Shown: positions 1-63,817 of the stretch, piece after piece
Position numbering within the stretch: the first letter of the stretch is position 1
How the letters are laid out: each line of letters opens with the position of its first letter
NCBI GenBank assembly: GCA_023412745.1
Contig: JAEZBZ010000276.1
Coordinates: 1-63,817, forward strand
Direction: 5' to 3'
Length of the DNA stretch: 63,817 nt
From: Pseudomonadota bacterium
Lineage (GTDB): Bacteria; Pseudomonadota; Alphaproteobacteria; Rhizobiales; Hyphomicrobiaceae
Position numbers and translations under genes: made by a program
Notes under the pieces: generated by a model
Told to the model about the DNA's origin: nothing
Seen by the model: only the letters and a program-made list of their open reading frames with translations
Database searches by the model: none

Positions 1-2
1 TC

Positions 3-1061
3 CGTCGGCAGTGGTTCGCCCGGCGCGACGAGGCTCGGCCGCAGCGCCAGGAAATCGGCGCGTGATAACAGACCCTGTAAGAGCTTATGCGCGCGGACTT
101 CATTGGCGCCTTGGATCTGAGCCAGGCGTTCGGCGAGATCGGAGTGGGGAATCGCGATCTCGGCCGCGGCCGTATTGAGGTCGAGCTTCCGCTCCCAGGC
201 GCGGGCCAGTCGGGCGAGCTGCGTCGCATCCTCGGTGGCTGGCGCCGGCAATTGCGGAGCGAGGCCGCGCACGGCCATATGCGCGAGCCAGTCGCCACGC
301 ATGCTCGGAACAGCCGTCCGAGTAATGGTCAGCGCCAGCTTGAAGATATCCGACGCCGGCAAGGCCCGGTCTGGAGACTGATTGGCCAATGCCTCCCAGT
401 CGCTTGCATGCCACCCGATGTTCGCGAGCGAAAGCCGGAAGACACTGCCGGCGGTATCGACCTGCTCAAGTCGCGCAGGTTCGTTCGACTTCGACAGTGC
501 GCCCACGAGACGCTGGAGCGCATCGCGCATCGCGGGCATGTCTTCGGCGGCCGCGCAGGGCAGCGTGAGGAAGCGCATGGAGGCGGCGACCTCGGGTTCG
601 TGTCCGGACAGTGCCGCGGCGATCACGCTGTCGACCGGCAGACGCGACGTACAACTCGGCGCCGCGTCCGGCGGCAGCCCATCGATCCAATCACGCACCG
701 CCTGGATGTCCTGATCCGACAGCACGGGGACGTCCGGCTGTCCGGTGGCAGGCGGCATCGCGCGGCGCAGCATCAACGTGTAGAGGGGGGAGGCGTCGGA
801 AAAGCCGGGGCGCACCAGTGATGGATCGCGGGCGACGCGGCCGAGATCGAGAATGTCCAGCAGGGGACTGCGCGCCGGAACAGCCTCGGCCTCACCGCTC
901 TGATGACAGCGCGCGCAATGAGTTTGCAGAACTTCAGCGGCGCGCAGAGCAATTGCTGAACGCTCGCTGGCAGAGGCCGCAACGGGCAGCGCGCTGCACG
1001 CGGATACGCAAGCAGCCAGCGCAAACCATCTCAAAAACGTACGCAAAGGGGATCCATCCAT
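3..1061 (-). CDS. Exported c-type cytochrome-domain protein (Planctomycete cytochrome C-like N-terminus), truncated by window edge
   Basis: Manual translation from ATG at 1061: MDGSPLRTFLRWFALAACVSACSALPVAASASE (signal-like), CARCH heme motif at 903-917, then LVRPGFSDASPLY..MPP..LSDQDIQAVRDWI. Frame open to the edge, so absent from the ORF track. Confidence 0.75.
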   Translation of the reverse strand, partial: MDGSPLRTFLRWFALAACVSACSALPVAASASERSAIALRAAEVLQTHCARCHQSGEAEAVPARSPLLDILDLGRVARDPSLVRPGFSDASPLYTLMLRRAMPPATGQPDVPVLSDQDIQAVRDWIDGLPPDAAPSCTSRLPVDSVIAAALSGHEPEVAASMRFLTLPCAAAEDMPAMRDALQRLVGALSKSNEPARLEQVDTAGSVFRLSLANIGWHASDWEALANQSPDRALPASDIFKLALTITRTAVPSMRGDWLAHMAVRGLAPQLPAPATEDATQLARLARAWERKLDLNTAAAEIAIPHSDLAERLAQIQGANEVRAHKLLQGLLSRADFLALRPSLVAPGEPLPT

Positions 1062-1086
1062 GACGCGGCGAACGGTGCCCCGGACG

Positions 1087-1413
1087 TCAGTCGACGTTGA
1101 GCTTGACCTTCTCGACGACCCGCACGCCGGCATCATCGAGCCAGCTCAGTTCCAGTTCGCCCGGTCCCGGCACCTTCATATAGAACGACATATACGGATT
1201 GGCGGAAATGCCCGGCTGCAGGTCAGCCTTGAAGACTTCCTTGCCGTTGAACGTGGCGGTGAAGGTGTTGATGATGTTGCGCGGGATCGGCTTGCCGTCC
1301 CGGTCCTTGCGCAGGCCCGTCTCCATGATGTGGTTGATCAGCGACTTCACCTCGATGACATCGCCGACCTTGACCGGATCGGGAACTCTGACGCGCGGCT
1401 TGGCAGCAGACAT
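1087..1413 (-). CDS. soxZ: Thiosulfate oxidation carrier complex protein SoxZ
   Basis: HIMETGLRKD..IPRNII..ISANPY motifs; directly downstream of soxY. Confidence 0.93.
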   Translation of the reverse strand: MSAAKPRVRVPDPVKVGDVIEVKSLINHIMETGLRKDRDGKPIPRNIINTFTATFNGKEVFKADLQPGISANPYMSFYMKVPGPGELELSWLDDAGVRVVEKVKLNVD

Positions 1414-1441
1414 GGCTTGGTCCTTCTGATTGGTGTTGCCA

Positions 1442-1933
1442 CTAGCCGCCGCAGCCGCCGATTGTGACCTTCACGTTGCGCTTGATCATCGCGAACTGGC
1501 CGTCGCTGAACTCGGCCACACTGACCACGTCTTGCGTCTGGGCCAGCCGCATCCGGCTCGACACCGCCGCCTTGCCGGAGGCTGGCGTAAAGTGGAACGT
1601 GCCGACCATCGGCTGCGGGTTGGCGGTCGAGAACACGTGCACCGACTTGACGTAGTCTTTCTCCGTCATCGGGCTATCGACGACGACGCTGAAGGGCACG
1701 GTGTTGCCATTCTCGGCGATCTCGGGAACGTCGAGGGTGATCTTGCCTTCCAGCGGCTTGGCATCTCCGATGATCTTCTTGACCGCAGCTTCCCATACCT
1801 CGGGGGCGGCAGGCGGTGGGGCGCTTTGCGCCAACGCAGCAGTATTGGACAGAGTAAATGCTGCGACTCCGGCCGCGCCGACCCCCTGCAACAGCGCTCG
1901 TCTGTTGATGAGTCCCGATCCGGTGTCGTGCAT
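1442..1933 (-). CDS. soxY: Sulfur carrier protein SoxY (canonical)
   Basis: Tat motif NRRALL, PEIAENGNTVP, canonical C-terminal VKVTIGGCGG swinging arm. Confidence 0.95.
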   Translation of the reverse strand: MHDTGSGLINRRALLQGVGAAGVAAFTLSNTAALAQSAPPPAAPEVWEAAVKKIIGDAKPLEGKITLDVPEIAENGNTVPFSVVVDSPMTEKDYVKSVHVFSTANPQPMVGTFHFTPASGKAAVSSRMRLAQTQDVVSVAEFSDGQFAMIKRNVKVTIGGCGG

Positions 1934-2116
1934 CTCAATGTCCTTTGTGGAGCTGTCGTTGTCCCAGCGTGAAGCGCCAATTCATGAGTGCCTGGGATAT
2001 GTTGAAAACCTTACAGCATTATATGCTGGCCGTCATTGTCGCCTAATGTCACTCTTTATTGAGTAGAGGACCTGTGGCTTTCCTTTCGGCGGACGATCTT
2101 CAGACCTAATCCTGTC

Positions 2117-2136
2117 ATATTAGCATATGATGATGT
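2117..2136. promoter_or_regulatory. Candidate SoxR (ArsR/SqrR-type) operator ATAT-N12-ATGT
   Basis: AT-rich imperfect palindrome in the divergent soxY/soxS intergenic region; same pattern at 5024-5043 upstream of soxR. Confidence 0.45.
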
Positions 2137-2186
2137 TCGGTGCCATTTCAGTCGCGAGCGTTCCAGATATGAGCTGAGCGCATGCT

Positions 2187-2654
2187 ATGACAGGTTGGCT
2201 TCAAAAAATCCGGATGCTGTCGAATTTCGGCTCCATCGCGTTGGCGATTGCCGCAACCTTGCTTGCCATCGGCCTCGCGCGTGAAGGTGGCGTTGCAAGC
2301 GCAAGCGAGCAGAATGATGCGCTGCGCAATGGCGTTCACCTGCTGATGATCGAAGATCCTGGATGTCCCTACTGCGCGCGGTGGCACCGCGAAGTTGGTA
2401 CAGCCTACGCGGCCAGCGCCGAGGGAAAATTTGCGCCTTTGGTCCGCCGACATCGCAATGCTGCCGATATTATCAATTTTAGGAATATCGTTTTCTCGCC
2501 AACTTTCATCATCGTGCGGGATGGGGTGGAGATTGACCGGATCGTCGGCTACCCTGGCCCGGACTTCTTCTGGGGTCTGCTGGGTCGAATTCTGGAGCGC
2601 GCGGGGTACAAGCCTGGTGGCCGAGCATCTGAGGAAGCACCATCACTGAAGTAG
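2187..2654 (+). CDS. soxS: SoxS-like periplasmic thioredoxin-fold protein
   Basis: Signal/TM segment, CPYC motif, FSPTF cis-Pro loop, RIVGYPGPDFFW; sox context; start may be 2214. Confidence 0.75.
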   Translation: MTGWLQKIRMLSNFGSIALAIAATLLAIGLAREGGVASASEQNDALRNGVHLLMIEDPGCPYCARWHREVGTAYAASAEGKFAPLVRRHRNAADIINFRNIVFSPTFIIVRDGVEIDRIVGYPGPDFFWGLLGRILERAGYKPGGRASEEAPSLK

Positions 2655-2691
2655 GCTGGAAAGCTTTGACAACAGCATCGAGGGATTAGAG

Positions 2692-4017
2692 ATGACGAAA
2701 ATTACGCGCCGCGATTTCGCCAAGCTGGCGGGTGTGGCTGGTATGGCCGGCGTCGGCACATCGGCATTTGGCCGGTTTGCAATCGCGCAGGGCGCTGCAA
2801 AAATCGTGGTGGTCGGTGGCGGGGCCGGCGGTGCCACTGTCGCGCACTTCCTGAAGAAGGGTGATCGGAAGCTCGACGTGACGCTGATCGAGGCCAACGC
2901 CCGCTATAGCTCGTCGTTCTTCTCCAACCTGTACCTCGGTGGCTTCCGGTCTTTCGACTCGCTGAACCACGACTATGCGGCGCTGACCAAACTCGGCGTC
3001 AAAGTCGTTCGCGACTACGCCTCCGATGTCGACACCTCGGCGAAATCGGTGACGACGCGCGGCGGCCGCAAGTTCAGCTACGACAAGCTGGTTCTCTCAC
3101 CGGGCATCGACATCAAGTACGACTCGATCGCCGGCTATTCGCGCGAAGCGGCGCAGATCATGCCGCACGCCTACAACACCGACGGCGCCCAGAAGGCGCT
3201 GCTGAAGAAGCAGATCGACTCCATGAAGGACGGCGGCACGGTCATCATGGCGATGCCCAACAATCCCTATCGCTGCCCGCCCGGCCCGTATGAGCGCATG
3301 TGCATGATCGCGCACATCCTTAAGACGAAAAAGCCGAAGTCCAAGCTGATCGTGCTCGATCCGAAGAAGGCTTTCTCGAAGCAGCCGGTCTTCATGGAAG
3401 CGGTGAACCGCTACTATAAGGACATCATCGAGCTCAACCTGACCAATGAGATCGACAGCTTCGCGGTTACTCGCGTTGACCCGAAGACGCGCGAAGTCGA
3501 GATCAAGGACGGCAAGAAGTGGACCGGCGATGTGGTCAACGTCATTCCGCAGCAGCGGGCTGGCGAGATCGCGATCAAGGCCGGCTGCGCTGAAGGCGAC
3601 TGGTGCCCCATCAATCCGGACAGCTTCGCTTCGGCGAAGGTGAAGGACGTCTATGTTCTCGGCGACGCCACGATCGCGACTGAAATGCCGAAGTCGGCGT
3701 TCTCGGCCAACAGCCAGGCCAAGGTCGTTGTGGCCGACATCCTGAGCGCGGTGTCGCAGAAGGAAAAGTTCCCGGCCCGCTTCCGCAACACCTGCTGGTC
3801 ACTGGTTGCGCCGGACGATTGCATCAAGGTCGGCGCCAACTATCAGCCAGCGGAAGGTAAGCTAGCGTCGTCCGGCGGTTTCGTATCGAAGCCTGGTGAG
3901 GATGCCGAGGTGCGTAAGCAGAACTACGCTGAGAGCGTTGGTTGGTACGACAGCATCATCACCGAGATGTTTGCCAAGGCGCCGTCAGCTCCGGCTGCCA
4001 AGAAGAAGAAGGGCTGA
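2692..4017 (+). CDS. soxF: Flavocytochrome c sulfide dehydrogenase flavoprotein (SoxF/FccB)
   Basis: Tat motif TRRDF, GGGAGG FAD site, RCPPGPYER and NTCWS catalytic cysteines, PKSAFSANSQAK. Confidence 0.92.
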   Translation: MTKITRRDFAKLAGVAGMAGVGTSAFGRFAIAQGAAKIVVVGGGAGGATVAHFLKKGDRKLDVTLIEANARYSSSFFSNLYLGGFRSFDSLNHDYAALTKLGVKVVRDYASDVDTSAKSVTTRGGRKFSYDKLVLSPGIDIKYDSIAGYSREAAQIMPHAYNTDGAQKALLKKQIDSMKDGGTVIMAMPNNPYRCPPGPYERMCMIAHILKTKKPKSKLIVLDPKKAFSKQPVFMEAVNRYYKDIIELNLTNEIDSFAVTRVDPKTREVEIKDGKKWTGDVVNVIPQQRAGEIAIKAGCAEGDWCPINPDSFASAKVKDVYVLGDATIATEMPKSAFSANSQAKVVVADILSAVSQKEKFPARFRNTCWSLVAPDDCIKVGANYQPAEGKLASSGGFVSKPGEDAEVRKQNYAESVGWYDSIITEMFAKAPSAPAAKKKKG

Positions 4018-4149
4018 GTCCGGCCCTGGCTTCGGCCTGATGTCCATTGGTGGATGGCAGGCTGAGGCAGGCGATCGGTTGAGCTTCGCGGCCAGGACGA
4101 TACGTCACCCTGGCCGCTTTGCATTGGGCCGGAGTTCGCTGGAGTTATG

Positions 4150-4176
4150 CGCAACTCGCTGAGGGCGCGAGTTGCG
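4150..4176. terminator. Hairpin between convergent soxF and cytochrome c genes
   Basis: CGCAACTCGC-7nt-GCGAGTTGCG perfect 10-bp stem. Confidence 0.5.
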
Positions 4177-4215
4177 ATTGGTCAGGGAGCCAGAGCGCTC
4201 TGGCGGCGGTTCAAT

Positions 4216-4560
4216 TCAGCGCTTGCGGTCCTTCGCGGTCGCTTTGGCTGGCTTGGGCGCCAGCGAGCTGAAATAGACCGACAGGGCCTCGATCTGTTCG
4301 GCGTCCAGCGATTGCGCCACCGATGACATCGCCGGATTGTTGCGCGTGCCGGATTTATAGAAACCGAGCGTTTCGGTGAAGTAGTCCTTTTCCAGGCCGA
4401 CAATGGACGGAATGCCGTTGTCGACGCCATCGACGCGATGGCAGGCCGTGCACTCCTGCGACAGATGCTGGCCGTAAGCCATCAAGCGATCCGAGGCGGT
4501 TGCGGAGCCAGTGGCTGTTGCGCTCATTGCCAGTCCCATTGCCACCACGCGGCCCTTCAT
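4216..4560 (-). CDS. Small monoheme class I cytochrome c (c553/c4-like)
   Basis: Signal peptide, CTACH, PSIVG, RNNPAM distal Met. Confidence 0.88.
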   Translation of the reverse strand: MKGRVVAMGLAMSATATGSATASDRLMAYGQHLSQECTACHRVDGVDNGIPSIVGLEKDYFTETLGFYKSGTRNNPAMSSVAQSLDAEQIEALSVYFSSLAPKPAKATAKDRKR

Positions 4561-4627
4561 CAAGCATTCCTCGTATCGTGTGTGTTGTTATTGCAAGTCT
4601 TGGGCTTTCCCTCCGATAGGGCAGCCC

Positions 4628-4996
4628 TCATGGCTTCTGCATCTTGCCGGCGCAGTAGTGGTTATAAAGCGTCGCAACGATGTCCTTGGCCACGGTGTCG
4701 GCGAGCGAGTAGTAGGCGAAATGTCCGCGCCGCTCGACTTCGACTAGCCCGTGCAGCCGAAGATGAGTCAGGTGCTGCGAGGTCAGGCTTTGCCGCGCGC
4801 CGATGGCCTCCGAGATCTCGCTGACGGTTTTCTTGCTCTCCATCAGCAGGCACAGGATCATCAATCGGTACGGGCTGCCGATCGAGCGCAGCAACTTGGC
4901 GGCTTCGGAAGCAGCCTGCTGCATGCCCGCCAGCATTTCGCTTTTTGAAGCCGTATCAGCAACCGCAGTGCTAGAGTCCTGCGCCATCTGGGTCAT
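4628..4996 (-). CDS. soxR: ArsR-family sulfane-sulfur-responsive repressor (SoxR/SqrR/BigR type)
   Basis: RLMILCLL helix-2 Cys, SQHLTHLR HTH, C-terminal YC Cys; sox context. Confidence 0.82.
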   Translation of the reverse strand: MTQMAQDSSTAVADTASKSEMLAGMQQAASEAAKLLRSIGSPYRLMILCLLMESKKTVSEISEAIGARQSLTSQHLTHLRLHGLVEVERRGHFAYYSLADTVAKDIVATLYNHYCAGKMQKP

Positions 4997-5023
4997 CCTG
5001 AGCCCGAATACCGTATGATCAGA

Positions 5024-5043
5024 ATATGTATGTGCTTGAATGT
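5024..5043. promoter_or_regulatory. Candidate SoxR autoregulatory operator
   Basis: ATATGTATGTGCTTGAATGT (ATAT-N12-ATGT), 27 bp upstream of the soxR start. Confidence 0.45.
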
Positions 5044-5238
5044 TGGCAACGCGGCGGCTGACGGCAGCTTTTCCGCATAAAGCACCATGTTGGCGGCCCC
5101 CACGCCTCGCAAGCCCGAACTGGACTATCTATATTGCCCTCAACGAGCAGCGCACGCGGTTGCGTATGCTCGGTTAAGTCTTGGGGCGGCGATGATAACG
5201 GATTGTGTCTTGATCCGAGCAATCGCCTGAATTTTCAA

Positions 5239-5256
5239 CTTGACGTTAAGGTCAAG
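5239..5256. promoter_or_regulatory. LiuR-like 18-bp palindromic operator overlapping a TTGACG -35 box upstream of the fad operon
   Basis: CTTGACGTTAAGGTCAAG, 16/18 self-complementary; resembles the LiuR TT(T/G)ACGTwwACGT(A/C)AA box. Confidence 0.6.
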
Positions 5257-5321
5257 CGGTTAACCATGCGCATCACCGTCGGCGACGGCCAGAACAGCGA
5301 CATGGCAGGGAGGCGAAGTCC

Positions 5322-7820
5322 ATGTCCGGGTTGATCTTCATTTTGATCTGCGTTGCGCTTGTCTTTTTCCTGGCCATGCGCCGGGCGTCACTGGCGCTGT
5401 GGGCCGCCGCGCTGGCCGCGGTGACATTCATCCTGCAATCGGGAATATTCAGCGGTACGCCCAGCGGCTTCGGGTTCTGGAGCCTGGTCGGCTGGCTGCC
5501 GGCTCTCGCCCTGGCCGCGCTGTCGATCCCTGCGGTAAAGCGCAGGGTAGTCGTGGAGCCAGCCTTCCGCATGGTTCGCGGCGTGCTGCCCAAGGTCTCC
5601 GATACCGAGCAGGAGGCGCTGGATGCCGGCACCACCGGATTTGATGCCGAGATCTTCTCCGGACGTCCCGACTGGACCAAGCTCGCCAGTATTCCGCCGA
5701 TCACGCTGACCGAGGAAGAGCAGGCGTTCCTTGACGGTCCGACCGAAAACCTGTGCCGGATGATCGACGACTGGAAGATCCGGCATACCGATCGCGACAT
5801 CCCCGAAGACATCTGGAATTTCGTCCGCCGCAACGGCTTCCTCGGCATGCTCATCTCGAAGAAGCATGGCGGCCTCGGCTTCTCGGCCCAGGCGCAGTCG
5901 CTGATCCTCGGCAAGATCTCGTCGCGCTCGCCGGATGTCTCCACCATCGTCATGGTACCCAACTCGCTGGGTCCAGGCGAGCTGATCGAGAAGTACGGCA
6001 CCGCCGCGCAGAAAGAGCACTACCTGCCGCGGTTGGCGCGCGGCGATGAGATTCCGTGCTTTGCGCTGACCGGCCCCACTTCCGGCTCCGACGCCGCCAC
6101 CATGCGCGACATTGGCATGGTGGTGCGCGGCACGCATGATGGCAAGGAAACGCTTGGCATCCGCCTGTCGTGGGACAAGCGTTACATCACGCTCGGGCCC
6201 AAGGCGACGCTGCTTGGCCTGGCTTTCCGCCTGTTCGATCCCGACAACCTGCTCGGCAAGGGCGAGGACGTCGGCATCACGCTGGCGATCATTCCGGCCG
6301 ACCACCCCGGCGTGAACATTGGCCGCCGCCATCTGCCTGGCGGCATGGCGTTCCCGAACGGTCCGAACTGGGGCCGTGACGTTTTCATCCCGCTCGACTG
6401 GGTGATCGGCGGCGCGGACAAAGCGGGCCATGGCTGGCGTATGCTGATGGAGTGCCTGTCGGCTGGCCGCTCGATCTCGTTGCCGTCGTCGGCCACCGCG
6501 GGAACCAAGGCGCTGCTACGCTTTTCGACCGCCTACGGACGGGTGCGCCGCCAGTTCGGCCTGCCGGTCGGGCGCATGGAGGGGCTGGAAGAACCGCTGG
6601 CGCGTATGGTTGAGGCCGCCTACGTCAACGAAGCGGCGCGAGCTGCCACGGCCGCCATGGTCAGCCGCGGCGAGAAGCCTGCGGTAATCTCGGCACTGAT
6701 GAAGTACCAGACCACCGAACGCATGCGCCGTACCGTCAATGACGCCATGGATCTGCATGGTGGCCGCGGCATCTGCGATGGACCGACAAATTACCTGCAG
6801 TCTGCCTATCAGACCGTGCCGATCGGCATCACGGTGGAAGGCGCAAATATTCTCACCCGTACGCTGATTACATTCGCGCAGGGTGCGTTGCGGTCTCACC
6901 CGTATCTCTATCGCGAGATTCAAGCGGTGCAGAACCCCGATGCGCGGGCTGGGCTCGTCGCCTTCGAGGATGCGTTCCTCAACCACATCTCGTTCAGCGT
7001 CGCCAACGTGTTCGGCGCGCTGTTCCATAATCTCACCGGCGGCATGCTGGCCGATGCGCCTGACAAAGTCGGCCGTATGAGCGAATGGTATCGGCAGATC
7101 TGGCGCGGCGCGCATAACTTTGCGCTGGTTGCCGACCTGACCGTGGCGCTGCTCGGCGGCAGCCTGAAGGTGAAGCAGAAGATCACTGGACGGCTGGCGG
7201 ATGCATTGGCCGAGCTGTACTTGCTGGCCTGCGTGCTGAAGCGCTTCGATGACGACGGCCGCCCGGAAGACGATCGCGTCATCGTCGAGATGGCGGCGCG
7301 CAACGGACTATATCGCTTCTATGATGCGCTCAGCGGCGCCATCGACAACTTCCCGGTTGCCTGGGGAGGCGTGCTGATGCGTGTGCTGGTGTTCCCGCTG
7401 GGTCATCACTTCCGCCCGGCGCCGGACCGTCTCGGCCACGAAGCCGTGCGGCTGGTGCTGCAGCCGGGCGAGGTGCGCGACCGTCTCACGCGGCACATCT
7501 ACCTGACCCGCGATCCGCGCGATCCGACCGGTTTGCTCGAGGTCGCGATGGAAAAGGTGATCGCGGCGGAAGAGGCGGAGAAGAAGCTCGAACGGGCGAT
7601 CCGGGCGGGCAAGGTCAGGCGCTATCACGGTATCGACTGGATCGGCGATGCGGCGCGCCAGGGCATCATCAGCGAGTCCGAGGCGACGCAGTTGCGCGAG
7701 GTCGAAAACCTCACCGATCGTGTCATTGCCGTTGATCATTTCGACCCGGCGGAGGTCAGACCGCACTACATCAGCGTCGGCCACAATTCCCGGGGTGAGA
7801 ACAGGGCTGCGGCCGAGTAG
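5322..7820 (+). CDS. fadE: Long-chain acyl-CoA dehydrogenase FadE
   Basis: N-terminal TMs, VMVPNSLGPGEL, CFALTGPTSGSDA, ITVEGANILTR, DUF1974-like C-terminus. Confidence 0.93.
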   Translation: MSGLIFILICVALVFFLAMRRASLALWAAALAAVTFILQSGIFSGTPSGFGFWSLVGWLPALALAALSIPAVKRRVVVEPAFRMVRGVLPKVSDTEQEALDAGTTGFDAEIFSGRPDWTKLASIPPITLTEEEQAFLDGPTENLCRMIDDWKIRHTDRDIPEDIWNFVRRNGFLGMLISKKHGGLGFSAQAQSLILGKISSRSPDVSTIVMVPNSLGPGELIEKYGTAAQKEHYLPRLARGDEIPCFALTGPTSGSDAATMRDIGMVVRGTHDGKETLGIRLSWDKRYITLGPKATLLGLAFRLFDPDNLLGKGEDVGITLAIIPADHPGVNIGRRHLPGGMAFPNGPNWGRDVFIPLDWVIGGADKAGHGWRMLMECLSAGRSISLPSSATAGTKALLRFSTAYGRVRRQFGLPVGRMEGLEEPLARMVEAAYVNEAARAATAAMVSRGEKPAVISALMKYQTTERMRRTVNDAMDLHGGRGICDGPTNYLQSAYQTVPIGITVEGANILTRTLITFAQGALRSHPYLYREIQAVQNPDARAGLVAFEDAFLNHISFSVANVFGALFHNLTGGMLADAPDKVGRMSEWYRQIWRGAHNFALVADLTVALLGGSLKVKQKITGRLADALAELYLLACVLKRFDDDGRPEDDRVIVEMAARNGLYRFYDALSGAIDNFPVAWGGVLMRVLVFPLGHHFRPAPDRLGHEAVRLVLQPGEVRDRLTRHIYLTRDPRDPTGLLEVAMEKVIAAEEAEKKLERAIRAGKVRRYHGIDWIGDAARQGIISESEATQLREVENLTDRVIAVDHFDPAEVRPHYISVGHNSRGENRAAAE

Positions 7821-7839
7821 GCGGGCAAGGAGGTTCAGC

Positions 7840-9852
7840 GTGGTCGATACGACGCAAGTCACGGACATGACACAACTGAAGGACTGGCGCTTTTCCGTCG
7901 ACCGGGAAGGCATCGCCTGGGCCATCTTCGACCGGGAAGGCGAGAGCGCCAATGCGCTCGGCCGGCGGCCGCTTGAGGAGTTAGGCGCCATCGTCCAACA
8001 CGTCGAGGGGCTGGCGGGGTCGGGGCAAGTCTCCGGCCTTGTCATGATGTCCGGCAAGGAGAAGAGCTTCATCGTCGGCGCTGACATCCGCGAATTCGAT
8101 CAGCTCGACACCGAGACCAAGGTCATCGAGGCGATCCGGCCGGTCAACATGATGCTCGACCGCATCGAGCGCCTGCCGGTGCCGGTGGTGTGCGCCATCC
8201 ACGGCGCCTGCGTGGGCGGCGGCCTGGAACTGGCCCTTGCCTGCCACTACCGCATCGCCACGCGCGATGACGCCACCCGCGTCGGCTTCCCTGAAGTCAA
8301 GCTTGGCCTGTTCCCCGGCTTCAACGGCACGGCGCGTTCGATCCGCCTGGCCGGCGCGCTGTCGGCGATGCAGAACATGCTCACCGGCTCGATGCTGCGC
8401 GCGCCCGTTGCCCGGGCGCTCGGCTATATCGACGAACTGGTGCCGAGCCGTCTGAACCTGCGCTGGGCCGCGCGCAAGGCGGTGCTCCAAAAGCGCAAAT
8501 CGAAACCGGCCGGATGGCTGAAAGCGATGCTGGCGCAGTGGCCGGCGCGCGGCCTGCTCGCCAACAAGATGCGCACCGAGACGCGTAAGAAGGTGCGCGA
8601 GGATCATTATCCCTCGCCGTTCCGTCTGATCGACCTGTTCGAGACCCACGGCGGCAATCTGGAAGCGCTGAAGCAGGCGGAAACGCGTGCCTTCGCGCCG
8701 CTGATGATCAGCGATACCTCGCGTAATCTGCGTCGCGCGTTCCGCCTGTTGGAGCTTCTGAAGGCGCAGGCACCGAAGGGCCTCGATTGGAAGCCGCTGC
8801 GCGTTCACGTGATCGGTGCCGGCACCATGGGCGCCGACATCGCCGGCTGGTGCGTCGCCTCCGGCATGGAGGTGTCGCTGCAGGATATCTCGGCCGAGCA
8901 GATCAAGCGCGGCATCGACGCTCAGGGTAAGCTGTTCGCGCGCAAGTTCAAGACCAAGGCGCAGCGCGATGCAGCCAAGGCGCGCCTGATCGCCGATCCG
9001 CAGGGCAAGAACATCGGCCGCGTCGACGTGGTCATCGAGGCTATCGTCGAGAAGCTTGAGGTCAAGCAGGAGCTTTTCAAGTCCATCGAGGGCAAGCTGA
9101 AGCCCGGAGCTGTGCTGGCGACCAATACCTCCTCGATCATGATTGAGGAGATCGCGCGTGCGCTTGCCGATCCGGGCCGCCTGATCGGCATCCATTTCTT
9201 CAATCCGGTCGCAAAGATGCCGCTGGTGGAAGTGGTGCGCGGCGCCGGCACCCGCGACAGTGAGATAGAGAAGGGCGCGAAGTTCGTCACCGCGATCGAC
9301 AAGTTTCCGCTGGTGGTGAAGAGTGTGCCGGGGTTCCTGGTCAATCGCGTGCTGGCGCCCTACCTGATGGGCGCGATGCAGCGGCTCCAGGCCGGTGAGG
9401 AAAAGGAGCGCATCGACGAGGCGGCGCGCGCGTTCGGCATGCCGATGGGTCCGATAGAACTCGCCGATACCGTCGGCCTCGACATCTGCGCCCACGTTGG
9501 CAAGATCCTCGGCTTGGCGAGCGACAACTCCGAACTCGACCGCATGGTGGCGCAGGGCAAGCTCGGCAAAAAGACCGGCGAGGGTTTCTACGTTTGGAAG
9601 GACGGCAAGCCGCAGAAGGCCGTCAAAACCTACGACAAGGCGGGGCTTGAACGTCTCGGCCGTGAACTGATCGAGCCGCTGATCGCGGAATGCGAACGCT
9701 GCCTCGACGAAGGCGTCGTCGCGAATGCCGATCTGGTCGATGCCGGCGTGATTTTCGGCACCGGCTTCGCACCGTTCCGTGGCGGTCCGCTGCATTATCG
9801 CGCCAGTACGCAAGGCGGCGTGGTGGGCGAACCGCGCGCGGCCGCCGAATAG
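7840..9852 (+). CDS. fadJ: Fatty acid oxidation complex alpha subunit (enoyl-CoA hydratase/3-hydroxyacyl-CoA dehydrogenase)
   Basis: GGGLELALAC, PEVKLGL, IGAGTMGADIA, ATNTSS, HFFNP; GTG start after AAGGAGG RBS. Confidence 0.9.
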   Translation: MVDTTQVTDMTQLKDWRFSVDREGIAWAIFDREGESANALGRRPLEELGAIVQHVEGLAGSGQVSGLVMMSGKEKSFIVGADIREFDQLDTETKVIEAIRPVNMMLDRIERLPVPVVCAIHGACVGGGLELALACHYRIATRDDATRVGFPEVKLGLFPGFNGTARSIRLAGALSAMQNMLTGSMLRAPVARALGYIDELVPSRLNLRWAARKAVLQKRKSKPAGWLKAMLAQWPARGLLANKMRTETRKKVREDHYPSPFRLIDLFETHGGNLEALKQAETRAFAPLMISDTSRNLRRAFRLLELLKAQAPKGLDWKPLRVHVIGAGTMGADIAGWCVASGMEVSLQDISAEQIKRGIDAQGKLFARKFKTKAQRDAAKARLIADPQGKNIGRVDVVIEAIVEKLEVKQELFKSIEGKLKPGAVLATNTSSIMIEEIARALADPGRLIGIHFFNPVAKMPLVEVVRGAGTRDSEIEKGAKFVTAIDKFPLVVKSVPGFLVNRVLAPYLMGAMQRLQAGEEKERIDEAARAFGMPMGPIELADTVGLDICAHVGKILGLASDNSELDRMVAQGKLGKKTGEGFYVWKDGKPQKAVKTYDKAGLERLGRELIEPLIAECERCLDEGVVANADLVDAGVIFGTGFAPFRGGPLHYRASTQGGVVGEPRAAAE

Positions 9853-9935
9853 ATCTGGTCTCTCTCCGGCAGCGGGGGGAAGCTTATGGACTTGGCCTGC
9901 TCGCCGTGCGAGCGGGATCTGACAGGAGCAAAGTG

Positions 9936-11240
9936 ATGGCTCAATCTCTTCGCCGTGTTGCTGTGCTGGGCGGTGTGCGCATCCCGTTCTGCCGGTCAAA
10001 TACGCTGTACGCCGATCTGTCCAACCTCGAAATGATGACCGCCGTGCTCAATGGCATGGTCGACAAGTATCATCTCGAAGGCGAGCACATCGACGAAGTG
10101 ATAGGCGGTGCGGTGGTCAGCCACTCGAAGGATTGGAACATCGCGCGCGAAGCCGTGCTCGGCACCAAGCTGGCGCCCTCCACGCCTGGCATCACCATGG
10201 TGCAGGCGTGCGGCACCAGCCTGCAGGCGGCCATGAGCATCGCGGGCAATATCGCGTCGGGGCAGATCGAATGCGGTATTGCGATGGGTTCGGACACCAC
10301 GTCCGACGCGCCGATCGTGTTTTCCAAGCGTTTCGCCAATCGGCTGACGCAGATGACCCAGAAGAAGTCGATGTGGGACAAGATCAAGGTGTTCAAGGGC
10401 CTGTCGCCCGCCGAACTGGCGCCGCAGCCGCCATCCGTCGGCGAGCCGCGCACAGGGCTCAACATGGGCCAGCACACCGAGCTGATGGCGCAGGACTACA
10501 ACATCCCGCGCAGCGAGCAGGACCAGTTCGCCTACGAAAGCCACAAGAAGGCCGCCGAGGCCTATGCGTCGGGCTATCAGGATGATCTGATCATCCCGTG
10601 CGCCGGCGTGTTCCGCGACAACAACCTTCGCGAGGACATCGACCTTGAAAAGCTGGCGACGCTGAAGCCCGCGTTCGACAAAACGGGCCGCGGCACGCTG
10701 ACGGCGGCCAACTCGACGCCGCTGACCGATGGCGCGGCCGGGGTGCTGCTGGCATCGGAGGAGTGGGCGGCAAAGCACGGATTGCCGGTGCTGGCCTACC
10801 TGACCTTCTACCAGACGGCGGCCAATAACTTCGTCGGCGGTGACGGTCTGCTGATGGCCCCGACGATCGCCGTCTCGCAGATGCTGGATCGCGCGGGGCT
10901 AAAGCTGCAGGATTTCGATTTCTACGAGATCCACGAGGCGTTCGCCGCGCAGGTTCTGGCGACGCTGAAGGCATGGGAGGATCCCGAGTATTGTCGCAAG
11001 GTGCTGGGCAAGGATCACCCGCTCGGCGCCATCGACCGCGCGAAACTCAACGTCAAGGGCTCGTCGCTGGCCTACGGGCATCCGTTCGCCGCAACCGGCG
11101 CCCGGATCGTCGCCAACCTCGCCAAGATACTGCATGAGAACGGCGGACGTGGCTTGATTTCCGTTTGCACAGCCGGGGGCATGGGTGTTGCAGCTATCAT
11201 GGAGAGCCCACGCGCGGCTAATATGCAAATCGCTGCCTAA
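9936..11240 (+). CDS. fadI: Acetyl-CoA C-acyltransferase (thiolase)
   Basis: QACGTSL, HEAFA, GHPFAATG, VCTAGGMG thiolase motifs. Confidence 0.9.
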   Translation: MAQSLRRVAVLGGVRIPFCRSNTLYADLSNLEMMTAVLNGMVDKYHLEGEHIDEVIGGAVVSHSKDWNIAREAVLGTKLAPSTPGITMVQACGTSLQAAMSIAGNIASGQIECGIAMGSDTTSDAPIVFSKRFANRLTQMTQKKSMWDKIKVFKGLSPAELAPQPPSVGEPRTGLNMGQHTELMAQDYNIPRSEQDQFAYESHKKAAEAYASGYQDDLIIPCAGVFRDNNLREDIDLEKLATLKPAFDKTGRGTLTAANSTPLTDGAAGVLLASEEWAAKHGLPVLAYLTFYQTAANNFVGGDGLLMAPTIAVSQMLDRAGLKLQDFDFYEIHEAFAAQVLATLKAWEDPEYCRKVLGKDHPLGAIDRAKLNVKGSSLAYGHPFAATGARIVANLAKILHENGGRGLISVCTAGGMGVAAIMESPRAANMQIAA

Positions 11241-11263
11241 TACCAACACCGGCGGGGGATTGC

Positions 11264-12568
11264 ATGAGCAAGAGCGAACGTCAGCTTGCGGCTGCGCGCC
11301 AGTTGATCGGCATGGTGGCCGATCAGCTTGATCTGGACGCCTCCGTGCGGCTGTGGGACGGCTCGCGCGTGCCGCTGGGGCGCGATGTCAAAGGGCCGTT
11401 CGAGATTTCGATCGCGGGACCGGGTGTTATCGGGGCGCTGCTGCGCCGGCCGTCGCTCGACAACATCATCCGCCACTACATCGATGGCCTGATCGATTTC
11501 CGCGGCGGCACGCTGATCGACTTCGGCCTGCAACTGGAACGCGGCCGCCGCTCGGCCAAGCTGAAGGGGCTGAGCAAACTCACGCTGCTGCGGTCGCTGT
11601 CGTCGTTCCTGCTGGAGCCTGCGACCAAGCCGCAGGACGCGCACGGTTTCGATGGCGAGATCACCGGCCGGTCACAGAAGAAGCGCGACAACAAAGCGTT
11701 CGTGCAGTTCCACTACGACCTGTCGAACGACTTCTACGCGCTCTTCCTCGATCCTGAGATGGTCTACTCCTGCGCCTATTACACGGATTGGCAAAACGAT
11801 CTCGCCACCGCGCAGTACGACAAGCTGGAGATGATCTGCCGGAAGTTGCGGCTGAAGCCCGGCGATCGGTTTCTCGACATCGGCTGCGGCTGGGGCGGGT
11901 TGGTCTGCCACGCGGCCCGGCATCATGGCGTGATGGCGCACGGCATTACGCTGTCGCAAGAACAACTCGATTTCGCGCGCGAGAAGGTGGCGCGACTCGG
12001 TCTTGGCGACAAGATCACTCTCGAACTGAAGGACTATGCATCGGTCGAGGGCAAGTTCGACAAGATCGCCTCGATCGGTATGTACGAGCATATTGGCCTC
12101 GCCAACATTCCGAAGTACATGGGCAAGGTGCGTTCGCTGCTGACCGAGGACGGGCTGTTCCTCAATCACGCGATTTCGCGCCGCGCGCCGAAGCAATCCT
12201 GGCGGGGCCGGCGCATGCGTCCCGAGCAACGCGCGATTGCAAAATACATCTTCCCCGGCGGCGAACTGGACGACATCGGACATTCGGCCGTGGCAATGGA
12301 GCGCGCCGGTTTCGAGGTCAACGACATCGAAGCCTGGCGGCTGCACTATGCGCGCACCTGCCGGCTGTGGTGCGAGCGCCTGACCGCCGAACGCGAGAAG
12401 GCGATCGCCTACGTTGGCGAGGAGAAGTATCGTATCTGGGTGGTGTATCTCGCCGGCGTCTCGCTGGCGTTCACGCGCGGTACGCTGCGTATCTATCAGA
12501 CGCTGGCCAGCCGCAATGCCAAGGGCCCGTCGCCTCTGCCGCCGACGCGCGCCGATCTGTATCGCTAA
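11264..12568 (+). CDS. cfa: Cyclopropane-fatty-acyl-phospholipid synthase family methyltransferase
   Basis: HYDLSNDFY, YSCAY, LDIGCGWGG, KYIFPGG, HYARTC. Confidence 0.88.
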   Translation: MSKSERQLAAARQLIGMVADQLDLDASVRLWDGSRVPLGRDVKGPFEISIAGPGVIGALLRRPSLDNIIRHYIDGLIDFRGGTLIDFGLQLERGRRSAKLKGLSKLTLLRSLSSFLLEPATKPQDAHGFDGEITGRSQKKRDNKAFVQFHYDLSNDFYALFLDPEMVYSCAYYTDWQNDLATAQYDKLEMICRKLRLKPGDRFLDIGCGWGGLVCHAARHHGVMAHGITLSQEQLDFAREKVARLGLGDKITLELKDYASVEGKFDKIASIGMYEHIGLANIPKYMGKVRSLLTEDGLFLNHAISRRAPKQSWRGRRMRPEQRAIAKYIFPGGELDDIGHSAVAMERAGFEVNDIEAWRLHYARTCRLWCERLTAEREKAIAYVGEEKYRIWVVYLAGVSLAFTRGTLRIYQTLASRNAKGPSPLPPTRADLYR

Positions 12569-12629
12569 GTCGCGGGAAAACCTCTGCTTTGCCCAACTGA
12601 CGCTCAATTTCTGGTTGATTGTTGCGCAT

Positions 12630-12654
12630 GGAACCAACCAGCAGCGGCGGCGTT
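12630..12654 (+). promoter_or_regulatory. EcfG/sigmaT general-stress promoter
   Basis: GGAAC-N16-CGTT exact match upstream of the HhH gene. Confidence 0.65.
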
Positions 12655-12690
12655 GGTGGGTAGTTTTTGGGTAAAGAGGGCAAACTACTG

Positions 12691-12936
12691 ATGACGTTGA
12701 CGACTTTGGCTCGCGACCGCGAACAGAGTGCTCTCCGCGATCACTCATGCAGCACATTTGACCTCAACACAGCCTCACCGGATCTTCTGGCGGGTGTATC
12801 GGATGTCGGCCCGGCACGCGTTCAGGCCCTGGTTCAGCGTCGGCCGTTTCGCAATTGGGAAGACGTGGAGCGCGTTCCGGGGATCAGCGAGAGCATCATC
12901 GAGCGTTTGAAGCGCGGTGGTCTCTGCCTGGAGTAG
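12691..12936 (+). CDS. Stand-alone ComEA-like helix-hairpin-helix protein
   Basis: DLNTAS..L..V..VGP.R...LV..RPF..WEDV.RVPGIS HhH pattern. Confidence 0.8.
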   Translation: MTLTTLARDREQSALRDHSCSTFDLNTASPDLLAGVSDVGPARVQALVQRRPFRNWEDVERVPGISESIIERLKRGGLCLE

Positions 12937-12961
12937 GCGTTTCTTAAATTGAGCTACAGCA

Positions 12962-13005
12962 GTTGCGCCGTGGCGATTTCAGCACTGAATTCGCTGCGGC
13001 GCAGC
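12962..13005 (+). other. Long intergenic hairpin after the HhH gene
   Basis: GTTGCGCCGTGGCGATTTCAG / CTGAATTCGCTGCGGCGCAGC arms pair with several G-U wobbles. Confidence 0.4.
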
Positions 13006-13091
13006 ACGGCTATTTGTCGACAGCGGTGATGACGTCAGTCATGGTGATGCAGGGATAGTAGATCCCTTGTCGCTCCAGCCTGAATCATCCG

Positions 13092-14312
13092 GTGACCCAG
13101 CAGCCTTCCACGATGCGCGCGCTTTTTGCCGTGCCCGACTACCGACTCCTGTGGTTCAACGGCGCCGCGGTTGGCATGGCGCGTTGGCTTGAATTCCTTG
13201 CGCTCGGCGTGTTCGCCTACGAGGTAACCGGATCGCCGCAACTCGTGGCACTGGTCGCGATCGTGCGCATGGTGCCGTACATGCTGCTCGGCTTTCTGGT
13301 CGGCGCGTTGGCGGACTATCTCGATCGCCGCCGCATGCTGATGATCGCCTACTTCCTGGCCTTCCTGGCGACGGCCGTGATGGCTCTGATCGCCGCGGCC
13401 GGGTTGGCTGGCTATGGTATAGTCCTGACCAGCGCCATCATCAGTGGGTTGCTGTGGACCACTGATATGCCGCTCAGACGGCAGTTGATGATGGAAGCCG
13501 CCGGGCCGCAATACATCACCGCCGCCAGCAGCTTCGACAGCTCGACCATGTTCACGATGCGCGCGCTGGGGCCGCTGCTCGGGGGACTGGTGTATCAATG
13601 GCTGGGCATCACCGGCATCTTTGGTTTGAGCACGATCGTTTATTTGATCTGCTTCGTGCTGTCGGCCAGCCTTGAATTGCCCAACAGCGCGCCGCGGCCA
13701 TCCACTGCCGGCACGCGGCCGTCGCCGTTTGCAATCCTCATTCCGCCGCCTGAATTGCTGCGCAGTCGACCGCTGCTGATCGTGCTCGGCATCACGGTGG
13801 TGTTCAATATCTGGTGTTTCCCAGTCATCAGCATGGTGCCGGTGATCGGTGAGCGGGAGTTTGCCCTGTCCCCGGTCGGCATCGGAGCGCTGTCATCGTG
13901 CGAAGGCATCGGCGGCACCATCGGCGCGATTGTGATAGGTATGCTGGCGGGGCAGCGGTCGCTGTTCCGCCTTTACTATTTCGGCACGCTCAGTTTCGTC
14001 GCGCTGCTGCTGCTCATGTCGGCTTGGCTGACGCTCAGCGTGGCGGCGTTCTGCCTGTTCATGATCGGCGTCGCGTCTGCTGGCTTCGCGGCGAGCCAGT
14101 ATGCCCTGGTCTACACTATGGCGCCGCCGGAGATGCGCGGTCGCGCCACCGGATTCCTGGCCGTCTTCATCGGCACCTCGACCATCGGTTTTTATAATAC
14201 GGGCTGGCTTTTCGACCGCTTTGAAACCGTCGATGCGCTGCGCATCATGGCGATCCAGGGTATCGTGCCGCTGCTCATTCTCGGCGCGTTGTGGCTGAGA
14301 ACGAAGCGCTGA
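13092..14312 (+). CDS. MFS transporter
   Basis: About 12 hydrophobic segments, GALADYLDRRR motif A, APPEMRGRA. Confidence 0.9.
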   Translation: MTQQPSTMRALFAVPDYRLLWFNGAAVGMARWLEFLALGVFAYEVTGSPQLVALVAIVRMVPYMLLGFLVGALADYLDRRRMLMIAYFLAFLATAVMALIAAAGLAGYGIVLTSAIISGLLWTTDMPLRRQLMMEAAGPQYITAASSFDSSTMFTMRALGPLLGGLVYQWLGITGIFGLSTIVYLICFVLSASLELPNSAPRPSTAGTRPSPFAILIPPPELLRSRPLLIVLGITVVFNIWCFPVISMVPVIGEREFALSPVGIGALSSCEGIGGTIGAIVIGMLAGQRSLFRLYYFGTLSFVALLLLMSAWLTLSVAAFCLFMIGVASAGFAASQYALVYTMAPPEMRGRATGFLAVFIGTSTIGFYNTGWLFDRFETVDALRIMAIQGIVPLLILGALWLRTKR

Positions 14313-14332
14313 TCCGCGCTATGCTTGGCAGG

Positions 14333-15553
14333 CTATTTGCCAACGCCGCCGCCGTAGCCCGGCGGTCCGGGTGCGAAGCCGGTTGCTTCCGGCTCTTGCG
14401 GCACCAGCCGTAGCACCTCGCCGTTCTCATGATCGGTGATGAGCCAGATCGCGCCATCCTTATCCACCTGCACGTCGCGGATGCGGCGTTCGAGCGGAAT
14501 GATTTCCTCGGCAGTCACCTTGCCATCCTCGATGCGGGTGCGAACCAGCCCGTGCGCGGTCAGGCTCCCATGCAGCAGATTACCCGCCCACATGGGAAAC
14601 CGGCTGCCGTCATAGACCGCCAGGCCGGAGGGGGTGATCGGGCGCTGCCAGATATGAACCGGCGGCTGCATGCCTTCGACATAGGCGCCATTGCCGATCG
14701 GTGCCCCGGATTCATCGACGCCGCCGGTCTGGATCGGCCAGCCATAGTTCAGGCCGGGTTTGATCTGGTTGATCTCATCGCCACCTTTCGGGCCATGATC
14801 GCTGACCCACAGCGCGCCGGTGCGCGGTTCGATCGCCATGCCTTGGACGTTGCGATGTCCCCACGAATAGATCATCTCGTTTTTGCCGTCCTGCTCGACA
14901 AATGGGTTGTCAGGCGGCGTATAACCCTCGTCGGTGATGCGGACGATCGAGCCCGCGTGGTCGGTCAAATCCTGCGCGCGTGACATCTTCTGTCGATCGC
15001 CAACGGACAGCAGAATGTTGTTGGTTCCCGGCTCGAATACGAAGCGGCCGCCGAAGTGCATGCCGCTCGAGTCATGCACGTTCATCGAGTAGATGATTTC
15101 CACGTCATCAAGGCTAGGCGGGCCGCCGGTATCGCTGAGCCGTCCGCGGGCCAAGGCCGTTCCGGCGCCCTCAGATGAGGGCTGGGAGAAGCTCAGGTAA
15201 ACGAGGCGATTGCGCGCAAAATCGGGGTGCAGGGCAACGTGGAACAGCCCGCCCTGGCTCAGCTCGTCCGGGCCCTGATAGCGATAGACGTCCGGCACGT
15301 GCTCGACCGGCTCTGACAGCTCGCCAATCCCATTGCCGATCCGTAGTTGGCCGGAGTTGCGCTCTGTCACGAGGAACCGGCCATCGGGCAGCAGGGCCAA
15401 AGCCCACGGATGGTCGAGGCCGCTGGCGATCGTGTCGACGCGGACACGGACGAGATCGGTGTCGACGGTCCGCTGACCCTCAGCCCACGCCGGGACGAAG
15501 CCGAGAGCGGCCATCGATGTGGCTATCAGCGCCGAAACGATGGCGCTTCGCAT
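14333..15553 (-). CDS. PQQ-dependent soluble sugar dehydrogenase (GSDH/YliI family)
   Basis: Signal peptide, LDHPWALA, QGGL..VALHPDF, HFGGR, GHRNVQG, GGDEIN, NYGWP. Confidence 0.9.
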   Translation of the reverse strand: MRSAIVSALIATSMAALGFVPAWAEGQRTVDTDLVRVRVDTIASGLDHPWALALLPDGRFLVTERNSGQLRIGNGIGELSEPVEHVPDVYRYQGPDELSQGGLFHVALHPDFARNRLVYLSFSQPSSEGAGTALARGRLSDTGGPPSLDDVEIIYSMNVHDSSGMHFGGRFVFEPGTNNILLSVGDRQKMSRAQDLTDHAGSIVRITDEGYTPPDNPFVEQDGKNEMIYSWGHRNVQGMAIEPRTGALWVSDHGPKGGDEINQIKPGLNYGWPIQTGGVDESGAPIGNGAYVEGMQPPVHIWQRPITPSGLAVYDGSRFPMWAGNLLHGSLTAHGLVRTRIEDGKVTAEEIIPLERRIRDVQVDKDGAIWLITDHENGEVLRLVPQEPEATGFAPGPPGYGGGVGK

Positions 15554-15595
15554 GCACAACTCCATCTCAGTCCACCACCAATATTGTCGTCGGAG

Positions 15596-15620
15596 AACTC
15601 GGGGCGTTGGGCTCGGTTCC
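15596..15620 (-). promoter_or_regulatory. Probable EcfG/sigmaT promoter for the PQQ dehydrogenase
   Basis: Minus-strand GGAAC-N16-AGTT about 45 bp upstream of the start. Confidence 0.5.
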
Positions 15621-15875
15621 CTACGCACACACGCGTCGCGGCTGCGGTGTGGGTATGCCTTTCGGTGGGGGGACATGGCGAATGCCCGCCGCGTTTCATC
15701 GCTTGGTGTAGGCGCAGATCCGCCGGCGGAAGCGGCCAATCAACCGTACGGCGCGGTATCCCAGTAACCCATGCAATGCAGGCGGGCATACCGACAGGTG
15801 TTTGGCGGAGCGAGGGACGATCAGCGGTAGGCCGAGCCGGTGGCTATCGACAGCAGCGGTATGCGGGCCTGCCGG

Positions 15876-15906
15876 AACGAACGACGCGCGCGTTGCCGCG
15901 CGCGTC
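15876..15906 (-). terminator. Intrinsic terminator of the tct operon
   Basis: GACGCGCGCG-4nt-CGCGCGCGTC 10-bp stem followed by GTTCGTT on the minus strand. Confidence 0.5.
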
Positions 15907-15958
15907 TGGGCTCCATGGGAGCGAGTGGCATGGGCGGACAAGTGCCCGCCCGCGGAAG

Positions 15959-17458
15959 TCAACCTTGTTCCGCCGGGGCGGGTTTGGCGAACATCGGACG
16001 GCTCAGCATGTAGGCCCATAGAACCAGCGTCAGGACGCCGAGCGTTCCAGCGATCGGCCGTGAGAAGAAGCCGAGAATATCGCCGTCCGCCTTGATCATG
16101 GAGGTCATGAAGCTTTGCTCGAACAGTTCGCCGAGCACCAACCCGAGAATAATCGGCCCCACGGGGAAACCATTCTCCTCCAGTATCCAGCCGAACACGC
16201 CCAGGATGAGCATGATGATGACGCCATAGATCGAGTTGGTCATGGCGTAGGCCCCAACCATGCAGAAGATCAGGATGATCGGCAGCAGGATGTTGCGCGG
16301 TGTGCGCAGGGTCTGCTTGGCCAGCTTGATGCCGGCCCAGCCTACTGGAAGCATCAGCAGGTTGGCGAGAATGAAAATCATGAATACCGCATAGATGAGC
16401 TGCGGGTTTTCCAGGAACAGCGACGGACCCGGGTTCATGTTCTTCATGTAAAGCACGCCGATGACGATCGCCGTGATCGAATCGCCAGGGATGCCGAACA
16501 CCAGTGCCGGAATCCAGGCTGCCGCCACGGACGAGTTATTCGCGGACGTCGAGTCGACAATGCCCTCGATGTGTCCCTTGCCGAACTTTTCCGGCTCCTT
16601 CGAGAACTTCTTGGACACTGCATAGGAGATCCAGGCCGCAATGTCGGCGCCGGCGCCCGGCAGCGCACCGATCGCGGTGCCGATCGCCGAACCACGCAGG
16701 AAGTTGGGCCAATAAATGCGCCAGACTTGGCCGATACCTTTGAAGATGTTTCCGACCGACTGCTTCACGAGCTCGCCGGCCTGATCGATGGTCGTGATGT
16801 TGCGCAGCAGTTCCGAGATCGCGAATAGGCCGATCATGGCCGGAATGAAGCTGACGCCCTGAAGCAGCTCGACTGATCCGAACGTGAAGCGCGGTTGCCC
16901 GGCAGCCGGATCGATACCGACCGTCGCGATGGCCAGGCCGATCAGCAGGCTGGTAAAGCCCTTCAGCGGATCGGACTGCGCGATGAACGTGGCGCAGGTC
17001 AAACCGAGGCCTGCCAGCCAGAAGTACTCAAAGGACGAGAAGTTGAGTGCGATTTCCGCGAGCATCGGCGCCGCGACGATCAGGATCGCGACACCGAACA
17101 ATCCGCCGATGGCCGAGAACACGAGGTTGACGCCAAGGCATAGATCAAGCTGGCCCTTGCGGGTCATTTGATAGGCGTCGTCGGCGTAGGCGGCGGAGGC
17201 TGGCGTGCCGGGGATGCGTAGCATGGCGGCGGGAATATCGCCGGCAAAGATGGCCATTGCCGTTGCGGTTACGATGGCGCCGATGGCTGGCACGGGCGGC
17301 ATGAAGAAGGTGACCGGAACCAGCAGTGCCGTTGCCATCGTGGCAGTGAGGCCTGGGACCGAACCTACAAAGATACCGAAGATAGCTGCGAACAGGCAGA
17401 CCCACAGCACGTGCGGATCAAACACCAGGGCGGCCGCTTGAAAGAGGATATCGATCAT
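15959..17458 (-). CDS. tctA: Tripartite tricarboxylate transporter permease TctA
   Basis: GSVPGLTATM, IPGTPASAA, GALPGAGADIA, FGIPGD. Confidence 0.92.
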   Translation of the reverse strand: MIDILFQAAALVFDPHVLWVCLFAAIFGIFVGSVPGLTATMATALLVPVTFFMPPVPAIGAIVTATAMAIFAGDIPAAMLRIPGTPASAAYADDAYQMTRKGQLDLCLGVNLVFSAIGGLFGVAILIVAAPMLAEIALNFSSFEYFWLAGLGLTCATFIAQSDPLKGFTSLLIGLAIATVGIDPAAGQPRFTFGSVELLQGVSFIPAMIGLFAISELLRNITTIDQAGELVKQSVGNIFKGIGQVWRIYWPNFLRGSAIGTAIGALPGAGADIAAWISYAVSKKFSKEPEKFGKGHIEGIVDSTSANNSSVAAAWIPALVFGIPGDSITAIVIGVLYMKNMNPGPSLFLENPQLIYAVFMIFILANLLMLPVGWAGIKLAKQTLRTPRNILLPIILIFCMVGAYAMTNSIYGVIIMLILGVFGWILEENGFPVGPIILGLVLGELFEQSFMTSMIKADGDILGFFSRPIAGTLGVLTLVLWAYMLSRPMFAKPAPAEQG

Positions 17459-17470
17459 GTGCGCTGGACC

Positions 17471-17944
17471 TCAAAGAATGTGCAGGAGCAGGCCACGAGG
17501 CAGTGGCACGCGCAGGAGGTCTGCGAAAAACCAGTGAACCACGATGGTTGCGACCGGAGCCACGATCAACGCCGTCAGAAGGCGAACGCGTAGCCAAAGG
17601 AACAGCACCATGAGGATGGCAAAGGTGATCGGAATGAAGCCGATTTGCTCCGATGTGAAGATGTAGAGCAGCACCAGCGACAGCAGCAGAACGAAAGATG
17701 TGACGTTGCTGCCTTTGCGCGTCCATTCGGCAAATTCGACCATGCGGCCGCCATCACGGCGGCTGGACAGCCCGCGATATACGAGCAACAGGCCGCAAAT
17801 GATCAGGCCTGACGCCACTACCTGCGGGAATAATGCCGGTCCATACTTTTGTCCCGGAAAATCCGGAAAACCGAACGATATATATATCATGCTGGAGGCC
17901 AGCAGGATGAGTGCCAAGCCTGATATGCTGTCATTTATGCGCAT
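17471..17944 (-). CDS. tctB: Tripartite tricarboxylate transporter TctB
   Basis: 4-5 TMs, GPALFP, LRVPLPRG; lies between tctC and tctA. Confidence 0.88.
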   Translation of the reverse strand: MRINDSISGLALILLASSMIYISFGFPDFPGQKYGPALFPQVVASGLIICGLLLVYRGLSSRRDGGRMVEFAEWTRKGSNVTSFVLLLSLVLLYIFTSEQIGFIPITFAILMVLFLWLRVRLLTALIVAPVATIVVHWFFADLLRVPLPRGLLLHIL

Positions 17945-18192
17945 GTAAAACGTGCGGCTCCCTTGGCTTCCGCTTTAGACGCAAGGCGTCCGTCGCGTAG
18001 TTTCCTCTAGCGTGCGACAGTCGACGAACTTGCCATCTCGCCCGTCTTCCCGCGTTGCGGGCGACGTTGTCTTTGTCGAGAGCTTGGTAGTAACGGCGGT
18101 TCGTTCTGTTTCTTTGTTTACTGGGTTCGGTAGCAGAGTGCGTATGTCGGCCGCAACCAGAGATGAGCAGAGTGGTTGCGGCCGGCACATGT

Positions 18193-19191
18193 TTAAGCCT
18201 TCTTCGCCAGACCGGCAGCGGTCATGGCGGCCTTCATTTTGGCATCGCCCTCGGCCATGAACTTGGCGAACTCTGTCGGATCGCCCCAGGTCATGCCAAA
18301 GCCGCGCGATGTCATGAAATCCTTGAACTCCTTCGAGTCAAAAGCCTTCTTGAGGGCGGCCGTGACCTTCGTGGCCACTTCCGGTGGCAAGCCCTTCGGA
18401 CCTGCAATGCCGCGCCACGCGCCGACGGAATAAGGAATGCCGGCAGCTTCGGTCAACGTCGGTACGTCCTTGAAGGCGGCGTTGCGCTTCGGCGCCATGA
18501 CAGCCAGCGAAATAGCCTTTCCGGCATCGAGCATGGCTTTGGCTTCCGGCACCGAGCAGGTGACGATATCGACACCACCGGCGGCTAGGTCCTGCATGGC
18601 GGGCGCTGCGCCGTTCGACGGGACCCACGGCACGTGATCGGGCTTGAGGCCCATGGCGGTGAGCCAGCCGACCAGCGCAAGGTGCCAGATGCCGCCCTGA
18701 CCTGTGCCGGATGCCTTGAATGTACCGGCCGGCTTTGACTTGATGGCTTCCGAGAGGTCCTTGATGTTCTTGTAGGGACTGTCAGAGCGCACCTGGATAC
18801 CGGGCGGGTCTTCATTCATCAGCGCCAGCGGCGTGTAACTGGTCGGATTGAGCTCGGTCAGACCCTGATGATGCATCATCGTGATTTCGACCGTGATCAT
18901 GCCGAGCGTGTAACCGTCCGGTGTTGCGGTGGCGATAGCTGAGTGTCCTACCACACCTGAGCCGCCTGTGCGGTTCACGACATTGAACGGTTGGCCAAGG
19001 TCCTTTTCCAGGATCGCCGAGATGATGCGGGCGGTGGCATCGGTGCCGCCGCCAGCACCCCATGGGCAGATCACCTGCACGGGTCTGGAAGGATAGTTGG
19101 CTTGCGCCCATGACGGGCGTGTCCCGAGCGCAACTGCGGCCCCGGTCATCGCACCGGCCGTCAAAATCTGACGCCGACTGAAGTCTGCCAT
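18193..19191 (-). CDS. tctC: Tripartite tricarboxylate transporter substrate-binding protein TctC/Bug
   Basis: Tat motif SRRQIL, YPSRPV, PWGAGGGTD, NRTGGSG, PDGYTL. Confidence 0.92.
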   Translation of the reverse strand: MADFSRRQILTAGAMTGAAVALGTRPSWAQANYPSRPVQVICPWGAGGGTDATARIISAILEKDLGQPFNVVNRTGGSGVVGHSAIATATPDGYTLGMITVEITMMHHQGLTELNPTSYTPLALMNEDPPGIQVRSDSPYKNIKDLSEAIKSKPAGTFKASGTGQGGIWHLALVGWLTAMGLKPDHVPWVPSNGAAPAMQDLAAGGVDIVTCSVPEAKAMLDAGKAISLAVMAPKRNAAFKDVPTLTEAAGIPYSVGAWRGIAGPKGLPPEVATKVTAALKKAFDSKEFKDFMTSRGFGMTWGDPTEFAKFMAEGDAKMKAAMTAAGLAKKA

Positions 19192-19483
19192 ATCGTTTGT
19201 TCTCCCTAGTTAACACGGCCGGCTGAACCCGGCCGATTCTTGTCATTGGAAGCAACGTATAGAGACGGGGGTGCAGTTGACAAGTTGGACGGCAAATTTG
19301 ACCGCTCAACGCAGGCACAACGGCAGCCGCAATGGGTCGCGGTCTGATCAACAGCCTTTGTTTGGCCAAATCTTTTCGTTCAGGCTATGTAGGCATTTGT
19401 TGCGGGCAACAGACTGCTTCGCAGTTCGTTTGATCATGAGACAACCAATCGAGTTCGAGATGCGGAATCGGAAATCCGAACAG

Positions 19484-20824
19484 ATGGGCACGGCCGCAAC
19501 GGGGCTCGGCATGACCCGACGCGGCTTGCTTCTGGGGGCCAGTGCCGGTGCCCTCGCGCTTGGTGCGACCCGCGCCCAAGCCCAGGCTGCCGAAGCGAAG
19601 TGGTGGGAAAACATATTTGACCCGTTGGCCAACAACAGGGTGCGGACGCCGGCGCCGCTGCCACCCGACGTGGTCAATGATTTGCGGCCGGATGCCGTGC
19701 CGATGCGCAGCGATACGATGCTGCAGCAGATGGACGTAGCTGTCGATCGCTACCAGAAGATCGTCTCGCAAGGCGGTTGGACGCCAATTCCACCCGGCCG
19801 GATTCTCCGCCCCGGTGACGATGACGAGCGCATTCCCTATGTTCGCCGCAGGCTGGTGATCTCCGGAGATCATCCGTCCCACGGCAATGGCTTCGATATG
19901 AGCTTCCGATTCGACGGGCGGCTCGAAGAGGCGATTAAGCGTTTCCAGGAAAGCTTCGGTCTGCGCACGTCCGGTCGCGTCGATGCGCCGACCTTGGCGC
20001 AGCTCAACGTTTCGGCACATGCGCGTCTGGAACAGCTCAGGCTCAACCAGCGGCGGATACGCGAATTGATGCAGGGCCGCGTCGAAGATCGCTATGTCCT
20101 GGTCAATGTTCCCGCCTTCCAGCTCGAAGCGGTCGAGGGCTACGAGGTTCGCCTGCGCCATCGGGTGATCGTGGGCAAACCCGATCGCCAGACGCCGAGC
20201 ATCAAAGCTACTATTAGGGCTTTGAATTTCTTCCCCTATTGGCGTGTACCCGACAGCGTGGCTTCGCTGGATCTGATTCCGCGCCTGGTGAAAGAACCCG
20301 AATATCTCCAGAAGGAGCAGATCCGCGCGTTCAATGGGTTTGGTGGTCCCGAGATCGACACGACGCATATCGATTGGCGTACAGCCGATGCGAACAAAAT
20401 CAAATTCCGGCAAGACCCCGGTCCGCAGAACGCGCTGGGTCTCGTCCGCATCGACATGCCCAACTCGGACATCGTCTACATGCACGACACGCCGATGAAG
20501 CAGCTGTTCAACCAGCGCGCGCGGGCTTTCAGCGCAGGCTGCGTGCGCGTGCAGGATGTCTTCCAGCTTGTCGAGTGGATTGCGCGTTACGAGCAGGGCT
20601 GGGAAGGCGCCGGCCGGGCGCAGGACGTCATCAACGCCGGTCAGGCGCACGATGTAACGCTGACGCGGCAGGTGCCCGTCTACTTCACATACATCACGGC
20701 ATGGGCGGAAGCCGACGGGCGCGTTGAATTCCGTCCCGACATCTACGGTCGCGACGGTCACCGGGAACTGGTGGGCGAGCGCGATCCCGAGGCACCACCG
20801 GCGCCCATTTCGCTCGCGCCTTAA
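19484..20824 (+). CDS. Murein L,D-transpeptidase (YcbB/LdtD-like) with peptidoglycan-binding domain
   Basis: Tat-like TRRGLL, AIKRFQ..GL..G PG-binding motif, YMHDTP..FSAGCVRV catalytic motif; start uncertain. Confidence 0.9.
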   Translation: MGTAATGLGMTRRGLLLGASAGALALGATRAQAQAAEAKWWENIFDPLANNRVRTPAPLPPDVVNDLRPDAVPMRSDTMLQQMDVAVDRYQKIVSQGGWTPIPPGRILRPGDDDERIPYVRRRLVISGDHPSHGNGFDMSFRFDGRLEEAIKRFQESFGLRTSGRVDAPTLAQLNVSAHARLEQLRLNQRRIRELMQGRVEDRYVLVNVPAFQLEAVEGYEVRLRHRVIVGKPDRQTPSIKATIRALNFFPYWRVPDSVASLDLIPRLVKEPEYLQKEQIRAFNGFGGPEIDTTHIDWRTADANKIKFRQDPGPQNALGLVRIDMPNSDIVYMHDTPMKQLFNQRARAFSAGCVRVQDVFQLVEWIARYEQGWEGAGRAQDVINAGQAHDVTLTRQVPVYFTYITAWAEADGRVEFRPDIYGRDGHRELVGERDPEAPPAPISLAP

Positions 20825-20926
20825 GCACCAGGAAAGCGGCGTCGGTGCTTGACCCGATGCCGCTTTCGAGAAACCTTACTTGCGCAGCACTCGTCTTGGA
20901 CGGGTGCAATGGGTGAGGGGGTCTCG

Positions 20927-23179
20927 ATGTTGCCGATCGCAGCATATGCCGACCGGCTTTCTGTCCGGCCAGGCGAAACGATCGCGTTCAAGGTTTCAAA
21001 TGCCACCGGCACGCCTGTCGAGACACGCCTCGTCCGCGTGATATGCGCCGATCCCAATCCCGCCGGCCCGGGACTCCGTGAGGAGGCCGTCAGTGCGCGG
21101 GTCAAGACCGTCGCGCATCCCGCGCGTCATGGTGTCCAGCGCGGCTCCTATGCACGCATCGACGCCAGCGCGGCGCTGACCGGCCTTTCCAGTTTCACGC
21201 TGGTCGTCACCGTTCAACCGACGAAGCTGGCCAATCGGGACTGCGCGATTTTCTCGCTGCTCGATTCGCAAGGGCATCGCGGTATCGTGCTCGGCATGAA
21301 CGCGCAGGGCCGCTTCGTGGCCACGTTCGCGCAGGAGGACGGCCAACTGGTGCGGCTGGAATTGCCGGCGCCGGTTGATGATCAGACCTGGTATCGCCTC
21401 TGGCTGACCTATGACCCCATGGCGGGGCGGGCGACCTTGAACCGCCAGGCTTTGAAGGCCGGCAAGCGGGAAGGGGCTGTTCGATCGGCCGCGCTGGGTC
21501 TGACCCTGCGTAGCCCGATTGTCGAAGGCCATGTCTTCATCAGCGGCGTGACCGACGAGTTCGTCAGTTTGTCCTTCAACGGCCGCATCGAGCGGCCGAT
21601 GATTTTTTCGCGCGCCCTGACGCCGGCTGAGGTTGCGGTGACGGGTGATGGCGATCCGTTGGCTGGCCTGATCGCGGGATGGGATTTTTCGCGCGATATC
21701 GCCACCAATCGCATCTTCGATTTCGGACCGCACGGTTTGCATGGCACGCTGGTCAACCAGCCCACGCGCGCGGTTACCGGCGCGAACTGGACCGGCCGCG
21801 AGATGTGCTGGCGGCACGCGCCGAATGAATACGCCGCGATCCACTTCCACGAGGACGATCTGGACGATTGCCGCTGGCCGACCGCATATACGCTGACCGT
21901 ACCGTCGAATTTCCGATCAGGCGCCTACGCATTGCGCATCAAGGCGGGCGAGCATGAGGACAACGTCCCGTTCTTCGTGGTTCCGCCGAAAGGCAAGACG
22001 ACTGCTGATATCTGCGTCCTGATCTCGACCTTCACCTACGTCGTCTATCACAACCACGATCGTCCCGAATGGGGCAATCCGGATTGGCGCAAAGCGTGGG
22101 AGAAGCAGGCGGCCGACTGGGGCGCATATCCGCACCATCCCGGCGCACACCCCGAGTACGGTCTGTCGACCTACAACTATCATACCGACGGCAGCGGCAT
22201 CTGCTTCGCGTCCTGGCATCGGCCGATGCTGAACGTCCGCATCGGCTTCATCACCTATCCCTATCCCGATATCCGCGCCTCGGGACTGCGCCATTTCCCC
22301 GCCGACACGCACCTGCTCGCCTGGCTCGAAGCCAAGGGCTACAGCTACGACCTGGTGACGGATTGGGAGCTGCATCACGAAGGCTACGACGTTCTGAAGA
22401 ATTACCGCACGGTCATGACCGCGTCGCATCCCGAGTATCACACGCGGGAGATGCTGGATGCGCTGGAGACCTATCGCGATAACGGCGGCCGCTTCTGCTA
22501 TCTTGGCGGTAACGGCTTCTACTGGAAAATCGCGCTGTCGCAGGAGAAGCCGGGGCTGATCGAGATTCGCCGCGCGGAAGGCGGCATTCGCGCCTGGGCT
22601 GCGGATGCCGGCGAGTATTACAACCAGCTCGACGGCGAATATGGCGGCATGTGGCGCAGGAATGGTCGCCCGCCGCAGGAGTTGACGGGGGTCGGGTTCA
22701 CCGCGCAGGGCAACTTCGTCGGGTCTTATTATCGCGTGCGTCCGGAAGCTTCCGATCCGCGCGTGTCATGGATTTTGGAAGGCATCAAGGACGAGAAGAT
22801 CGGCGATTTCGGTCTGTCGGGCCATGGCGCGGCGGGGTTTGAGCTCGACCGGACCGACAAACGGCTCGGCACGCCGGCGCATGCCCTGGTGATTGCGGCG
22901 TCCGAGAACCATCCGCCCGAGGCGCCTTGGATCCTGGTGCCCGAGGAGCAGCTCACGCATATCACGACAGTCGCGGGCAAACCCGCGCAGGAGCTGATCC
23001 GCGCCGACATGACCTTCTTCGAAACGCCGAATAATGGCGCGGTTTTCTCGACCGGCTCGATCACATTCTGCGGCAGCCTTCCGATCAACAATTTCGAGAA
23101 CAACGTTTCGCGGCTGCTGCAGAACGTCGTCAATCGCTTCCATCACCCGTCGTCGGTGTTCCGGATTCCAGGCGGGTAA
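20927..23179 (+). CDS. N,N-dimethylformamidase large-subunit family protein
   Basis: YADRLSVRPGE, ConA/LamG-like insert, AIHFHEDDLDD, TFTYVVY, LSTYNYH, HPEY, GGNGFYW. Confidence 0.85.
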   Translation: MLPIAAYADRLSVRPGETIAFKVSNATGTPVETRLVRVICADPNPAGPGLREEAVSARVKTVAHPARHGVQRGSYARIDASAALTGLSSFTLVVTVQPTKLANRDCAIFSLLDSQGHRGIVLGMNAQGRFVATFAQEDGQLVRLELPAPVDDQTWYRLWLTYDPMAGRATLNRQALKAGKREGAVRSAALGLTLRSPIVEGHVFISGVTDEFVSLSFNGRIERPMIFSRALTPAEVAVTGDGDPLAGLIAGWDFSRDIATNRIFDFGPHGLHGTLVNQPTRAVTGANWTGREMCWRHAPNEYAAIHFHEDDLDDCRWPTAYTLTVPSNFRSGAYALRIKAGEHEDNVPFFVVPPKGKTTADICVLISTFTYVVYHNHDRPEWGNPDWRKAWEKQAADWGAYPHHPGAHPEYGLSTYNYHTDGSGICFASWHRPMLNVRIGFITYPYPDIRASGLRHFPADTHLLAWLEAKGYSYDLVTDWELHHEGYDVLKNYRTVMTASHPEYHTREMLDALETYRDNGGRFCYLGGNGFYWKIALSQEKPGLIEIRRAEGGIRAWAADAGEYYNQLDGEYGGMWRRNGRPPQELTGVGFTAQGNFVGSYYRVRPEASDPRVSWILEGIKDEKIGDFGLSGHGAAGFELDRTDKRLGTPAHALVIAASENHPPEAPWILVPEEQLTHITTVAGKPAQELIRADMTFFETPNNGAVFSTGSITFCGSLPINNFENNVSRLLQNVVNRFHHPSSVFRIPGG

Positions 23180-23265
23180 GTGAGCGATCGTCAGATCGAT
23201 GAAAAAATCATGCGTCGGCAGTCACCGGCGCGCGGGCTGGTTCGTTATCTCGGGATCGGAACGGT

Positions 23266-23628
23266 ATGACCTTCATGCTGGCCTGCAAGCGAATCTACGA
23301 ACCGCCTACCGCGACGGACGGCCATCGCGTGCTTGTCGATCGCCTTTGGCCGCGTGGGCTGACCCGCGAGAAGGCGGCGATCGATGAATGGCTGAAGGAA
23401 ATCGCGCCGAGTAACGATCTGCGGCGCTGGTTTGCCAGTCATCCGGCGCAGTGGGAGGAGTTCGAGCGCCGCTATCGCGATGAACTTGCGACGCCGGATC
23501 TGCAGGCTGATCTGGCGCGGCTGCGCAAGCTGGCCAGCAAGGAAAAGCTGACCTTGCTGTTCGCCAAGCGCGATGAGCGGCGCAACAACGCCACGGTGCT
23601 GATGGAAGTGCTCAAAGGGCGCAGATAG
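23266..23628 (+). CDS. DUF488 / YeaO family protein
   Basis: KRIYE..DG.RVLVDRLWPRG..W.KEIAPS..LRRWF..NNA. Confidence 0.9.
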   Translation: MTFMLACKRIYEPPTATDGHRVLVDRLWPRGLTREKAAIDEWLKEIAPSNDLRRWFASHPAQWEEFERRYRDELATPDLQADLARLRKLASKEKLTLLFAKRDERRNNATVLMEVLKGRR

Positions 23629-23712
23629 GCAGCCCACACGCGCGTGTGGATGCGCGGGATTGGCGCGCAACAAATCATCGTCGCCACCATGCGTTGCCGA
23701 TAGTCAGGCTGC

Positions 23713-24306
23713 ATGAGACTGCGCGCTGCCAAGCGGCGGCTGCCAAACACCATGAGGATCGTCAAGCGCGCGCGCTTCAACGCACGTGCGCGCATGGAAA
23801 AAAGAACCAGTTCAGCCTGTTCGCGCTCGCCATCTTCGCTTTGTACGGCGTTGCGATCTCGCTGTATCCGAGTCTGTTCGAGAACGCCTTTCAGGGTGCA
23901 AACGGGAAGATGCTGGTCTTCGTTGGCGTGCTGTCCTCGATCTTCATCATCATCGTGACGTTTGTCGAGGCGATCAACGCCTGCCGCGTCAAGTCGCTGG
24001 CCCTACCGAAATGCGCTATGCAGATCGCGCGCTTGCTCGATCAGCTCGAGGTCACCGACATCACCACCTCGGTGCAGCTCAATTGATTCCGACCAGTACA
24101 ATTCCGCGATCGACCGATGCCCGTTCAATCACGGTGATGTCGACTAGCGACTGGCAGCCGCATCGGATCGGCCGAGCAAGCAGCCTACACCGATCGTGGC
24201 GTGGTATGCAATGGGCTGGGCCCATTGCAGGTATCAGTTGAACCTCTACGGGCTCTATATGGCTCGGTTTCTGGCACCTATTGGACTGCTCTGGCTGCTT
24301 CCGTAG
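23713..24306 (+). pseudogene. Degraded SLATT (family 5-like) 2TM effector
   Basis: ARFNARARM then frameshift in the A6 run at 23798-23803, two TMs, CAMQI, second frameshift near 24085, YNSAIDRCPFNHGDVD followed by in-frame TAG at 24145. Confidence 0.65.
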
Positions 24307-24329
24307 ATCCGAGCCATCGCCGCGTCCGC

Positions 24330-25721
24330 CTAATGCACGACCTCGGCCGGTACGTGCTTCTGGTAGGCCTTGCCGACCGCCAGCATCCGCGCTTCGTCAA
24401 AAGGGCGACCGACGAGCTGGAAGCCGTTCGGCAGATAACCCTCGCGCGGATAGGGCAGGGTCAACGCAGGCAGGCCCAGGTAGTTGACCGGGCGGCAGTA
24501 AAGTACCACCCGCGCCATGGCCGCCATCAGCTTCGGCCCGCCGCCAACGTCGAGTTCGGCGATGGTCGGAAGCGGATCGGCGAAGGTCGGCAGCATGGTC
24601 ATGTCACACGACGCGTAGGTCTCGGCCAATGTCTTGGCGAGCAACGTCCCGCGGGCGCGCATGGCCGTCTGGTGGTCGTGGCCCGAGATGAAATGGCCGA
24701 ATTCCGTCCGGGCGCGCACCTGCGGACCGTAGTCCTCGCCGCGCTGGCGCAGATAGGGACCGTGTGCCGATGCGACCTCGGGCAACTGCACGAGCTGGGT
24801 GAGATGGTCGAGCGTCTTCCAGTCGGGGAAGCGAACTGAAACCCGCTTGGCACCCGATTTCTCAAGCAGCTTGAGTGCGGTCTCGAAGCGGGCCTGGACT
24901 TCTGGATGAGCCTCGGCGACCAGCCGCTCATCGACACCGATGCGCAGGCCGTCGACCGGCTGGTCGAGGGTTGCGAGATAGTCGGGAACCGGGCGGCGCG
25001 AACTGGAGCCGTCCCGGGCGTCATGGCCCGCGATGATCCGCAGCAGCAGCGCCAGATCGCGGACATCGCGCGCGATCGGCCCGACGCAGTCGAGCGAGAA
25101 CGACAGCGGCATGGCGCCCGCGCGCGAAACGCGCGACCAGGTCGGCTTGATCGACGCGACGTTGCAGGCTGCGGCAGGCAGGCGCAGCGATCCGGCAGTG
25201 TCGGAGCCGAGTGCGGCCGGAAGGACGCCAGTTGCCACCGAGATGGCCGATCCACTCGACGAGCCGCCGGTGATGCGGGTCGTGTCCCACGGATTTTTGG
25301 CATGGCCGAGCACGTAGTTGTGGCCGGTTGGACCGAACGCGAACTCGGTCAGGTGCAGTGCGGCGATCTCTATGCTGCCGGCATCCTTGAGCCGGGCCAG
25401 CAATGTGTTGTGCTCGGTGCATGGCTTGTCGCGGCGGATGCGTGCACCCCAGCTCGGGATCTTGCCGACGCGGTCGAACATGTCCTTGTGGGCCAGCGGA
25501 ACGCCATGCAGCGGGCCGCTCGCAGTCCCTTTCGAGACGGCGTCGTCAGCGGTTTCGGCGGCGGCGAGTGCTTCGTCGGTATCGAACGAAATCGCGGCGT
25601 TGGTGGTCTCGTGCACGGCCTTGAGCCGGTCGAGAGCCGAGCGCGTCGCCTCGACGCTCGAAACCTTCTTGTTGCGAATGGCGTCGGCGAGATCGATGGC
25701 CGAGAGTGACTTGAGATTCAT
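24330..25721 (-). CDS. Amidase signature family enzyme
   Basis: HGVPLAHKD, GGSSSGSA, GSDTAGSLRLPA (Lys-cisSer-Ser triad). Confidence 0.93.
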   Translation of the reverse strand: MNLKSLSAIDLADAIRNKKVSSVEATRSALDRLKAVHETTNAAISFDTDEALAAAETADDAVSKGTASGPLHGVPLAHKDMFDRVGKIPSWGARIRRDKPCTEHNTLLARLKDAGSIEIAALHLTEFAFGPTGHNYVLGHAKNPWDTTRITGGSSSGSAISVATGVLPAALGSDTAGSLRLPAAACNVASIKPTWSRVSRAGAMPLSFSLDCVGPIARDVRDLALLLRIIAGHDARDGSSSRRPVPDYLATLDQPVDGLRIGVDERLVAEAHPEVQARFETALKLLEKSGAKRVSVRFPDWKTLDHLTQLVQLPEVASAHGPYLRQRGEDYGPQVRARTEFGHFISGHDHQTAMRARGTLLAKTLAETYASCDMTMLPTFADPLPTIAELDVGGGPKLMAAMARVVLYCRPVNYLGLPALTLPYPREGYLPNGFQLVGRPFDEARMLAVGKAYQKHVPAEVVH

Positions 25722-25725
25722 GGCG

Positions 25726-25920
25726 TCACTTCCCTTCGGTTTCGAGCACGCGGACGAAATCGGCGGCATCGGCGCCAAGCGGGAGCGTATCGCCCACCTT
25801 GAGAGCGGTCTCCGACAGCGCGGCGATGATGGGCGCAATGAGCTCCATACGCTCCTTCGGGATGGTGTGCCCCTGCAGGCTTTTGGGCTGGGCGGGCAAC
25901 GTCGTGCCGTCATCGCTCAT
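25726..25920 (-). CDS. Small (64 aa) protein upstream of the amidase; GatC/AtzG-like partner candidate
   Basis: GGAGGAG RBS, 4-bp gap to the amidase, helical amphipathic sequence. Confidence 0.6.
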   Translation of the reverse strand: MSDDGTTLPAQPKSLQGHTIPKERMELIAPIIAALSETALKVGDTLPLGADAADFVRVLETEGK

Positions 25921-26071
25921 GGCGTACTCCTCCGTCGGCTGCATTGCCGTGATGATCCGATTTAGCCCAACATGCCGGGATAGCGCGCGCGACGCAACCG
26001 GCAGCGTCCTTGCCGCGGCGAGGCGCGATATGATTTGCTGTCCGGTACATAAATGACGGGAGGATTTTGGC

Positions 26072-26854
26072 ATGACCGGAAGCGAGCCTTGCAGGGTCGC
26101 GCGTGACGGCGCGATTTTGACAATCACGATCGACCGGCCGGAGGTATTGAACGCGCTCAATCCGCGGGCGCATGCGGCGCTGGCCGCGGCGTTCGATACC
26201 TACGCGGCCAACGACGATCTGCGCGTCGCCATCCTGACCGCGTCGGGCGAGCGGGCGTTCTGCGTCGGCAGCGATCTGAAGGCGCGCGCGCAAAGCAACG
26301 CCGACAATCATCCCGCGACTGGCTTCGGCGGTCTGACGCGGCGCTTCGATCTGTTCAAGCCGGTGATCTGCGCGGTGAACGGTCTGGCCATCGGCGGCGG
26401 CGTCGAGCTGATGATCGCCTGCGACCTTGTCATCGCGGCCGAGCATGCGCAGTTTTCGCTGCCGGAACCGCGGGTCGGACTGGCGGCGCTCGGCGGCGGC
26501 GGATTGCAGCGACTGGCGCGGCAATTGCCGTTGAAGCAGGCGATGGGGCTTGTGCTGACCGGCCGCCGCATTGCCGCCGAAGAGGCGCTACGCATGGGCC
26601 TGATCAACGAGGTCGTGCCGGGTGCGGCATTGATGAGCCGGGCGCGTGCGCTGGCCGAGGAACTGCAGGAGATGGCGCCTCTGGCATTGCAGGCCTCCAA
26701 GCAGGTGATGTTGCAGAGCCTTGCCTATCCGGATCTGCAGGCGGCCATGGCGGCGACGTATCCGGCGGCGGAGCGCATGCTGACGAGCGAGGACGCCGTC
26801 GAGGGCCAGCGCGCGTTCGTGGAGAAGCGCAAGCCGGTCTGGAGGGCGCGTTAG
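26072..26854 (+). CDS. Enoyl-CoA hydratase/carnitine racemase family
   Basis: RPEVLNAL, FCVGSDL, AIGGGVEL, LPEPRVG. Confidence 0.92.
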   Translation: MTGSEPCRVARDGAILTITIDRPEVLNALNPRAHAALAAAFDTYAANDDLRVAILTASGERAFCVGSDLKARAQSNADNHPATGFGGLTRRFDLFKPVICAVNGLAIGGGVELMIACDLVIAAEHAQFSLPEPRVGLAALGGGGLQRLARQLPLKQAMGLVLTGRRIAAEEALRMGLINEVVPGAALMSRARALAEELQEMAPLALQASKQVMLQSLAYPDLQAAMAATYPAAERMLTSEDAVEGQRAFVEKRKPVWRAR

Positions 26855-26871
26855 ACTGGTAGGAGTGGCGT

Positions 26872-27293
26872 TTATCGCTGTGCCGACACGATCAGGAACG
26901 TTGGCCGATCGAGTTCACCAGCCCAATCCGGGTGCGCCGCGATCTGCTCTTTTCTGCTGCCGTCATGCTCGACCCATGCCGGCTTGGTGCGTGCCATGAA
27001 AACCGGATGTTCGATACTGAAGACAAAATGCGATCCCGGTGTCAGCGCGCGGTGGAGAGCTATAGGCGAAGTCGAACGCGGCAGTTGGCAATTCCAGTCG
27101 GTCGAGATCCGCGACGGCGTACTGAGAACCAGCCGAAGCCGCATCCGGGATCGATAATGCGGCGCCCTTACATCTCGGGCAGAAGGGCACGGATGGATGT
27201 CCATTCCGGCGCGCCGTCCAGGCCATGTATCGAACGAGGCAACTGGCTGTAGCCAGCAAAGAAGTCTGGAGTGTCGTAGATATTCTGCACCAT
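26872..27293 (-). pseudogene. Class I SAM-dependent methyltransferase remnant
   Basis: MVQNIYDTPDFFAGYSQLPRS..GAPEW then stop, IDPGCGFGW, internal deletions, FVFSIEHP and ELDRPTFL C-terminus in another frame. Confidence 0.8.
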
Positions 27294-27307
27294 ATCGCTC
27301 TTGGCCG

Positions 27308-27955
27308 CTAACCGGGACGGCGCAAAGCAGCCGCTTCCCGTGCCAGCGTTTCGATCGTGGTCCAATCGCCTGCGGCAATCGCCTTTGCTGGCGCGACCCA
27401 GGAGCCGCCGACCGTGACGACATTGGGCAGGGCGAGGTAGTTCGGCGCCTTGGCCAGATCGATGCCGCCGGTCGGGCAGAAGAGGATGCCGGGCAGCGGC
27501 GCACCGAGCGCCTTCAATGCCGCGACGCCGCCCGCCGGTTCGGCCGGGAAGAACTTCATCACCTTGTAGCCGAGATCGGCCAGCGCCATACCTTCCGAGG
27601 CCGTGGCAACACCCGGCAGGAAGGGGACGTTCCAGCCCTGTGCCGCTTCCAGCAGGCGCGGCGTCATGCCGGGGGAAACCAGGAACCGCGCGCCGGCCGC
27701 GATCGCCTGCTGGCCATGCTCCGGCGTCAGCACGGTGCCGGCGCCGACCAGGGCTCCCGGCACATCCTTGGCAATTGTCCGCAAGGCTTCCAGAGCGGCC
27801 GGGGTACGCAGCGTGATTTCCAGGATGTTGAGCCCGCCGGCGACTAGCGCTCTGGCCAGTGGCAGTGCCGTCTCGGGCTTGTCGATGGTCAGCACCGGCA
27901 CGACGGCCACGCGCCGCAATTCCTCAGCGAGCCGCGGATTGAGCTGTTGCTGCAT
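27308..27955 (-). CDS. eda: KDPG/KHG aldolase
   Basis: EITLRT, VGAGTV, VSPG, KFFPA, FCPTGGI. Confidence 0.94.
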   Translation of the reverse strand: MQQQLNPRLAEELRRVAVVPVLTIDKPETALPLARALVAGGLNILEITLRTPAALEALRTIAKDVPGALVGAGTVLTPEHGQQAIAAGARFLVSPGMTPRLLEAAQGWNVPFLPGVATASEGMALADLGYKVMKFFPAEPAGGVAALKALGAPLPGILFCPTGGIDLAKAPNYLALPNVVTVGGSWVAPAKAIAAGDWTTIETLAREAAALRRPG

Positions 27956-27998
27956 GACGCTCTCCTAAATCTCAAATCCGGCTTTCGGTGATCCCGGG

Positions 27999-28334
27999 CT
28001 ACCCTTTAGCGTCGGTCTGCTCCGCAATCCAGCCCAGGAAGTCCTGCGATCCGGATACGACAGGCAGCACGAGGAAGGCCGGATTGTCATACGGATGCTG
28101 CCGCCGGGCCTCGGCGATCGCCGCATCGGCCAGCGTTTCGCGGGTTTTGATAACCATGACCGCTTCGCTGTCGCGATGCCGCTGGCCTTGCCAGATATAG
28201 ATGGAGGTCATGCCCGGCCAGATGTTGACGCACGCCGCCAGCTTCCGGTCGACCAGCATGCCGCCGATGGTCTCCGCGACCTCCGCCGTCGGAAACGTCG
28301 CATAGATAAGAACGGCCTTGTCGTTTTGCTGCAC
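27999..28334 (-). CDS. cutA: Divalent-cation tolerance protein CutA
   Basis: LAACVN, SIYIWQG, HPYDNP; GTG start inferred. Confidence 0.9.
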   Translation of the reverse strand: MQQNDKAVLIYATFPTAEVAETIGGMLVDRKLAACVNIWPGMTSIYIWQGQRHRDSEAVMVIKTRETLADAAIAEARRQHPYDNPAFLVLPVVSGSQDFLGWIAEQTDAKG

Positions 28335-28393
28335 TTGAGCGAGCCTTTCGCGCGCCGGATGGACCGGCTCAGGACGAGAATTGAATTCACAAC

Positions 28394-29176
28394 ATGCCAA
28401 AGCCGAAGCGGAAGTTCGAGAAGATCGCGTTCGTCGCGAGTGACAATACCGAAGCCCGCGAGGCGATGGCACGGTTGATCAGCCAGTATGGCAACGCGCC
28501 AGTGCAGGACGCGGATGCAATCGTTGCGCTGGGCGGCGACGGCCTGATGCTGCAGACGCTGCGCACATATCTCTCCGATCAGATCCCGATTTACGGCATG
28601 AACCGCGGTTCGGTCGGCTTCCTGATGAACGAATACCGGGAAGATGACCTACTGGCCCGGCTCGCCGGCGCCGAGATTAGCCGCATCCATCCGCTGGCTA
28701 TGACGGCGCGCGACGCGCACGGCAACACCTATCACGAACTGGCGATCAACGAGGTGTCGCTGTTCCGCCAGACTCACCAGGCGGCCAAGCTGCAGATCGC
28801 CATCGACGGCAAGATGCGGCTGGAGGAGCTGATCTGCGATGGCGTGCTGGTGTCAACGCCCGCCGGCTCGACCGCCTACAACCTGTCGGCCTACGGCCCG
28901 ATCCTGCCGATCAACGCCTCGCTGCTGGCGCTGACGCCGATCAGCCCGTTCCGTCCACGCCGCTGGCGTGGCGCGCTGTTGCCGAACGAGGCGCATATCC
29001 GCATAACGGTGCTGGAGCACGAAAAGCGCCCGGTGAGCGCCGTCGCCGATCACGCCGAAACCCGGCATGTGATCAGCGTCGACGTGGAAGAGGCGCGCAA
29101 GCACGAGCTGTTCATGATGTTCGATCCAGGCCACAGCCTCGACGAGCGTATTCTGTCGGAACAGTTCCGCTACTGA
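28394..29176 (+). CDS. nadK: NAD kinase
   Basis: [28 protein letters not shown]. Confidence 0.94.
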
Positions 29177-29195
29177 AACGCGGAGGACATTTACC

Positions 29196-29654
29196 GTGGC
29201 TGGATTGTATTTCGAGGAGTTCGAGGTCGGTCACATCTTCGAGCACGCCATCGGGCGGACCGTGACCGAGATGGACAACACGCTGTTCTCCTGCCTGACG
29301 CTCAACCCGCAGCCGCTACATATCGATCATCAATTTGCCGCCGGCACGGAGTGGGGCAGGCCGCTGGTCAACAGCCTGTTCACGCTCGGCCTTATGATCG
29401 GCATTTCGGTGAACGACACTACGATCGGCACCACCATCGCCAATCTCGGCATGAGCGAGGTGAAGTTCGGCAAACCGGTCTTTCATGGCGATACCATTCG
29501 GGTGAAAACCGAGGTGGCCTCAAAGCGGGAGAGCAAATCGCGGCCTGACGCCGGCCTCGTCGAGTTTCACCATCGCGCCTACAATCAGCATGGCGATCTG
29601 GTTGCCGAATGCCGGCGGCAGGCGTTCATGCGCAAGAAGCCGAAGGATGCCTGA
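29196..29654 (+). CDS. MaoC-family acyl-CoA (de)hydratase
   Basis: GLYFEEF, GRTVTE.DN, NPQPLH, PVFHGDT. Confidence 0.9.
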   Translation: MAGLYFEEFEVGHIFEHAIGRTVTEMDNTLFSCLTLNPQPLHIDHQFAAGTEWGRPLVNSLFTLGLMIGISVNDTTIGTTIANLGMSEVKFGKPVFHGDTIRVKTEVASKRESKSRPDAGLVEFHHRAYNQHGDLVAECRRQAFMRKKPKDA

Positions 29655-29657
29655 GAT

Positions 29658-30536
29658 ATGCGCTCACTTCTGTTCGTTCCCGCCGATAGCGAGCGCAAGC
29701 TGGCCAAGGGCACGACATCCGGTGCCGACGCGCTGTTGGTCGATCTTGAGGATTCCGTCGCTGCCGACCGCAAGCCCGCCGCACGCGAGATGGCGCGCGA
29801 TTTCGTGGCATCGGTCAAATCACAGCAACAGCGTCCGCGCCTTTACGTGCGCATCAACAATCTGCTCAGCGATTTCTGGCGCGACGATCTGGATGTCGTG
29901 ATGCAGGCCAGGCCTGACGGCATCATGCTGCCGAAGCCGCGTTCGGGCGAGGATGTGCATCGCATGTCGCTATTGCTCGGTCAGCACGAAGAACGTCATG
30001 GCATTTCCCAGGGCGCGACGCGGATCATCGCGATTTCGACCGAGACGCCGCTGGCCGTGCTCAACATGGCGTCGTTCATCGATGCCAGCGCACGGCTCGA
30101 AGGGCTGACCTGGGGCGCGGAAGATCTGTCCGCCGAGCTTGGTTCTGCTGCGGTGCGCGAAGCGAACGGGGCTTTCACATCACCCTATCGCCTGGCACGC
30201 GATTTGTGTCTGTTCACGGCGGTGGCGGCCAATGCGCAGCCGATAGACACCGTGTTCATCGATTTCCGCGATAGCGACGGCCTGCGGCGCGAAGCTGAGA
30301 CCGCCGCGCGCGATGGCTTTACCGGCAAGATGGCTATTCATCCCGATCAGGTTGCGATCATCAACGACGCATTCACGCCGAGTGCCGCCGAGATCGAGCG
30401 CGCGCGAGGCATCGTCGCGATGTTTGCGGCATCACCTGAGGCGGGTGTGATTTCGCTGAACGGCCAGATGTATGACCGTCCGCATCTGACCCGGGCTGAA
30501 CGCGTGCTGGCGCGGTTGGGGCTTGGTAGCACATAG
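29658..30536 (+). CDS. CitE/HpcH-family acyl-CoA lyase
   Basis: RSLLFVP, DLEDSV, WGAEDL, GKMAIHPDQ. Confidence 0.92.
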   Translation: MRSLLFVPADSERKLAKGTTSGADALLVDLEDSVAADRKPAAREMARDFVASVKSQQQRPRLYVRINNLLSDFWRDDLDVVMQARPDGIMLPKPRSGEDVHRMSLLLGQHEERHGISQGATRIIAISTETPLAVLNMASFIDASARLEGLTWGAEDLSAELGSAAVREANGAFTSPYRLARDLCLFTAVAANAQPIDTVFIDFRDSDGLRREAETAARDGFTGKMAIHPDQVAIINDAFTPSAAEIERARGIVAMFAASPEAGVISLNGQMYDRPHLTRAERVLARLGLGST

Positions 30537-30611
30537 AACGAAGATGCCGGACCCGGCCGCCCTAGCTTCGGCGCGGGACAATCGGCGCGGGCAGCGGGGG
30601 CAGGCGGTTTC

Positions 30612-31346
30612 ATGGGGCTGGAGCAGATCGTCATCGTCCTTCTCGGGGCGCTGGCTGGTGGTTTCGTCAATGGGTTGACGGGGTTCGGCACGGCGCTGAC
30701 GGCGATGGGCATCTGGCTCTACGCCATACCGCCGACCGTGGCCTCGTCGCTGGTGATTGCCTGTTCGGTGATCTCGCACATCCAGATGTTCCCGCTGCTG
30801 CGCAAGGTATTCGACTGGCGCCTTGTGGCACCGTTCGTCGTGCCGGGATTGATCGGCGTGCCGATCGGCACATGGCTGTTGCCGATGATCGACCCGCGCC
30901 TGTTCAAGATCGTTGTCGGGTTCGTGGTCGCCGCTTATGCGACTTACGCGCTGTTGAAGAAGCCCGGGGCCGGTACCCCGTTCGGTGGGCGCATTACCGA
31001 TGGCGCGATTGGCTTCAGCGGTGGCGTGCTCGGCGGGCTTGCGGGATTGTCGGGTGCGCTGCTGGTGGTGTGGTGCGATGTGCGCGCCTGGGGCAAGGAA
31101 CATCGCCGCACGGTGCTTCAGACTTTCAACTTCGCGATCCTCGCCTTCGCGCTGGCCAGTCATGCCGTATCGGGTCTGCTGACCAGGGATGTCGGCATCG
31201 CGCTGCTGGCGGCGCTGCCGGGCACGCTGGTCGGTGCGTGGTTCGGCGCGCGGCTTTACCTCCGGCTCGGCGACCGCAACTATCAGCAGGTGATCATGGT
31301 GCTGCTGCTGGTGTCGGGCGTGATGCTGCTGTGGACGAACTGGTAA
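30612..31346 (+). CDS. Sulfite exporter TauE/SafE family protein
   Basis: GGFVNGLTGFG repeated as GGVLGGLAGLSG, about 8 TMs. Confidence 0.88.
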   Translation: MGLEQIVIVLLGALAGGFVNGLTGFGTALTAMGIWLYAIPPTVASSLVIACSVISHIQMFPLLRKVFDWRLVAPFVVPGLIGVPIGTWLLPMIDPRLFKIVVGFVVAAYATYALLKKPGAGTPFGGRITDGAIGFSGGVLGGLAGLSGALLVVWCDVRAWGKEHRRTVLQTFNFAILAFALASHAVSGLLTRDVGIALLAALPGTLVGAWFGARLYLRLGDRNYQQVIMVLLLVSGVMLLWTNW

Positions 31347-31516
31347 GCGGACGACTGATTTTGCCGGACGGTCAGTCGGATCCCATCGCGCCAATCAAAG
31401 ACCTGTTCACCTGAGTAATCCGCGGTTTTTCCCTGGCGTTTCTGCGCCAGCACTTCCATGTACCGCGTTGGTTTCGGAAGAACCGCGATGGGCCACCGCA
31501 TGCCAGACAGGATCAG

Positions 31517-31615
31517 GCCGGTGATGAACGCGGCACGGCTTGCGCTGCAACTGGCCTCTGCATAGTAATCCGTGAACAGCGTACCCTGTGACGCTAGCTT
31601 ATCGAGATTGGGGGC
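31517..31615 (-). pseudogene. Arylsulfatase N-terminal remnant with the active-site signature
   Basis: Minus-strand translation APNLDKLASQGTLFTDYYAEASCSASRAAFITG (CxAxR formylglycine motif). Confidence 0.75.
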
Positions 31616-31823
31616 TTGCCGGACGTCACGCCGCGATGATAGGCGCCCGATGTCGAACCTGCCGATGTCGTCGCCCCATATGCATAGGATGTTGGACTTC
31701 CACGAGCGTCGATGCCGCCACCAGCGAGGTACCGCTTAACAGGCACCGGATTGACGACAGTCGGACAGGCCGGCGCCGATGTCGGCATCCCGGTGCAGGC
31801 GTGCACGATGGCGCGGCGCACCG

Positions 31824-32144
31824 CGGCTGGATAACTTCAAGTTTCAGTTTTTCCAGCAGACGCCGGGTTTGCCGGGCGCCAAAGTCACAACTGACATGCC
31901 GGGCATCATCAACATCCGCCAGGATCCGTTCGAGGACGCCGTCCATCAATTCGGAAAACCTGAATAATATGGGCGGCGGCTATATGAACGATTTCCAAGC
32001 GCAGGAATTCTAGCGTTTCGTGCTGGTCCGGGAAAAAGTTGCCGATCTCGCGGGAACACGGTCGATGCAGGATCCGGCGTCGTTCAATCTCGAAGCGGTG
32101 AAGCGGCAGTTCGACGAGACGATCAACAACAAGCCGGGCAGTAG
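31824..32144 (+). pseudogene. Arylsulfatase C-terminal remnant
   Basis: RLDNFKFQF..INIRQDPFE / RTPS..GGGYMNDF..EF*RFV..MQDPASFNLEAVK, with a frameshift and a stop. Confidence 0.7.
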
Positions 32145-32175
32145 GTTCCTGCAGTCGCCTTTATATCCGCGCCTG

Positions 32176-32358
32176 TCACTCGTCGGATGACAGCGCGAGT
32201 TCGGCAGCCGCCTGCGTATCCAGTACGGCTTCCTCGGCAATGGCTTGCAGCAGCGTCTCGTACAGGTCGAGTTTCAGTCGCTGGACGAGGTCGGCATCGC
32301 CGGTCTCTGCAGCCTGCTGAATGCTCTTGAGATAGCGCTTGATTTCTGCTGGCGTCAT
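32176..32358 (-). CDS. Small helical hypothetical protein (60 aa)
   Basis: MTPAEIKRYLKSIQQAAE.. with plausible codon use; no family certain. Confidence 0.5.
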   Translation of the reverse strand: MTPAEIKRYLKSIQQAAETGDADLVQRLKLDLYETLLQAIAEEAVLDTQAAAELALSSDE

Positions 32359-32821
32359 GTGGCGTCCGTCGCTGAGGTTTTCGGGGCGCGGTGATAACGT
32401 CAGTTGTCGCAAACGTCCACGGCTTTTGTACTTACCTGCGAAATTACTCAGCTGCTGTGTATGTTGTGCCGTTCATCTCAAAAAACCGCACCGATCCAGA
32501 GTACCCACTTCAGCGCGACGCTGGCCGTTGAGCCTTCTTGGGCATAGGCGGTGGCAAGTCCGATCGTGCTGCCGACTGCAACAACGATCGCGGGGCTATG
32601 GCCACGCGCGATGATGTGCATGCCCCCCGAAGCTGCGACGGCACGTAACAAGCCGTCGACTCTCCCCCGGAATCCTCTGGGATCCTCTAGCTCTAATGAG
32701 CTAAGTGATTCGGCCACCACGCGCGAACGACTGGCGTCGCGAGGTATCGATATGTTAGCGAACCTCGACGGCGCAGAGCGCTGTTCCGTTGGCGCGCCAC
32801 TAGGTGTTGGAGTTTGTCACT

Positions 32822-33448
32822 ATGACTTTCGAGACTTGGCTTGCGTTCGTTGCGACCTCGACTGTCCTGCTCGTCATCCCGGGCCCGACGATCCTGCTCG
32901 TCGTGTCCTACGCACTTGGACAGGGCATGCGCATCGCATTGCCAATGGCCATCGGCGTGGCTCTCGGCGATTTCACCGCGATGACATTATCGATGATCGG
33001 CGTCGGCGCGCTGCTGGCAACGTCAGCGACTTTATTTGGGATTCTAAAATGGGTCGGTGCCGCATATCTGGTCTGGCTCGGCATCAAGTTGTGGCGGGCC
33101 GGCGGAGCCCTCGACGCACAGCCGCGCAGCGATCAGTCATCGAAAGTCAAAATGCTCAGCCATGCTTGGATCGTGACGGCCCTCAATCCGAAAGGCATTG
33201 TGTTCTTTGTCGCGTTTCTGCCGCAATTTATCAGCCCGCATGTCGACTTTCTCTCGCAAATGTTGATTTTCGAGGCGACGTTCATCGTGCTCGCCTTCGT
33301 CAATGTGCTCGGATACGCGCTTATCGCGGCACGCGCCCGCGCGCTGGTGCGTAATCCGCGCGTTATCAGCACGTTCAATAAGGCGGGCGGCACATTGCTG
33401 ATCGGGGCCGGCATTGCCACTGCTACTTCCCGAGCCGTCCAGAGCTGA
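32822..33448 (+). CDS. LysE/RhtB family exporter
   Basis: IPGPT, GAAYLVWLG, ALNPKG..FF..FLPQF. Confidence 0.92.
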   Translation: MTFETWLAFVATSTVLLVIPGPTILLVVSYALGQGMRIALPMAIGVALGDFTAMTLSMIGVGALLATSATLFGILKWVGAAYLVWLGIKLWRAGGALDAQPRSDQSSKVKMLSHAWIVTALNPKGIVFFVAFLPQFISPHVDFLSQMLIFEATFIVLAFVNVLGYALIAARARALVRNPRVISTFNKAGGTLLIGAGIATATSRAVQS

Positions 33449-33499
33449 TTTCGCAGCGGCTCGCCACCGCGAGACCGTTCTTGTACAACCTTTTGTTCT

Positions 33500-33525
33500 G
33501 GAACGCGCAGCGATGCATCGGCGTT
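33500..33525 (+). promoter_or_regulatory. EcfG/sigmaT general-stress promoter
   Basis: GGAAC-N17-CGTT about 60 bp upstream of the 33584 ORF. Confidence 0.6.
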
Positions 33526-33583
33526 CACCTTTGGAAAGACAGGAGGAGATGTGCCGCCTGTCGCGACTTTCGGAGGGTGCACT

Positions 33584-34006
33584 ATGGAACGCGCGTTCGA
33601 TCAGTTTCTGGAATTCGTGAAGCAGGGCGTATCGGCGATCTTCGCGTTCATCGAGATCGTATGGACGTGGGCAGTCGGCCAGATCACCACGCTTACCAGT
33701 GTCCCATGGCAGAACTGGCCGCTGTGGAAGCAGGTTCTTTTGATCATCATCGCGGCCGCCGTCGCGTTCGCGCTGGTCAAGGCGGCGCTTGAACTGTGGG
33801 CTGCGGGCGCGCGCATCCTGACCGCGTTCGCCACATTGTTGATCGCGCTGGTCGGTACGCTACCCAGTATCGCGCTGGCGGGAGCAGTAGCGCTTGGCGG
33901 TGTATGGATTCTCAACAATGTCGACGGTTCGTCCGTCCGCATACCGACCCTGAGCTGGATGCAGATGTCCGACCAGGGACAGCCGCCGGCACAGGTTGCA
34001 AACTGA
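33584..34006 (+). CDS. Hypothetical membrane protein
   Basis: GGAGGG RBS, 2-3 hydrophobic segments. Confidence 0.7.
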   Translation: MERAFDQFLEFVKQGVSAIFAFIEIVWTWAVGQITTLTSVPWQNWPLWKQVLLIIIAAAVAFALVKAALELWAAGARILTAFATLLIALVGTLPSIALAGAVALGGVWILNNVDGSSVRIPTLSWMQMSDQGQPPAQVAN

Positions 34007-34326
34007 CGGGGTGATGCGTCGGATTTAGCGATCGGGCTTCGGGGAGACGTGCCCGATCCAAGGCGGAAACTGCCAGTCATGCACGTGCCTTGCGTGCAGG
34101 CTCCCTGGACTGGCCGTTTCCGCCCTTTCCATGCCTTAATCCATGTGACGCGCGATGGCCGCCTGCAGCATGGTGCCGCTGTCGTTTTTCCGCACTTTCA
34201 CATGGCTATCGGTGATGCTATTTCGCTGTGCCGTCAGCGTCTGGCAGCGCGATTGCACACTGCGCGGTCGGCCGAGGACGGCAGAAATCAACCTTTTCCC
34301 ATTCCACTCGGCATCTCCGCACCCGC

Positions 34327-34896
34327 ATGACCAGCCCTGCAGAACGTAACCATTTGCGCATCCTGGCGTCTTTGATCTTCGGCTCGCGCTGGCTGCAAGT
34401 TCCGCTTTATCTCGGTTTGATCGCCGCGCAGTGCGTCTATGTCGTGTTGTTTCTGAAAGAGCTGTGGCACCTGATGTCGCACGCGACCACATTCAGCGAG
34501 CAGCAGATCATGCTGCTGGTTCTTGCGCTGATAGACGTGGTCATGATCTCCAACCTGCTCGTCATGGTGATTGTCGGCGGCTACGAGACGTTCGTGTCGC
34601 GTCTGAAGCTGCAAGGCCATCCGGATCAGCCGGAATGGCTCGATCACGTCAATGCCAGCGTGCTTAAGATCAAGCTGGCTATGGCAATCATCGGCATTTC
34701 ATCGATCCATCTGCTCAAGACGTTTATTGAAGCCGGCAATCTGGGCAGCGAAGGCGCCAAGCTCACCGAGGCCGGCGTCATGTGGCAAACCATCATCCAC
34801 GTCACGTTCATTCTGTCGGCGATGGGCATCGCGTATGTCGACAAGATGGGGCAGACGGTCGAACTCGCCCGTCGCGAGCGCGGCAACGGCCACTAG
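34327..34896 (+). CDS. YqhA/UPF0114 family membrane protein
   Basis: SRWLQVPLYLGL, LIDVVMISNL, GGYETFVS, ISSIHLL. Confidence 0.9.
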   Translation: MTSPAERNHLRILASLIFGSRWLQVPLYLGLIAAQCVYVVLFLKELWHLMSHATTFSEQQIMLLVLALIDVVMISNLLVMVIVGGYETFVSRLKLQGHPDQPEWLDHVNASVLKIKLAMAIIGISSIHLLKTFIEAGNLGSEGAKLTEAGVMWQTIIHVTFILSAMGIAYVDKMGQTVELARRERGNGH

Positions 34897-34923
34897 CTCG
34901 CGGACGGCATTGCCCGTCCGGTT

Positions 34924-36468
34924 TTAACTCGCCGTATTGAACCCGATATTGTCGCCGATGACCGTGCGCGGACCAATGGGAACGAGCGCTGGATTGGCCA
35001 GGTCGAGCTTGGAAAACGTAATCTTGTCGTTCCAGACCTTGCGCAGAAAGTCCTCGACGACGTTGATGGTGAGCTGCTCGCCCGGACACCGGCGATAGCC
35101 AAATCCGAACGGCGCAAATCCGGCGTAGTCGCACACCGGCATCGGCCGTCCCTCGGCCACGCCATAGACCGTGCCGAATGCGCTGTTGTTCAGGCTGGCG
35201 TTGCGACCATCCTTGACCGGCCAAGATATTGGATCGAATGGACAGCGCGCGAAGCCGATCTGTTCCGCGCGTGTTTCGGTGATCTCATGTGAGGTCGGCA
35301 CGAAGGCGTAGCGGCCAGGATCGAACTTCTGAGGATCCTTCCAGTGACGCGGATCCATGCTGGTCCCGTCGTGGGGCGTGATGACATAGCCGTGGCGGTT
35401 GAAGGGCGGCGGGCGGATCTCAGACATCGCGGATATGCTGCCGCCGTTCGGCGAGATGGTGCGGAACAATTCCATCACGAAGCAGTCCAGCGGGGTGAAT
35501 GCCGCGCCGGCCGGGTCGTTGAAGTTGCCTTGCATGGTTTTGTGGAAACTCGCCTGGACGTCGGCGTCGCCGGCATTCTCGCTCAGCAGCAGCATGATGT
35601 TGTAGAGCGTGTTACCCCATTGGCTGAAGGCCACGAAGTTGTGGAAGCACTCGAACACGACATCGCGCTGGCGGAAGTCCGGGCCGTCCTCGCCGTTCTT
35701 CATCCAGTAGTGTCCGAAGGTCGTCTCCGGATTGGGGACTCGCCCGCTCCGGATGTCGGCCAAGCGATCGCTGATCCAGGTCTTCAAGACCGGCAGGTTT
35801 GCTCGAACGCGCATGTAGTTGTCGTAGACGATTCTCTGGGTCGGCTCGCGATAGGCGAGCACGGTATTGAAGCTGTCACCGATGCTGCGGACTTCCGGCG
35901 GGATGGCATCCCCCGTCACGCCCAGATGCAGGTCCCAGTACAGATCCCAATAGCTGGCCAGATAGCGCGCCATCAGCGGCTGTCCGGCGTTCGACTTGTC
36001 GAGCAGCTTGTCGAAAAACGCGACGACTTTGTTGCCGTACATCGGACGATACAGATCCGGCGTGACGGCCGACATGTAAATGCGCTTGCGCCGGTTGTCC
36101 TGGCCGCGTTTTTCCAGGCCTTGCAAAAACACCGTGACGCCTTGATCGGGATCGGGCTTCCATTTTTCGCTGAGCATGCCCCACAGATCGTAAGGCAGCG
36201 CATTTTGCTTGGTCAGCTCCGTACCGATCATGGGTAGGGCCAGACGCTCGCCGCCGTAAACGCTGATGAGGAAATAGGGCAGGATGGCATTGTCGACATA
36301 GGCCGCGTCGAAGTTTTCGAGAAACTGCCGGCGCATGCGGCTGACGGTAGTTGCGATATCATCCAGGTCGCGCATATTGGCGGCGGGTTGGTAGTGTGCG
36401 AGCGCGGGCGCGGCGGACAGTCCGCCGACGGCAGCGGCGCCCGCCTTTAGGAAGCTGCGGCGTTTCAT
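34924..36468 (-). CDS. Atypical cytochrome P450 with twin-arginine signal peptide
   Basis: MKRRSFLK..APALA signal, ELFR (ExxR), FDPGRY meander, PFGFGYRRCPG heme-thiolate motif. Confidence 0.82.
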   Translation of the reverse strand: MKRRSFLKAGAAAVGGLSAAPALAHYQPAANMRDLDDIATTVSRMRRQFLENFDAAYVDNAILPYFLISVYGGERLALPMIGTELTKQNALPYDLWGMLSEKWKPDPDQGVTVFLQGLEKRGQDNRRKRIYMSAVTPDLYRPMYGNKVVAFFDKLLDKSNAGQPLMARYLASYWDLYWDLHLGVTGDAIPPEVRSIGDSFNTVLAYREPTQRIVYDNYMRVRANLPVLKTWISDRLADIRSGRVPNPETTFGHYWMKNGEDGPDFRQRDVVFECFHNFVAFSQWGNTLYNIMLLLSENAGDADVQASFHKTMQGNFNDPAGAAFTPLDCFVMELFRTISPNGGSISAMSEIRPPPFNRHGYVITPHDGTSMDPRHWKDPQKFDPGRYAFVPTSHEITETRAEQIGFARCPFDPISWPVKDGRNASLNNSAFGTVYGVAEGRPMPVCDYAGFAPFGFGYRRCPGEQLTINVVEDFLRKVWNDKITFSKLDLANPALVPIGPRTVIGDNIGFNTAS

Positions 36469-36759
36469 GGCGTTTGGTCTCTCGGTTGGTCCACGCGCGG
36501 CTGGAGGCCGCGCTGATGACCAAACCAGGAGGCCGTCTTCGCGTTCGTGCGCGCAGGCTAACAAATTCGAGTGATTCGAATTCGCTAGGGTGTAGGCCGG
36601 CCAAGCGTTTCAGCGGTCGGCCGATGCCATGGGGCTGACATTAGTCTACGCGCTTCGGCGCCACTGGTTTCGCGCACGATGATGAAACGGCCCTCATTCA
36701 AGGCATCACCCAGCGTCGTCGCGCCAGTGCCTCTCCGCCGATCGGTGCCGTCGATACCT

Positions 36760-37113
36760 TGAAAGTGCAGCGGAATGTAATGTTCGAGCGTGTCGTCCCG
36801 CCCCATGCTGGCGCGAAGGCTGTTTGCAATGAGACCGCTGAAGCGGTCCGTGCGCTGCTTGGCTATCGCCGTTTTCAGCCGATCGAGATCACCGATCCTC
36901 GAACGGGCCGTCAAGTGTGCTGTTGCAGGCGATCTCGCCCTCCGGCGCCAGATTATGGCCAGTGCCGACATCGACGTCGATGCTGCCGTTGTGCTGATCG
37001 TCGAAGTGGTCGAGCTGGGCAATACGGATCTCGGCGGCCATGACCGGCATGCACGCCGCGAGGACGAACTGCAGGAACGTGCCCACCGCACATAATCCAA
37101 GCCAGCGCGCCAT
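36760..37113 (-). pseudogene. Frameshifted fragment of an exported protein
   Basis: Signal peptide then CNSTLDGPFE, continuing as IGDLDRLKTAI in the adjacent frame near 36895; downstream end approximate. Confidence 0.4.
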
Positions 37114-37228
37114 GATGTCCGCCCTCTCGATTGCTGGGGACTATGCCGAGGCGCAGGCAGGCGGGCAATGCCGTCCTGCAGCTATGAATGGATCGAGCAA
37201 CGATTGGGACAGGGGATGTCTGTCGCGA

Positions 37229-38254
37229 TCAGGTCGTCTGCCCCTGGACGAGGGAGACCGGCATGACGATGTCTCGGCCCGAGAAGCTGCCGAGCGTGAG
37301 CCTGCGCACCAGTTCCTCGGCGGCCCGTGTACCCATCTCCGGCGAACGCGTGCTCACCGTTGTCGGCGCCCGGTCGCTATACTTGCAGAATTCGAACTGA
37401 TTGAAGCCGGTAACGCGCACCGTGTCTGGCACGTTCACGCCGCGCTGGGACAGATGCACCATCACGGCCATCGCCGCCTGGTCGTTGCAGCAGGCGACGG
37501 CATCGGGAAGATCGTGCGCCGTCACATATGCTTGAAGTGCTGCGCCGACATCCTCCACGTTCAAACTGCGGCTGCGCAAAATGGTAAGTTCAGCGCCGGC
37601 ATCGCGGCAAGCTCGCTCCAGGCCGGCGCGGCGTTCCTCGAAGGAGCACCAGTGTACGACGGGCAGCAGGAAGACGATGTGGCAACATCCGCGTTCGATC
37701 AAATGCTGACCGATCAGCTGACCGCCGCGTGCGTCATCGACCCGGATACCGCACGCATCAAGTTGCGTGGGGACGGCGGACTCGTGCAGTAGCACACACG
37801 GCAGGCCGAGATCGGCCAGTGCATCGAGAACCACACGCCGCTGCGGATCGTTGCCGGATTGAACGACACACAGACCGTCAGCATCGATCGCGCGCGATTT
37901 CAAAGACTCGAGCAGCGTTGCGTGATCGGTGCCCTGGAACGCGACGGATATGCCGTGTTCGCTGAGGAAGCTGGCCATTCCTGAAAAAACATAAGTGTGG
38001 CAAGGGGTTGCCAGGAATTCGGGGTTGTTGCCGTTAATCACTACGACGCGGATTGACAGCCGGTTGGAAGGGGCGCCGGGCGCATAGTTCAATGTTCGGA
38101 TGGCTTGCTCGACCCGTCGGCGGGTTTCCCTACCCATCTGGTCGAAGCGCTTGTTGATGACGTTCGACACCGTCATCATCGAAACGCCGCACTGGGCTGC
38201 GACTTCCCGCAGCGTGATGTCAGTGTGCTTTGAGCGCCCCCGCGACATCTTCAT
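37229..38254 (-). CDS. LacI-family transcriptional regulator
   Basis: TLREVA..GVS..TVSNVIN HTH, DDARGG, CCNDQAA, VTGFN, PTTV. Confidence 0.9.
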   Translation of the reverse strand: MKMSRGRSKHTDITLREVAAQCGVSMMTVSNVINKRFDQMGRETRRRVEQAIRTLNYAPGAPSNRLSIRVVVINGNNPEFLATPCHTYVFSGMASFLSEHGISVAFQGTDHATLLESLKSRAIDADGLCVVQSGNDPQRRVVLDALADLGLPCVLLHESAVPTQLDACGIRVDDARGGQLIGQHLIERGCCHIVFLLPVVHWCSFEERRAGLERACRDAGAELTILRSRSLNVEDVGAALQAYVTAHDLPDAVACCNDQAAMAVMVHLSQRGVNVPDTVRVTGFNQFEFCKYSDRAPTTVSTRSPEMGTRAAEELVRRLTLGSFSGRDIVMPVSLVQGQTT

Positions 38255-38745
38255 CCCATCAACGGCTACATCGAACCCCGCTAGCGCGCCAACATCGCGC
38301 CAAGCTGAAGTTTGCCTGACGACACTCTGTGAGTCACCCGGGATTATGACGATTTGGTGGTCGTGGGGCGTATGCGGTCAATATTTATTCAGATAGCGGC
38401 TCATCGCGCCGGGTCGCTTTGAATGCGCGAGGAGCGCCGCCTCTGACAGCCGGCTTCGCGGTTGGCAACGGCACACGCCCGGTCATCGCTGTCACGATTG
38501 AGTAGGTGAGATGCACGCGGATACGGGAGCGGATCTGTCGACTCCTTGGTTCCTACCTCGTTCGGCGAATGCTTTGGCGCATCCGCATTACGGCGTCGCC
38601 GCGATTAACCTTAATGATCCGTTTTCTTGGAACGCCCGCATCCATTCTCACGGCGCACTGTTGTGTCCGTGCCGAAGGCGCGCCCTGCGAGCGCGATCGG
38701 ATTGAGAATCGTCGTGCGGCCCCGGAAAGCGAGCGGAGGAGAGCA

Positions 38746-41172
38746 ATGGCGTTAATCCGGAATATGCATCCCAGTCAGTGGGACTACAAAATTCCATTCT
38801 ACAATTATACGCCGCCAAAACCGGTGATACCGGAAAGGCCGGTGCCAACAAAGCCACCGAGTAAAGAGCCGCCGATCAAAGATTGGCATGCAGAAGACAA
38901 GTACGACCCTCCGAAGTACGAGCCACCAAAGTCCGGCCCGCCGAAGTACGATCCTCCGAAGTATGAGCCACCAAAGTACGATCCGCCGAAGCACCAGCCA
39001 CCGAAGCACGATCCGGATAAATACACAAAAGACAAATACTACGACCTGAAGAACCTTGAATCGCGCACCGCCGACGGCGGTAATAACGACGGCGACAACG
39101 ATCCCAATAACGACCGCGGGACGCATGATGCGCCGTTCGTTCGCGTAACGACCAGCAGTTACGTTGACGGCATCGGCCAGATTCCCGACCAGTCCCCTGG
39201 AGTCGGCGCCGCAACGCCGACCACGCTGCCGGCGCCGCGAGCGGTTAGCGATGCGGTCATGGCGCAAGGAGACGTGGATATCCCGAACGCCGCCGGCCTC
39301 AACGAATTCTTCCAGTTCTTTGGCCAGGCGCTGACGCATGACGTGGCCGAGGCGGCGACTGGGGCGTCAGGTGATCCGCCCTTGTTTCCCGCAGGATTGC
39401 CGTTTCCATTCGGTCGTACACCCTATGAGAACGGTACTCCGGAGACAGGTCCACGTCAGCAGATCAACGAGGAAACCAGTTTCCTCGATCTAAGCATGGT
39501 CTATGGCAATACGCAGACGATGCAGGATCTCGTGCGCGCAGATCTGTTCGATGCGCAAGGCAACAGCATCGGACAATCAGCCAAGCTTTTGATGGGAGCC
39601 AATGGGCTTTTGCCGACGATCAAGGATGTCGGCGAAGACTCCGGAAAAACGTCGCTTGAAGTTCTGGCGATATTTAGACCCGATGGCTTCGGTGGCCTTC
39701 CAGATCCGGCGACACCAGGTCTTGATCCGGCATCATTTGAAAATAGTTATTTTGCCGGTGACAATCGCGTCAATCAAACGCCCCTTCTGATCTCGCATCA
39801 GACGCTTTGGGCGAAAAATCACAATTACTGGGTCGATGAGCTGGCCAAAAAGAATCCGGGCTGGTCTCAGGATCAGCTGTTCGAGGCGGCTCGCGCGCTG
39901 AACGAGGCGAATTGGCAGCGCGTCGTATATGATGAGTACCTGCCGAAGCTACTGGGCGAAAATGCGCTTTCCGAGTATCAAGGTTATAAATCCAACGTCG
40001 ATCCGTCAGTCATAAATGAATGGACTACGGTTGCTTTCCGTTTCGGTCACGATCAGTCGAGCCAAAACCAGCGGCCGCTGACGGAAGGCGGCGGGCTCGC
40101 CTCTTTCACGCAGTTCACGTTCGCGCTGTTCACGTTGTCGGAGGCGTTTGCAGCGGGCGCGGATGGGGTGAGGACCGAAGAAGAGCTCAACGCCTGGATC
40201 CGCGGTCAGCTTTCCGCGCACACTCAGGAGATCGATGGGCTGGTCGTTGACGGAAACCGGAACGCCTTGTTCGGCATCGGAGCTACGGTCGATCTTGAGG
40301 TGTTCGACATCCTGCGTGCGCGCGATCACGGCGTTTGGAACTATAACGATCTGCGCGATGGCTTGGGCTTGTCGAGCTATGCCAGCTTCGACGAGTTCGG
40401 TGCCGCCAATGGTGTCGACGCCGCCCGCCTGCAAGCCCTTAAGGATGTCTATGGCAACGATATCGAGAAACTGGATTCGATCGTAGGCGGTCTGCTGGAG
40501 AAGAAGCATCTCGATAGCCAACTCGGCGAGACCTTCACCAAACTGAACATCATGCAATTTGAAGCGCTGCGTGATGGCGACCGCTTCTTCTATGAGGAGC
40601 GCCTCAAGGATTCGCCTGAGCTCCTCAAGCAAATCGAATCGACGTCAATGGCCGATATCATCGAGCGCAATACCGATATCGACTACATATACCGCGATGC
40701 GTTTGCGGCGCATGAGAGGCTGACCGCTAGCAACGGCAAGCTCGATGGCACCGAGGGTAAGGATCTCGCGATCGGTTCTGATAGTGCCGACGTGATCAAG
40801 ACCGGTGGCGGTGACGACGATGCTTACGGCGGAAAAGGCAGCGACCAGATCTATGCCGGAGCTGGCAACGACTGGATCTACGGCGGCGAAGGCGATGACT
40901 GCATCTGGACCGGCGCGGGACGCGATCTGATCGTGTTCGAGAAGAATTCCGGCAAGGACGCGGTCATGGACTTCGATACGCAGAACGACGTGCTGGACTT
41001 ATCCGCCTACGGCATCGAGTCGTGGAAAGATATCAAGGGCGCGATGAAAAACACGCCGTTCGGCGTGACGATCAAGCTCGACAAATACAACACCGTCGAA
41101 CTGGTGGGCGTAAAGGCCAAGGCGCTCACCGCCGATAACTTCGTGTTCGACGATCACGACGCCTACGCCTGA
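38746..41172 (+). CDS. Secreted heme peroxidase (peroxidase-cyclooxygenase superfamily) with N-terminal Pro/Lys/Tyr repeat and C-terminal RTX repeats
   Basis: GGAGGAG RBS; SRTADG, FGQALTHD, SFLDLSMVYG, GDNRVNQ, AFRFGH, RARDHG, LRDGDRFFYE; GGxGxD repeats. Confidence 0.9.
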   Translation: MALIRNMHPSQWDYKIPFYNYTPPKPVIPERPVPTKPPSKEPPIKDWHAEDKYDPPKYEPPKSGPPKYDPPKYEPPKYDPPKHQPPKHDPDKYTKDKYYDLKNLESRTADGGNNDGDNDPNNDRGTHDAPFVRVTTSSYVDGIGQIPDQSPGVGAATPTTLPAPRAVSDAVMAQGDVDIPNAAGLNEFFQFFGQALTHDVAEAATGASGDPPLFPAGLPFPFGRTPYENGTPETGPRQQINEETSFLDLSMVYGNTQTMQDLVRADLFDAQGNSIGQSAKLLMGANGLLPTIKDVGEDSGKTSLEVLAIFRPDGFGGLPDPATPGLDPASFENSYFAGDNRVNQTPLLISHQTLWAKNHNYWVDELAKKNPGWSQDQLFEAARALNEANWQRVVYDEYLPKLLGENALSEYQGYKSNVDPSVINEWTTVAFRFGHDQSSQNQRPLTEGGGLASFTQFTFALFTLSEAFAAGADGVRTEEELNAWIRGQLSAHTQEIDGLVVDGNRNALFGIGATVDLEVFDILRARDHGVWNYNDLRDGLGLSSYASFDEFGAANGVDAARLQALKDVYGNDIEKLDSIVGGLLEKKHLDSQLGETFTKLNIMQFEALRDGDRFFYEERLKDSPELLKQIESTSMADIIERNTDIDYIYRDAFAAHERLTASNGKLDGTEGKDLAIGSDSADVIKTGGGDDDAYGGKGSDQIYAGAGNDWIYGGEGDDCIWTGAGRDLIVFEKNSGKDAVMDFDTQNDVLDLSAYGIESWKDIKGAMKNTPFGVTIKLDKYNTVELVGVKAKALTADNFVFDDHDAYA
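38899..39045 (+). repeat. 15-bp coding tandem repeat, about 8-10 units, K(Y/H)(D/E)PP
   Basis: AAGTACGACCCTCCG, AAGTACGAGCCACCA, AAGTCCGGCCCGCCG, AAGTACGATCCTCCG, AAGTATGAGCCACCA, AAGTACGATCCGCCG, AAGCACCAGCCACCG, AAGCACGATCCGGAT. Confidence 0.9.
40747..40938 (+). repeat. RTX (hemolysin-type Ca-binding) nonapeptide repeats
   Basis: TGGGDDDAY GGKGSDQIY AGAGNDWIY GGEGDDCIW TGAGRDLIV. Confidence 0.88.
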
Positions 41173-41299
41173 GTGCGGAAGCGCTGTCCTGCGCGACAGA
41201 CGCGACAAACACGGTATGCCGGCGCGCTAACAGACGTGCGCCGGCATTTTCCCGAAACTTCCTGTATCGGCAAAACAGTCATCGGGGCGGACGGATCGA

Positions 41300-43066
41300 A
41301 TGGGTGATCGGACTGGCGGCAGGCGGCGGGCGCGCAACCGGCTTTCGGCGGTCCTGCGATCCATGGCGGGGGCATTCTTTGCCGTCGGCATTTTCAGCCT
41401 TTTCAGCAATCTCGCGATGCTGGTTGCGCCGCTCTACATGATGCAGATCTACGATCGCGTGCTGGCATCCGGCAGCAAGGAAACGCTGATCGCGCTGACC
41501 ATCCTGGCCATCGGCCTGCTGGCCATCAACGCATTGCTCGAGGTGTCCCGGTCGCGCCTTCTGGTGCGCATCGGTGCCAAGCTCGATGAAAAACTCAGCG
41601 CCAATCTTTTTACGTGCGCGTTCCAGGCGCGACTGGCCGGTAACGAACGCTCATCAAGCGAGCCGTTGCGCGATCTGGAATCCGTGCGCTCGTTCCTGAC
41701 CGGCTCCGGTATTATCGCGATTTTCGATGCGCCGTGGACGCCGATTTATCTCGCCGTGGTTTTCATATTGCATCCGGTGCTGGGTATCGTCGCCAGTATT
41801 GGCGCGATCATCATCGTGATCCTGGCATTGACCAGTGAGTTCACGGTCAAGAAGCCGCTGCTGGAAGCTGGGCGCGGTTCGCGCAACTCCACCGATTTCA
41901 CCGATCTGCTGACGCGCAATGCCGAGGCCGTTCATGCGATGGGCATGCTCGGCTCGCTGACGCGCAGGTGGGCGCGCTTCCATCACTACGGCGTGGCCTG
42001 GCAGGCGATCGCGAGCGATCGCATGGCGGTGCTTCAGTCGATCGCGAAACTGGTCAGGATGTCGTTGCAGATCGCTATGCTGGGGACCGGGGCCTGGCTG
42101 GTGCTAGATCACGCCATGTCGGCTGGATCGATCATTGCCGCGTCCATCATAACGGCTCGCGCTTTGGCGCCGGTCGAAATGCTGATCGGCCAATGGCGGC
42201 CGCTGGTCAATGCGCGCCAGGCCAGCCATCGCCTTCGCCAAACGCTGGAAACGATCGACGACTTCGATCCGAACCGAACAAGGCTGCCCCGCCCCGGTGG
42301 CCGCTTGCAGGTGAGTCAGGCGGGATATCGCCTGCCGGGCGCCACCGCGCCGCTGCTGAGCAACGTGTCGTTTGAATTGGAGGCAGGGCAGGCGCTGGGT
42401 ATCATAGGTCCGAGCGGCGCCGGCAAATCCACGCTGGTTCGCCTGCTGGTCGGGCTGACCGACACCAGCTTTGGCACGGTTCGCCTCGATGGCGCGGAAA
42501 TCACGAGCTGGCCACGCGAGGATCTCGGCGCATTCATCGGGTATCTGCCGCAGGACGTGCAGTTGATGAGTGGTACGGTGGCAGCCAACATTTCCCGTTT
42601 CGGCGATCACGACTCGCAGCGCATTACGGACGCGGCACAACTGGCGGGCGTGCACGAGATGATCCTGGAACTGCCGGACGGATATGAGACGCACGTCGGT
42701 GATGGCGGGCGCGCGCTGTCGGGCGGTCAGCGGCAGCGTATTGCGTTGGCGCGTGCGGTGTATGGCGATGTGCGGTTGATCATTCTCGACGAGCCGAACG
42801 CCAATCTCGATCACGATGGTGAGATGGCGCTGAGACGCACGCTGCAATGGCTCAAGCACAATCAGCGCACGGTCATCGTGGTTTCGCATACGCCGGCGGT
42901 GCTGCATTCGGTCGATCATCTGCTGGTGCTGCGCAATGGCCGCGTCGATCGCTTCGGCCCGCGCGATCGCGTGCTGGCGGATCTCGCCCGCAACGCGCCG
43001 CCGCGCCCGCTGCCGACGAACGTGCAGCAGCAAGGCCCATCCGTGCAGGAGGCGGCTCATGGCTGA
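41300..43066 (+). CDS. prtD: Type I secretion ABC permease/ATPase (PrtD/RsaD family)
   Basis: PLYMMQIYDRVL, FDAPW, GPSGAGKS, LSGGQRQR, LDEPNANLD. Confidence 0.92.
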   Translation: MGDRTGGRRRARNRLSAVLRSMAGAFFAVGIFSLFSNLAMLVAPLYMMQIYDRVLASGSKETLIALTILAIGLLAINALLEVSRSRLLVRIGAKLDEKLSANLFTCAFQARLAGNERSSSEPLRDLESVRSFLTGSGIIAIFDAPWTPIYLAVVFILHPVLGIVASIGAIIIVILALTSEFTVKKPLLEAGRGSRNSTDFTDLLTRNAEAVHAMGMLGSLTRRWARFHHYGVAWQAIASDRMAVLQSIAKLVRMSLQIAMLGTGAWLVLDHAMSAGSIIAASIITARALAPVEMLIGQWRPLVNARQASHRLRQTLETIDDFDPNRTRLPRPGGRLQVSQAGYRLPGATAPLLSNVSFELEAGQALGIIGPSGAGKSTLVRLLVGLTDTSFGTVRLDGAEITSWPREDLGAFIGYLPQDVQLMSGTVAANISRFGDHDSQRITDAAQLAGVHEMILELPDGYETHVGDGGRALSGGQRQRIALARAVYGDVRLIILDEPNANLDHDGEMALRRTLQWLKHNQRTVIVVSHTPAVLHSVDHLLVLRNGRVDRFGPRDRVLADLARNAPPRPLPTNVQQQGPSVQEAAHG

Positions 43067-44408
43067 CGCGCCGCGCCCCGAGAGGCTCGATCTGACCGAG
43101 CATCTGCCGGAAGTCGAGGTGCCGACGGGCTATCGAAAGTGGACGCTCCTGGGGCTCCTGACTCTGATCGCAGCCTTCGGCGGAATGGGCATGTGGGCGG
43201 CAACGGCGTCGCTCGACAGCGCCGTGGTGGCTGTCGGTAAGGTCACGGTCGCCAGTAAGCGAAAGGTCGTGCAGCACCTGGAAGGTGGCATCATACAGCG
43301 GCTGGCGGTGCGCGACGGGGATAGCGTGCAGGAAGGCGACGTGCTGATCGAATTCGATCCGACACGCGCGAAAACGCGTTTTGCGATTGTGCGCACTGGC
43401 TATCTTTCGGCACTGGCCGGCGAGGCGCGGCTCATCGCCGAGCGTGACGGCAAAAGTGCCATAGAATTTCCTGCCGAGGTCGTGAAAGAAGGCGCGCGCG
43501 ACCCCGAGATCGCGGAGTTCGCGGCTGGCCAGCAGCGCATCTTCGACACGCGCAAACGCGAGTTCGATGGCCAGACCGATATCCTCAACAGTCGCATCGA
43601 GCGGCTGAAGGAAGAGATCCGTGGCCAGACTGCGGAGCGCGCGGCGGCGCAGAAGCAGCTCGAGATGGCGCGTGAGGAACTTGCTATCCTAGAGGAGCTG
43701 TATCGTAAGCAGCACACCACACGGAACCGCATTCTTTCAGCGCGCCGCGAAGTGTTTCAGCTCGACGGCGCGATCGGCCGGCTGGCGTCCAGCATCGCGG
43801 CATCGGAAAAGGAGATCGGCGAGACCGGGCTTAGCATCGTGCAGACCCGCAACCGGATCATGACGGAAGTTGCGGCTGAGCTGAAAACAACACAGGCAAA
43901 GGTGCTGGAACTGCGTGAGCAGTATCTCGAAGGTCAGTCGGAAATCGAACGCGCGGTGTTGCGCGCGCCGGTGAGCGGAACGGTATTCGGCACCCAGGTG
44001 CACACCGTGGGCGGTGTGGCGCGGCCCGGGGCGACGCTGCTCGAAATCGTGCCGGATAATGACGATCTGGTGGTCGAGGTTCATCTGCGGCCGCAGGATG
44101 TGGATCTCGTCGCCATCGGTCAGACGACCGAGGTGCGCTTCAGCACGCTCAAGCAGCGCGCGATGCCGACCGTCGCTGGTCGATTGTCGTTCGTGTCGGC
44201 CGATACTGTGTCAGATCCTCGCGAGATGCAGCCCTATTACGTGGCCAACGTCGAAGTGAAGTTGGCGGAGCTTCAGCGCATTGGTGCGCTACGGCTTCAG
44301 CCCGGCATGCCGTGCGAAGTCCTGATCAAGACGGGGCAGAGGACGGCGCTGGCCTATCTGACCCAGCCGCTGGCGGAAAGCCTCAATCGCGCCTGGCGCG
44401 AGCGATGA
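43059..44408 (+). CDS. prtE: Type I secretion membrane fusion protein (PrtE/HlyD family)
   Basis: VQHLEGGII, RAPVSG, LQPGMP; overlaps the prtD stop. Confidence 0.92.
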   Translation: MADAPRPERLDLTEHLPEVEVPTGYRKWTLLGLLTLIAAFGGMGMWAATASLDSAVVAVGKVTVASKRKVVQHLEGGIIQRLAVRDGDSVQEGDVLIEFDPTRAKTRFAIVRTGYLSALAGEARLIAERDGKSAIEFPAEVVKEGARDPEIAEFAAGQQRIFDTRKREFDGQTDILNSRIERLKEEIRGQTAERAAAQKQLEMAREELAILEELYRKQHTTRNRILSARREVFQLDGAIGRLASSIAASEKEIGETGLSIVQTRNRIMTEVAAELKTTQAKVLELREQYLEGQSEIERAVLRAPVSGTVFGTQVHTVGGVARPGATLLEIVPDNDDLVVEVHLRPQDVDLVAIGQTTEVRFSTLKQRAMPTVAGRLSFVSADTVSDPREMQPYYVANVEVKLAELQRIGALRLQPGMPCEVLIKTGQRTALAYLTQPLAESLNRAWRER

Positions 44409-44658
44409 TAGGTGGTCCCCATCCGCCGCGTCTTTGGCTTGCAGCGTAATCGCCAGATCGTCAGATAGAGCCGCCAGCCACCGCAAACTGTGTGATGGGC
44501 AACATATAAATACCGCCGCAGCGGCCTATCCGCCGTCATCGCGCAGATGTGATCATCATTGCCACACCAGACGCGCTTAGATCGTGCACGCATCCCGTAT
44601 CGACGCACGCTTCCGCAGCGTTCGATGTGCCAGCAATCGCAAGCCCTGGGTGATCTCG

Positions 44659-45117
44659 ATGGCCAAACTGAACATCAATGGAAAAGATCTCGACCTCGAG
44701 GTGGATGGCGCGACGCCCCTGTTATGGGTGATCCGTGAGCACGCCGACCTGACCGGAACGAAATATGGCTGCGGCGTTGGTATGTGCGGTGCCTGCTCCG
44801 TGCATATCAATGGTGAAGTCCAGCGCTCCTGCATGATCGCGGTGTCGGACGTTCAGCCGACCGACAGGATCGTCACTATCGAGGGCCTGTCGGCCAATGG
44901 CGATCATCCGGTGCAGAAAGCATGGCTGGAGCTGGAAGTGGCGCAATGCGGCTACTGTCAGACCGGCCAGATCATGGCCGCGGCAGCTCTGCTGAAGAAC
45001 ACGCCCAAGCCCAGTGACGCCGATATCGACACCGCGATGACCAACATCTGTCGATGCGGCACCTACCAGCGGATCCGTCAGGCCGTGCATGCGGCCGCCG
45101 GTAGCAGCCAGGGTTGA
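44659..45117 (+). CDS. iorA: 2x[2Fe-2S] small subunit of an isoquinoline 1-oxidoreductase-like molybdoenzyme
   Basis: GTKYGCGVGMCGAC, QCGYCQ, NICRCG. Confidence 0.9.
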   Translation: MAKLNINGKDLDLEVDGATPLLWVIREHADLTGTKYGCGVGMCGACSVHINGEVQRSCMIAVSDVQPTDRIVTIEGLSANGDHPVQKAWLELEVAQCGYCQTGQIMAAAALLKNTPKPSDADIDTAMTNICRCGTYQRIRQAVHAAAGSSQG

Positions 45118-45129
45118 GGAGCGCGCGCC

Positions 45130-47334
45130 ATGACCATTACGACAGCACTTTCCCGCCGCAAGTTTCTCGTCACCGCCGCTGCTGCAGGTGGTGGACTCGC
45201 GCTCGGTATCGACGCCGGTGGTATCGGCCGCGCGCTCAGCCAGATCGCCATCGGCGGTTCGGTGGACGGCAGCGAAATCGGCGTCTGGGTTTTCATCAAA
45301 CCCGACGAAGAGGTCGTCATCCGCATTGCGCGCTCGGAAATGGGGCAAGGCACACTAACCGGCCTCGCACAGCTCGTCGCCGAGGAACTTGACTGCGACT
45401 GGTCGAAGGTGAAGGCCGAATATCCGACGCCGGGCGAGAACCTGGCACGTAATCGTGCCTGGGGCGACATGTCGACCGGCGGGTCGCGCGGCATTCGCGG
45501 GTCGCATGATTATGTGCGCCAGGGCGGTGCCGCCGCTCGACAGATGCTGCTGCAGGCAGCCGCCAACGAATGGAGCGTGCCCGTTGGTGAACTGGTAGTG
45601 GACAAGGGTGTCATCACACACGCTGCCTCCAAGCGCACCACGACCTACGGCAAGGTGGCGACGGCGGCCGGAAAACTGCCGGTGCCGGATCTGAAGACGA
45701 TGAAGCTGCGCGATCCGAAGGACTGGAAAATCGCCGGCAAGCCGCTGAAGCGCCTGGATACCCAAGACAAGCTGACCGGCAAGCTCGTCTACGCCATCGA
45801 CATCAATCTGCCGGACATGCTGACCGCGACCATCATGGACGCGCCGGTGTTCGGCCAGAAACTCACCAGCTACGACGAAGCCAGTGTCGAAGGCATGCCC
45901 GGTATCAAGGGCGTCTATCGCGTCGGCGAGACCGCGGTTGCGGTGGTCGCCGACACATTCTGGCAGGCCAAACAAGGACTGGATGCACTCAATCCGACCT
46001 GGGAGGAAGGCCCCAACAACAAGGTGTCGAGCAAGACCATCGCGGCGGTGCTGAACGAGGGGCTGACCTCGAAGGACGGCGTTTCCGTCGGCAATCAGGC
46101 CGGCGATGCCGACAAGGCGATTGCCGGCGCCGCCAAGAAGCTGGAGGCGGTCTACACCACGCCTTACTGGCATCACGTCACCATGGAGCCGATGAACTGC
46201 ACGGCGAAGTGGCCGGCGGACAAGTGCGAGGTCTGGGTGGCGTCGCAAAACGGCGAGGCGTCGCTTGCGGCGGCTGCCGAAGCGGCGGGACTGCGCCCAT
46301 CGCAATGCGAGGTCTACAAACACCACCTCGGCGGCGGGTTCGGCCGGCGCGGATTCCAGGATTACGTGACCAAGGCGGTGCTGCTGGCCAAGCAGATCCC
46401 CGGCGTCCCGGTGAAAACCATCTGGACGCGCGAGGAGGATATGCGCCAGGGCCGATTCAAGCCGATCGGTCACTGCAAGCTGGAAGCTGGGCTTGATGAC
46501 AAAGGCAATCTCGTCGGCTTCAAGATGCGCATCGCCGCGCCGTCGATCATGGCCTACGCTTTTCCGCAGAGGCTTGGCGCCGGCGGCATGGACCCGATCG
46601 CATTCCAGGGGCTCAACCGTGGTGGCGCCGAGGGCCAGATCGGCTACACCATTCCGAACCTGCTGATCGAGCACGCCATGCGCAATACGCACGTGCCGCC
46701 CGGCTTCTGGCGCGGCGTCAACAACAACCAGAACGCCGTGTTCCTCGAATGCTTCATGGATGAAGTCGCCAAGGAAGCCGGCAAGGATCCGCTAGAATTC
46801 CGGCGGGCGATGATGGCCAATCATCCCAAGCATCTTGCCGTTTTGAATGCGGTGGCCGAGAAGGCCGGCTGGGAAACCAGCAAGCCGCCGGAGGGGCAGT
46901 TCCGTGGCATTGCTCAGCATATGGGCTACGGCAGCTATGTGGCTGCGGTGGCGGAAGTGTCCGTATCGGACAACGGCCGGCTCAAGATCCATCGCCTCAT
47001 CATGGGCACGGACAGCGGGCACGTCGTCAATCCGGACCAGGTGATCGCGCAGGTCGAGGGATCGGTGGCGTACGGCCTCGGCGCCACGCTGCACCAGAAA
47101 ATCACCATCGATGAGGGCCGGGTCGTGGAGGACAATTTCCACACCTATCCTTCGATGACCCTGGAGGAGTTTCCGAAGATCGAGACCGTGCTGGTGCCCT
47201 CGGGCGGCTTCTGGGGCGGTGTTGGCGAACCGACAATCTGCGTTGCGGCGCCGGCCGTGCTCAACGCGATCTTCGCGGCAACCGGCAAACCGGTGCGCTC
47301 GTTGCCGCTGGCTGACGTGAAGCTCAGGGCGTGA
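45130..47334 (+). CDS. iorB: Tat-exported molybdopterin subunit, xanthine oxidase family (IorB-like)
   Basis: SRRKFL Tat motif, SEMGQG, TGGSRG, LGGGFGRR, FWRGV, GGVGEP catalytic Glu. Confidence 0.9.
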   Translation: MTITTALSRRKFLVTAAAAGGGLALGIDAGGIGRALSQIAIGGSVDGSEIGVWVFIKPDEEVVIRIARSEMGQGTLTGLAQLVAEELDCDWSKVKAEYPTPGENLARNRAWGDMSTGGSRGIRGSHDYVRQGGAAARQMLLQAAANEWSVPVGELVVDKGVITHAASKRTTTYGKVATAAGKLPVPDLKTMKLRDPKDWKIAGKPLKRLDTQDKLTGKLVYAIDINLPDMLTATIMDAPVFGQKLTSYDEASVEGMPGIKGVYRVGETAVAVVADTFWQAKQGLDALNPTWEEGPNNKVSSKTIAAVLNEGLTSKDGVSVGNQAGDADKAIAGAAKKLEAVYTTPYWHHVTMEPMNCTAKWPADKCEVWVASQNGEASLAAAAEAAGLRPSQCEVYKHHLGGGFGRRGFQDYVTKAVLLAKQIPGVPVKTIWTREEDMRQGRFKPIGHCKLEAGLDDKGNLVGFKMRIAAPSIMAYAFPQRLGAGGMDPIAFQGLNRGGAEGQIGYTIPNLLIEHAMRNTHVPPGFWRGVNNNQNAVFLECFMDEVAKEAGKDPLEFRRAMMANHPKHLAVLNAVAEKAGWETSKPPEGQFRGIAQHMGYGSYVAAVAEVSVSDNGRLKIHRLIMGTDSGHVVNPDQVIAQVEGSVAYGLGATLHQKITIDEGRVVEDNFHTYPSMTLEEFPKIETVLVPSGGFWGGVGEPTICVAAPAVLNAIFAATGKPVRSLPLADVKLRA

Positions 47335-47795
47335 GTTTGCGACGACAGCCCCTGCTGGCAGCGGTCGCCGCCGTTGTGGCGGTGGCCCTGCCTGTGGCTT
47401 CCGGTTCGGCGGAGCCGTTGATCCCCTACGACATCGTGGGGGACGCGATCCCCGAACCGCTGGGCAAGCTCGCCGGTGATCCGGCGCGTGGAAGAACGCT
47501 GGTGCTGGATCGCAGTGTCGGCAATTGCCTGATCTGCCATAAGGCGCCGGAACCGGGTGAACGCTTCATGGGTGAGTTGGGCCCGGACCTGACCGGTGTC
47601 GGTCGCAGGTTGAGCCCAGGCCAGATCCGCCTGCGTCTCGTCGACCAGAGCAGCCTCAATGCGAAAACGCTGATGCCGCCATACTATCGCGTCGACGGCC
47701 TGACCCGCGTGGCGCAGCGCTATCGGGGCAAGCCGGTGCTCGACCCGCAGCAGGTTGAAGATGTGGTCGCGTATCTTACGTCATTGAAAGATTGA
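47331..47795 (+). CDS. soxX: SoxX-like monoheme cytochrome c
   Basis: GDAIPEPL..GDPARGR, GNCLICH, GELGPDL, TLMPPYY; GTGA overlap with the iorB stop. Confidence 0.88.
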   Translation: MSLRRQPLLAAVAAVVAVALPVASGSAEPLIPYDIVGDAIPEPLGKLAGDPARGRTLVLDRSVGNCLICHKAPEPGERFMGELGPDLTGVGRRLSPGQIRLRLVDQSSLNAKTLMPPYYRVDGLTRVAQRYRGKPVLDPQQVEDVVAYLTSLKD

Positions 47796-47809
47796 AACAG
47801 GCAACGAAC

Positions 47810-48289
47810 ATGACGGTGTCCAATCCGTTGCAAAATGGGCCGACGCGCCGCGAGCTGATCGCCGGCGGAATCGCAATTGCCTGCATTCCGCTGACAGGCA
47901 CTGCTGCCCTGGCAACGCCGCAGGAGATGGAAAGCGCGATCCGTGCGTTGACCGGCGGCGCCACGGTGACACCCGGCGGCATGAAGCTGGTGCTGCCGGA
48001 ACTCGCCGAGAACGGCAACATCGTGGCGCTGGCCGTGACGGTGGAAAGCCCGATGACGGCGCAGGATCACGTCAAGGCCGTGCACGTCTTTTCGGCACTC
48101 AACCCGATCGCGACGGTGGCGCGGTTTCATCTGTCGCCGCGCGCCGGCGCAAATCCGACCGTCAACACCAACATTCGTCTCGCTGATTCACAGCGCGTCA
48201 CGGCCATCGCGGCGATGAGCGACGGCAGCTTCCGCTCAGCCGACGCCAATGTCGTGATCACCATTGCCGCCTGTATCGATGGGGGCTAG
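47810..48289 (+). CDS. SoxY paralog with non-canonical AACIDGG arm
   Basis: TRRELI Tat motif, PELAENGNIV, VESPMT..DHV, NIRLADSQ, C-terminus VVITIAACIDGG. Confidence 0.88.
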   Translation: MTVSNPLQNGPTRRELIAGGIAIACIPLTGTAALATPQEMESAIRALTGGATVTPGGMKLVLPELAENGNIVALAVTVESPMTAQDHVKAVHVFSALNPIATVARFHLSPRAGANPTVNTNIRLADSQRVTAIAAMSDGSFRSADANVVITIAACIDGG

Positions 48290-48298
48290 GAGTACACC

Positions 48299-48622
48299 AT
48301 GCCACAGCCGGCCCGCATCGCGATGCCGACGTCCGCCAAAAAGGGCGAGGTGATCCAGATCCGCACAATCATCCAGCACGAAATGGAGACAGGCTATCGC
48401 CGCGACAATCGCGGGCTTGCCATCCCGCGCCACATTATCAGCGACCTCGTGGTGACATACGCTGGCGAGGAAATCTTCCGCTTCGACATGTTTCCGGGCG
48501 TGTCGGCCAATCCGTACGTCGGGTTCACCACCACGGCGACGCAAACCGGCGAGATCGTTTTCACCTGGACCGACGATCGCGGTGAGACAACCACGGAGAG
48601 GCGCAAGCTAACAGTCACATGA
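48299..48622 (+). CDS. soxZ: SoxZ paralog
   Basis: HEMETGYRRD..IPRHII..VSANPY. Confidence 0.88.
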   Translation: MPQPARIAMPTSAKKGEVIQIRTIIQHEMETGYRRDNRGLAIPRHIISDLVVTYAGEEIFRFDMFPGVSANPYVGFTTTATQTGEIVFTWTDDRGETTTERRKLTVT

Positions 48623-49407
48623 TGCCGACGTTGCCCGCCATGCGTCGACTTCTGGCCGCTGCGTTCGCCACGCTGGCGGCAACGGTCGTTGCGGCCGAGG
48701 AGCGGCCATCGCCGCCGCTGCCTGGTGAGTATTTCCAGTCTGAGGAAACCCGGCGGCTGCAGGCGGATGAATTCGCCAATCCCGGCATGCTGTGGGTGGA
48801 GCAGGGGGCGACGCTATGGAACAAGCAGGACGGTACGGAAGGCAAGTCTTGCGCGAGCTGCCACCAACAGGCGCCGGTCAGCATGAAAGGCGTGGCCGCG
48901 CGCTATCCTCTGGTGGATGCTGGCGGCCGGCTGCTCAATATCGAGGGGCGCATCAACCAGTGCCGGACTGAGCGCATGGGCGCGCCGGCGCTCACCTACG
49001 CGAGTGACGAATTGTTGGCGCTGACGGCCTATATCGCACATCAGTCGCGCGGCATACCCCGTGACGTCGCGGTCGATGGCCCGGCGAGACCGTTCTTCGA
49101 GGCCGGACGCGCCTTCTATGCGCAGCGCCAGGGCCAGCTCAATCTCGCCTGCGGCCAATGCCACGATGAGAACGCGGGAAAAAAGCTGCGCGGCGATATC
49201 ATCAGTCAGGGCCAGACGCATGGATGGCCGGCGTATCGGCTGGAATGGCAGGCCATGGGATTGCTGCATCGCCGGCTCAGGGCGTGCAGCCTTGGTGTCA
49301 GGGCCGAAGTGCTCGACTACGGCGCGCCGGAATATCTCGCGCTCGAGCTCTATCTCGCATGGCGCGGCCATGGTCTGCCGATGCAAAGCCCCGGCATCAG
49401 GCGCTAA
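48619..49407 (+). CDS. soxA: Diheme SoxA-like cytochrome c
   Basis: DEFANPGMLWV, CASCH, RINQC, GQLNLACGQCH, WPAYRLEWQ, HRRLRAC. Confidence 0.9.
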   Translation: MMPTLPAMRRLLAAAFATLAATVVAAEERPSPPLPGEYFQSEETRRLQADEFANPGMLWVEQGATLWNKQDGTEGKSCASCHQQAPVSMKGVAARYPLVDAGGRLLNIEGRINQCRTERMGAPALTYASDELLALTAYIAHQSRGIPRDVAVDGPARPFFEAGRAFYAQRQGQLNLACGQCHDENAGKKLRGDIISQGQTHGWPAYRLEWQAMGLLHRRLRACSLGVRAEVLDYGAPEYLALELYLAWRGHGLPMQSPGIRR

Positions 49408-49539
49408 GTCTGCAAAAGATGGCAGGGTGAGACCGTTTAACCTTCAAAGTGGACGTAAGTCCTTGATGAGTCTAAAAGAACTCTGCACGCAGATTTCCGT
49501 CTCAATTTTGTGGTCAATCGACCTCCCGCCAGGTGGGCA

Positions 49540-51033
49540 ATGCCGATCACGCAAACCTCTTTTCTCAGAACCAGCGCACTGTTGCTCATCGTCGGGCTGT
49601 TGGTTCTCGTTGGAATTGTCGGTTCGACGCTTTGGCTTATTGAGCAGACCCAGCATCATTTCTCCGCAGTGCTGCAAGCCAGGGATCTGAGAACGACGAC
49701 GGCGAGCCTTCGCATAGCGTTGCACGAGATGGAGTCCAGCCAGCGCGGCTACATCCTGTCGCAAGAAGAAGTCTATTTAGCCCCCTACAACACCGCTCGC
49801 GGCAGCATTTTTCCGCATTACGAACGTCTCCGCGAAGTCGTCCGGAACTACCCGAAGTATCAACAGCGCGTGGACGCCCTGGCGCCGGCCCTCAAGCAGA
49901 AGCTCGACGAACTGCAACAGACCATCGATCTCGTGCGCGCTGGGCGTCAGGCCGAGGCTATTGCCATCGTCGCGACCGATCGCGGCAAGCAACTCATGGA
50001 TGATGCGCGCGATCTGTTGGTCGAGATCATGAGGGATGCCGACGCCAATGTGACATCCAGCAGCGAAGAACAGACGGCCAGCACCAACATGCTGCACAAG
50101 GTCGCAATCGTCGGTGGCATTGTCATAATCCTGGTGATGGGAAGTTCCGTCTGGACTGCGTTGAACTATACGCGCGATCTGCTCAAAGCCCGGCAGGAAG
50201 TCGAAAAGCTGAATGCCGATCTCGAAAATCGCGTGAACGAGCGAACTCAGGATCTCATTCGTGCCAACGAGGAAGTCCAGCGGTTTGCCTATATCGTCAC
50301 CCATGACTTGCGTGCGCCCCTGGTCAATATCATGGGCTTCACCAGCGAGTTGGACGCGACGATGAAGTCTATACAGGCCTACGTGCTGGCGGACGGCGAT
50401 CCGCTTAGCGAGCAGGAGATCCAGGAGGCGCGGACAGCCGCCTCGGAAGACCTGCCCGAGGCGATCGGCTTTATCCGGTCCTCGACCCGCAAGATGGATG
50501 GCCTCATCAATGCGATCCTGAAGATCTCGCGCGATGGCAAACGTCCGATAAAGCCGGAAAAAATCGACCTGAGAGGGCTGCTGGAGGCCAATCTGGCCAC
50601 GATCCAGCATCAGATCGTAGATGCCGAGGGGACAACCAATTTGACTATCGGCGTGCCAGAAATCGTCTCCGACCGGTTGTCGCTTGAGCAGGTGGTTGGC
50701 AACTTGCTTGACAATGCCGTGAAGTATCGGGTTCCTGATCGGCCTCTCGAGATCCGCGTTGCGGTCGATCGTGCGGCCGGCCGGCAAGTGCGCATCGATC
50801 TCACCGACAATGGTCGTGGCATCGCCGCGGAGGATCACCAGAGGGTATTCGATCTTTTCCGCCGCTCGGGCCAGCAGAGCCAGCCGGGAGAAGGCATCGG
50901 CCTTGCACATGTGCGCACGCTGGTGCGCAGCCTCGGTGGCGACATCACCCTGTCCTCGGTCTTCGGCGAAGGCAGTACTTTTTCCATACTCCTGCCGCTG
51001 GACGTCAGGACCGTCACAAGGAGTAGCGAATGA
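49540..51033 (+). CDS. CHASE3-domain sensor histidine kinase
   Basis: TM-ESSQRGY..YLAPY..GKQLMD-TM, FAYIVTHDLRAPL, NLLDNAVKY, DNGRGI, GIGL. Confidence 0.92.
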   Translation: MPITQTSFLRTSALLLIVGLLVLVGIVGSTLWLIEQTQHHFSAVLQARDLRTTTASLRIALHEMESSQRGYILSQEEVYLAPYNTARGSIFPHYERLREVVRNYPKYQQRVDALAPALKQKLDELQQTIDLVRAGRQAEAIAIVATDRGKQLMDDARDLLVEIMRDADANVTSSSEEQTASTNMLHKVAIVGGIVIILVMGSSVWTALNYTRDLLKARQEVEKLNADLENRVNERTQDLIRANEEVQRFAYIVTHDLRAPLVNIMGFTSELDATMKSIQAYVLADGDPLSEQEIQEARTAASEDLPEAIGFIRSSTRKMDGLINAILKISRDGKRPIKPEKIDLRGLLEANLATIQHQIVDAEGTTNLTIGVPEIVSDRLSLEQVVGNLLDNAVKYRVPDRPLEIRVAVDRAAGRQVRIDLTDNGRGIAAEDHQRVFDLFRRSGQQSQPGEGIGLAHVRTLVRSLGGDITLSSVFGEGSTFSILLPLDVRTVTRSSE

Positions 51034-51473
51034 ACGACGCGAAGCCTGTTTTGATCATCATGATCGAGGACGACGAGGGGCATGCCCGGCTCATCGAAAA
51101 GAATATCCGTCGTGCCGGCGTCAACAACGAGATCATCCCCTTCACCAATGGGACGGATGCGCTTGCCTACCTCCTGGGCCCAGATGGCGCTGGTGAAGTG
51201 AGCGCCGGCCGCCAGCTTCTCATTCTGCTTGATCTCAACCTGCCCGATATGACGGGCGTATCCATTCTGGAAAAGGTGAAGAACAACGCGCACACGCGTC
51301 GTTCGCCCGTGGTCGTTCTGACGACGACAGACGACGAGCGCGAAATCCAGCGTTGCTACGATCTCGGCGCCAACGTCTATATCACCAAGCCGGTGGACTA
51401 CGACGGTTTTGCCAACGCGATCCGCCAGTTGGGACTGTTCTTCGCCGTGATGCAGGTTCCGGAGACCGAATAG
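51030..51473 (+). CDS. Single-domain response regulator (Rcp-like)
   Basis: IEDD, LLDLNLP, VVVLTT, YITKP. Confidence 0.93.
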   Translation: MNDAKPVLIIMIEDDEGHARLIEKNIRRAGVNNEIIPFTNGTDALAYLLGPDGAGEVSAGRQLLILLDLNLPDMTGVSILEKVKNNAHTRRSPVVVLTTTDDEREIQRCYDLGANVYITKPVDYDGFANAIRQLGLFFAVMQVPETE

Positions 51474-51474
51474 C

Positions 51475-52572
51475 GTGCCAAACCGCGTATTCCGTGTGCT
51501 GCAGATCGACGACGATGTAGTGCTTGCGCGCCTGGTCGAAAAGGCGCTTACGCGGCGCGGCTATTCGTATGAACACGCGCGCGATGCCGCGTCCGGCCTC
51601 GATCGCATAGCTAAGGGCGGCATTACCGTCCTGGTGCTCGATCATTTTCTCGATAGCGGAACCGGCTTGTCCGTGCTGGAGAAGCTGAAGGAAATTCCGC
51701 AAGCGCCGCCGGTCGTATACGTGACTGGATCGCAGGAATTGAGCGTCGCGGTGGAAGCGCTGAAGGCGGGCGCGTCCGATTATGTTCTGAAGAGCGTGGG
51801 AGAGGAGTTTATCCTGCTGCTCGTCAGCGCCATTGAGCAGGCGATCGAAAAGGCAAGGCTCGAGCGGCAAAAGGAACTCGCGGAACAGGAAGTGCGGGCC
51901 GCTCGTGATCGGGCCGAAATTCTGCTGGCAGAAGTGAACCACAGGGTCGCGAACAGCTTGGCGCTGGTGGCGTCCCTGGTCCGCATGCAGGCTTCCGCTG
52001 TCTCCGATCCGGATTCACGAAATGCCCTTAATGAAACACAGGTCCGCATCCTGGCGGTCGCCGGCCTGCACCGCCGTCTCTATACGTCCGACGATGTCCG
52101 CTCGGTTTTCCTCAATTCTTACCTGAATTCTCTGATCGACGAGCTAGACAAGACAATGCACGCAGCGGGCAAGCTCGCGCGCGTGAAGACCGACCTCGAC
52201 GCGATGAGCGTACCGACCGACATCGCGGTGCTGGTCGGGTTGATTGTCACCGAACTGCTGACCAATGCCTACAAGTATGCCTATCCGGGCAATCAGTCCG
52301 GGGAAGTTCGTGTTTTGATGCGCAAAGCCAGCCCGACAAGGGCAACGCTGATGATCGAAGACGACGGGGTTGGCTGGGACGGGACTGGCGAGGCCAAGGG
52401 CACGGGGCTCGGCACGCGTCTCGTCGCGGCAATGGCAGGGCGATTGGGAACCTCCATCGTCTATGGCGACGGGCAGGCGGGCACACGTATTGCGTTCGAG
52501 CTTCGCGTGGCGGACGAGAACGAGGAAGAGGCGGCCGCCGAGGACGACGCAGGGCCGATCGAGACGCCTTGA
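51475..52572 (+). CDS. REC-HisKA_2 (HRxxN) cytoplasmic histidine kinase
   Basis: N-terminal REC, EVNHRVANSL, ELLTNAYKYA, DDGVG, GLG. Confidence 0.9.
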   Translation: MPNRVFRVLQIDDDVVLARLVEKALTRRGYSYEHARDAASGLDRIAKGGITVLVLDHFLDSGTGLSVLEKLKEIPQAPPVVYVTGSQELSVAVEALKAGASDYVLKSVGEEFILLLVSAIEQAIEKARLERQKELAEQEVRAARDRAEILLAEVNHRVANSLALVASLVRMQASAVSDPDSRNALNETQVRILAVAGLHRRLYTSDDVRSVFLNSYLNSLIDELDKTMHAAGKLARVKTDLDAMSVPTDIAVLVGLIVTELLTNAYKYAYPGNQSGEVRVLMRKASPTRATLMIEDDGVGWDGTGEAKGTGLGTRLVAAMAGRLGTSIVYGDGQAGTRIAFELRVADENEEEAAAEDDAGPIETP

Positions 52573-52711
52573 AACGCGGCGGATCTCGCCAACCCCGGCC
52601 TGTGCGCTACCACTATCGAGTTGGCAGCAAAGTGTAGCCATCCCCAGTGAGTGCGGTCAAGGCCGCACGCGGGGCTGCGCGGCGCCGGGACAGTGAGTTT
52701 TCGTGCTCCCT

Positions 52712-52748
52712 CAAAACGAAATCAGCCGGTGCCTGTTGGCACCGGCTG
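52712..52748 (-). terminator. Intrinsic terminator
   Basis: CAGCCGGTGCC-4nt-GGCACCGGCTG 11-bp stem followed by ATTTCGTTTT on the minus strand. Confidence 0.65.
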
Positions 52749-52776
52749 TAGCTCAGTGGCGTTGCCGCCAGACGTG

Positions 52777-53604
52777 TCATCGCTTCATCCAGTAGAAGAT
52801 GTCAGCCGGCGAAGGCGTCTCGCGCGAATAGCCGAAGTTGGACGTGTAGATGCCGCCCTGGTAGCGCTCCGCGACGTCACCGATCGAGTCGTTGTTGACT
52901 TCGGCCGCGTAGTCCTCGGCGTTGTCCTTGACCTGATAGCCGAGCTCTGCGTCGCGCGTGCTGTTCCACCAGCGGCGCGTATTGTTGGAGGCGCCCCAGA
53001 CCACGCGGCAGCCGAGATCGGGCGCCGTCAGTCCGGCGGCGACCAGACCGACGAGATCGGGATAGCTCAGCCAAGACGCGAGATGGCGGCGCTCAGTCGG
53101 CTTGGCGACGCACGAACCGATGCGGATCGACAGGCTTTCGACGGCATACTTGTCCCAGTAGAGACGGCCGAACATCTCGCCGTACACCTTGGAGATACCG
53201 TAGTAGCCATCCGGACGGTGATCACAATTCTCGTCGAGCTTGGTCGTGCGTTCGTGGAAGCCGATCGAGTGAACTGAGCTGGCGAAGATCACGCGGGCTT
53301 TTGCGGCGCGCGCCAGTTCGAAGATATTGTAGGTGCCGACGAAGTTCGGACCCAGCACCTCGTTGAACGGGCGATCGATGGAGACCGCGCCGAAATGCAC
53401 GATGGCCGACACTTCATCGGCCATTGCATCGAAGGCGGCTTTGTCGCTGAGGTCCTGCTTGCGGAATTCGCTGCCCTGCGGGATGGCGTCGGGGAAATCC
53501 GCGATGTCACTCAGGATCATCGCGTGGCCCTTTTCGGCCAGACCCTTCGTCAGAACGCGGCCGAGTGCGCCGGATGCTCCGGTCAGAAGGACTTTCTTGG
53601 ACAT
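52777..53604 (-). CDS. Uronate dehydrogenase-like NAD-dependent extended SDR
   Basis: TGASGALG, FASSVH, RPDGYYGISK, RIGSC, WLSYPD. Confidence 0.85.
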   Translation of the reverse strand: MSKKVLLTGASGALGRVLTKGLAEKGHAMILSDIADFPDAIPQGSEFRKQDLSDKAAFDAMADEVSAIVHFGAVSIDRPFNEVLGPNFVGTYNIFELARAAKARVIFASSVHSIGFHERTTKLDENCDHRPDGYYGISKVYGEMFGRLYWDKYAVESLSIRIGSCVAKPTERRHLASWLSYPDLVGLVAAGLTAPDLGCRVVWGASNNTRRWWNSTRDAELGYQVKDNAEDYAAEVNNDSIGDVAERYQGGIYTSNFGYSRETPSPADIFYWMKR

Positions 53605-53958
53605 GGATGTTCTCGTCTTTCTTTTATGATCTGTGTAGGTCGTGATTGGCTCGCTTCAGGTCCAGGCAACTGCGGTCTTGCGGCGACCCTGCTGGCTCAT
53701 GGAAAACCGGTACGCATGAGGCCCTGAAGATGGGGCTGGCTGGCAGTTTTGCCTACGCGGGATGTGGACGTCAATGCTATCGCTATATTCATGACAATAT
53801 AACGATCGAGATCGGTGGTGTGGCGGCGGTCTCCCCATGCCCACCCGGCGCAGGTTTATGAGGAGGACATTGCGGAATTTACCCCTGACCGTTACGTAAG
53901 TTGCGGCTTGGGGAGCGCAGGGCGTCGTTGTCCGCTGGCGCACAAGCTAAGCTGCGCT

Positions 53959-54495
53959 TTAGCCAGCCGGCGGGGTCATTCCAGCAATGGCAAGAGCGAT
54001 CGCGCCGTTGTGATAGTGGCCTATGATGGCGCCCATTTCGACTACGCCCCTATCACCGAGCGCGCGGCGAGCGCCCGCCAGTGTTTCGTCGCTGACGGTA
54101 TGGTGTCCCAGCATTCCGGTTGTGAAGGCGTGGGCTGCAGTTTCGTCGGGGCTGGAAAAGCGGGGCGCGTCGCCGACATTGATCGCGTCGATAACCTGCT
54201 GCGCGAGACCGGCCTTCAGCGCCAGCGCCACGTGATTGTTCCACATATAGCGGCAATTATAATGGCGCGCGGTGATCAGGATCACCAGCTCCGAGATGCG
54301 GGCATCGAGCGTCGTGCCCCATCGCAGGAACTCGCCGAGCTTCTGCGCGCGCGATGCCAGCTCCGGGCTGTGCAGCCAGACGTGCACCGGGCCACGCACT
54401 TCTTTGCGCGGGCCGCTGGCCACTTCATTGGCGACGCGTTGCTGCTCGGCGTCGAGGTTCTTCAGATCGGGAAGCGGAATGTGGCCGCGCGACAT
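53959..54495 (-). CDS. Carboxymuconolactone decarboxylase-family protein
   Basis: GPRKEVRGP..WLHSPELA, ELVILITAR..Y.W..H, IGHYH. Confidence 0.85.
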   Translation of the reverse strand: MSRGHIPLPDLKNLDAEQQRVANEVASGPRKEVRGPVHVWLHSPELASRAQKLGEFLRWGTTLDARISELVILITARHYNCRYMWNNHVALALKAGLAQQVIDAINVGDAPRFSSPDETAAHAFTTGMLGHHTVSDETLAGARRALGDRGVVEMGAIIGHYHNGAIALAIAGMTPPAG

Positions 54496-54518
54496 GGATA
54501 TCTCCCGGATGGAAAATC

Positions 54519-55523
54519 TCAAGCCTTAGTCTGCGCGGCAAGGAACTCTTCCAGCGAGAAGAGCTTGGGGTCGTAGGCCGGCTCGGTGATCTTGGTGCCC
54601 TGGAATGGCGTCGCCTCATGCAGCCATTTCTTCGGCGGCGGCAGATCCCAGGTGAAGCGATTGCCGGCATGCCATTTGACCGGGCCATCTTCGAAATCCA
54701 TGAGCTGGATCGGCGGCGGTAAGATCTCCACGCGATGGCCGTCTGGGTCGCGGAAATACACGTAGAACGCATGGCCCTGTCCATGCCGGCCAGGGCCGCG
54801 CTCGAAATTGCGCGAGAAGCCGATGCCGCCGGCGGTGTCGAGCGCCCTCAGCAGGCAATTGGCGTCGGAGACGATGTAGGCGAAGTGGTGCATCGTCGGT
54901 CCGCGCCGCGACAGGAACACGATGTCGTGCGGGTTGTTCTTGCGATAGAGGAACAGCCCCAGCGGATCCTCGTCCTCCGGCTTGTCGACGAAATAGTCCG
55001 AGATGCGGAAACCGAGATCGGTATAAAAGCGCCCCGCGGTCGGCACGTCCGGCATCAGGCACTGCACGTGGTCGTAACGCAGGGCCGCCGCGCCGCGATG
55101 AAGATGCGGCCGGTCGTGCAGCCGCGGCTGCGTCGGCATGCTGGCACACAGCTCGAGAGGCACGCCGGTGAAATCGCGCAACACCAGCGTCCGCCCCTGG
55201 TAATCGCGCTCCACCCAGCGTGCCTCTATCTCCTTACGGTCAAAATACGCTTTGGCCGCGTCCAAATCTTCGTCGCGAAAGACGCGAAAGCCGAGGGCTT
55301 CGCACTCAGGCGCGGCATCCGTTGCAGTCAGCACCAGGCTGTGATGGCAGGATTCCTCGACGCCGCGCAGATAGGTGACGCCGTGGCCTTCGTCGCTCAC
55401 AATCAGGCCGATGACTTCCGTGTAAAACTCGCGTGTTTTCGGCAGGTCACGGACCGACAGACGGATGTGGCTTGCGCGCGTGATGTTGAAGGGCGGATTG
55501 AAGTCGGTTTGCGGGACGGGCAT
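54519..55523 (-). CDS. Extradiol (VOC) dioxygenase, homoprotocatechuate 2,3-dioxygenase-like
   Basis: PPFNITRASH, DHVQ, HDIVF, MHHFAY, ERGPGRHG, YFRDPDGHRVE (His-His-Glu triad). Confidence 0.85.
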   Translation of the reverse strand: MPVPQTDFNPPFNITRASHIRLSVRDLPKTREFYTEVIGLIVSDEGHGVTYLRGVEESCHHSLVLTATDAAPECEALGFRVFRDEDLDAAKAYFDRKEIEARWVERDYQGRTLVLRDFTGVPLELCASMPTQPRLHDRPHLHRGAAALRYDHVQCLMPDVPTAGRFYTDLGFRISDYFVDKPEDEDPLGLFLYRKNNPHDIVFLSRRGPTMHHFAYIVSDANCLLRALDTAGGIGFSRNFERGPGRHGQGHAFYVYFRDPDGHRVEILPPPIQLMDFEDGPVKWHAGNRFTWDLPPPKKWLHEATPFQGTKITEPAYDPKLFSLEEFLAAQTKA

Positions 55524-55572
55524 GGCCTTGGGCACTCCGGAGTGATCTGTCCGCTGATGGCTGGGCTGGCTG

Positions 55573-56352
55573 CTAGGCGGCCTTGTTATCGTGATGATGG
55601 CCGATCGCGGCTTCGAGGCGCGCTTCATACTCCTGGAACACGGCTTCGTGCCGGTGCCGGGGACGCGGCAGATCGATCTTCAGTTCCAGTGATACCCGCG
55701 CCGGACGCCCGCTCATCACCAGCACGCGGTCCGACAGGTAAATTGCCTCGCGGATGTCATGCGTGATGAACAGGATGGTGTTGCGCGTGGTGTTCCAGAT
55801 GTCGCCAAGCGCATTCTGCATGGCCTCGCGCGTTTGCGCGTCGAGTGCGCCGAACGGCTCGTCCATCAGCAATGCGGACGGCTCGATGGCGAGGGCTCGT
55901 GCGAGCCCCACGCGCTGGCGCATGCCGCCTGACAGGCGGTGAGGGTGATAGTCCTCAAAGCCCGAGAGGCCGACGAGGTTGACGTATTTCTGGGCAAGGC
56001 GCGTCTGTTCGGCTTTCGGCAGACCCTTGGAATTGAGGCCAAACGCGATGTTGCCCATCACCGTCAGCCACGGAAACAGCGCGAATTCCTGGAACACGAT
56101 GCCCCGGTCGAGGCCCGGTCCGCGTACCTCCTTGCCATCGACACTGACCGTGCCGCCGGACGGCTCCGACAATCCGCCGGCGATGCTGAGCAAGGTGGAC
56201 TTGCCGCAACCCGATGAGCCGATAATGCTGACGAATTCGCCATCGCGGACCGTGAACGAAATGTCCTCGAACACGCGCAGATGACGCGTGCTGTTCCAGC
56301 TTTCGCGGCGTGCGTAGGTTTTGCTGAGACGATCGATGCGGAGTTCACCCAT
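55573..56352 (-). CDS. ABC ATP-binding protein (SsuB/TauB/NrtD-like)
   Basis: GSSGCGKS, VFQEFALFPW, LSGGMRQR, MDEPFGALD. Confidence 0.93.
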   Translation of the reverse strand: MGELRIDRLSKTYARRESWNSTRHLRVFEDISFTVRDGEFVSIIGSSGCGKSTLLSIAGGLSEPSGGTVSVDGKEVRGPGLDRGIVFQEFALFPWLTVMGNIAFGLNSKGLPKAEQTRLAQKYVNLVGLSGFEDYHPHRLSGGMRQRVGLARALAIEPSALLMDEPFGALDAQTREAMQNALGDIWNTTRNTILFITHDIREAIYLSDRVLVMSGRPARVSLELKIDLPRPRHRHEAVFQEYEARLEAAIGHHHDNKAA

Positions 56353-57203
56353 CAGTTTCTATCCCTCACCGTGCCCCAGCGTTCGACGGTCGCGACTTCC
56401 AGTCCGCGCAGGAAAACGCGCTCGATCAGCAGCCCGACGATGCCGACGACGAGCAGACCGGCATAGACGACATCGGAATTGAAGTATTCACGGCCCCAGT
56501 AGATCCGGTAGCCGAGACCGGCGCTCACTGACACTAGCATCTCGGCGACGATCAGGATGCGCCAGCAGCGGGAGAAGGCGAGCCGGTAGCCGGCGATCAT
56601 TGACGGCAGCGCGGCGGGCACCAAAACGCGCCAGAACAGCGACGGTCCGGTGGCGCCGAAAGCCTTGCCGGCGCGGATCAGCGAGCCGTCCACCGTGCGC
56701 ACGCCGGTCCAGGCGTTCAGCGTGACGGTCAACGCCACTTCGTAAATGAGAATGCTGGTGATCGCGAATTCGGTTAGCCCGAACCAGATCATCGACAGGG
56801 GAAACAGCGCGGTGCCAGGAATGGCGAGAAGGAAATTGAGCGGGGCTGCGAGGATGCGCTCCCATATGCGGAAGTAGCCCATCATCACGCCGATGATGGT
56901 GCCTGCGATGGATCCGATGAAAACGCTTTCCAGCAGGCGGCGAAGCGAGGCCCAGATGTCGTTCCACAGGGTGCCTTGCTCGGCCATCCGCACCAGCGCG
57001 GAGAAAATCGCGCTGGCCGGCGGGAACAGTGCCGCCGGCATGCCGCTGAGGCGTGCCGCCAGTTCCCAGAGAATGACGAGGACAACGAGGGGGCCGGCCA
57101 GGAAGAGAAGGTTTCTCAGGCCATTTGCAATGCCCCCTCCGGTGCGGATTTCCTCCGCCGAAAGGCTTCGCGCCACACGGCCGTCGGTGTCCAGTGCCGC
57201 CAT
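56352..57203 (-). CDS. ABC permease (SsuC/TauC-like)
   Basis: ASLRRL, PLSMIWFG, AGKAFGA..VPAALP, VAEML. Confidence 0.9.
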   Translation of the reverse strand: MAALDTDGRVARSLSAEEIRTGGGIANGLRNLLFLAGPLVVLVILWELAARLSGMPAALFPPASAIFSALVRMAEQGTLWNDIWASLRRLLESVFIGSIAGTIIGVMMGYFRIWERILAAPLNFLLAIPGTALFPLSMIWFGLTEFAITSILIYEVALTVTLNAWTGVRTVDGSLIRAGKAFGATGPSLFWRVLVPAALPSMIAGYRLAFSRCWRILIVAEMLVSVSAGLGYRIYWGREYFNSDVVYAGLLVVGIVGLLIERVFLRGLEVATVERWGTVRDRN

Positions 57204-57237
57204 CGCAGGGTTCGTCCTGTTGCGTTCTGACGTCGGG

Positions 57238-58230
57238 TTATTTGATTGCGGCTTCAGCTTTGTCGCCGAAGCTTCGATCAAGGATCGTGTCTAGATCCAG
57301 CTTGGACTTGATGGTTCCGGCCGCGGCGAGCGCATCACGCGTTCCGCCGAGTTCCTTGGCATCAGTGGCGATGAAGTTGACGCCGGTGAATTTATCGACC
57401 TCGAACATCATCGTCTTGATGGTGGCGTCGTCGAGCGGCGAGCCCGCATCGCGAACTGTCTTTGAGAAGATCTTCAGAGCACCATCTGGATTTGCACGGA
57501 TCCACTTGTGGGCCTTGGCATAGGCATTGACGAAGCGCTGGACGGTATCGCGGTTCTTCTCGATGTAATTTTTGTCGGCGACCAGGATCAGCGGATAGGT
57601 GATTTCCGCACGCTCCTGGAACTGCCTGGCACTGATGATCTCCTTGCCGTGGCCGCCCTGGACGATCCGCTGCATCATCGGATCCCATCCGAGCACGGCG
57701 TCGAACGTGCCTTTCGAGGCCATGGCCGTCGGCATATCGGTGACGCGCACGTTGGCGACCTGGAAGTCGCTTTCCTTCAGGCCTTCCTTCTTCACCAGAT
57801 TCAGGAACACGCCATGCACGCCGGTGCCGACCTGGATGCCGATGCGTTTGCCCTTGAGATCAGCGAGCGATTTGATCTCGCCGAGGTCGTTCGAGCCGAC
57901 CATCTTGCCGGTGAAACCGCGCGAGCCGGCGCCGATCGCGGTCAGCGGAATGCCCTTGTCGACAGCCGTGAACAGCACGACGTCCGAGACTTCGGCAAAC
58001 TGCATGGAGCCCGCGACGATCGCTTCGACCGCAAGATTGCCGCGAACGACAGGCTTGAGTTCAACGTCGAGGCCTTCTTCCTTGAAGAAGCCCTCCTGCG
58101 CGGCAACGAGAGATGGGACCTGATTGACACCGCTCGCCATGCCAACGGTGATCTTGCCTTGGGCCATCGCGACGGATGGCAGAGCCACCAGCGCGCCCAA
58201 TGCGAACAGCAGTTTCGCAAAACCCGACAT
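57238..58230 (-). CDS. ABC substrate-binding protein (SsuA/THI5-like)
   Basis: Signal peptide, GFFKEEGLDVE, DLKGKRIG, FVNAYAKA. Confidence 0.88.
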   Translation of the reverse strand: MSGFAKLLFALGALVALPSVAMAQGKITVGMASGVNQVPSLVAAQEGFFKEEGLDVELKPVVRGNLAVEAIVAGSMQFAEVSDVVLFTAVDKGIPLTAIGAGSRGFTGKMVGSNDLGEIKSLADLKGKRIGIQVGTGVHGVFLNLVKKEGLKESDFQVANVRVTDMPTAMASKGTFDAVLGWDPMMQRIVQGGHGKEIISARQFQERAEITYPLILVADKNYIEKNRDTVQRFVNAYAKAHKWIRANPDGALKIFSKTVRDAGSPLDDATIKTMMFEVDKFTGVNFIATDAKELGGTRDALAAAGTIKSKLDLDTILDRSFGDKAEAAIK

Positions 58231-58326
58231 GATGTTTCCTCCCGGAGTTTCGTTTTCGCCCAGCTTACCGCCGGGTCGCATTTGCTCCGCAACTGAACGA
58301 TAGGTCCGCGACAAAGGACGGTCAAG

Positions 58327-58379
58327 AAATATCGATATTGAATCGGATTTGTTGACCATTGGCATAAATATCGATATTT
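58327..58379. promoter_or_regulatory. Two copies of the palindrome AATATCGATATT; candidate GntR operators in a divergent promoter
   Basis: AAATATCGATATT at 58327-58339 and perfect AAATATCGATATTT at 58366-58379. Confidence 0.7.
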
Positions 58380-58440
58380 CTCGGATTGTCATTTGTGCAA
58401 GGTGAGGGCGCATTGCGAAGGCGCCGATATTGAGGACGAC

Positions 58441-59319
58441 ATGCGCTACGTTGCATTCGAAGAAAGCGGAAAAGCTCGGTTGGGCGCTGTTGTCGGCGAC
58501 GACATCGTCGATCTCAGCGCGGTCACCGGTCAGGCGAACTCGGTGCGCACGATCGTGGAAAACGCCGATCTCCAGGGCAAAGCCGCACGTTTGGCGGCGG
58601 ATTCCAGCGCGCCGCGTTTGTCGCGCGCGAAATGCCGCCTTCTGTCGCCGCTGCCGAATGCCGGCAAATTCATCTGCCTCGGCCTGAACTATGCCGATCA
58701 CGCCAAGGAAGGCGGACATAACGTTCCCGACTATCCCTCGCTTTTTATGCGCGCCAACAGCTCGCTCATCGGCCCCGAAGATCCGATGATCGCACCGCAT
58801 GCCTCGGAGCGCTTCGACTATGAGGCAGAGCTGGTCATCGTGGTCGGCAAGCGGTGCCGTCATGTGCGCGAGGAAAACGCGCTCGATGTTATCTTCGGCT
58901 ACACGCTGTTCAACGATGGTTCCATCCGCGATTACCAGCGCCGCACTGCGCAGTGGACTGCCGGCAAGAACTTCCACGGCACCGGCCCGCTCGGTCCCTG
59001 GATCGTCACGGCCGACGAACTGCCGCCGGGCGCACGGGGCCTTGGCATCCGTTCGCGCCTGAACGGTACGGTCATGCAGAGTTCGAACACGGAGCACATG
59101 CTGTTCAGCGTGCCGCGCACCATCGCCATCCTGTCGGAAATCATGGTGCTGGAGCCGGGCGACCTCATCGCGACCGGCACGCCGGAAGGCGTCGGCCATG
59201 CGCGCAAGCCGCCGGTGTGGATGCGTCCAGGTGACGAAATTTCGGTCGAAGTCGACGGCATCGGTACGTTGACGAACCGGATCGTTGCCGAAGCTGAAGA
59301 CTCAGCCTTCATCGCATAA
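58441..59319 (+). CDS. Fumarylacetoacetate hydrolase family protein
   Basis: ICLGLNYADH, DYEAEL, FNDGSIRD, GKNF, ATGTPEGVG. Confidence 0.92.
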   Translation: MRYVAFEESGKARLGAVVGDDIVDLSAVTGQANSVRTIVENADLQGKAARLAADSSAPRLSRAKCRLLSPLPNAGKFICLGLNYADHAKEGGHNVPDYPSLFMRANSSLIGPEDPMIAPHASERFDYEAELVIVVGKRCRHVREENALDVIFGYTLFNDGSIRDYQRRTAQWTAGKNFHGTGPLGPWIVTADELPPGARGLGIRSRLNGTVMQSSNTEHMLFSVPRTIAILSEIMVLEPGDLIATGTPEGVGHARKPPVWMRPGDEISVEVDGIGTLTNRIVAEAEDSAFIA

Positions 59320-59327
59320 GAGCCCTC

Positions 59328-60131
59328 ATGACGCGCGAAGCTTCCAGTCAGGAGCCTGGCCGGTCACGCACCGGCCGCCTTTACGGGCGTATTCGTGACG
59401 ACATCATCCAGGGCGTGTTCGCGCCCGGCTCCAAACTGAAGATCGAGGATCTGAAAGCGCGATACGACACCGGCGCGACGCCGCTGCGCGAAGCTCTCAG
59501 CTTGCTCACCGCCGATGGGCTCGTCGAACGCTTTGAGCAGCGCGGCTTTCGCGTCGCGGAAGCAAGTGCGAGCGAGTTCGAAGAACTGCTCGCCATCCGC
59601 TGCTGGGTTGAGGAACGCGCGCTTCGGCTTGCTATGCGTCATGGCGGCCGGGAATGGGAAGAGCGTATCGTTCTCGCGCGCTATCGCTTGGCCAGCACGC
59701 CGCGTGTTGCGCCAAACGACGGCCATGCCCACAACGCGGAGTGGGAACGCGCACACAAGGATTTCCACGTCAGCCTTGTTTCGGCATGCGGCTCGACCAC
59801 GCTGCTGCGGTTGTGCAATCAGCTCTACGACGAGAACAATCGCTATCGCTACATCGCCCGGCTGAGCAACAGCGAGCGCCCGGACGTGCTCAGGGAGCAT
59901 GAAGCGATCGCCGATGCCGTGTTGCGCAAGGATGTGGAACTGGCGGTCCGTCTCATCATCGATCACTACACGCTGACCGGCGATCTTCTGCGCCAGAGCA
60001 TCGTCGCCAGTCTGGATGGCACCGCTGGCGCGAAGCGACCGCGATCCTCTGCGGGCAGGCCTCGGCTCAAGCCTGTCGCAGACAAAGAAATGGAACTCGC
60101 GGGTACGCGCCGTACGCGCCGGACTCGATAA
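59328..60131 (+). CDS. GntR-family regulator (FCD domain)
   Basis: PGSKL..TPLREAL..QRGFRV; HKDFH and EH metal motif. Confidence 0.92.
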   Translation: MTREASSQEPGRSRTGRLYGRIRDDIIQGVFAPGSKLKIEDLKARYDTGATPLREALSLLTADGLVERFEQRGFRVAEASASEFEELLAIRCWVEERALRLAMRHGGREWEERIVLARYRLASTPRVAPNDGHAHNAEWERAHKDFHVSLVSACGSTTLLRLCNQLYDENNRYRYIARLSNSERPDVLREHEAIADAVLRKDVELAVRLIIDHYTLTGDLLRQSIVASLDGTAGAKRPRSSAGRPRLKPVADKEMELAGTRRTRRTR

Positions 60132-60165
60132 AACCTATAAAAAACGATCCAGGGAGTAGCCCGCG

Positions 60166-61191
60166 ATGCAGAAACTGATCCCCACCACGGTCGTCGGCAG
60201 CTATCCGCAGCCCGATTGGCTGGTCGATCGCGAGAAGCTCAAGTCGCAAACGGTACCGCGCGTGCGCATGACGGACCTGTGGCGGATCGAGGAAAGGCAC
60301 CTCGAAGCAGCGCAGGATGACGCGACCGTGCTCGCCATCCGCGACATGGAGCGGGCAGGCATCGATATTGTCACCGACGGCGAGATCCGTCGTGAAAGCT
60401 ATTCAAACCGTTTTGTCACCGAACTCGACGGCGTCGACAGCACGAACCCCGCCATCGTCACCATGCCGACGGGCCGCCAGGGCGCGATGCCTCGCGTCGT
60501 CTCGAAGGTTCAGCGCAGACACGCCGTGGAAGTGCGTGACGTGGAGTTTCTCCGCCGCAATACCGACCGGACCATCAAGATTACGATGCCGGGTCCTTTC
60601 ACCATGTCGCGGCAATGCCGCAACGAACATTATAAAGATCCTGATGAGATGGTGATGGACTTCGCCGCGGCGCTGAACGCCGAAGCGAAGGAGCTGGAGA
60701 AAGCGGGCGCAGACATCATCCAGCTCGACGAGCCTTGGCTGCGGCAGGATCCGGAAGCCGCCAAGCGCGTGGCTATTCCAGCGATAAACGCGGCGTTAAA
60801 AGGGCTTTCCGCGACCACGGCGGTTCATCTGTGTTTCGGTTATGCGCATCTCGTGTCGGGCAAACCGAGCGGCTATGCCTTCCTCGCAGAACTCGCCGAC
60901 ACGACCGCGAACCAGATCTCCATCGAGGCGGCGCAGCCCAAGGTCGATCTCGGCGTGCTGAAGGATCTCGCGGGTAAGGCGATCATGCTGGGTGTCATCG
61001 ATCTCGGCGATCCGCAGATCGAGACGGCCGAAACGGTGGCGGAGCGCCTCCGCACCGGCCTGAAGTATCTGCCGGCTGAGCGTCTCATCGCGGCGCCGGA
61101 TTGCGGCATGAAATATATGCCGCGTGACGTTGCGTTCGGAAAGCTCAAGGCGATGGCCGACGGCGCTGCGATCGTGCGCGCCACGCTGTGA
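60166..61191 (+). CDS. Single-barrel cobalamin-independent methionine synthase-like Zn enzyme
   Basis: TTVVGSYPQP, TDGEIRRESY, IQLDEP, VHLC, SIE, APDCG; lacks the N-terminal MetE barrel. Confidence 0.85.
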   Translation: MQKLIPTTVVGSYPQPDWLVDREKLKSQTVPRVRMTDLWRIEERHLEAAQDDATVLAIRDMERAGIDIVTDGEIRRESYSNRFVTELDGVDSTNPAIVTMPTGRQGAMPRVVSKVQRRHAVEVRDVEFLRRNTDRTIKITMPGPFTMSRQCRNEHYKDPDEMVMDFAAALNAEAKELEKAGADIIQLDEPWLRQDPEAAKRVAIPAINAALKGLSATTAVHLCFGYAHLVSGKPSGYAFLAELADTTANQISIEAAQPKVDLGVLKDLAGKAIMLGVIDLGDPQIETAETVAERLRTGLKYLPAERLIAAPDCGMKYMPRDVAFGKLKAMADGAAIVRATL

Positions 61192-61247
61192 GGCAGCGCA
61201 CCGCGCGCGCGGCGGGAGAACGGATCGAAGCGGCGAAGTGAGCCTTT

Positions 61248-61895
61248 GTGAAGCGTCTGACGTACACCTTCGACAATGGGCCGTGGCCGGGTGCAACCGA
61301 CAAGCTGCTCGACTTTCTGGGCGCGCGCGGCATCCGCGCGACGTTTTTCGTTGTCGGTGACCGCCTGAAAGATCCGGCGGCGTGGCGTCTGGCCGAACGC
61401 GCGCATGGCGAGGGGCATTGGATTGGAAACCACACGTTGACCCATGGCGACCCGCTGGGACGCGACGGCGGATCGGCACGGTCGAGACGGGAAATCGGCG
61501 AAACTCAGGATCTGCTGGGAACGCTCGCGCATCCGAGCAAGTTTTTCCGGCCGAACGGCGGCGGCGCGCTGGGGCCTCATGTCCTGAGTGCCGAGGCGGT
61601 CGGTTATCTCACCGCGCAACGCTACAGCGTCGTCACCTGGAACAACGTGCCCCGCGATTGGGGTGAGGCGCGCGCAGGGTGGGCGGCGCGCGCTGAACGC
61701 ACGCTGGCCACACAGGACTGGTCGCTGCTCGTGCTGCACGACCAGTACATCGCGCCGATGATGACGTCGCTCGAAGCCTTCCACGACCGGCTCGTCGCGC
61801 AGGCGGTGGAGATCGTGCAGGAGTTTCCCGACGACTGCCTTCCGATCCAGGAAGGTCGCATTGTCGGTGATCTGTCCGGCCTCGTATCGGCTTAG
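61248..61895 (+). CDS. Cytoplasmic polysaccharide deacetylase (NodB/CE4) family protein
   Basis: TFDNGP, ATFFV, IGNHTLTH, FRP, VLHD; no signal peptide. Confidence 0.85.
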   Translation: MKRLTYTFDNGPWPGATDKLLDFLGARGIRATFFVVGDRLKDPAAWRLAERAHGEGHWIGNHTLTHGDPLGRDGGSARSRREIGETQDLLGTLAHPSKFFRPNGGGALGPHVLSAEAVGYLTAQRYSVVTWNNVPRDWGEARAGWAARAERTLATQDWSLLVLHDQYIAPMMTSLEAFHDRLVAQAVEIVQEFPDDCLPIQEGRIVGDLSGLVSA

Positions 61896-61913
61896 CTCAG
61901 GAGAAATGCGCGC

Positions 61914-62450
61914 ATGAAAATCCTTGGCATTTCCGGAAGTCTGCGTGAGCGCTCGTATAACTCGGCACTGCTGCGTGCCGCGCGCGAACTCGCGCCAGCG
62001 GGCATGGATATCGAGACCTTCGATCTGGCGCCGATCCCGATCTACAACGATGACGTTCGTCTCGCCGGATACCCGCCGGAAGTCGCCAGGTTCCGCGAAG
62101 CGATCCGGGCCGCCGATGGTCTGCTTATCGCATCGCCGGAATATAACCGCTCAGTCCCGGGCATGCTGAAAAATGCCATCGACTGGGCGTCGCGACCGCC
62201 CGAGCAGCCGTTCGCCGGAAAGCCGCTGGCGATCATGGGCGTGAGCAACGGAGCGCTCGGCGCCGCGTTCGCCAATCACCATCTGCGCCAGATCTTCGTC
62301 TACATGGATGCGCGCATGGTCAACGGACCGGAAGTGATGATCGGCGAGGCCCGGAGCAAATTCGATGAGGCGCTGAACCTCACGCATGAGCCGACCCGCC
62401 AGTTCGTCGCCAATCATCTGCAGCGGCTTGGCGCGCTGATATCTGGGTGA
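61914..62450 (+). CDS. NAD(P)H-dependent FMN reductase (ChrR/SsuE-like)
   Basis: GSLRERSYN, SPEYNRS, LKNAIDWASR. Confidence 0.9.
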   Translation: MKILGISGSLRERSYNSALLRAARELAPAGMDIETFDLAPIPIYNDDVRLAGYPPEVARFREAIRAADGLLIASPEYNRSVPGMLKNAIDWASRPPEQPFAGKPLAIMGVSNGALGAAFANHHLRQIFVYMDARMVNGPEVMIGEARSKFDEALNLTHEPTRQFVANHLQRLGALISG

Positions 62451-62544
62451 TCTGACCAGGGCGTGGACCTGGCTCATGCGAGAGCGCTACGGCGCGCCAG
62501 ACGTGTCTGGCGCTTCGTCAATCGCTCATTTCCATATGGAAAGG

Positions 62545-62618
62545 TGGAGGCCACGGCCGGAATCGAACCGGCGTGCGCGGATTTGCAGTCCGCTACGTCA
62601 CCACTCCGCCACGTGGCC
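62545..62618 (-). tRNA. tRNA-Cys(GCA)
   Basis: GGCCACGTGGCGGAGTGGTGACGTAGCGGACTGCAAATCCGCGCACGCCGGTTCGATTCCGGCCGTGGCCTCCA: cloverleaf, GCA anticodon, U73, encoded CCA. Confidence 0.96.
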
Positions 62619-62867
62619 ACCTTTGCGGCAGGGACGACGAATAATGCTGCCGCCAGTGGGGGCGACCGTCGGATCCATGCCTACGAACCGGGCCCATTTA
62701 CCACGGGCCGCTGCGAGAAAGCAAACGGCTTCTCCCGTGCGGGTTTGCGTCCAGTGGGCAAAACTTAGATGAACTCTAGAAGGGGCGGCGATGCTTCGCT
62801 ATGGTCGGCGCGCGCGGGGCCAGGCGCCCCATAGCCGCACGGCACCAGAATGCCTCCGGGAGGAGAG

Positions 62868-63539
62868 ATGAGCGACTTTGCGCTGCAACGCAAGAACATG
62901 GTCGAAGGCCAGGTTCGGACTGCCGACGTCACCGATCGGCGCATTCTGCGGGCCATGTCCGATATCCCGCGCGAGGCGTTCGCACCGGAAAGCCTGCAGT
63001 CGCTGGCCTATTTCGATCAGGATCTGTGTGTGTCGCCGGCGGCGGACGGCCGCCCGGCGCGCTATCTTCTGGCCCCGACGGTGCAGGCGCGGATGATCCA
63101 GGCGCTGGCGATCGACGCGGACGCCGTGGTGCTCGATGTCGGCTGCGCGAGCGGCTACGGCAGCGCTATTCTGGCACGTCTGGCGCAGACGGTTGTCGGG
63201 TTGGAGGTTGATAGTGGCCTTGCTGATACGGCGGCGCGCACGCTGAGCACTCTGTCTTGCGACAACGTGGTCGTGGTCAAGGGGGCACTGGAGGCCGGCT
63301 GGCCGACCGAAGGGCCGTATGACGCGATTCTGCTGAACGGTGCGGTGGCCGAGGTGCCCGAATCGATCCTGGCGCAGCTCAAGAACGGCGGCCGTCTCGT
63401 CGGGGTGCTTGCTGCAGGTGCAGTGGGGCATGTCGCGCTATTTGAGCGTTCCGGAGCGCATTTCTCGTCGCGGAAGCTGTTTGATGCGGCTGCTCCGACC
63501 CTGCCGGGCTTTGAGCGTGCACCGGAATTTGTGTTTTAA
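62868..63539 (+). CDS. pcm: Protein-L-isoaspartate O-methyltransferase-like
   Basis: RKNMVEGQVR..VTD, IPREAF, LDVGCASGY, GPYDAI, GGRLV. Confidence 0.88.
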   Translation: MSDFALQRKNMVEGQVRTADVTDRRILRAMSDIPREAFAPESLQSLAYFDQDLCVSPAADGRPARYLLAPTVQARMIQALAIDADAVVLDVGCASGYGSAILARLAQTVVGLEVDSGLADTAARTLSTLSCDNVVVVKGALEAGWPTEGPYDAILLNGAVAEVPESILAQLKNGGRLVGVLAAGAVGHVALFERSGAHFSSRKLFDAAAPTLPGFERAPEFVF

Positions 63540-63817
63540 TCCCGGAACTTTGCATTTCCACCCTAGACTTACGCCAGTGTGGACAACGGGCCACGGCTAC
63601 AGCTTGTCTCGCCGAATCGCGGTTGAATGTACTTCTGAGCGCTTGCGGGCTGCGTTATGTGAGTTTGCCGGCGTTTGATTTGCTTGAGTCGCCTGCATCA
63701 AGTTTCTTCGTGCGTCGGCGGACTGATTTGTCCGCTCGGTTCTGATGGAGCAGGGCAACGGCGGGACAGGCATGGTGTTGGGGAAGAGACGCGGGCACAC
63801 CGGAACGACGGGGGGGC

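Follow-up and report, generated by a model that had tools for sequence, protein, structure and literature searches.

A molybdenum enzyme among sulfur-carrier genes

What does a xanthine-oxidase-family molybdenum enzyme do among genes of sulfur oxidation? The question is raised by a locus in the window, i.e., the whole stretch of 63,817 nucleotides that was analyzed, where positions 44659–49407 encode on one strand, in this order, IorA, the Tat-signal protein IorB, SoxX, SoxY', SoxZ and a dihaem SoxA (Table 1). Reading of the DNA bears out the initial annotation, which had described six same-strand genes joined by overlaps or by gaps of at most 14 bases. The gap is 12 bases between iorA and iorB and 9 bases between soxY' and soxZ, while the soxX start overlaps the iorB stop (GTGA) and the soxA start overlaps the soxZ stop (ATGA), both as annotated. 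The soxX/soxY' junction is either a 4-base overlap, if soxY' starts at a TTG, or a 14-base gap, if the alternative start ATG 47810 is used. The family scores, together with the recurrence of the identical gene set elsewhere (see below), exclude a chance origin of this arrangement.

Table 1. Genes of the operon and further sulfur genes in the window
Feature	Position	Strand	Description	Evidence
iorA	44659–45117	+	small subunit (two [2Fe-2S]), xanthine-oxidase-family Mo enzyme	Pfam Fer2_2 6e-29, Fer2 5e-9
iorB	45130–47334	+	Tat-exported molybdopterin-binding large subunit	Pfam MoCoBD_1, MoCoBD_2; TIGR01409; 8gy3_C match
soxX	47331–47795	+	monohaem cytochrome c	TIGR04485 74.8 bits (cut-off 61)
soxY'	47792–48289	+	variant sulfur-carrier subunit, twin-arginine leader, arm ...VITIAACIDGG	Pfam SoxY 2e-26
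soxZ	48299–48622	+	partner of SoxY'	Pfam SoxZ 3e-28; TIGR04490 94.2 bits (cut-off 76)
soxA	48619–49407	+	dihaem SoxA, both Cys haem ligands retained	TIGR04484 224 bits (cut-off 110)
soxYZ	1087–1933	-	canonical carrier, ...TIGGCGG end	
FCSD gene	2692–4017		flavoprotein, 41 kb from the operon	

The start of IorA (ATG 44659) agrees with the N-termini of its homologues (MAKLN...). The initial annotation had assigned Tat signals to IorB and SoxY' and none to IorA and SoxZ, and this distribution holds: IorB matches the Tat-signal model TIGR01409 (19.5 bits, cut-off 16.7), the twin-arginine motif of SoxY' (TRRELI) was read by eye only and called by no model, and no signal-like stretch is seen at the N-terminus of either IorA or SoxZ. 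Since IorA has no signal peptide of its own, it is presumably exported together with IorB.

The cofactor and catalytic motifs are intact. In an alignment of 86 IorA sequences from Ior-linked loci, eight cysteines are conserved in 97% or more of the rows. The solved chain closest to IorB is 8gy3_C, an aldehyde dehydrogenase large subunit (E 4e-73, residues 4–731). Among 62 Sox-linked IorB sequences, Q73, G401/G403-R407 and G699-I703 are invariant and G402 is nearly so; the GGGFGRR, MGQG and GVGEPT stretches are likewise invariant or nearly so. As had been annotated, SoxX and SoxA keep their haem and catalytic Cys/Arg motifs, again in at least 97% of the rows from Ior-linked loci: CxxCH and a later M-P in SoxX (72 sequences), C78xxCH, C115, C178xxCH and C223, within an RRlR.C motif, in SoxA (69 sequences). 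The near-invariant stretches of IorB and the retained haem and Cys ligands of SoxA and SoxX indicate selection on the catalytic machinery.

The carrier subunit departs from true SoxY. Its best NCBIfam model is TIGR04487, 'SoxY-related AACIE arm protein' (158.7 bits, slightly below the cut-off of 172), against 96.1 bits for TIGR04488 (true SoxY), and its C-terminal arm reads AACIDGG. A separate canonical soxYZ lies elsewhere in the window, where the initial annotation had placed it. The operon has neither soxB nor soxCD, as annotated; furthermore, SoxB was not found in the source genome (completeness 86%), in which the sole match to the SoxC model scores 190 bits, under the cut-off of 420. The SoxA of the operon is the only one found in this genome, and the operon contains no soxF.

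Linkage of iorAB to the carrier across genomes

We surveyed the best 80 of at least 589 IorB relatives (58–96% identity). In 60 of these 80 closest loci, soxX/soxY' lie within 4 kb downstream of iorB, and 5 of the 20 unlinked loci have less than 1.1 kb of contig remaining downstream. On a FastTree phylogeny of IorB, where all unlinked genes but one row group in two subclades, the linkage label needs 6 changes, as compared to 20.4 when labels are shuffled; Sox linkage looks ancestral in this tree.

The survey from the carrier side used samples selected independently of IorB. SoxY_para_1 (TIGR04487) scores over its curated cut-off in 18 of 401 Alphaproteobacteria, with iorAB adjacent in 15, a contig end cutting the locus in 2 and no iorAB in 1. 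Among 301 Burkholderiales, 18 loci over the same cut-off were fetched, of which 17 have iorAB adjacent and 1 is cut by the contig end. The residue before the arm cysteine separates the alphaproteobacterial carriers: those with Ala are beside iorAB or a paralogue in 28 of 35 cases (4 are not, 3 are cut), those with Gly, mostly canonical GGCG(G) arms, in 0 of 24. Sporadic linkage, which the initial annotation had named as the outcome speaking against its proposal, is thus not what these counts show.

The six core genes are present in 74–76 of 76 linked loci, where the only other conserved neighbours are an FCSD/SoxF flavoprotein (40/76) and a small cytochrome c (22/76); six Bradyrhizobium loci (L061, L073, L075, L087, L097, L100) have the order iorAB-soxEF-soxXY'ZA. 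Apart from the Mo enzyme, all components of the linked loci are sulfur-oxidation proteins. No SoxB, SoxCD or XdhC-like gene recurs across the 76 loci, nor does any organosulfur uptake or cleavage gene recur in their neighbourhoods. SoxB over the cut-off is absent in 21 of 26 module-bearing genomes (17 of the 20 high-quality ones) and SoxC in 19 of 26; the unit must therefore work without SoxB or SoxC, in line with the non-canonical, soxB/CD-independent operon initially proposed.

The pairing has variants. In 7 loci (L173, L175–L180), distant IorAB paralogues (33–48% identity) each stand with a variant SoxYZ of their own, so the pairing has outlasted the divergence of the two partners. The arms of IorAB-linked carriers in Burkholderiales vary (TGCG, SSCT, AGCGL, GGCDP), hence no single arm motif is required. 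Finally, four loci (L146, L181–L183) carry soxXY'ZA with an Ala-Cys arm and no iorAB within about 7 kb.

Comparison with known systems

The canonical Kelly-Friedrich Sox system (SoxXA, SoxYZ, SoxB, SoxCD) likewise combines a loader of the SoxXA type, whose haems are Cys-ligated, with a SoxZ partner and a Tat-exported SoxY that bears a single Cys near its C-terminus, and it too includes a molybdenum enzyme. On the other hand, its arm is GGCGG instead of AACIDGG, it includes the hydrolase SoxB, and its Mo enzyme, formed by SoxC and dihaem SoxD, is of the sulfite-oxidase family, whereas the one described here, with Mo, an MCD-type fold and two [2Fe-2S], is of the xanthine-oxidase family.

With PDB 8GY3, the membrane-bound aldehyde dehydrogenase found in acetic acid bacteria, and with IorAB isoquinoline 1-oxidoreductase, our enzyme shares a two-subunit core without FAD subunit, in which a small subunit with 2x[2Fe-2S] joins a large Mo subunit with a Tat signal; the large subunit matches 8gy3_C over its full length. 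It differs from them in having no dedicated trihaem cytochrome subunit and in being joined to a Cys-arm carrier protein. IorAB might then be a normal dehydrogenase for which SoxX and dihaem SoxA (three haems) replace the trihaem subunit, SoxY'Z and SoxXA forming a separate, merely co-regulated sulfur module. Enzymes of the IorAB type need a cytochrome c partner, which 8GY3 has, the operon holds no cytochrome gene other than soxX and soxA, and iorB and soxX overlap. However, the arm type tracks iorAB, and the carrier is a tighter neighbour of iorAB than soxXA is, since iorAB stands beside soxYZ without soxXA within about 7 kb in 8 of the 18 Burkholderiales loci (all 8 genomes have SoxA elsewhere) and in L173, L178, L179 and L017. 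We consider this purely electron-transferring role improbable.

Carriers tied by gene context to a periplasmic dehydrogenase, and not to SoxB/SoxCD, are also known from TIGR04557 (quinoprotein-dehydrogenase-associated SoxYZ-like carrier), which matches SoxY' and SoxZ weakly (44.7 and 49.8 bits, cut-off 140); there, the carrier is a fused single chain with a PQQ partner enzyme, whereas SoxY' and SoxZ are separate. The gene soxY2 of Bradyrhizobium diazoefficiens USDA110 ('sox locus II' of Masuda et al., 2010) probably belongs to the iorAB-Sox module. It is likewise a second soxY, and dispensable for thiosulfate oxidation, which a Bradyrhizobium soxY2 mutant is described as still carrying out (PMC5748708).

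A Mo enzyme-Sox arrangement is already in print once, for Starkeya novella, with no function assigned in the published description (Kappler and Nouwens, 2013; PMC3797975). Its second cluster, soxX2Y2Z2A2F2 (Snov_1982-1977), is accompanied by a xanthine-oxidase-family Mo enzyme (Snov_1975/1976). As described there, copies of soxX, soxY, soxZ and soxA share one operon with both Mo-enzyme genes, and the cluster is likewise without SoxB or SoxCD; by the gene numbers, however, the Mo genes come after soxF2, whereas here they precede soxX, and our operon has no counterpart of soxF2. The same account reports very low expression on thiosulfate, methanol and glucose, with SoxAX and SoxYZ of this cluster undetected in the proteome. 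Kappler and Nouwens considered a redundant duplicate without function of its own. The very low expression and the undetected proteins under these three growth conditions and the wild-type thiosulfate phenotype of the soxY2 mutant would agree with redundancy, but the gene set and catalytic residues are intact across two classes, and the module also occurs in genomes with no canonical Sox system to duplicate, which makes redundancy very improbable.

Possible role of IorAB

Tentatively, and aware that it may well prove wrong, we favour the reading in which IorAB, in place of SoxB/SoxCD, processes the sulfur borne by SoxY'. The six genes would then form a self-contained periplasmic sulfur-oxidation unit centred on the carrier protein. 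SoxXA would load reduced inorganic sulfur oxidatively onto the single Cys of SoxY'Z; where the operon also encodes the sulfide dehydrogenase FCSD/SoxEF, as in about half of the related loci, this enzyme would load the Cys too. The SoxY' arm would enter IorB, where the Tat-exported enzyme would act directly on the sulfur it holds, at the position of SoxB/SoxCD in the canonical pathway, and electrons would leave through the two [2Fe-2S] clusters to c-type haems. Most likely, carrier-bound sulfane sulfur would be oxidized to sulfite by a water-dependent removal of four electrons, so that the carrier would be freed without SoxB. In favour of this reading count the linkage seen from both the IorB and the carrier side, the arm type, the paralogues with carriers of their own, the sulfur-oxidation neighbours, the absence of SoxB and SoxC from most module-bearing genomes, the conserved catalytic motifs and the ancestral look of Sox linkage in the IorB tree. 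Against this reading count the Ala-Cys loci without iorAB, the varied arms of Burkholderiales, the low expression and undetected proteins in S. novella and the phenotype of the soxY2 mutant. Moreover, we know of no xanthine-oxidase-family enzyme that oxidizes sulfur; aldehydes, N-heterocycles, CO and H2 are what the family is known to act on.

The main alternative, possible yet rather unlikely in our estimate, is that IorAB oxidizes an ordinary small substrate (aldehyde or N-heterocycle) and that SoxY'Z, bearing a persulfide that SoxXA and/or FCSD derive from thiosulfate or sulfide, restores the labile terminal Mo=S ligand after export, at a periplasmic site beyond the reach of cytoplasmic XdhC or a cysteine desulfurase. 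Restoration of Mo=S by SoxY'Z was one of the two mechanisms suggested in the initial annotation. To our knowledge, every xanthine-oxidase-family hydroxylase requires a cyanolysable Mo=S, and persulfide donors can reactivate the desulfo enzyme. The lack of a recurrent XdhC-like gene agrees with such upkeep. Several IorAB paralogue lineages have their own SoxYZ, and in L175 and L012 two or three tandem copies of iorAB are followed by one carrier set; both findings are easier to reconcile with a service function than with a single pathway. Maintenance would also suit the very low expression described for S. novella (PMC3797975). However, four to six translationally coupled accessory proteins, with two cytochromes and often a flavocytochrome, are heavy equipment for repair; no adjacent carrier accompanies the IorAB sister clades (about 60% identity) or most of the other periplasmic enzymes of the family; and SoxXA-coupled thiosulfate would, on chemical grounds, yield a thiosulfonate and not a persulfide without SoxB.

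The cargo of SoxY' could also be organic, either a thiol joined by SoxXA or a periplasmic aldehyde held as hemithioacetal, whose carbon IorAB would hydroxylate or oxidize; the tethered thiol was the other mechanism of the initial annotation. Carbon centres are the known targets of this enzyme family, the nearest relative with a solved structure is an aldehyde dehydrogenase, TIGR04557 offers a related carrier, and many hosts, judged from record titles, belong to methylotroph-like soil genera. Nevertheless, free aldehydes are oxidized by family members without a thiol, the loader retains all SoxA/SoxX features used for inorganic sulfur, and no organosulfur gene recurs at the linked loci. The frequent presence of the sulfide-dehydrogenase flavoprotein in the operon (FCSD, see above) speaks for inorganic sulfur and against an organic thiol. 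We therefore give an organic cargo little probability.

That the variant carrier forms one non-canonical unit with the Mo enzyme, independent of SoxB/SoxCD, is strongly supported by a linkage conserved across two proteobacterial classes, and the pairing of a Mo enzyme with a Sox-like carrier is common to many soil and freshwater bacteria.

Results

Genes and Proteins of the Ior Operon

The six-gene operon proposed in the initial annotation is present, and its genes could be matched to the expected families (Table). The junctions are also as first read: gaps of 12, 14 and 9 bases (the second turning into a 4-base overlap by choice of the soxY′ start), together with a GTGA overlap between iorB and soxX and an ATGA overlap between soxZ and soxA.

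Table. Features of the window and of related loci in other genomes.
Feature	Position	Strand	Description
Ior operon	window 44659-49407	+	iorA, iorB, soxX, soxY′, soxZ, soxA, single strand
iorA			Pfam Fer2 and Fer2_2 (two [2Fe-2S] domains); eight Cys kept
iorB			Pfam MoCoBD_1/2; Tat-signal model TIGR01409 matched
soxX			TIGR04485 above cut-off; CxxCH and later Met-Pro kept
soxZ			TIGR04490 match
soxA			Dihaem form; TIGR04484, 224 bits; both CxxCH motifs and both ligand Cys kept
Canonical soxZ and soxY	window 1087-1933	-	Ends ...TIGGCGG
FCSD flavoprotein gene	window 2692-4017		Neighbour of canonical soxYZ
Small cytochrome c gene	window 4216-4563	-	Neighbour of canonical soxYZ
Open frame	window 3-1136	-	At least 378 residues; adjoins canonical soxZ, runs off the window end
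Peroxidase-domain gene and exporter genes	window 38506-44408		Directly upstream of the operon
Type I secretion ABC transporter	window 41300-43066		After the peroxidase-domain gene
HlyD-family protein	window ~43056-44408		After the peroxidase-domain gene
Two-component genes	window 49510-52572		Downstream of soxA
Tandem iorAB	L012:245-8071		Three iorB, two iorA ahead of one carrier set
Tandem iorAB	L175:7790-13491		Two iorB, two iorA ahead of one carrier set
iorAB paralogue with soxYZ	L173:6848-10566		Divergent gene order
Frame-shifted module	L014:7277-11721		Long-read metagenome bin

The best NCBIfam model for SoxY′, the variant sulfur-carrier subunit, is TIGR04487 (SoxY-related AACIE arm protein), whose score of 158.5-158.7 bits lies below the cut-off of 172; relatives of SoxY′ in other loci score above it. 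The true-SoxY model TIGR04488 gives 96.1 bits vs. a cut-off of 125. While SoxXA shares with the canonical Sox system the Cys-ligated haem (TIGR04484 and TIGR04485 above their cut-offs, ligand Cys kept), the thiosulfohydrolase SoxB, and SoxCD, which the complete form requires, are absent from the operon and the canonical GGCGG swinging arm is replaced: the C-terminal, Cys-bearing arm of SoxY′ reads ...VITIAACIDGG, in which, relative to AACIE, Asp takes the place of Glu and two Gly are added. Over the linked loci, i.e., those in which iorAB adjoins soxX/soxY′, the arm follows the pattern [ASGP]AC[ILTVA][DE].

IorAB has the features of the IorAB/aldehyde-dehydrogenase type of the xanthine-oxidase family: a Fer2/Fer2_2 small subunit with eight Cys, a large subunit with two molybdopterin-cofactor-binding domains carrying the Gln, GGGFG and Glu (GEP) motifs, predicted Tat export of the large subunit, and no FAD subunit, a gene for which was found neither in the operon nor among the conserved neighbours. 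Throughout 62 Sox-linked IorB sequences Q73, G401/G403-R407 and E700 are invariant, G402 is nearly so, and the MGQG, GGGFGRR and GVGEPT stretches are invariant or almost so; we take the roles of these residues, including that of the Glu as catalytic base, to be those of other family members. Sox-linked and unlinked IorB are separated by no indels; a few residue differences (524-526, 693, 706 and Cys366) lie near conserved motifs and carry little weight. Among solved structures, IorB comes closest to an aldehyde dehydrogenase, whose large subunit (8gy3_C) it matches over the full length at E 4e-73. Since all scores against NCBIfam equivalog models fell far below the cut-offs, no substrate can be named for IorAB. 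An organic cargo tethered to the carrier, one of the possibilities raised in the initial annotation, is a less likely reading than the two set out below.

Co-folding of IorB (residues 38-734), SoxZ and SoxY′ (42-165), with a 62-row alignment per chain, gave a score of 0.78. This value is nearly unchanged (0.76) when an unrelated protein takes the place of IorB, which indicates that it stems from the SoxY′-SoxZ pair. A search for RNA data covering window 44400-49600 found none.

The genes directly upstream of the operon encode a protein of 888 residues that combines an animal-haem-peroxidase domain with RTX calcium-binding repeats and, after it, type I secretion components; together they resemble a secreted bacterial peroxidase and a dedicated exporter. 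Downstream of soxA lie genes for a CHASE3 histidine kinase, a single-domain response regulator and a hybrid of receiver and HisKA_2/HWE kinase. These were considered as regulators of the operon and rejected, since other genomes with the module do not keep them next to it.

Linkage of iorAB With the Carrier

The initial annotation had proposed a non-canonical unit pairing a molybdenum enzyme with a variant carrier, and this view is supported by linkage seen from both the SoxY′ and the IorB side. Starting from SoxY′, the 19 closest of 22 related loci have non-canonical arms; in 18 of these 19, iorA-iorB is found directly upstream on the same strand, and the contig of the 19th begins at soxX. Starting from IorB, at least 589 relatives were found in one-genome-per-species contigs, and among the best 80, which were examined (58-96% identity), soxX/soxY′ lies within 4 kb downstream of iorB in 60. 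In five of the remaining 20 loci the contig ends less than 1.1 kb further on. A tree built from 85 IorB rows places the unlinked genes, contig-cut ones among them, in two subclades of 12 and 5 rows plus one single row, and the linked state changes 6 times vs. 20.4 in shuffles; this tree comes from FastTree only, with long-branch warnings affecting the outgroup paralogues. Three of five genomes with an unlinked IorB have a TIGR04487 match above cut-off elsewhere, and at least some unlinked iorB genes are paralogues in carrier-holding genomes.

A carrier-side sample, not chosen by IorB, was obtained by searching 401 evenly drawn Alphaproteobacteria with TIGR04487. Matches at E ≤ 1e-20 were found in 74 genomes, 18 of them above cut-off, and we inspected 59 loci: these 18, 20 of the next-best, 20 of the lowest-scoring and one region, with about 30 mid-scoring ones left out. 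The resulting figures are counts only, related genomes not being independent. The carrier proved to be adjacent to iorAB in 15 of the 18 loci above cut-off, two others being cut and one (L146) having soxE-soxF-soxX-Y′-Z-A alone; on a different contig, this last genome encodes an IorB of 55.5% identity. Among 301 Burkholderiales, 19 genomes scored above cut-off; 17 of the 18 loci inspected have iorAB adjacent and one is cut at soxX, while the 19th (L074) is linked. Linkage to iorAB is not sporadic in these samples.

When the 59 alphaproteobacterial loci are sorted by the residue before the arm Cys, 28 of 35 Ala-before-Cys carriers stand beside iorAB or a paralogue, four do not (L146 and L181-L183) and three are cut. 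Gly-before-Cys carriers stand beside iorAB in none of 24 cases; their arms are mostly GGCGG or GGCG, with GGCTS, GGCGAL, GGCGAG, GGCIT and DGCA also occurring. Ala-Cys was considered as a universal mark of Ior-linked carriers, which is true in the alphaproteobacterial sample but broken by the TGCG, SSCT, AGCGL and GGCDP arms of Burkholderiales.

Loci L181, L182 and L183, all from one genus, have soxX, soxY (arm LGACS or VGACS) and soxZ, and no iorAB within about 7 kb; L182 and L183 also match soxA and an FCSD gene, and L181 only the three sox genes. This set is an Ala-Cys-arm carrier standing without the molybdenum enzyme. In the long-read bin L014, the matches to iorB, soxY′, soxZ and soxA are each broken into two or three frame-shifted pieces, which are probably assembly indels and not decay.

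Recurrent Neighbours and Paralogues

Across 76 linked loci, the only genes that recur are the six of the module (74-76 loci), one for a flavoprotein of some 425 residues with a Tat signal (40 loci) and one for a small monohaem cytochrome c (22 loci); no SoxB, SoxCD or XdhC-like gene is recurrent. The flavoprotein carries Pfam FCSD_central and FCSD-flav_bind in all six examples scanned, the domains of a SoxF-type flavocytochrome c sulfide dehydrogenase (FCSD). Its gene is located between iorB and soxX in Bradyrhizobium, Microvirga and Skermanella, and after soxA in Noviherbaspirillum.

Eight of the 18 Burkholderiales loci have soxYZ after iorAB but lack soxXA within roughly 7 kb (arms AACIEG, AACLEELPA, TGCG, SSCT twice, TACGG, AGCGL and GGCDP), which makes the carrier the tightest neighbour of the molybdenum enzyme. 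The idea that SoxXA is dispensable on these grounds was rejected, as SoxA is encoded elsewhere in all eight genomes, where SoxXA is always available. Pure electron wiring of IorAB through SoxXA is also among the less likely explanations of the unit.

In seven alphaproteobacterial loci, IorAB paralogues at 33-48% identity are paired with variant SoxYZ. Such pairing of several paralogous molybdenum enzymes with carriers fits the main rival to a role of IorAB in sulfur oxidation, namely that SoxY′Z hands over persulfide sulfur in the periplasm and thereby restores the Mo=S ligand, a repair for which biochemical precedent exists.

Two loci show tandem iorAB copies ahead of one carrier set (L012 and L175). 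In L173, from the one alphaproteobacterial genome that has soxEFXY′ZA without iorAB, an iorAB paralogue (36% identity) is divergent beside another SoxY (arm GACEGLGFTY) and a SoxZ; used as a query, this SoxY-like protein recovered its own contig alone.

Independence From the Canonical Sox System

The source genome is a metagenome-assembled genome of 3.83 Mb in 374 contigs, 86% complete. Within it we found no SoxB, no SoxA or SoxX beyond the operon copies, and no SoxC above cut-off (best match to the SoxC model 190 bits vs. 420). The canonical soxYZ near the start of the window has as neighbours a thioredoxin-like gene, an FCSD flavoprotein gene, a small cytochrome c gene and an ArsR-type regulator, and the single SoxXA of the operon may serve both carriers, SoxY′ and canonical SoxYZ. 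The open frame adjoining canonical soxZ has one CxxCH and a signal-like N-terminus; it matches no Pfam family and has no second copy in the source genome.

Across 26 alphaproteobacterial module genomes, the source included, SoxB was above cut-off in 5 and SoxC in 7. SoxB is absent from 17 of the 20 high-quality module genomes. We also considered that the module might replace SoxCD in truncated canonical systems; this was ruled out, SoxC being present in all five SoxB-positive module genomes. Three named strains, Noviherbaspirillum album, Microvirga massiliensis and Rhodomicrobium sp. R_RK_3, carry the module but show no SoxB match above cut-off. One Bradyrhizobium strain has both the module and SoxB, and soxY2 of Bradyrhizobium diazoefficiens presumably lies within this module.

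In a FastTree of 90 SoxA rows, module SoxA stands apart from 12 canonical sequences, the nearest path lengths exceeding 1.3 changes per column, and SoxA of cut or unlinked Ala-Cys loci nests among linked SoxA; the tree is of low resolution and serves as a rough check only.

Discussion

The unit is a widespread variant of the Sox system that has been noticed once in print. Full-text literature searches on SoxY, SoxAX or SoxYZ with IorB-type or molybdopterin enzymes, and on AACIE, returned no paper assigning it a function. The second sox cluster of Starkeya novella, as described in its report, has the same gene content, with soxX, soxY, soxZ and soxA copies, two genes of a xanthine-oxidase-family enzyme and neither soxB nor soxCD (Kappler and Nouwens, 2013; PMC3797975). 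The authors reported very low expression of this cluster on glucose, methanol and thiosulfate, did not detect SoxAX2 or SoxYZ2, and regarded the cluster as either devoid of functional significance or having a role under other conditions. Functionless redundancy is, in our reading, a less likely explanation. A study of B. diazoefficiens, which has two soxY genes, reports that thiosulfate oxidation needs soxY1 only (PMC5748708). A 2026 survey of Sox evolution records many soxA, soxX, soxY and soxZ paralogues outside sox clusters, and its main text contains none of the words isoquinoline, xanthine, aldehyde or Ior (PMC13500833).

The conserved parts comprise a SoxXA loader, often an FCSD sulfide dehydrogenase, a carrier with a Cys arm, and one further redox enzyme. 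Canonical clusters have SoxB and SoxCD in the place occupied here by IorAB, and both are missing from most host genomes; IorAB may therefore be read as the enzyme processing the load of the carrier, the simplest candidate for this load being inorganic sulfane sulfur. Its four-electron oxidation, yielding a labile S-sulfinate, would then set sulfite free and regenerate the carrier with no need for a hydrolase. We know of no precedent for such sulfur oxidation in the xanthine-oxidase family. In its full form the proposal, which we consider rather improbable, is that IorAB would be the first member of that family to oxidise sulfur and not carbon, as a water-dependent, oxygen-independent dehydrogenase of a protein-bound persulfide, and that with SoxXA (plus FCSD) and SoxY′Z it would take sulfide all the way to sulfite in the periplasm of soil and freshwater heterotrophs, by a route free of SoxB and SoxCD and uncounted by current sulfur-cycle gene surveys.

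Surveys of sulfur-oxidation genes score SoxB, SoxCD, Dsr and Hdr, and a SoxXA-SoxYZ set without SoxB is usually dismissed as a truncated or redundant copy. The set described here forms a conserved unit in its own right, equipped with a molybdenum enzyme, and is found in about 4-6% of the sampled Alphaproteobacteria and Burkholderiales genomes, mostly in hosts without canonical Sox. Cultured module strains without SoxB exist (N. album, M. massiliensis and Rhodomicrobium sp. R_RK_3), and either reading is directly testable there. If IorAB acts on carrier-bound sulfur, a well-studied enzyme family would gain a new type of reaction and the oxidative sulfur cycle in soils a new branch; if the carrier instead repairs Mo=S, the module would represent the first system to maintain a molybdenum cofactor in the periplasm.
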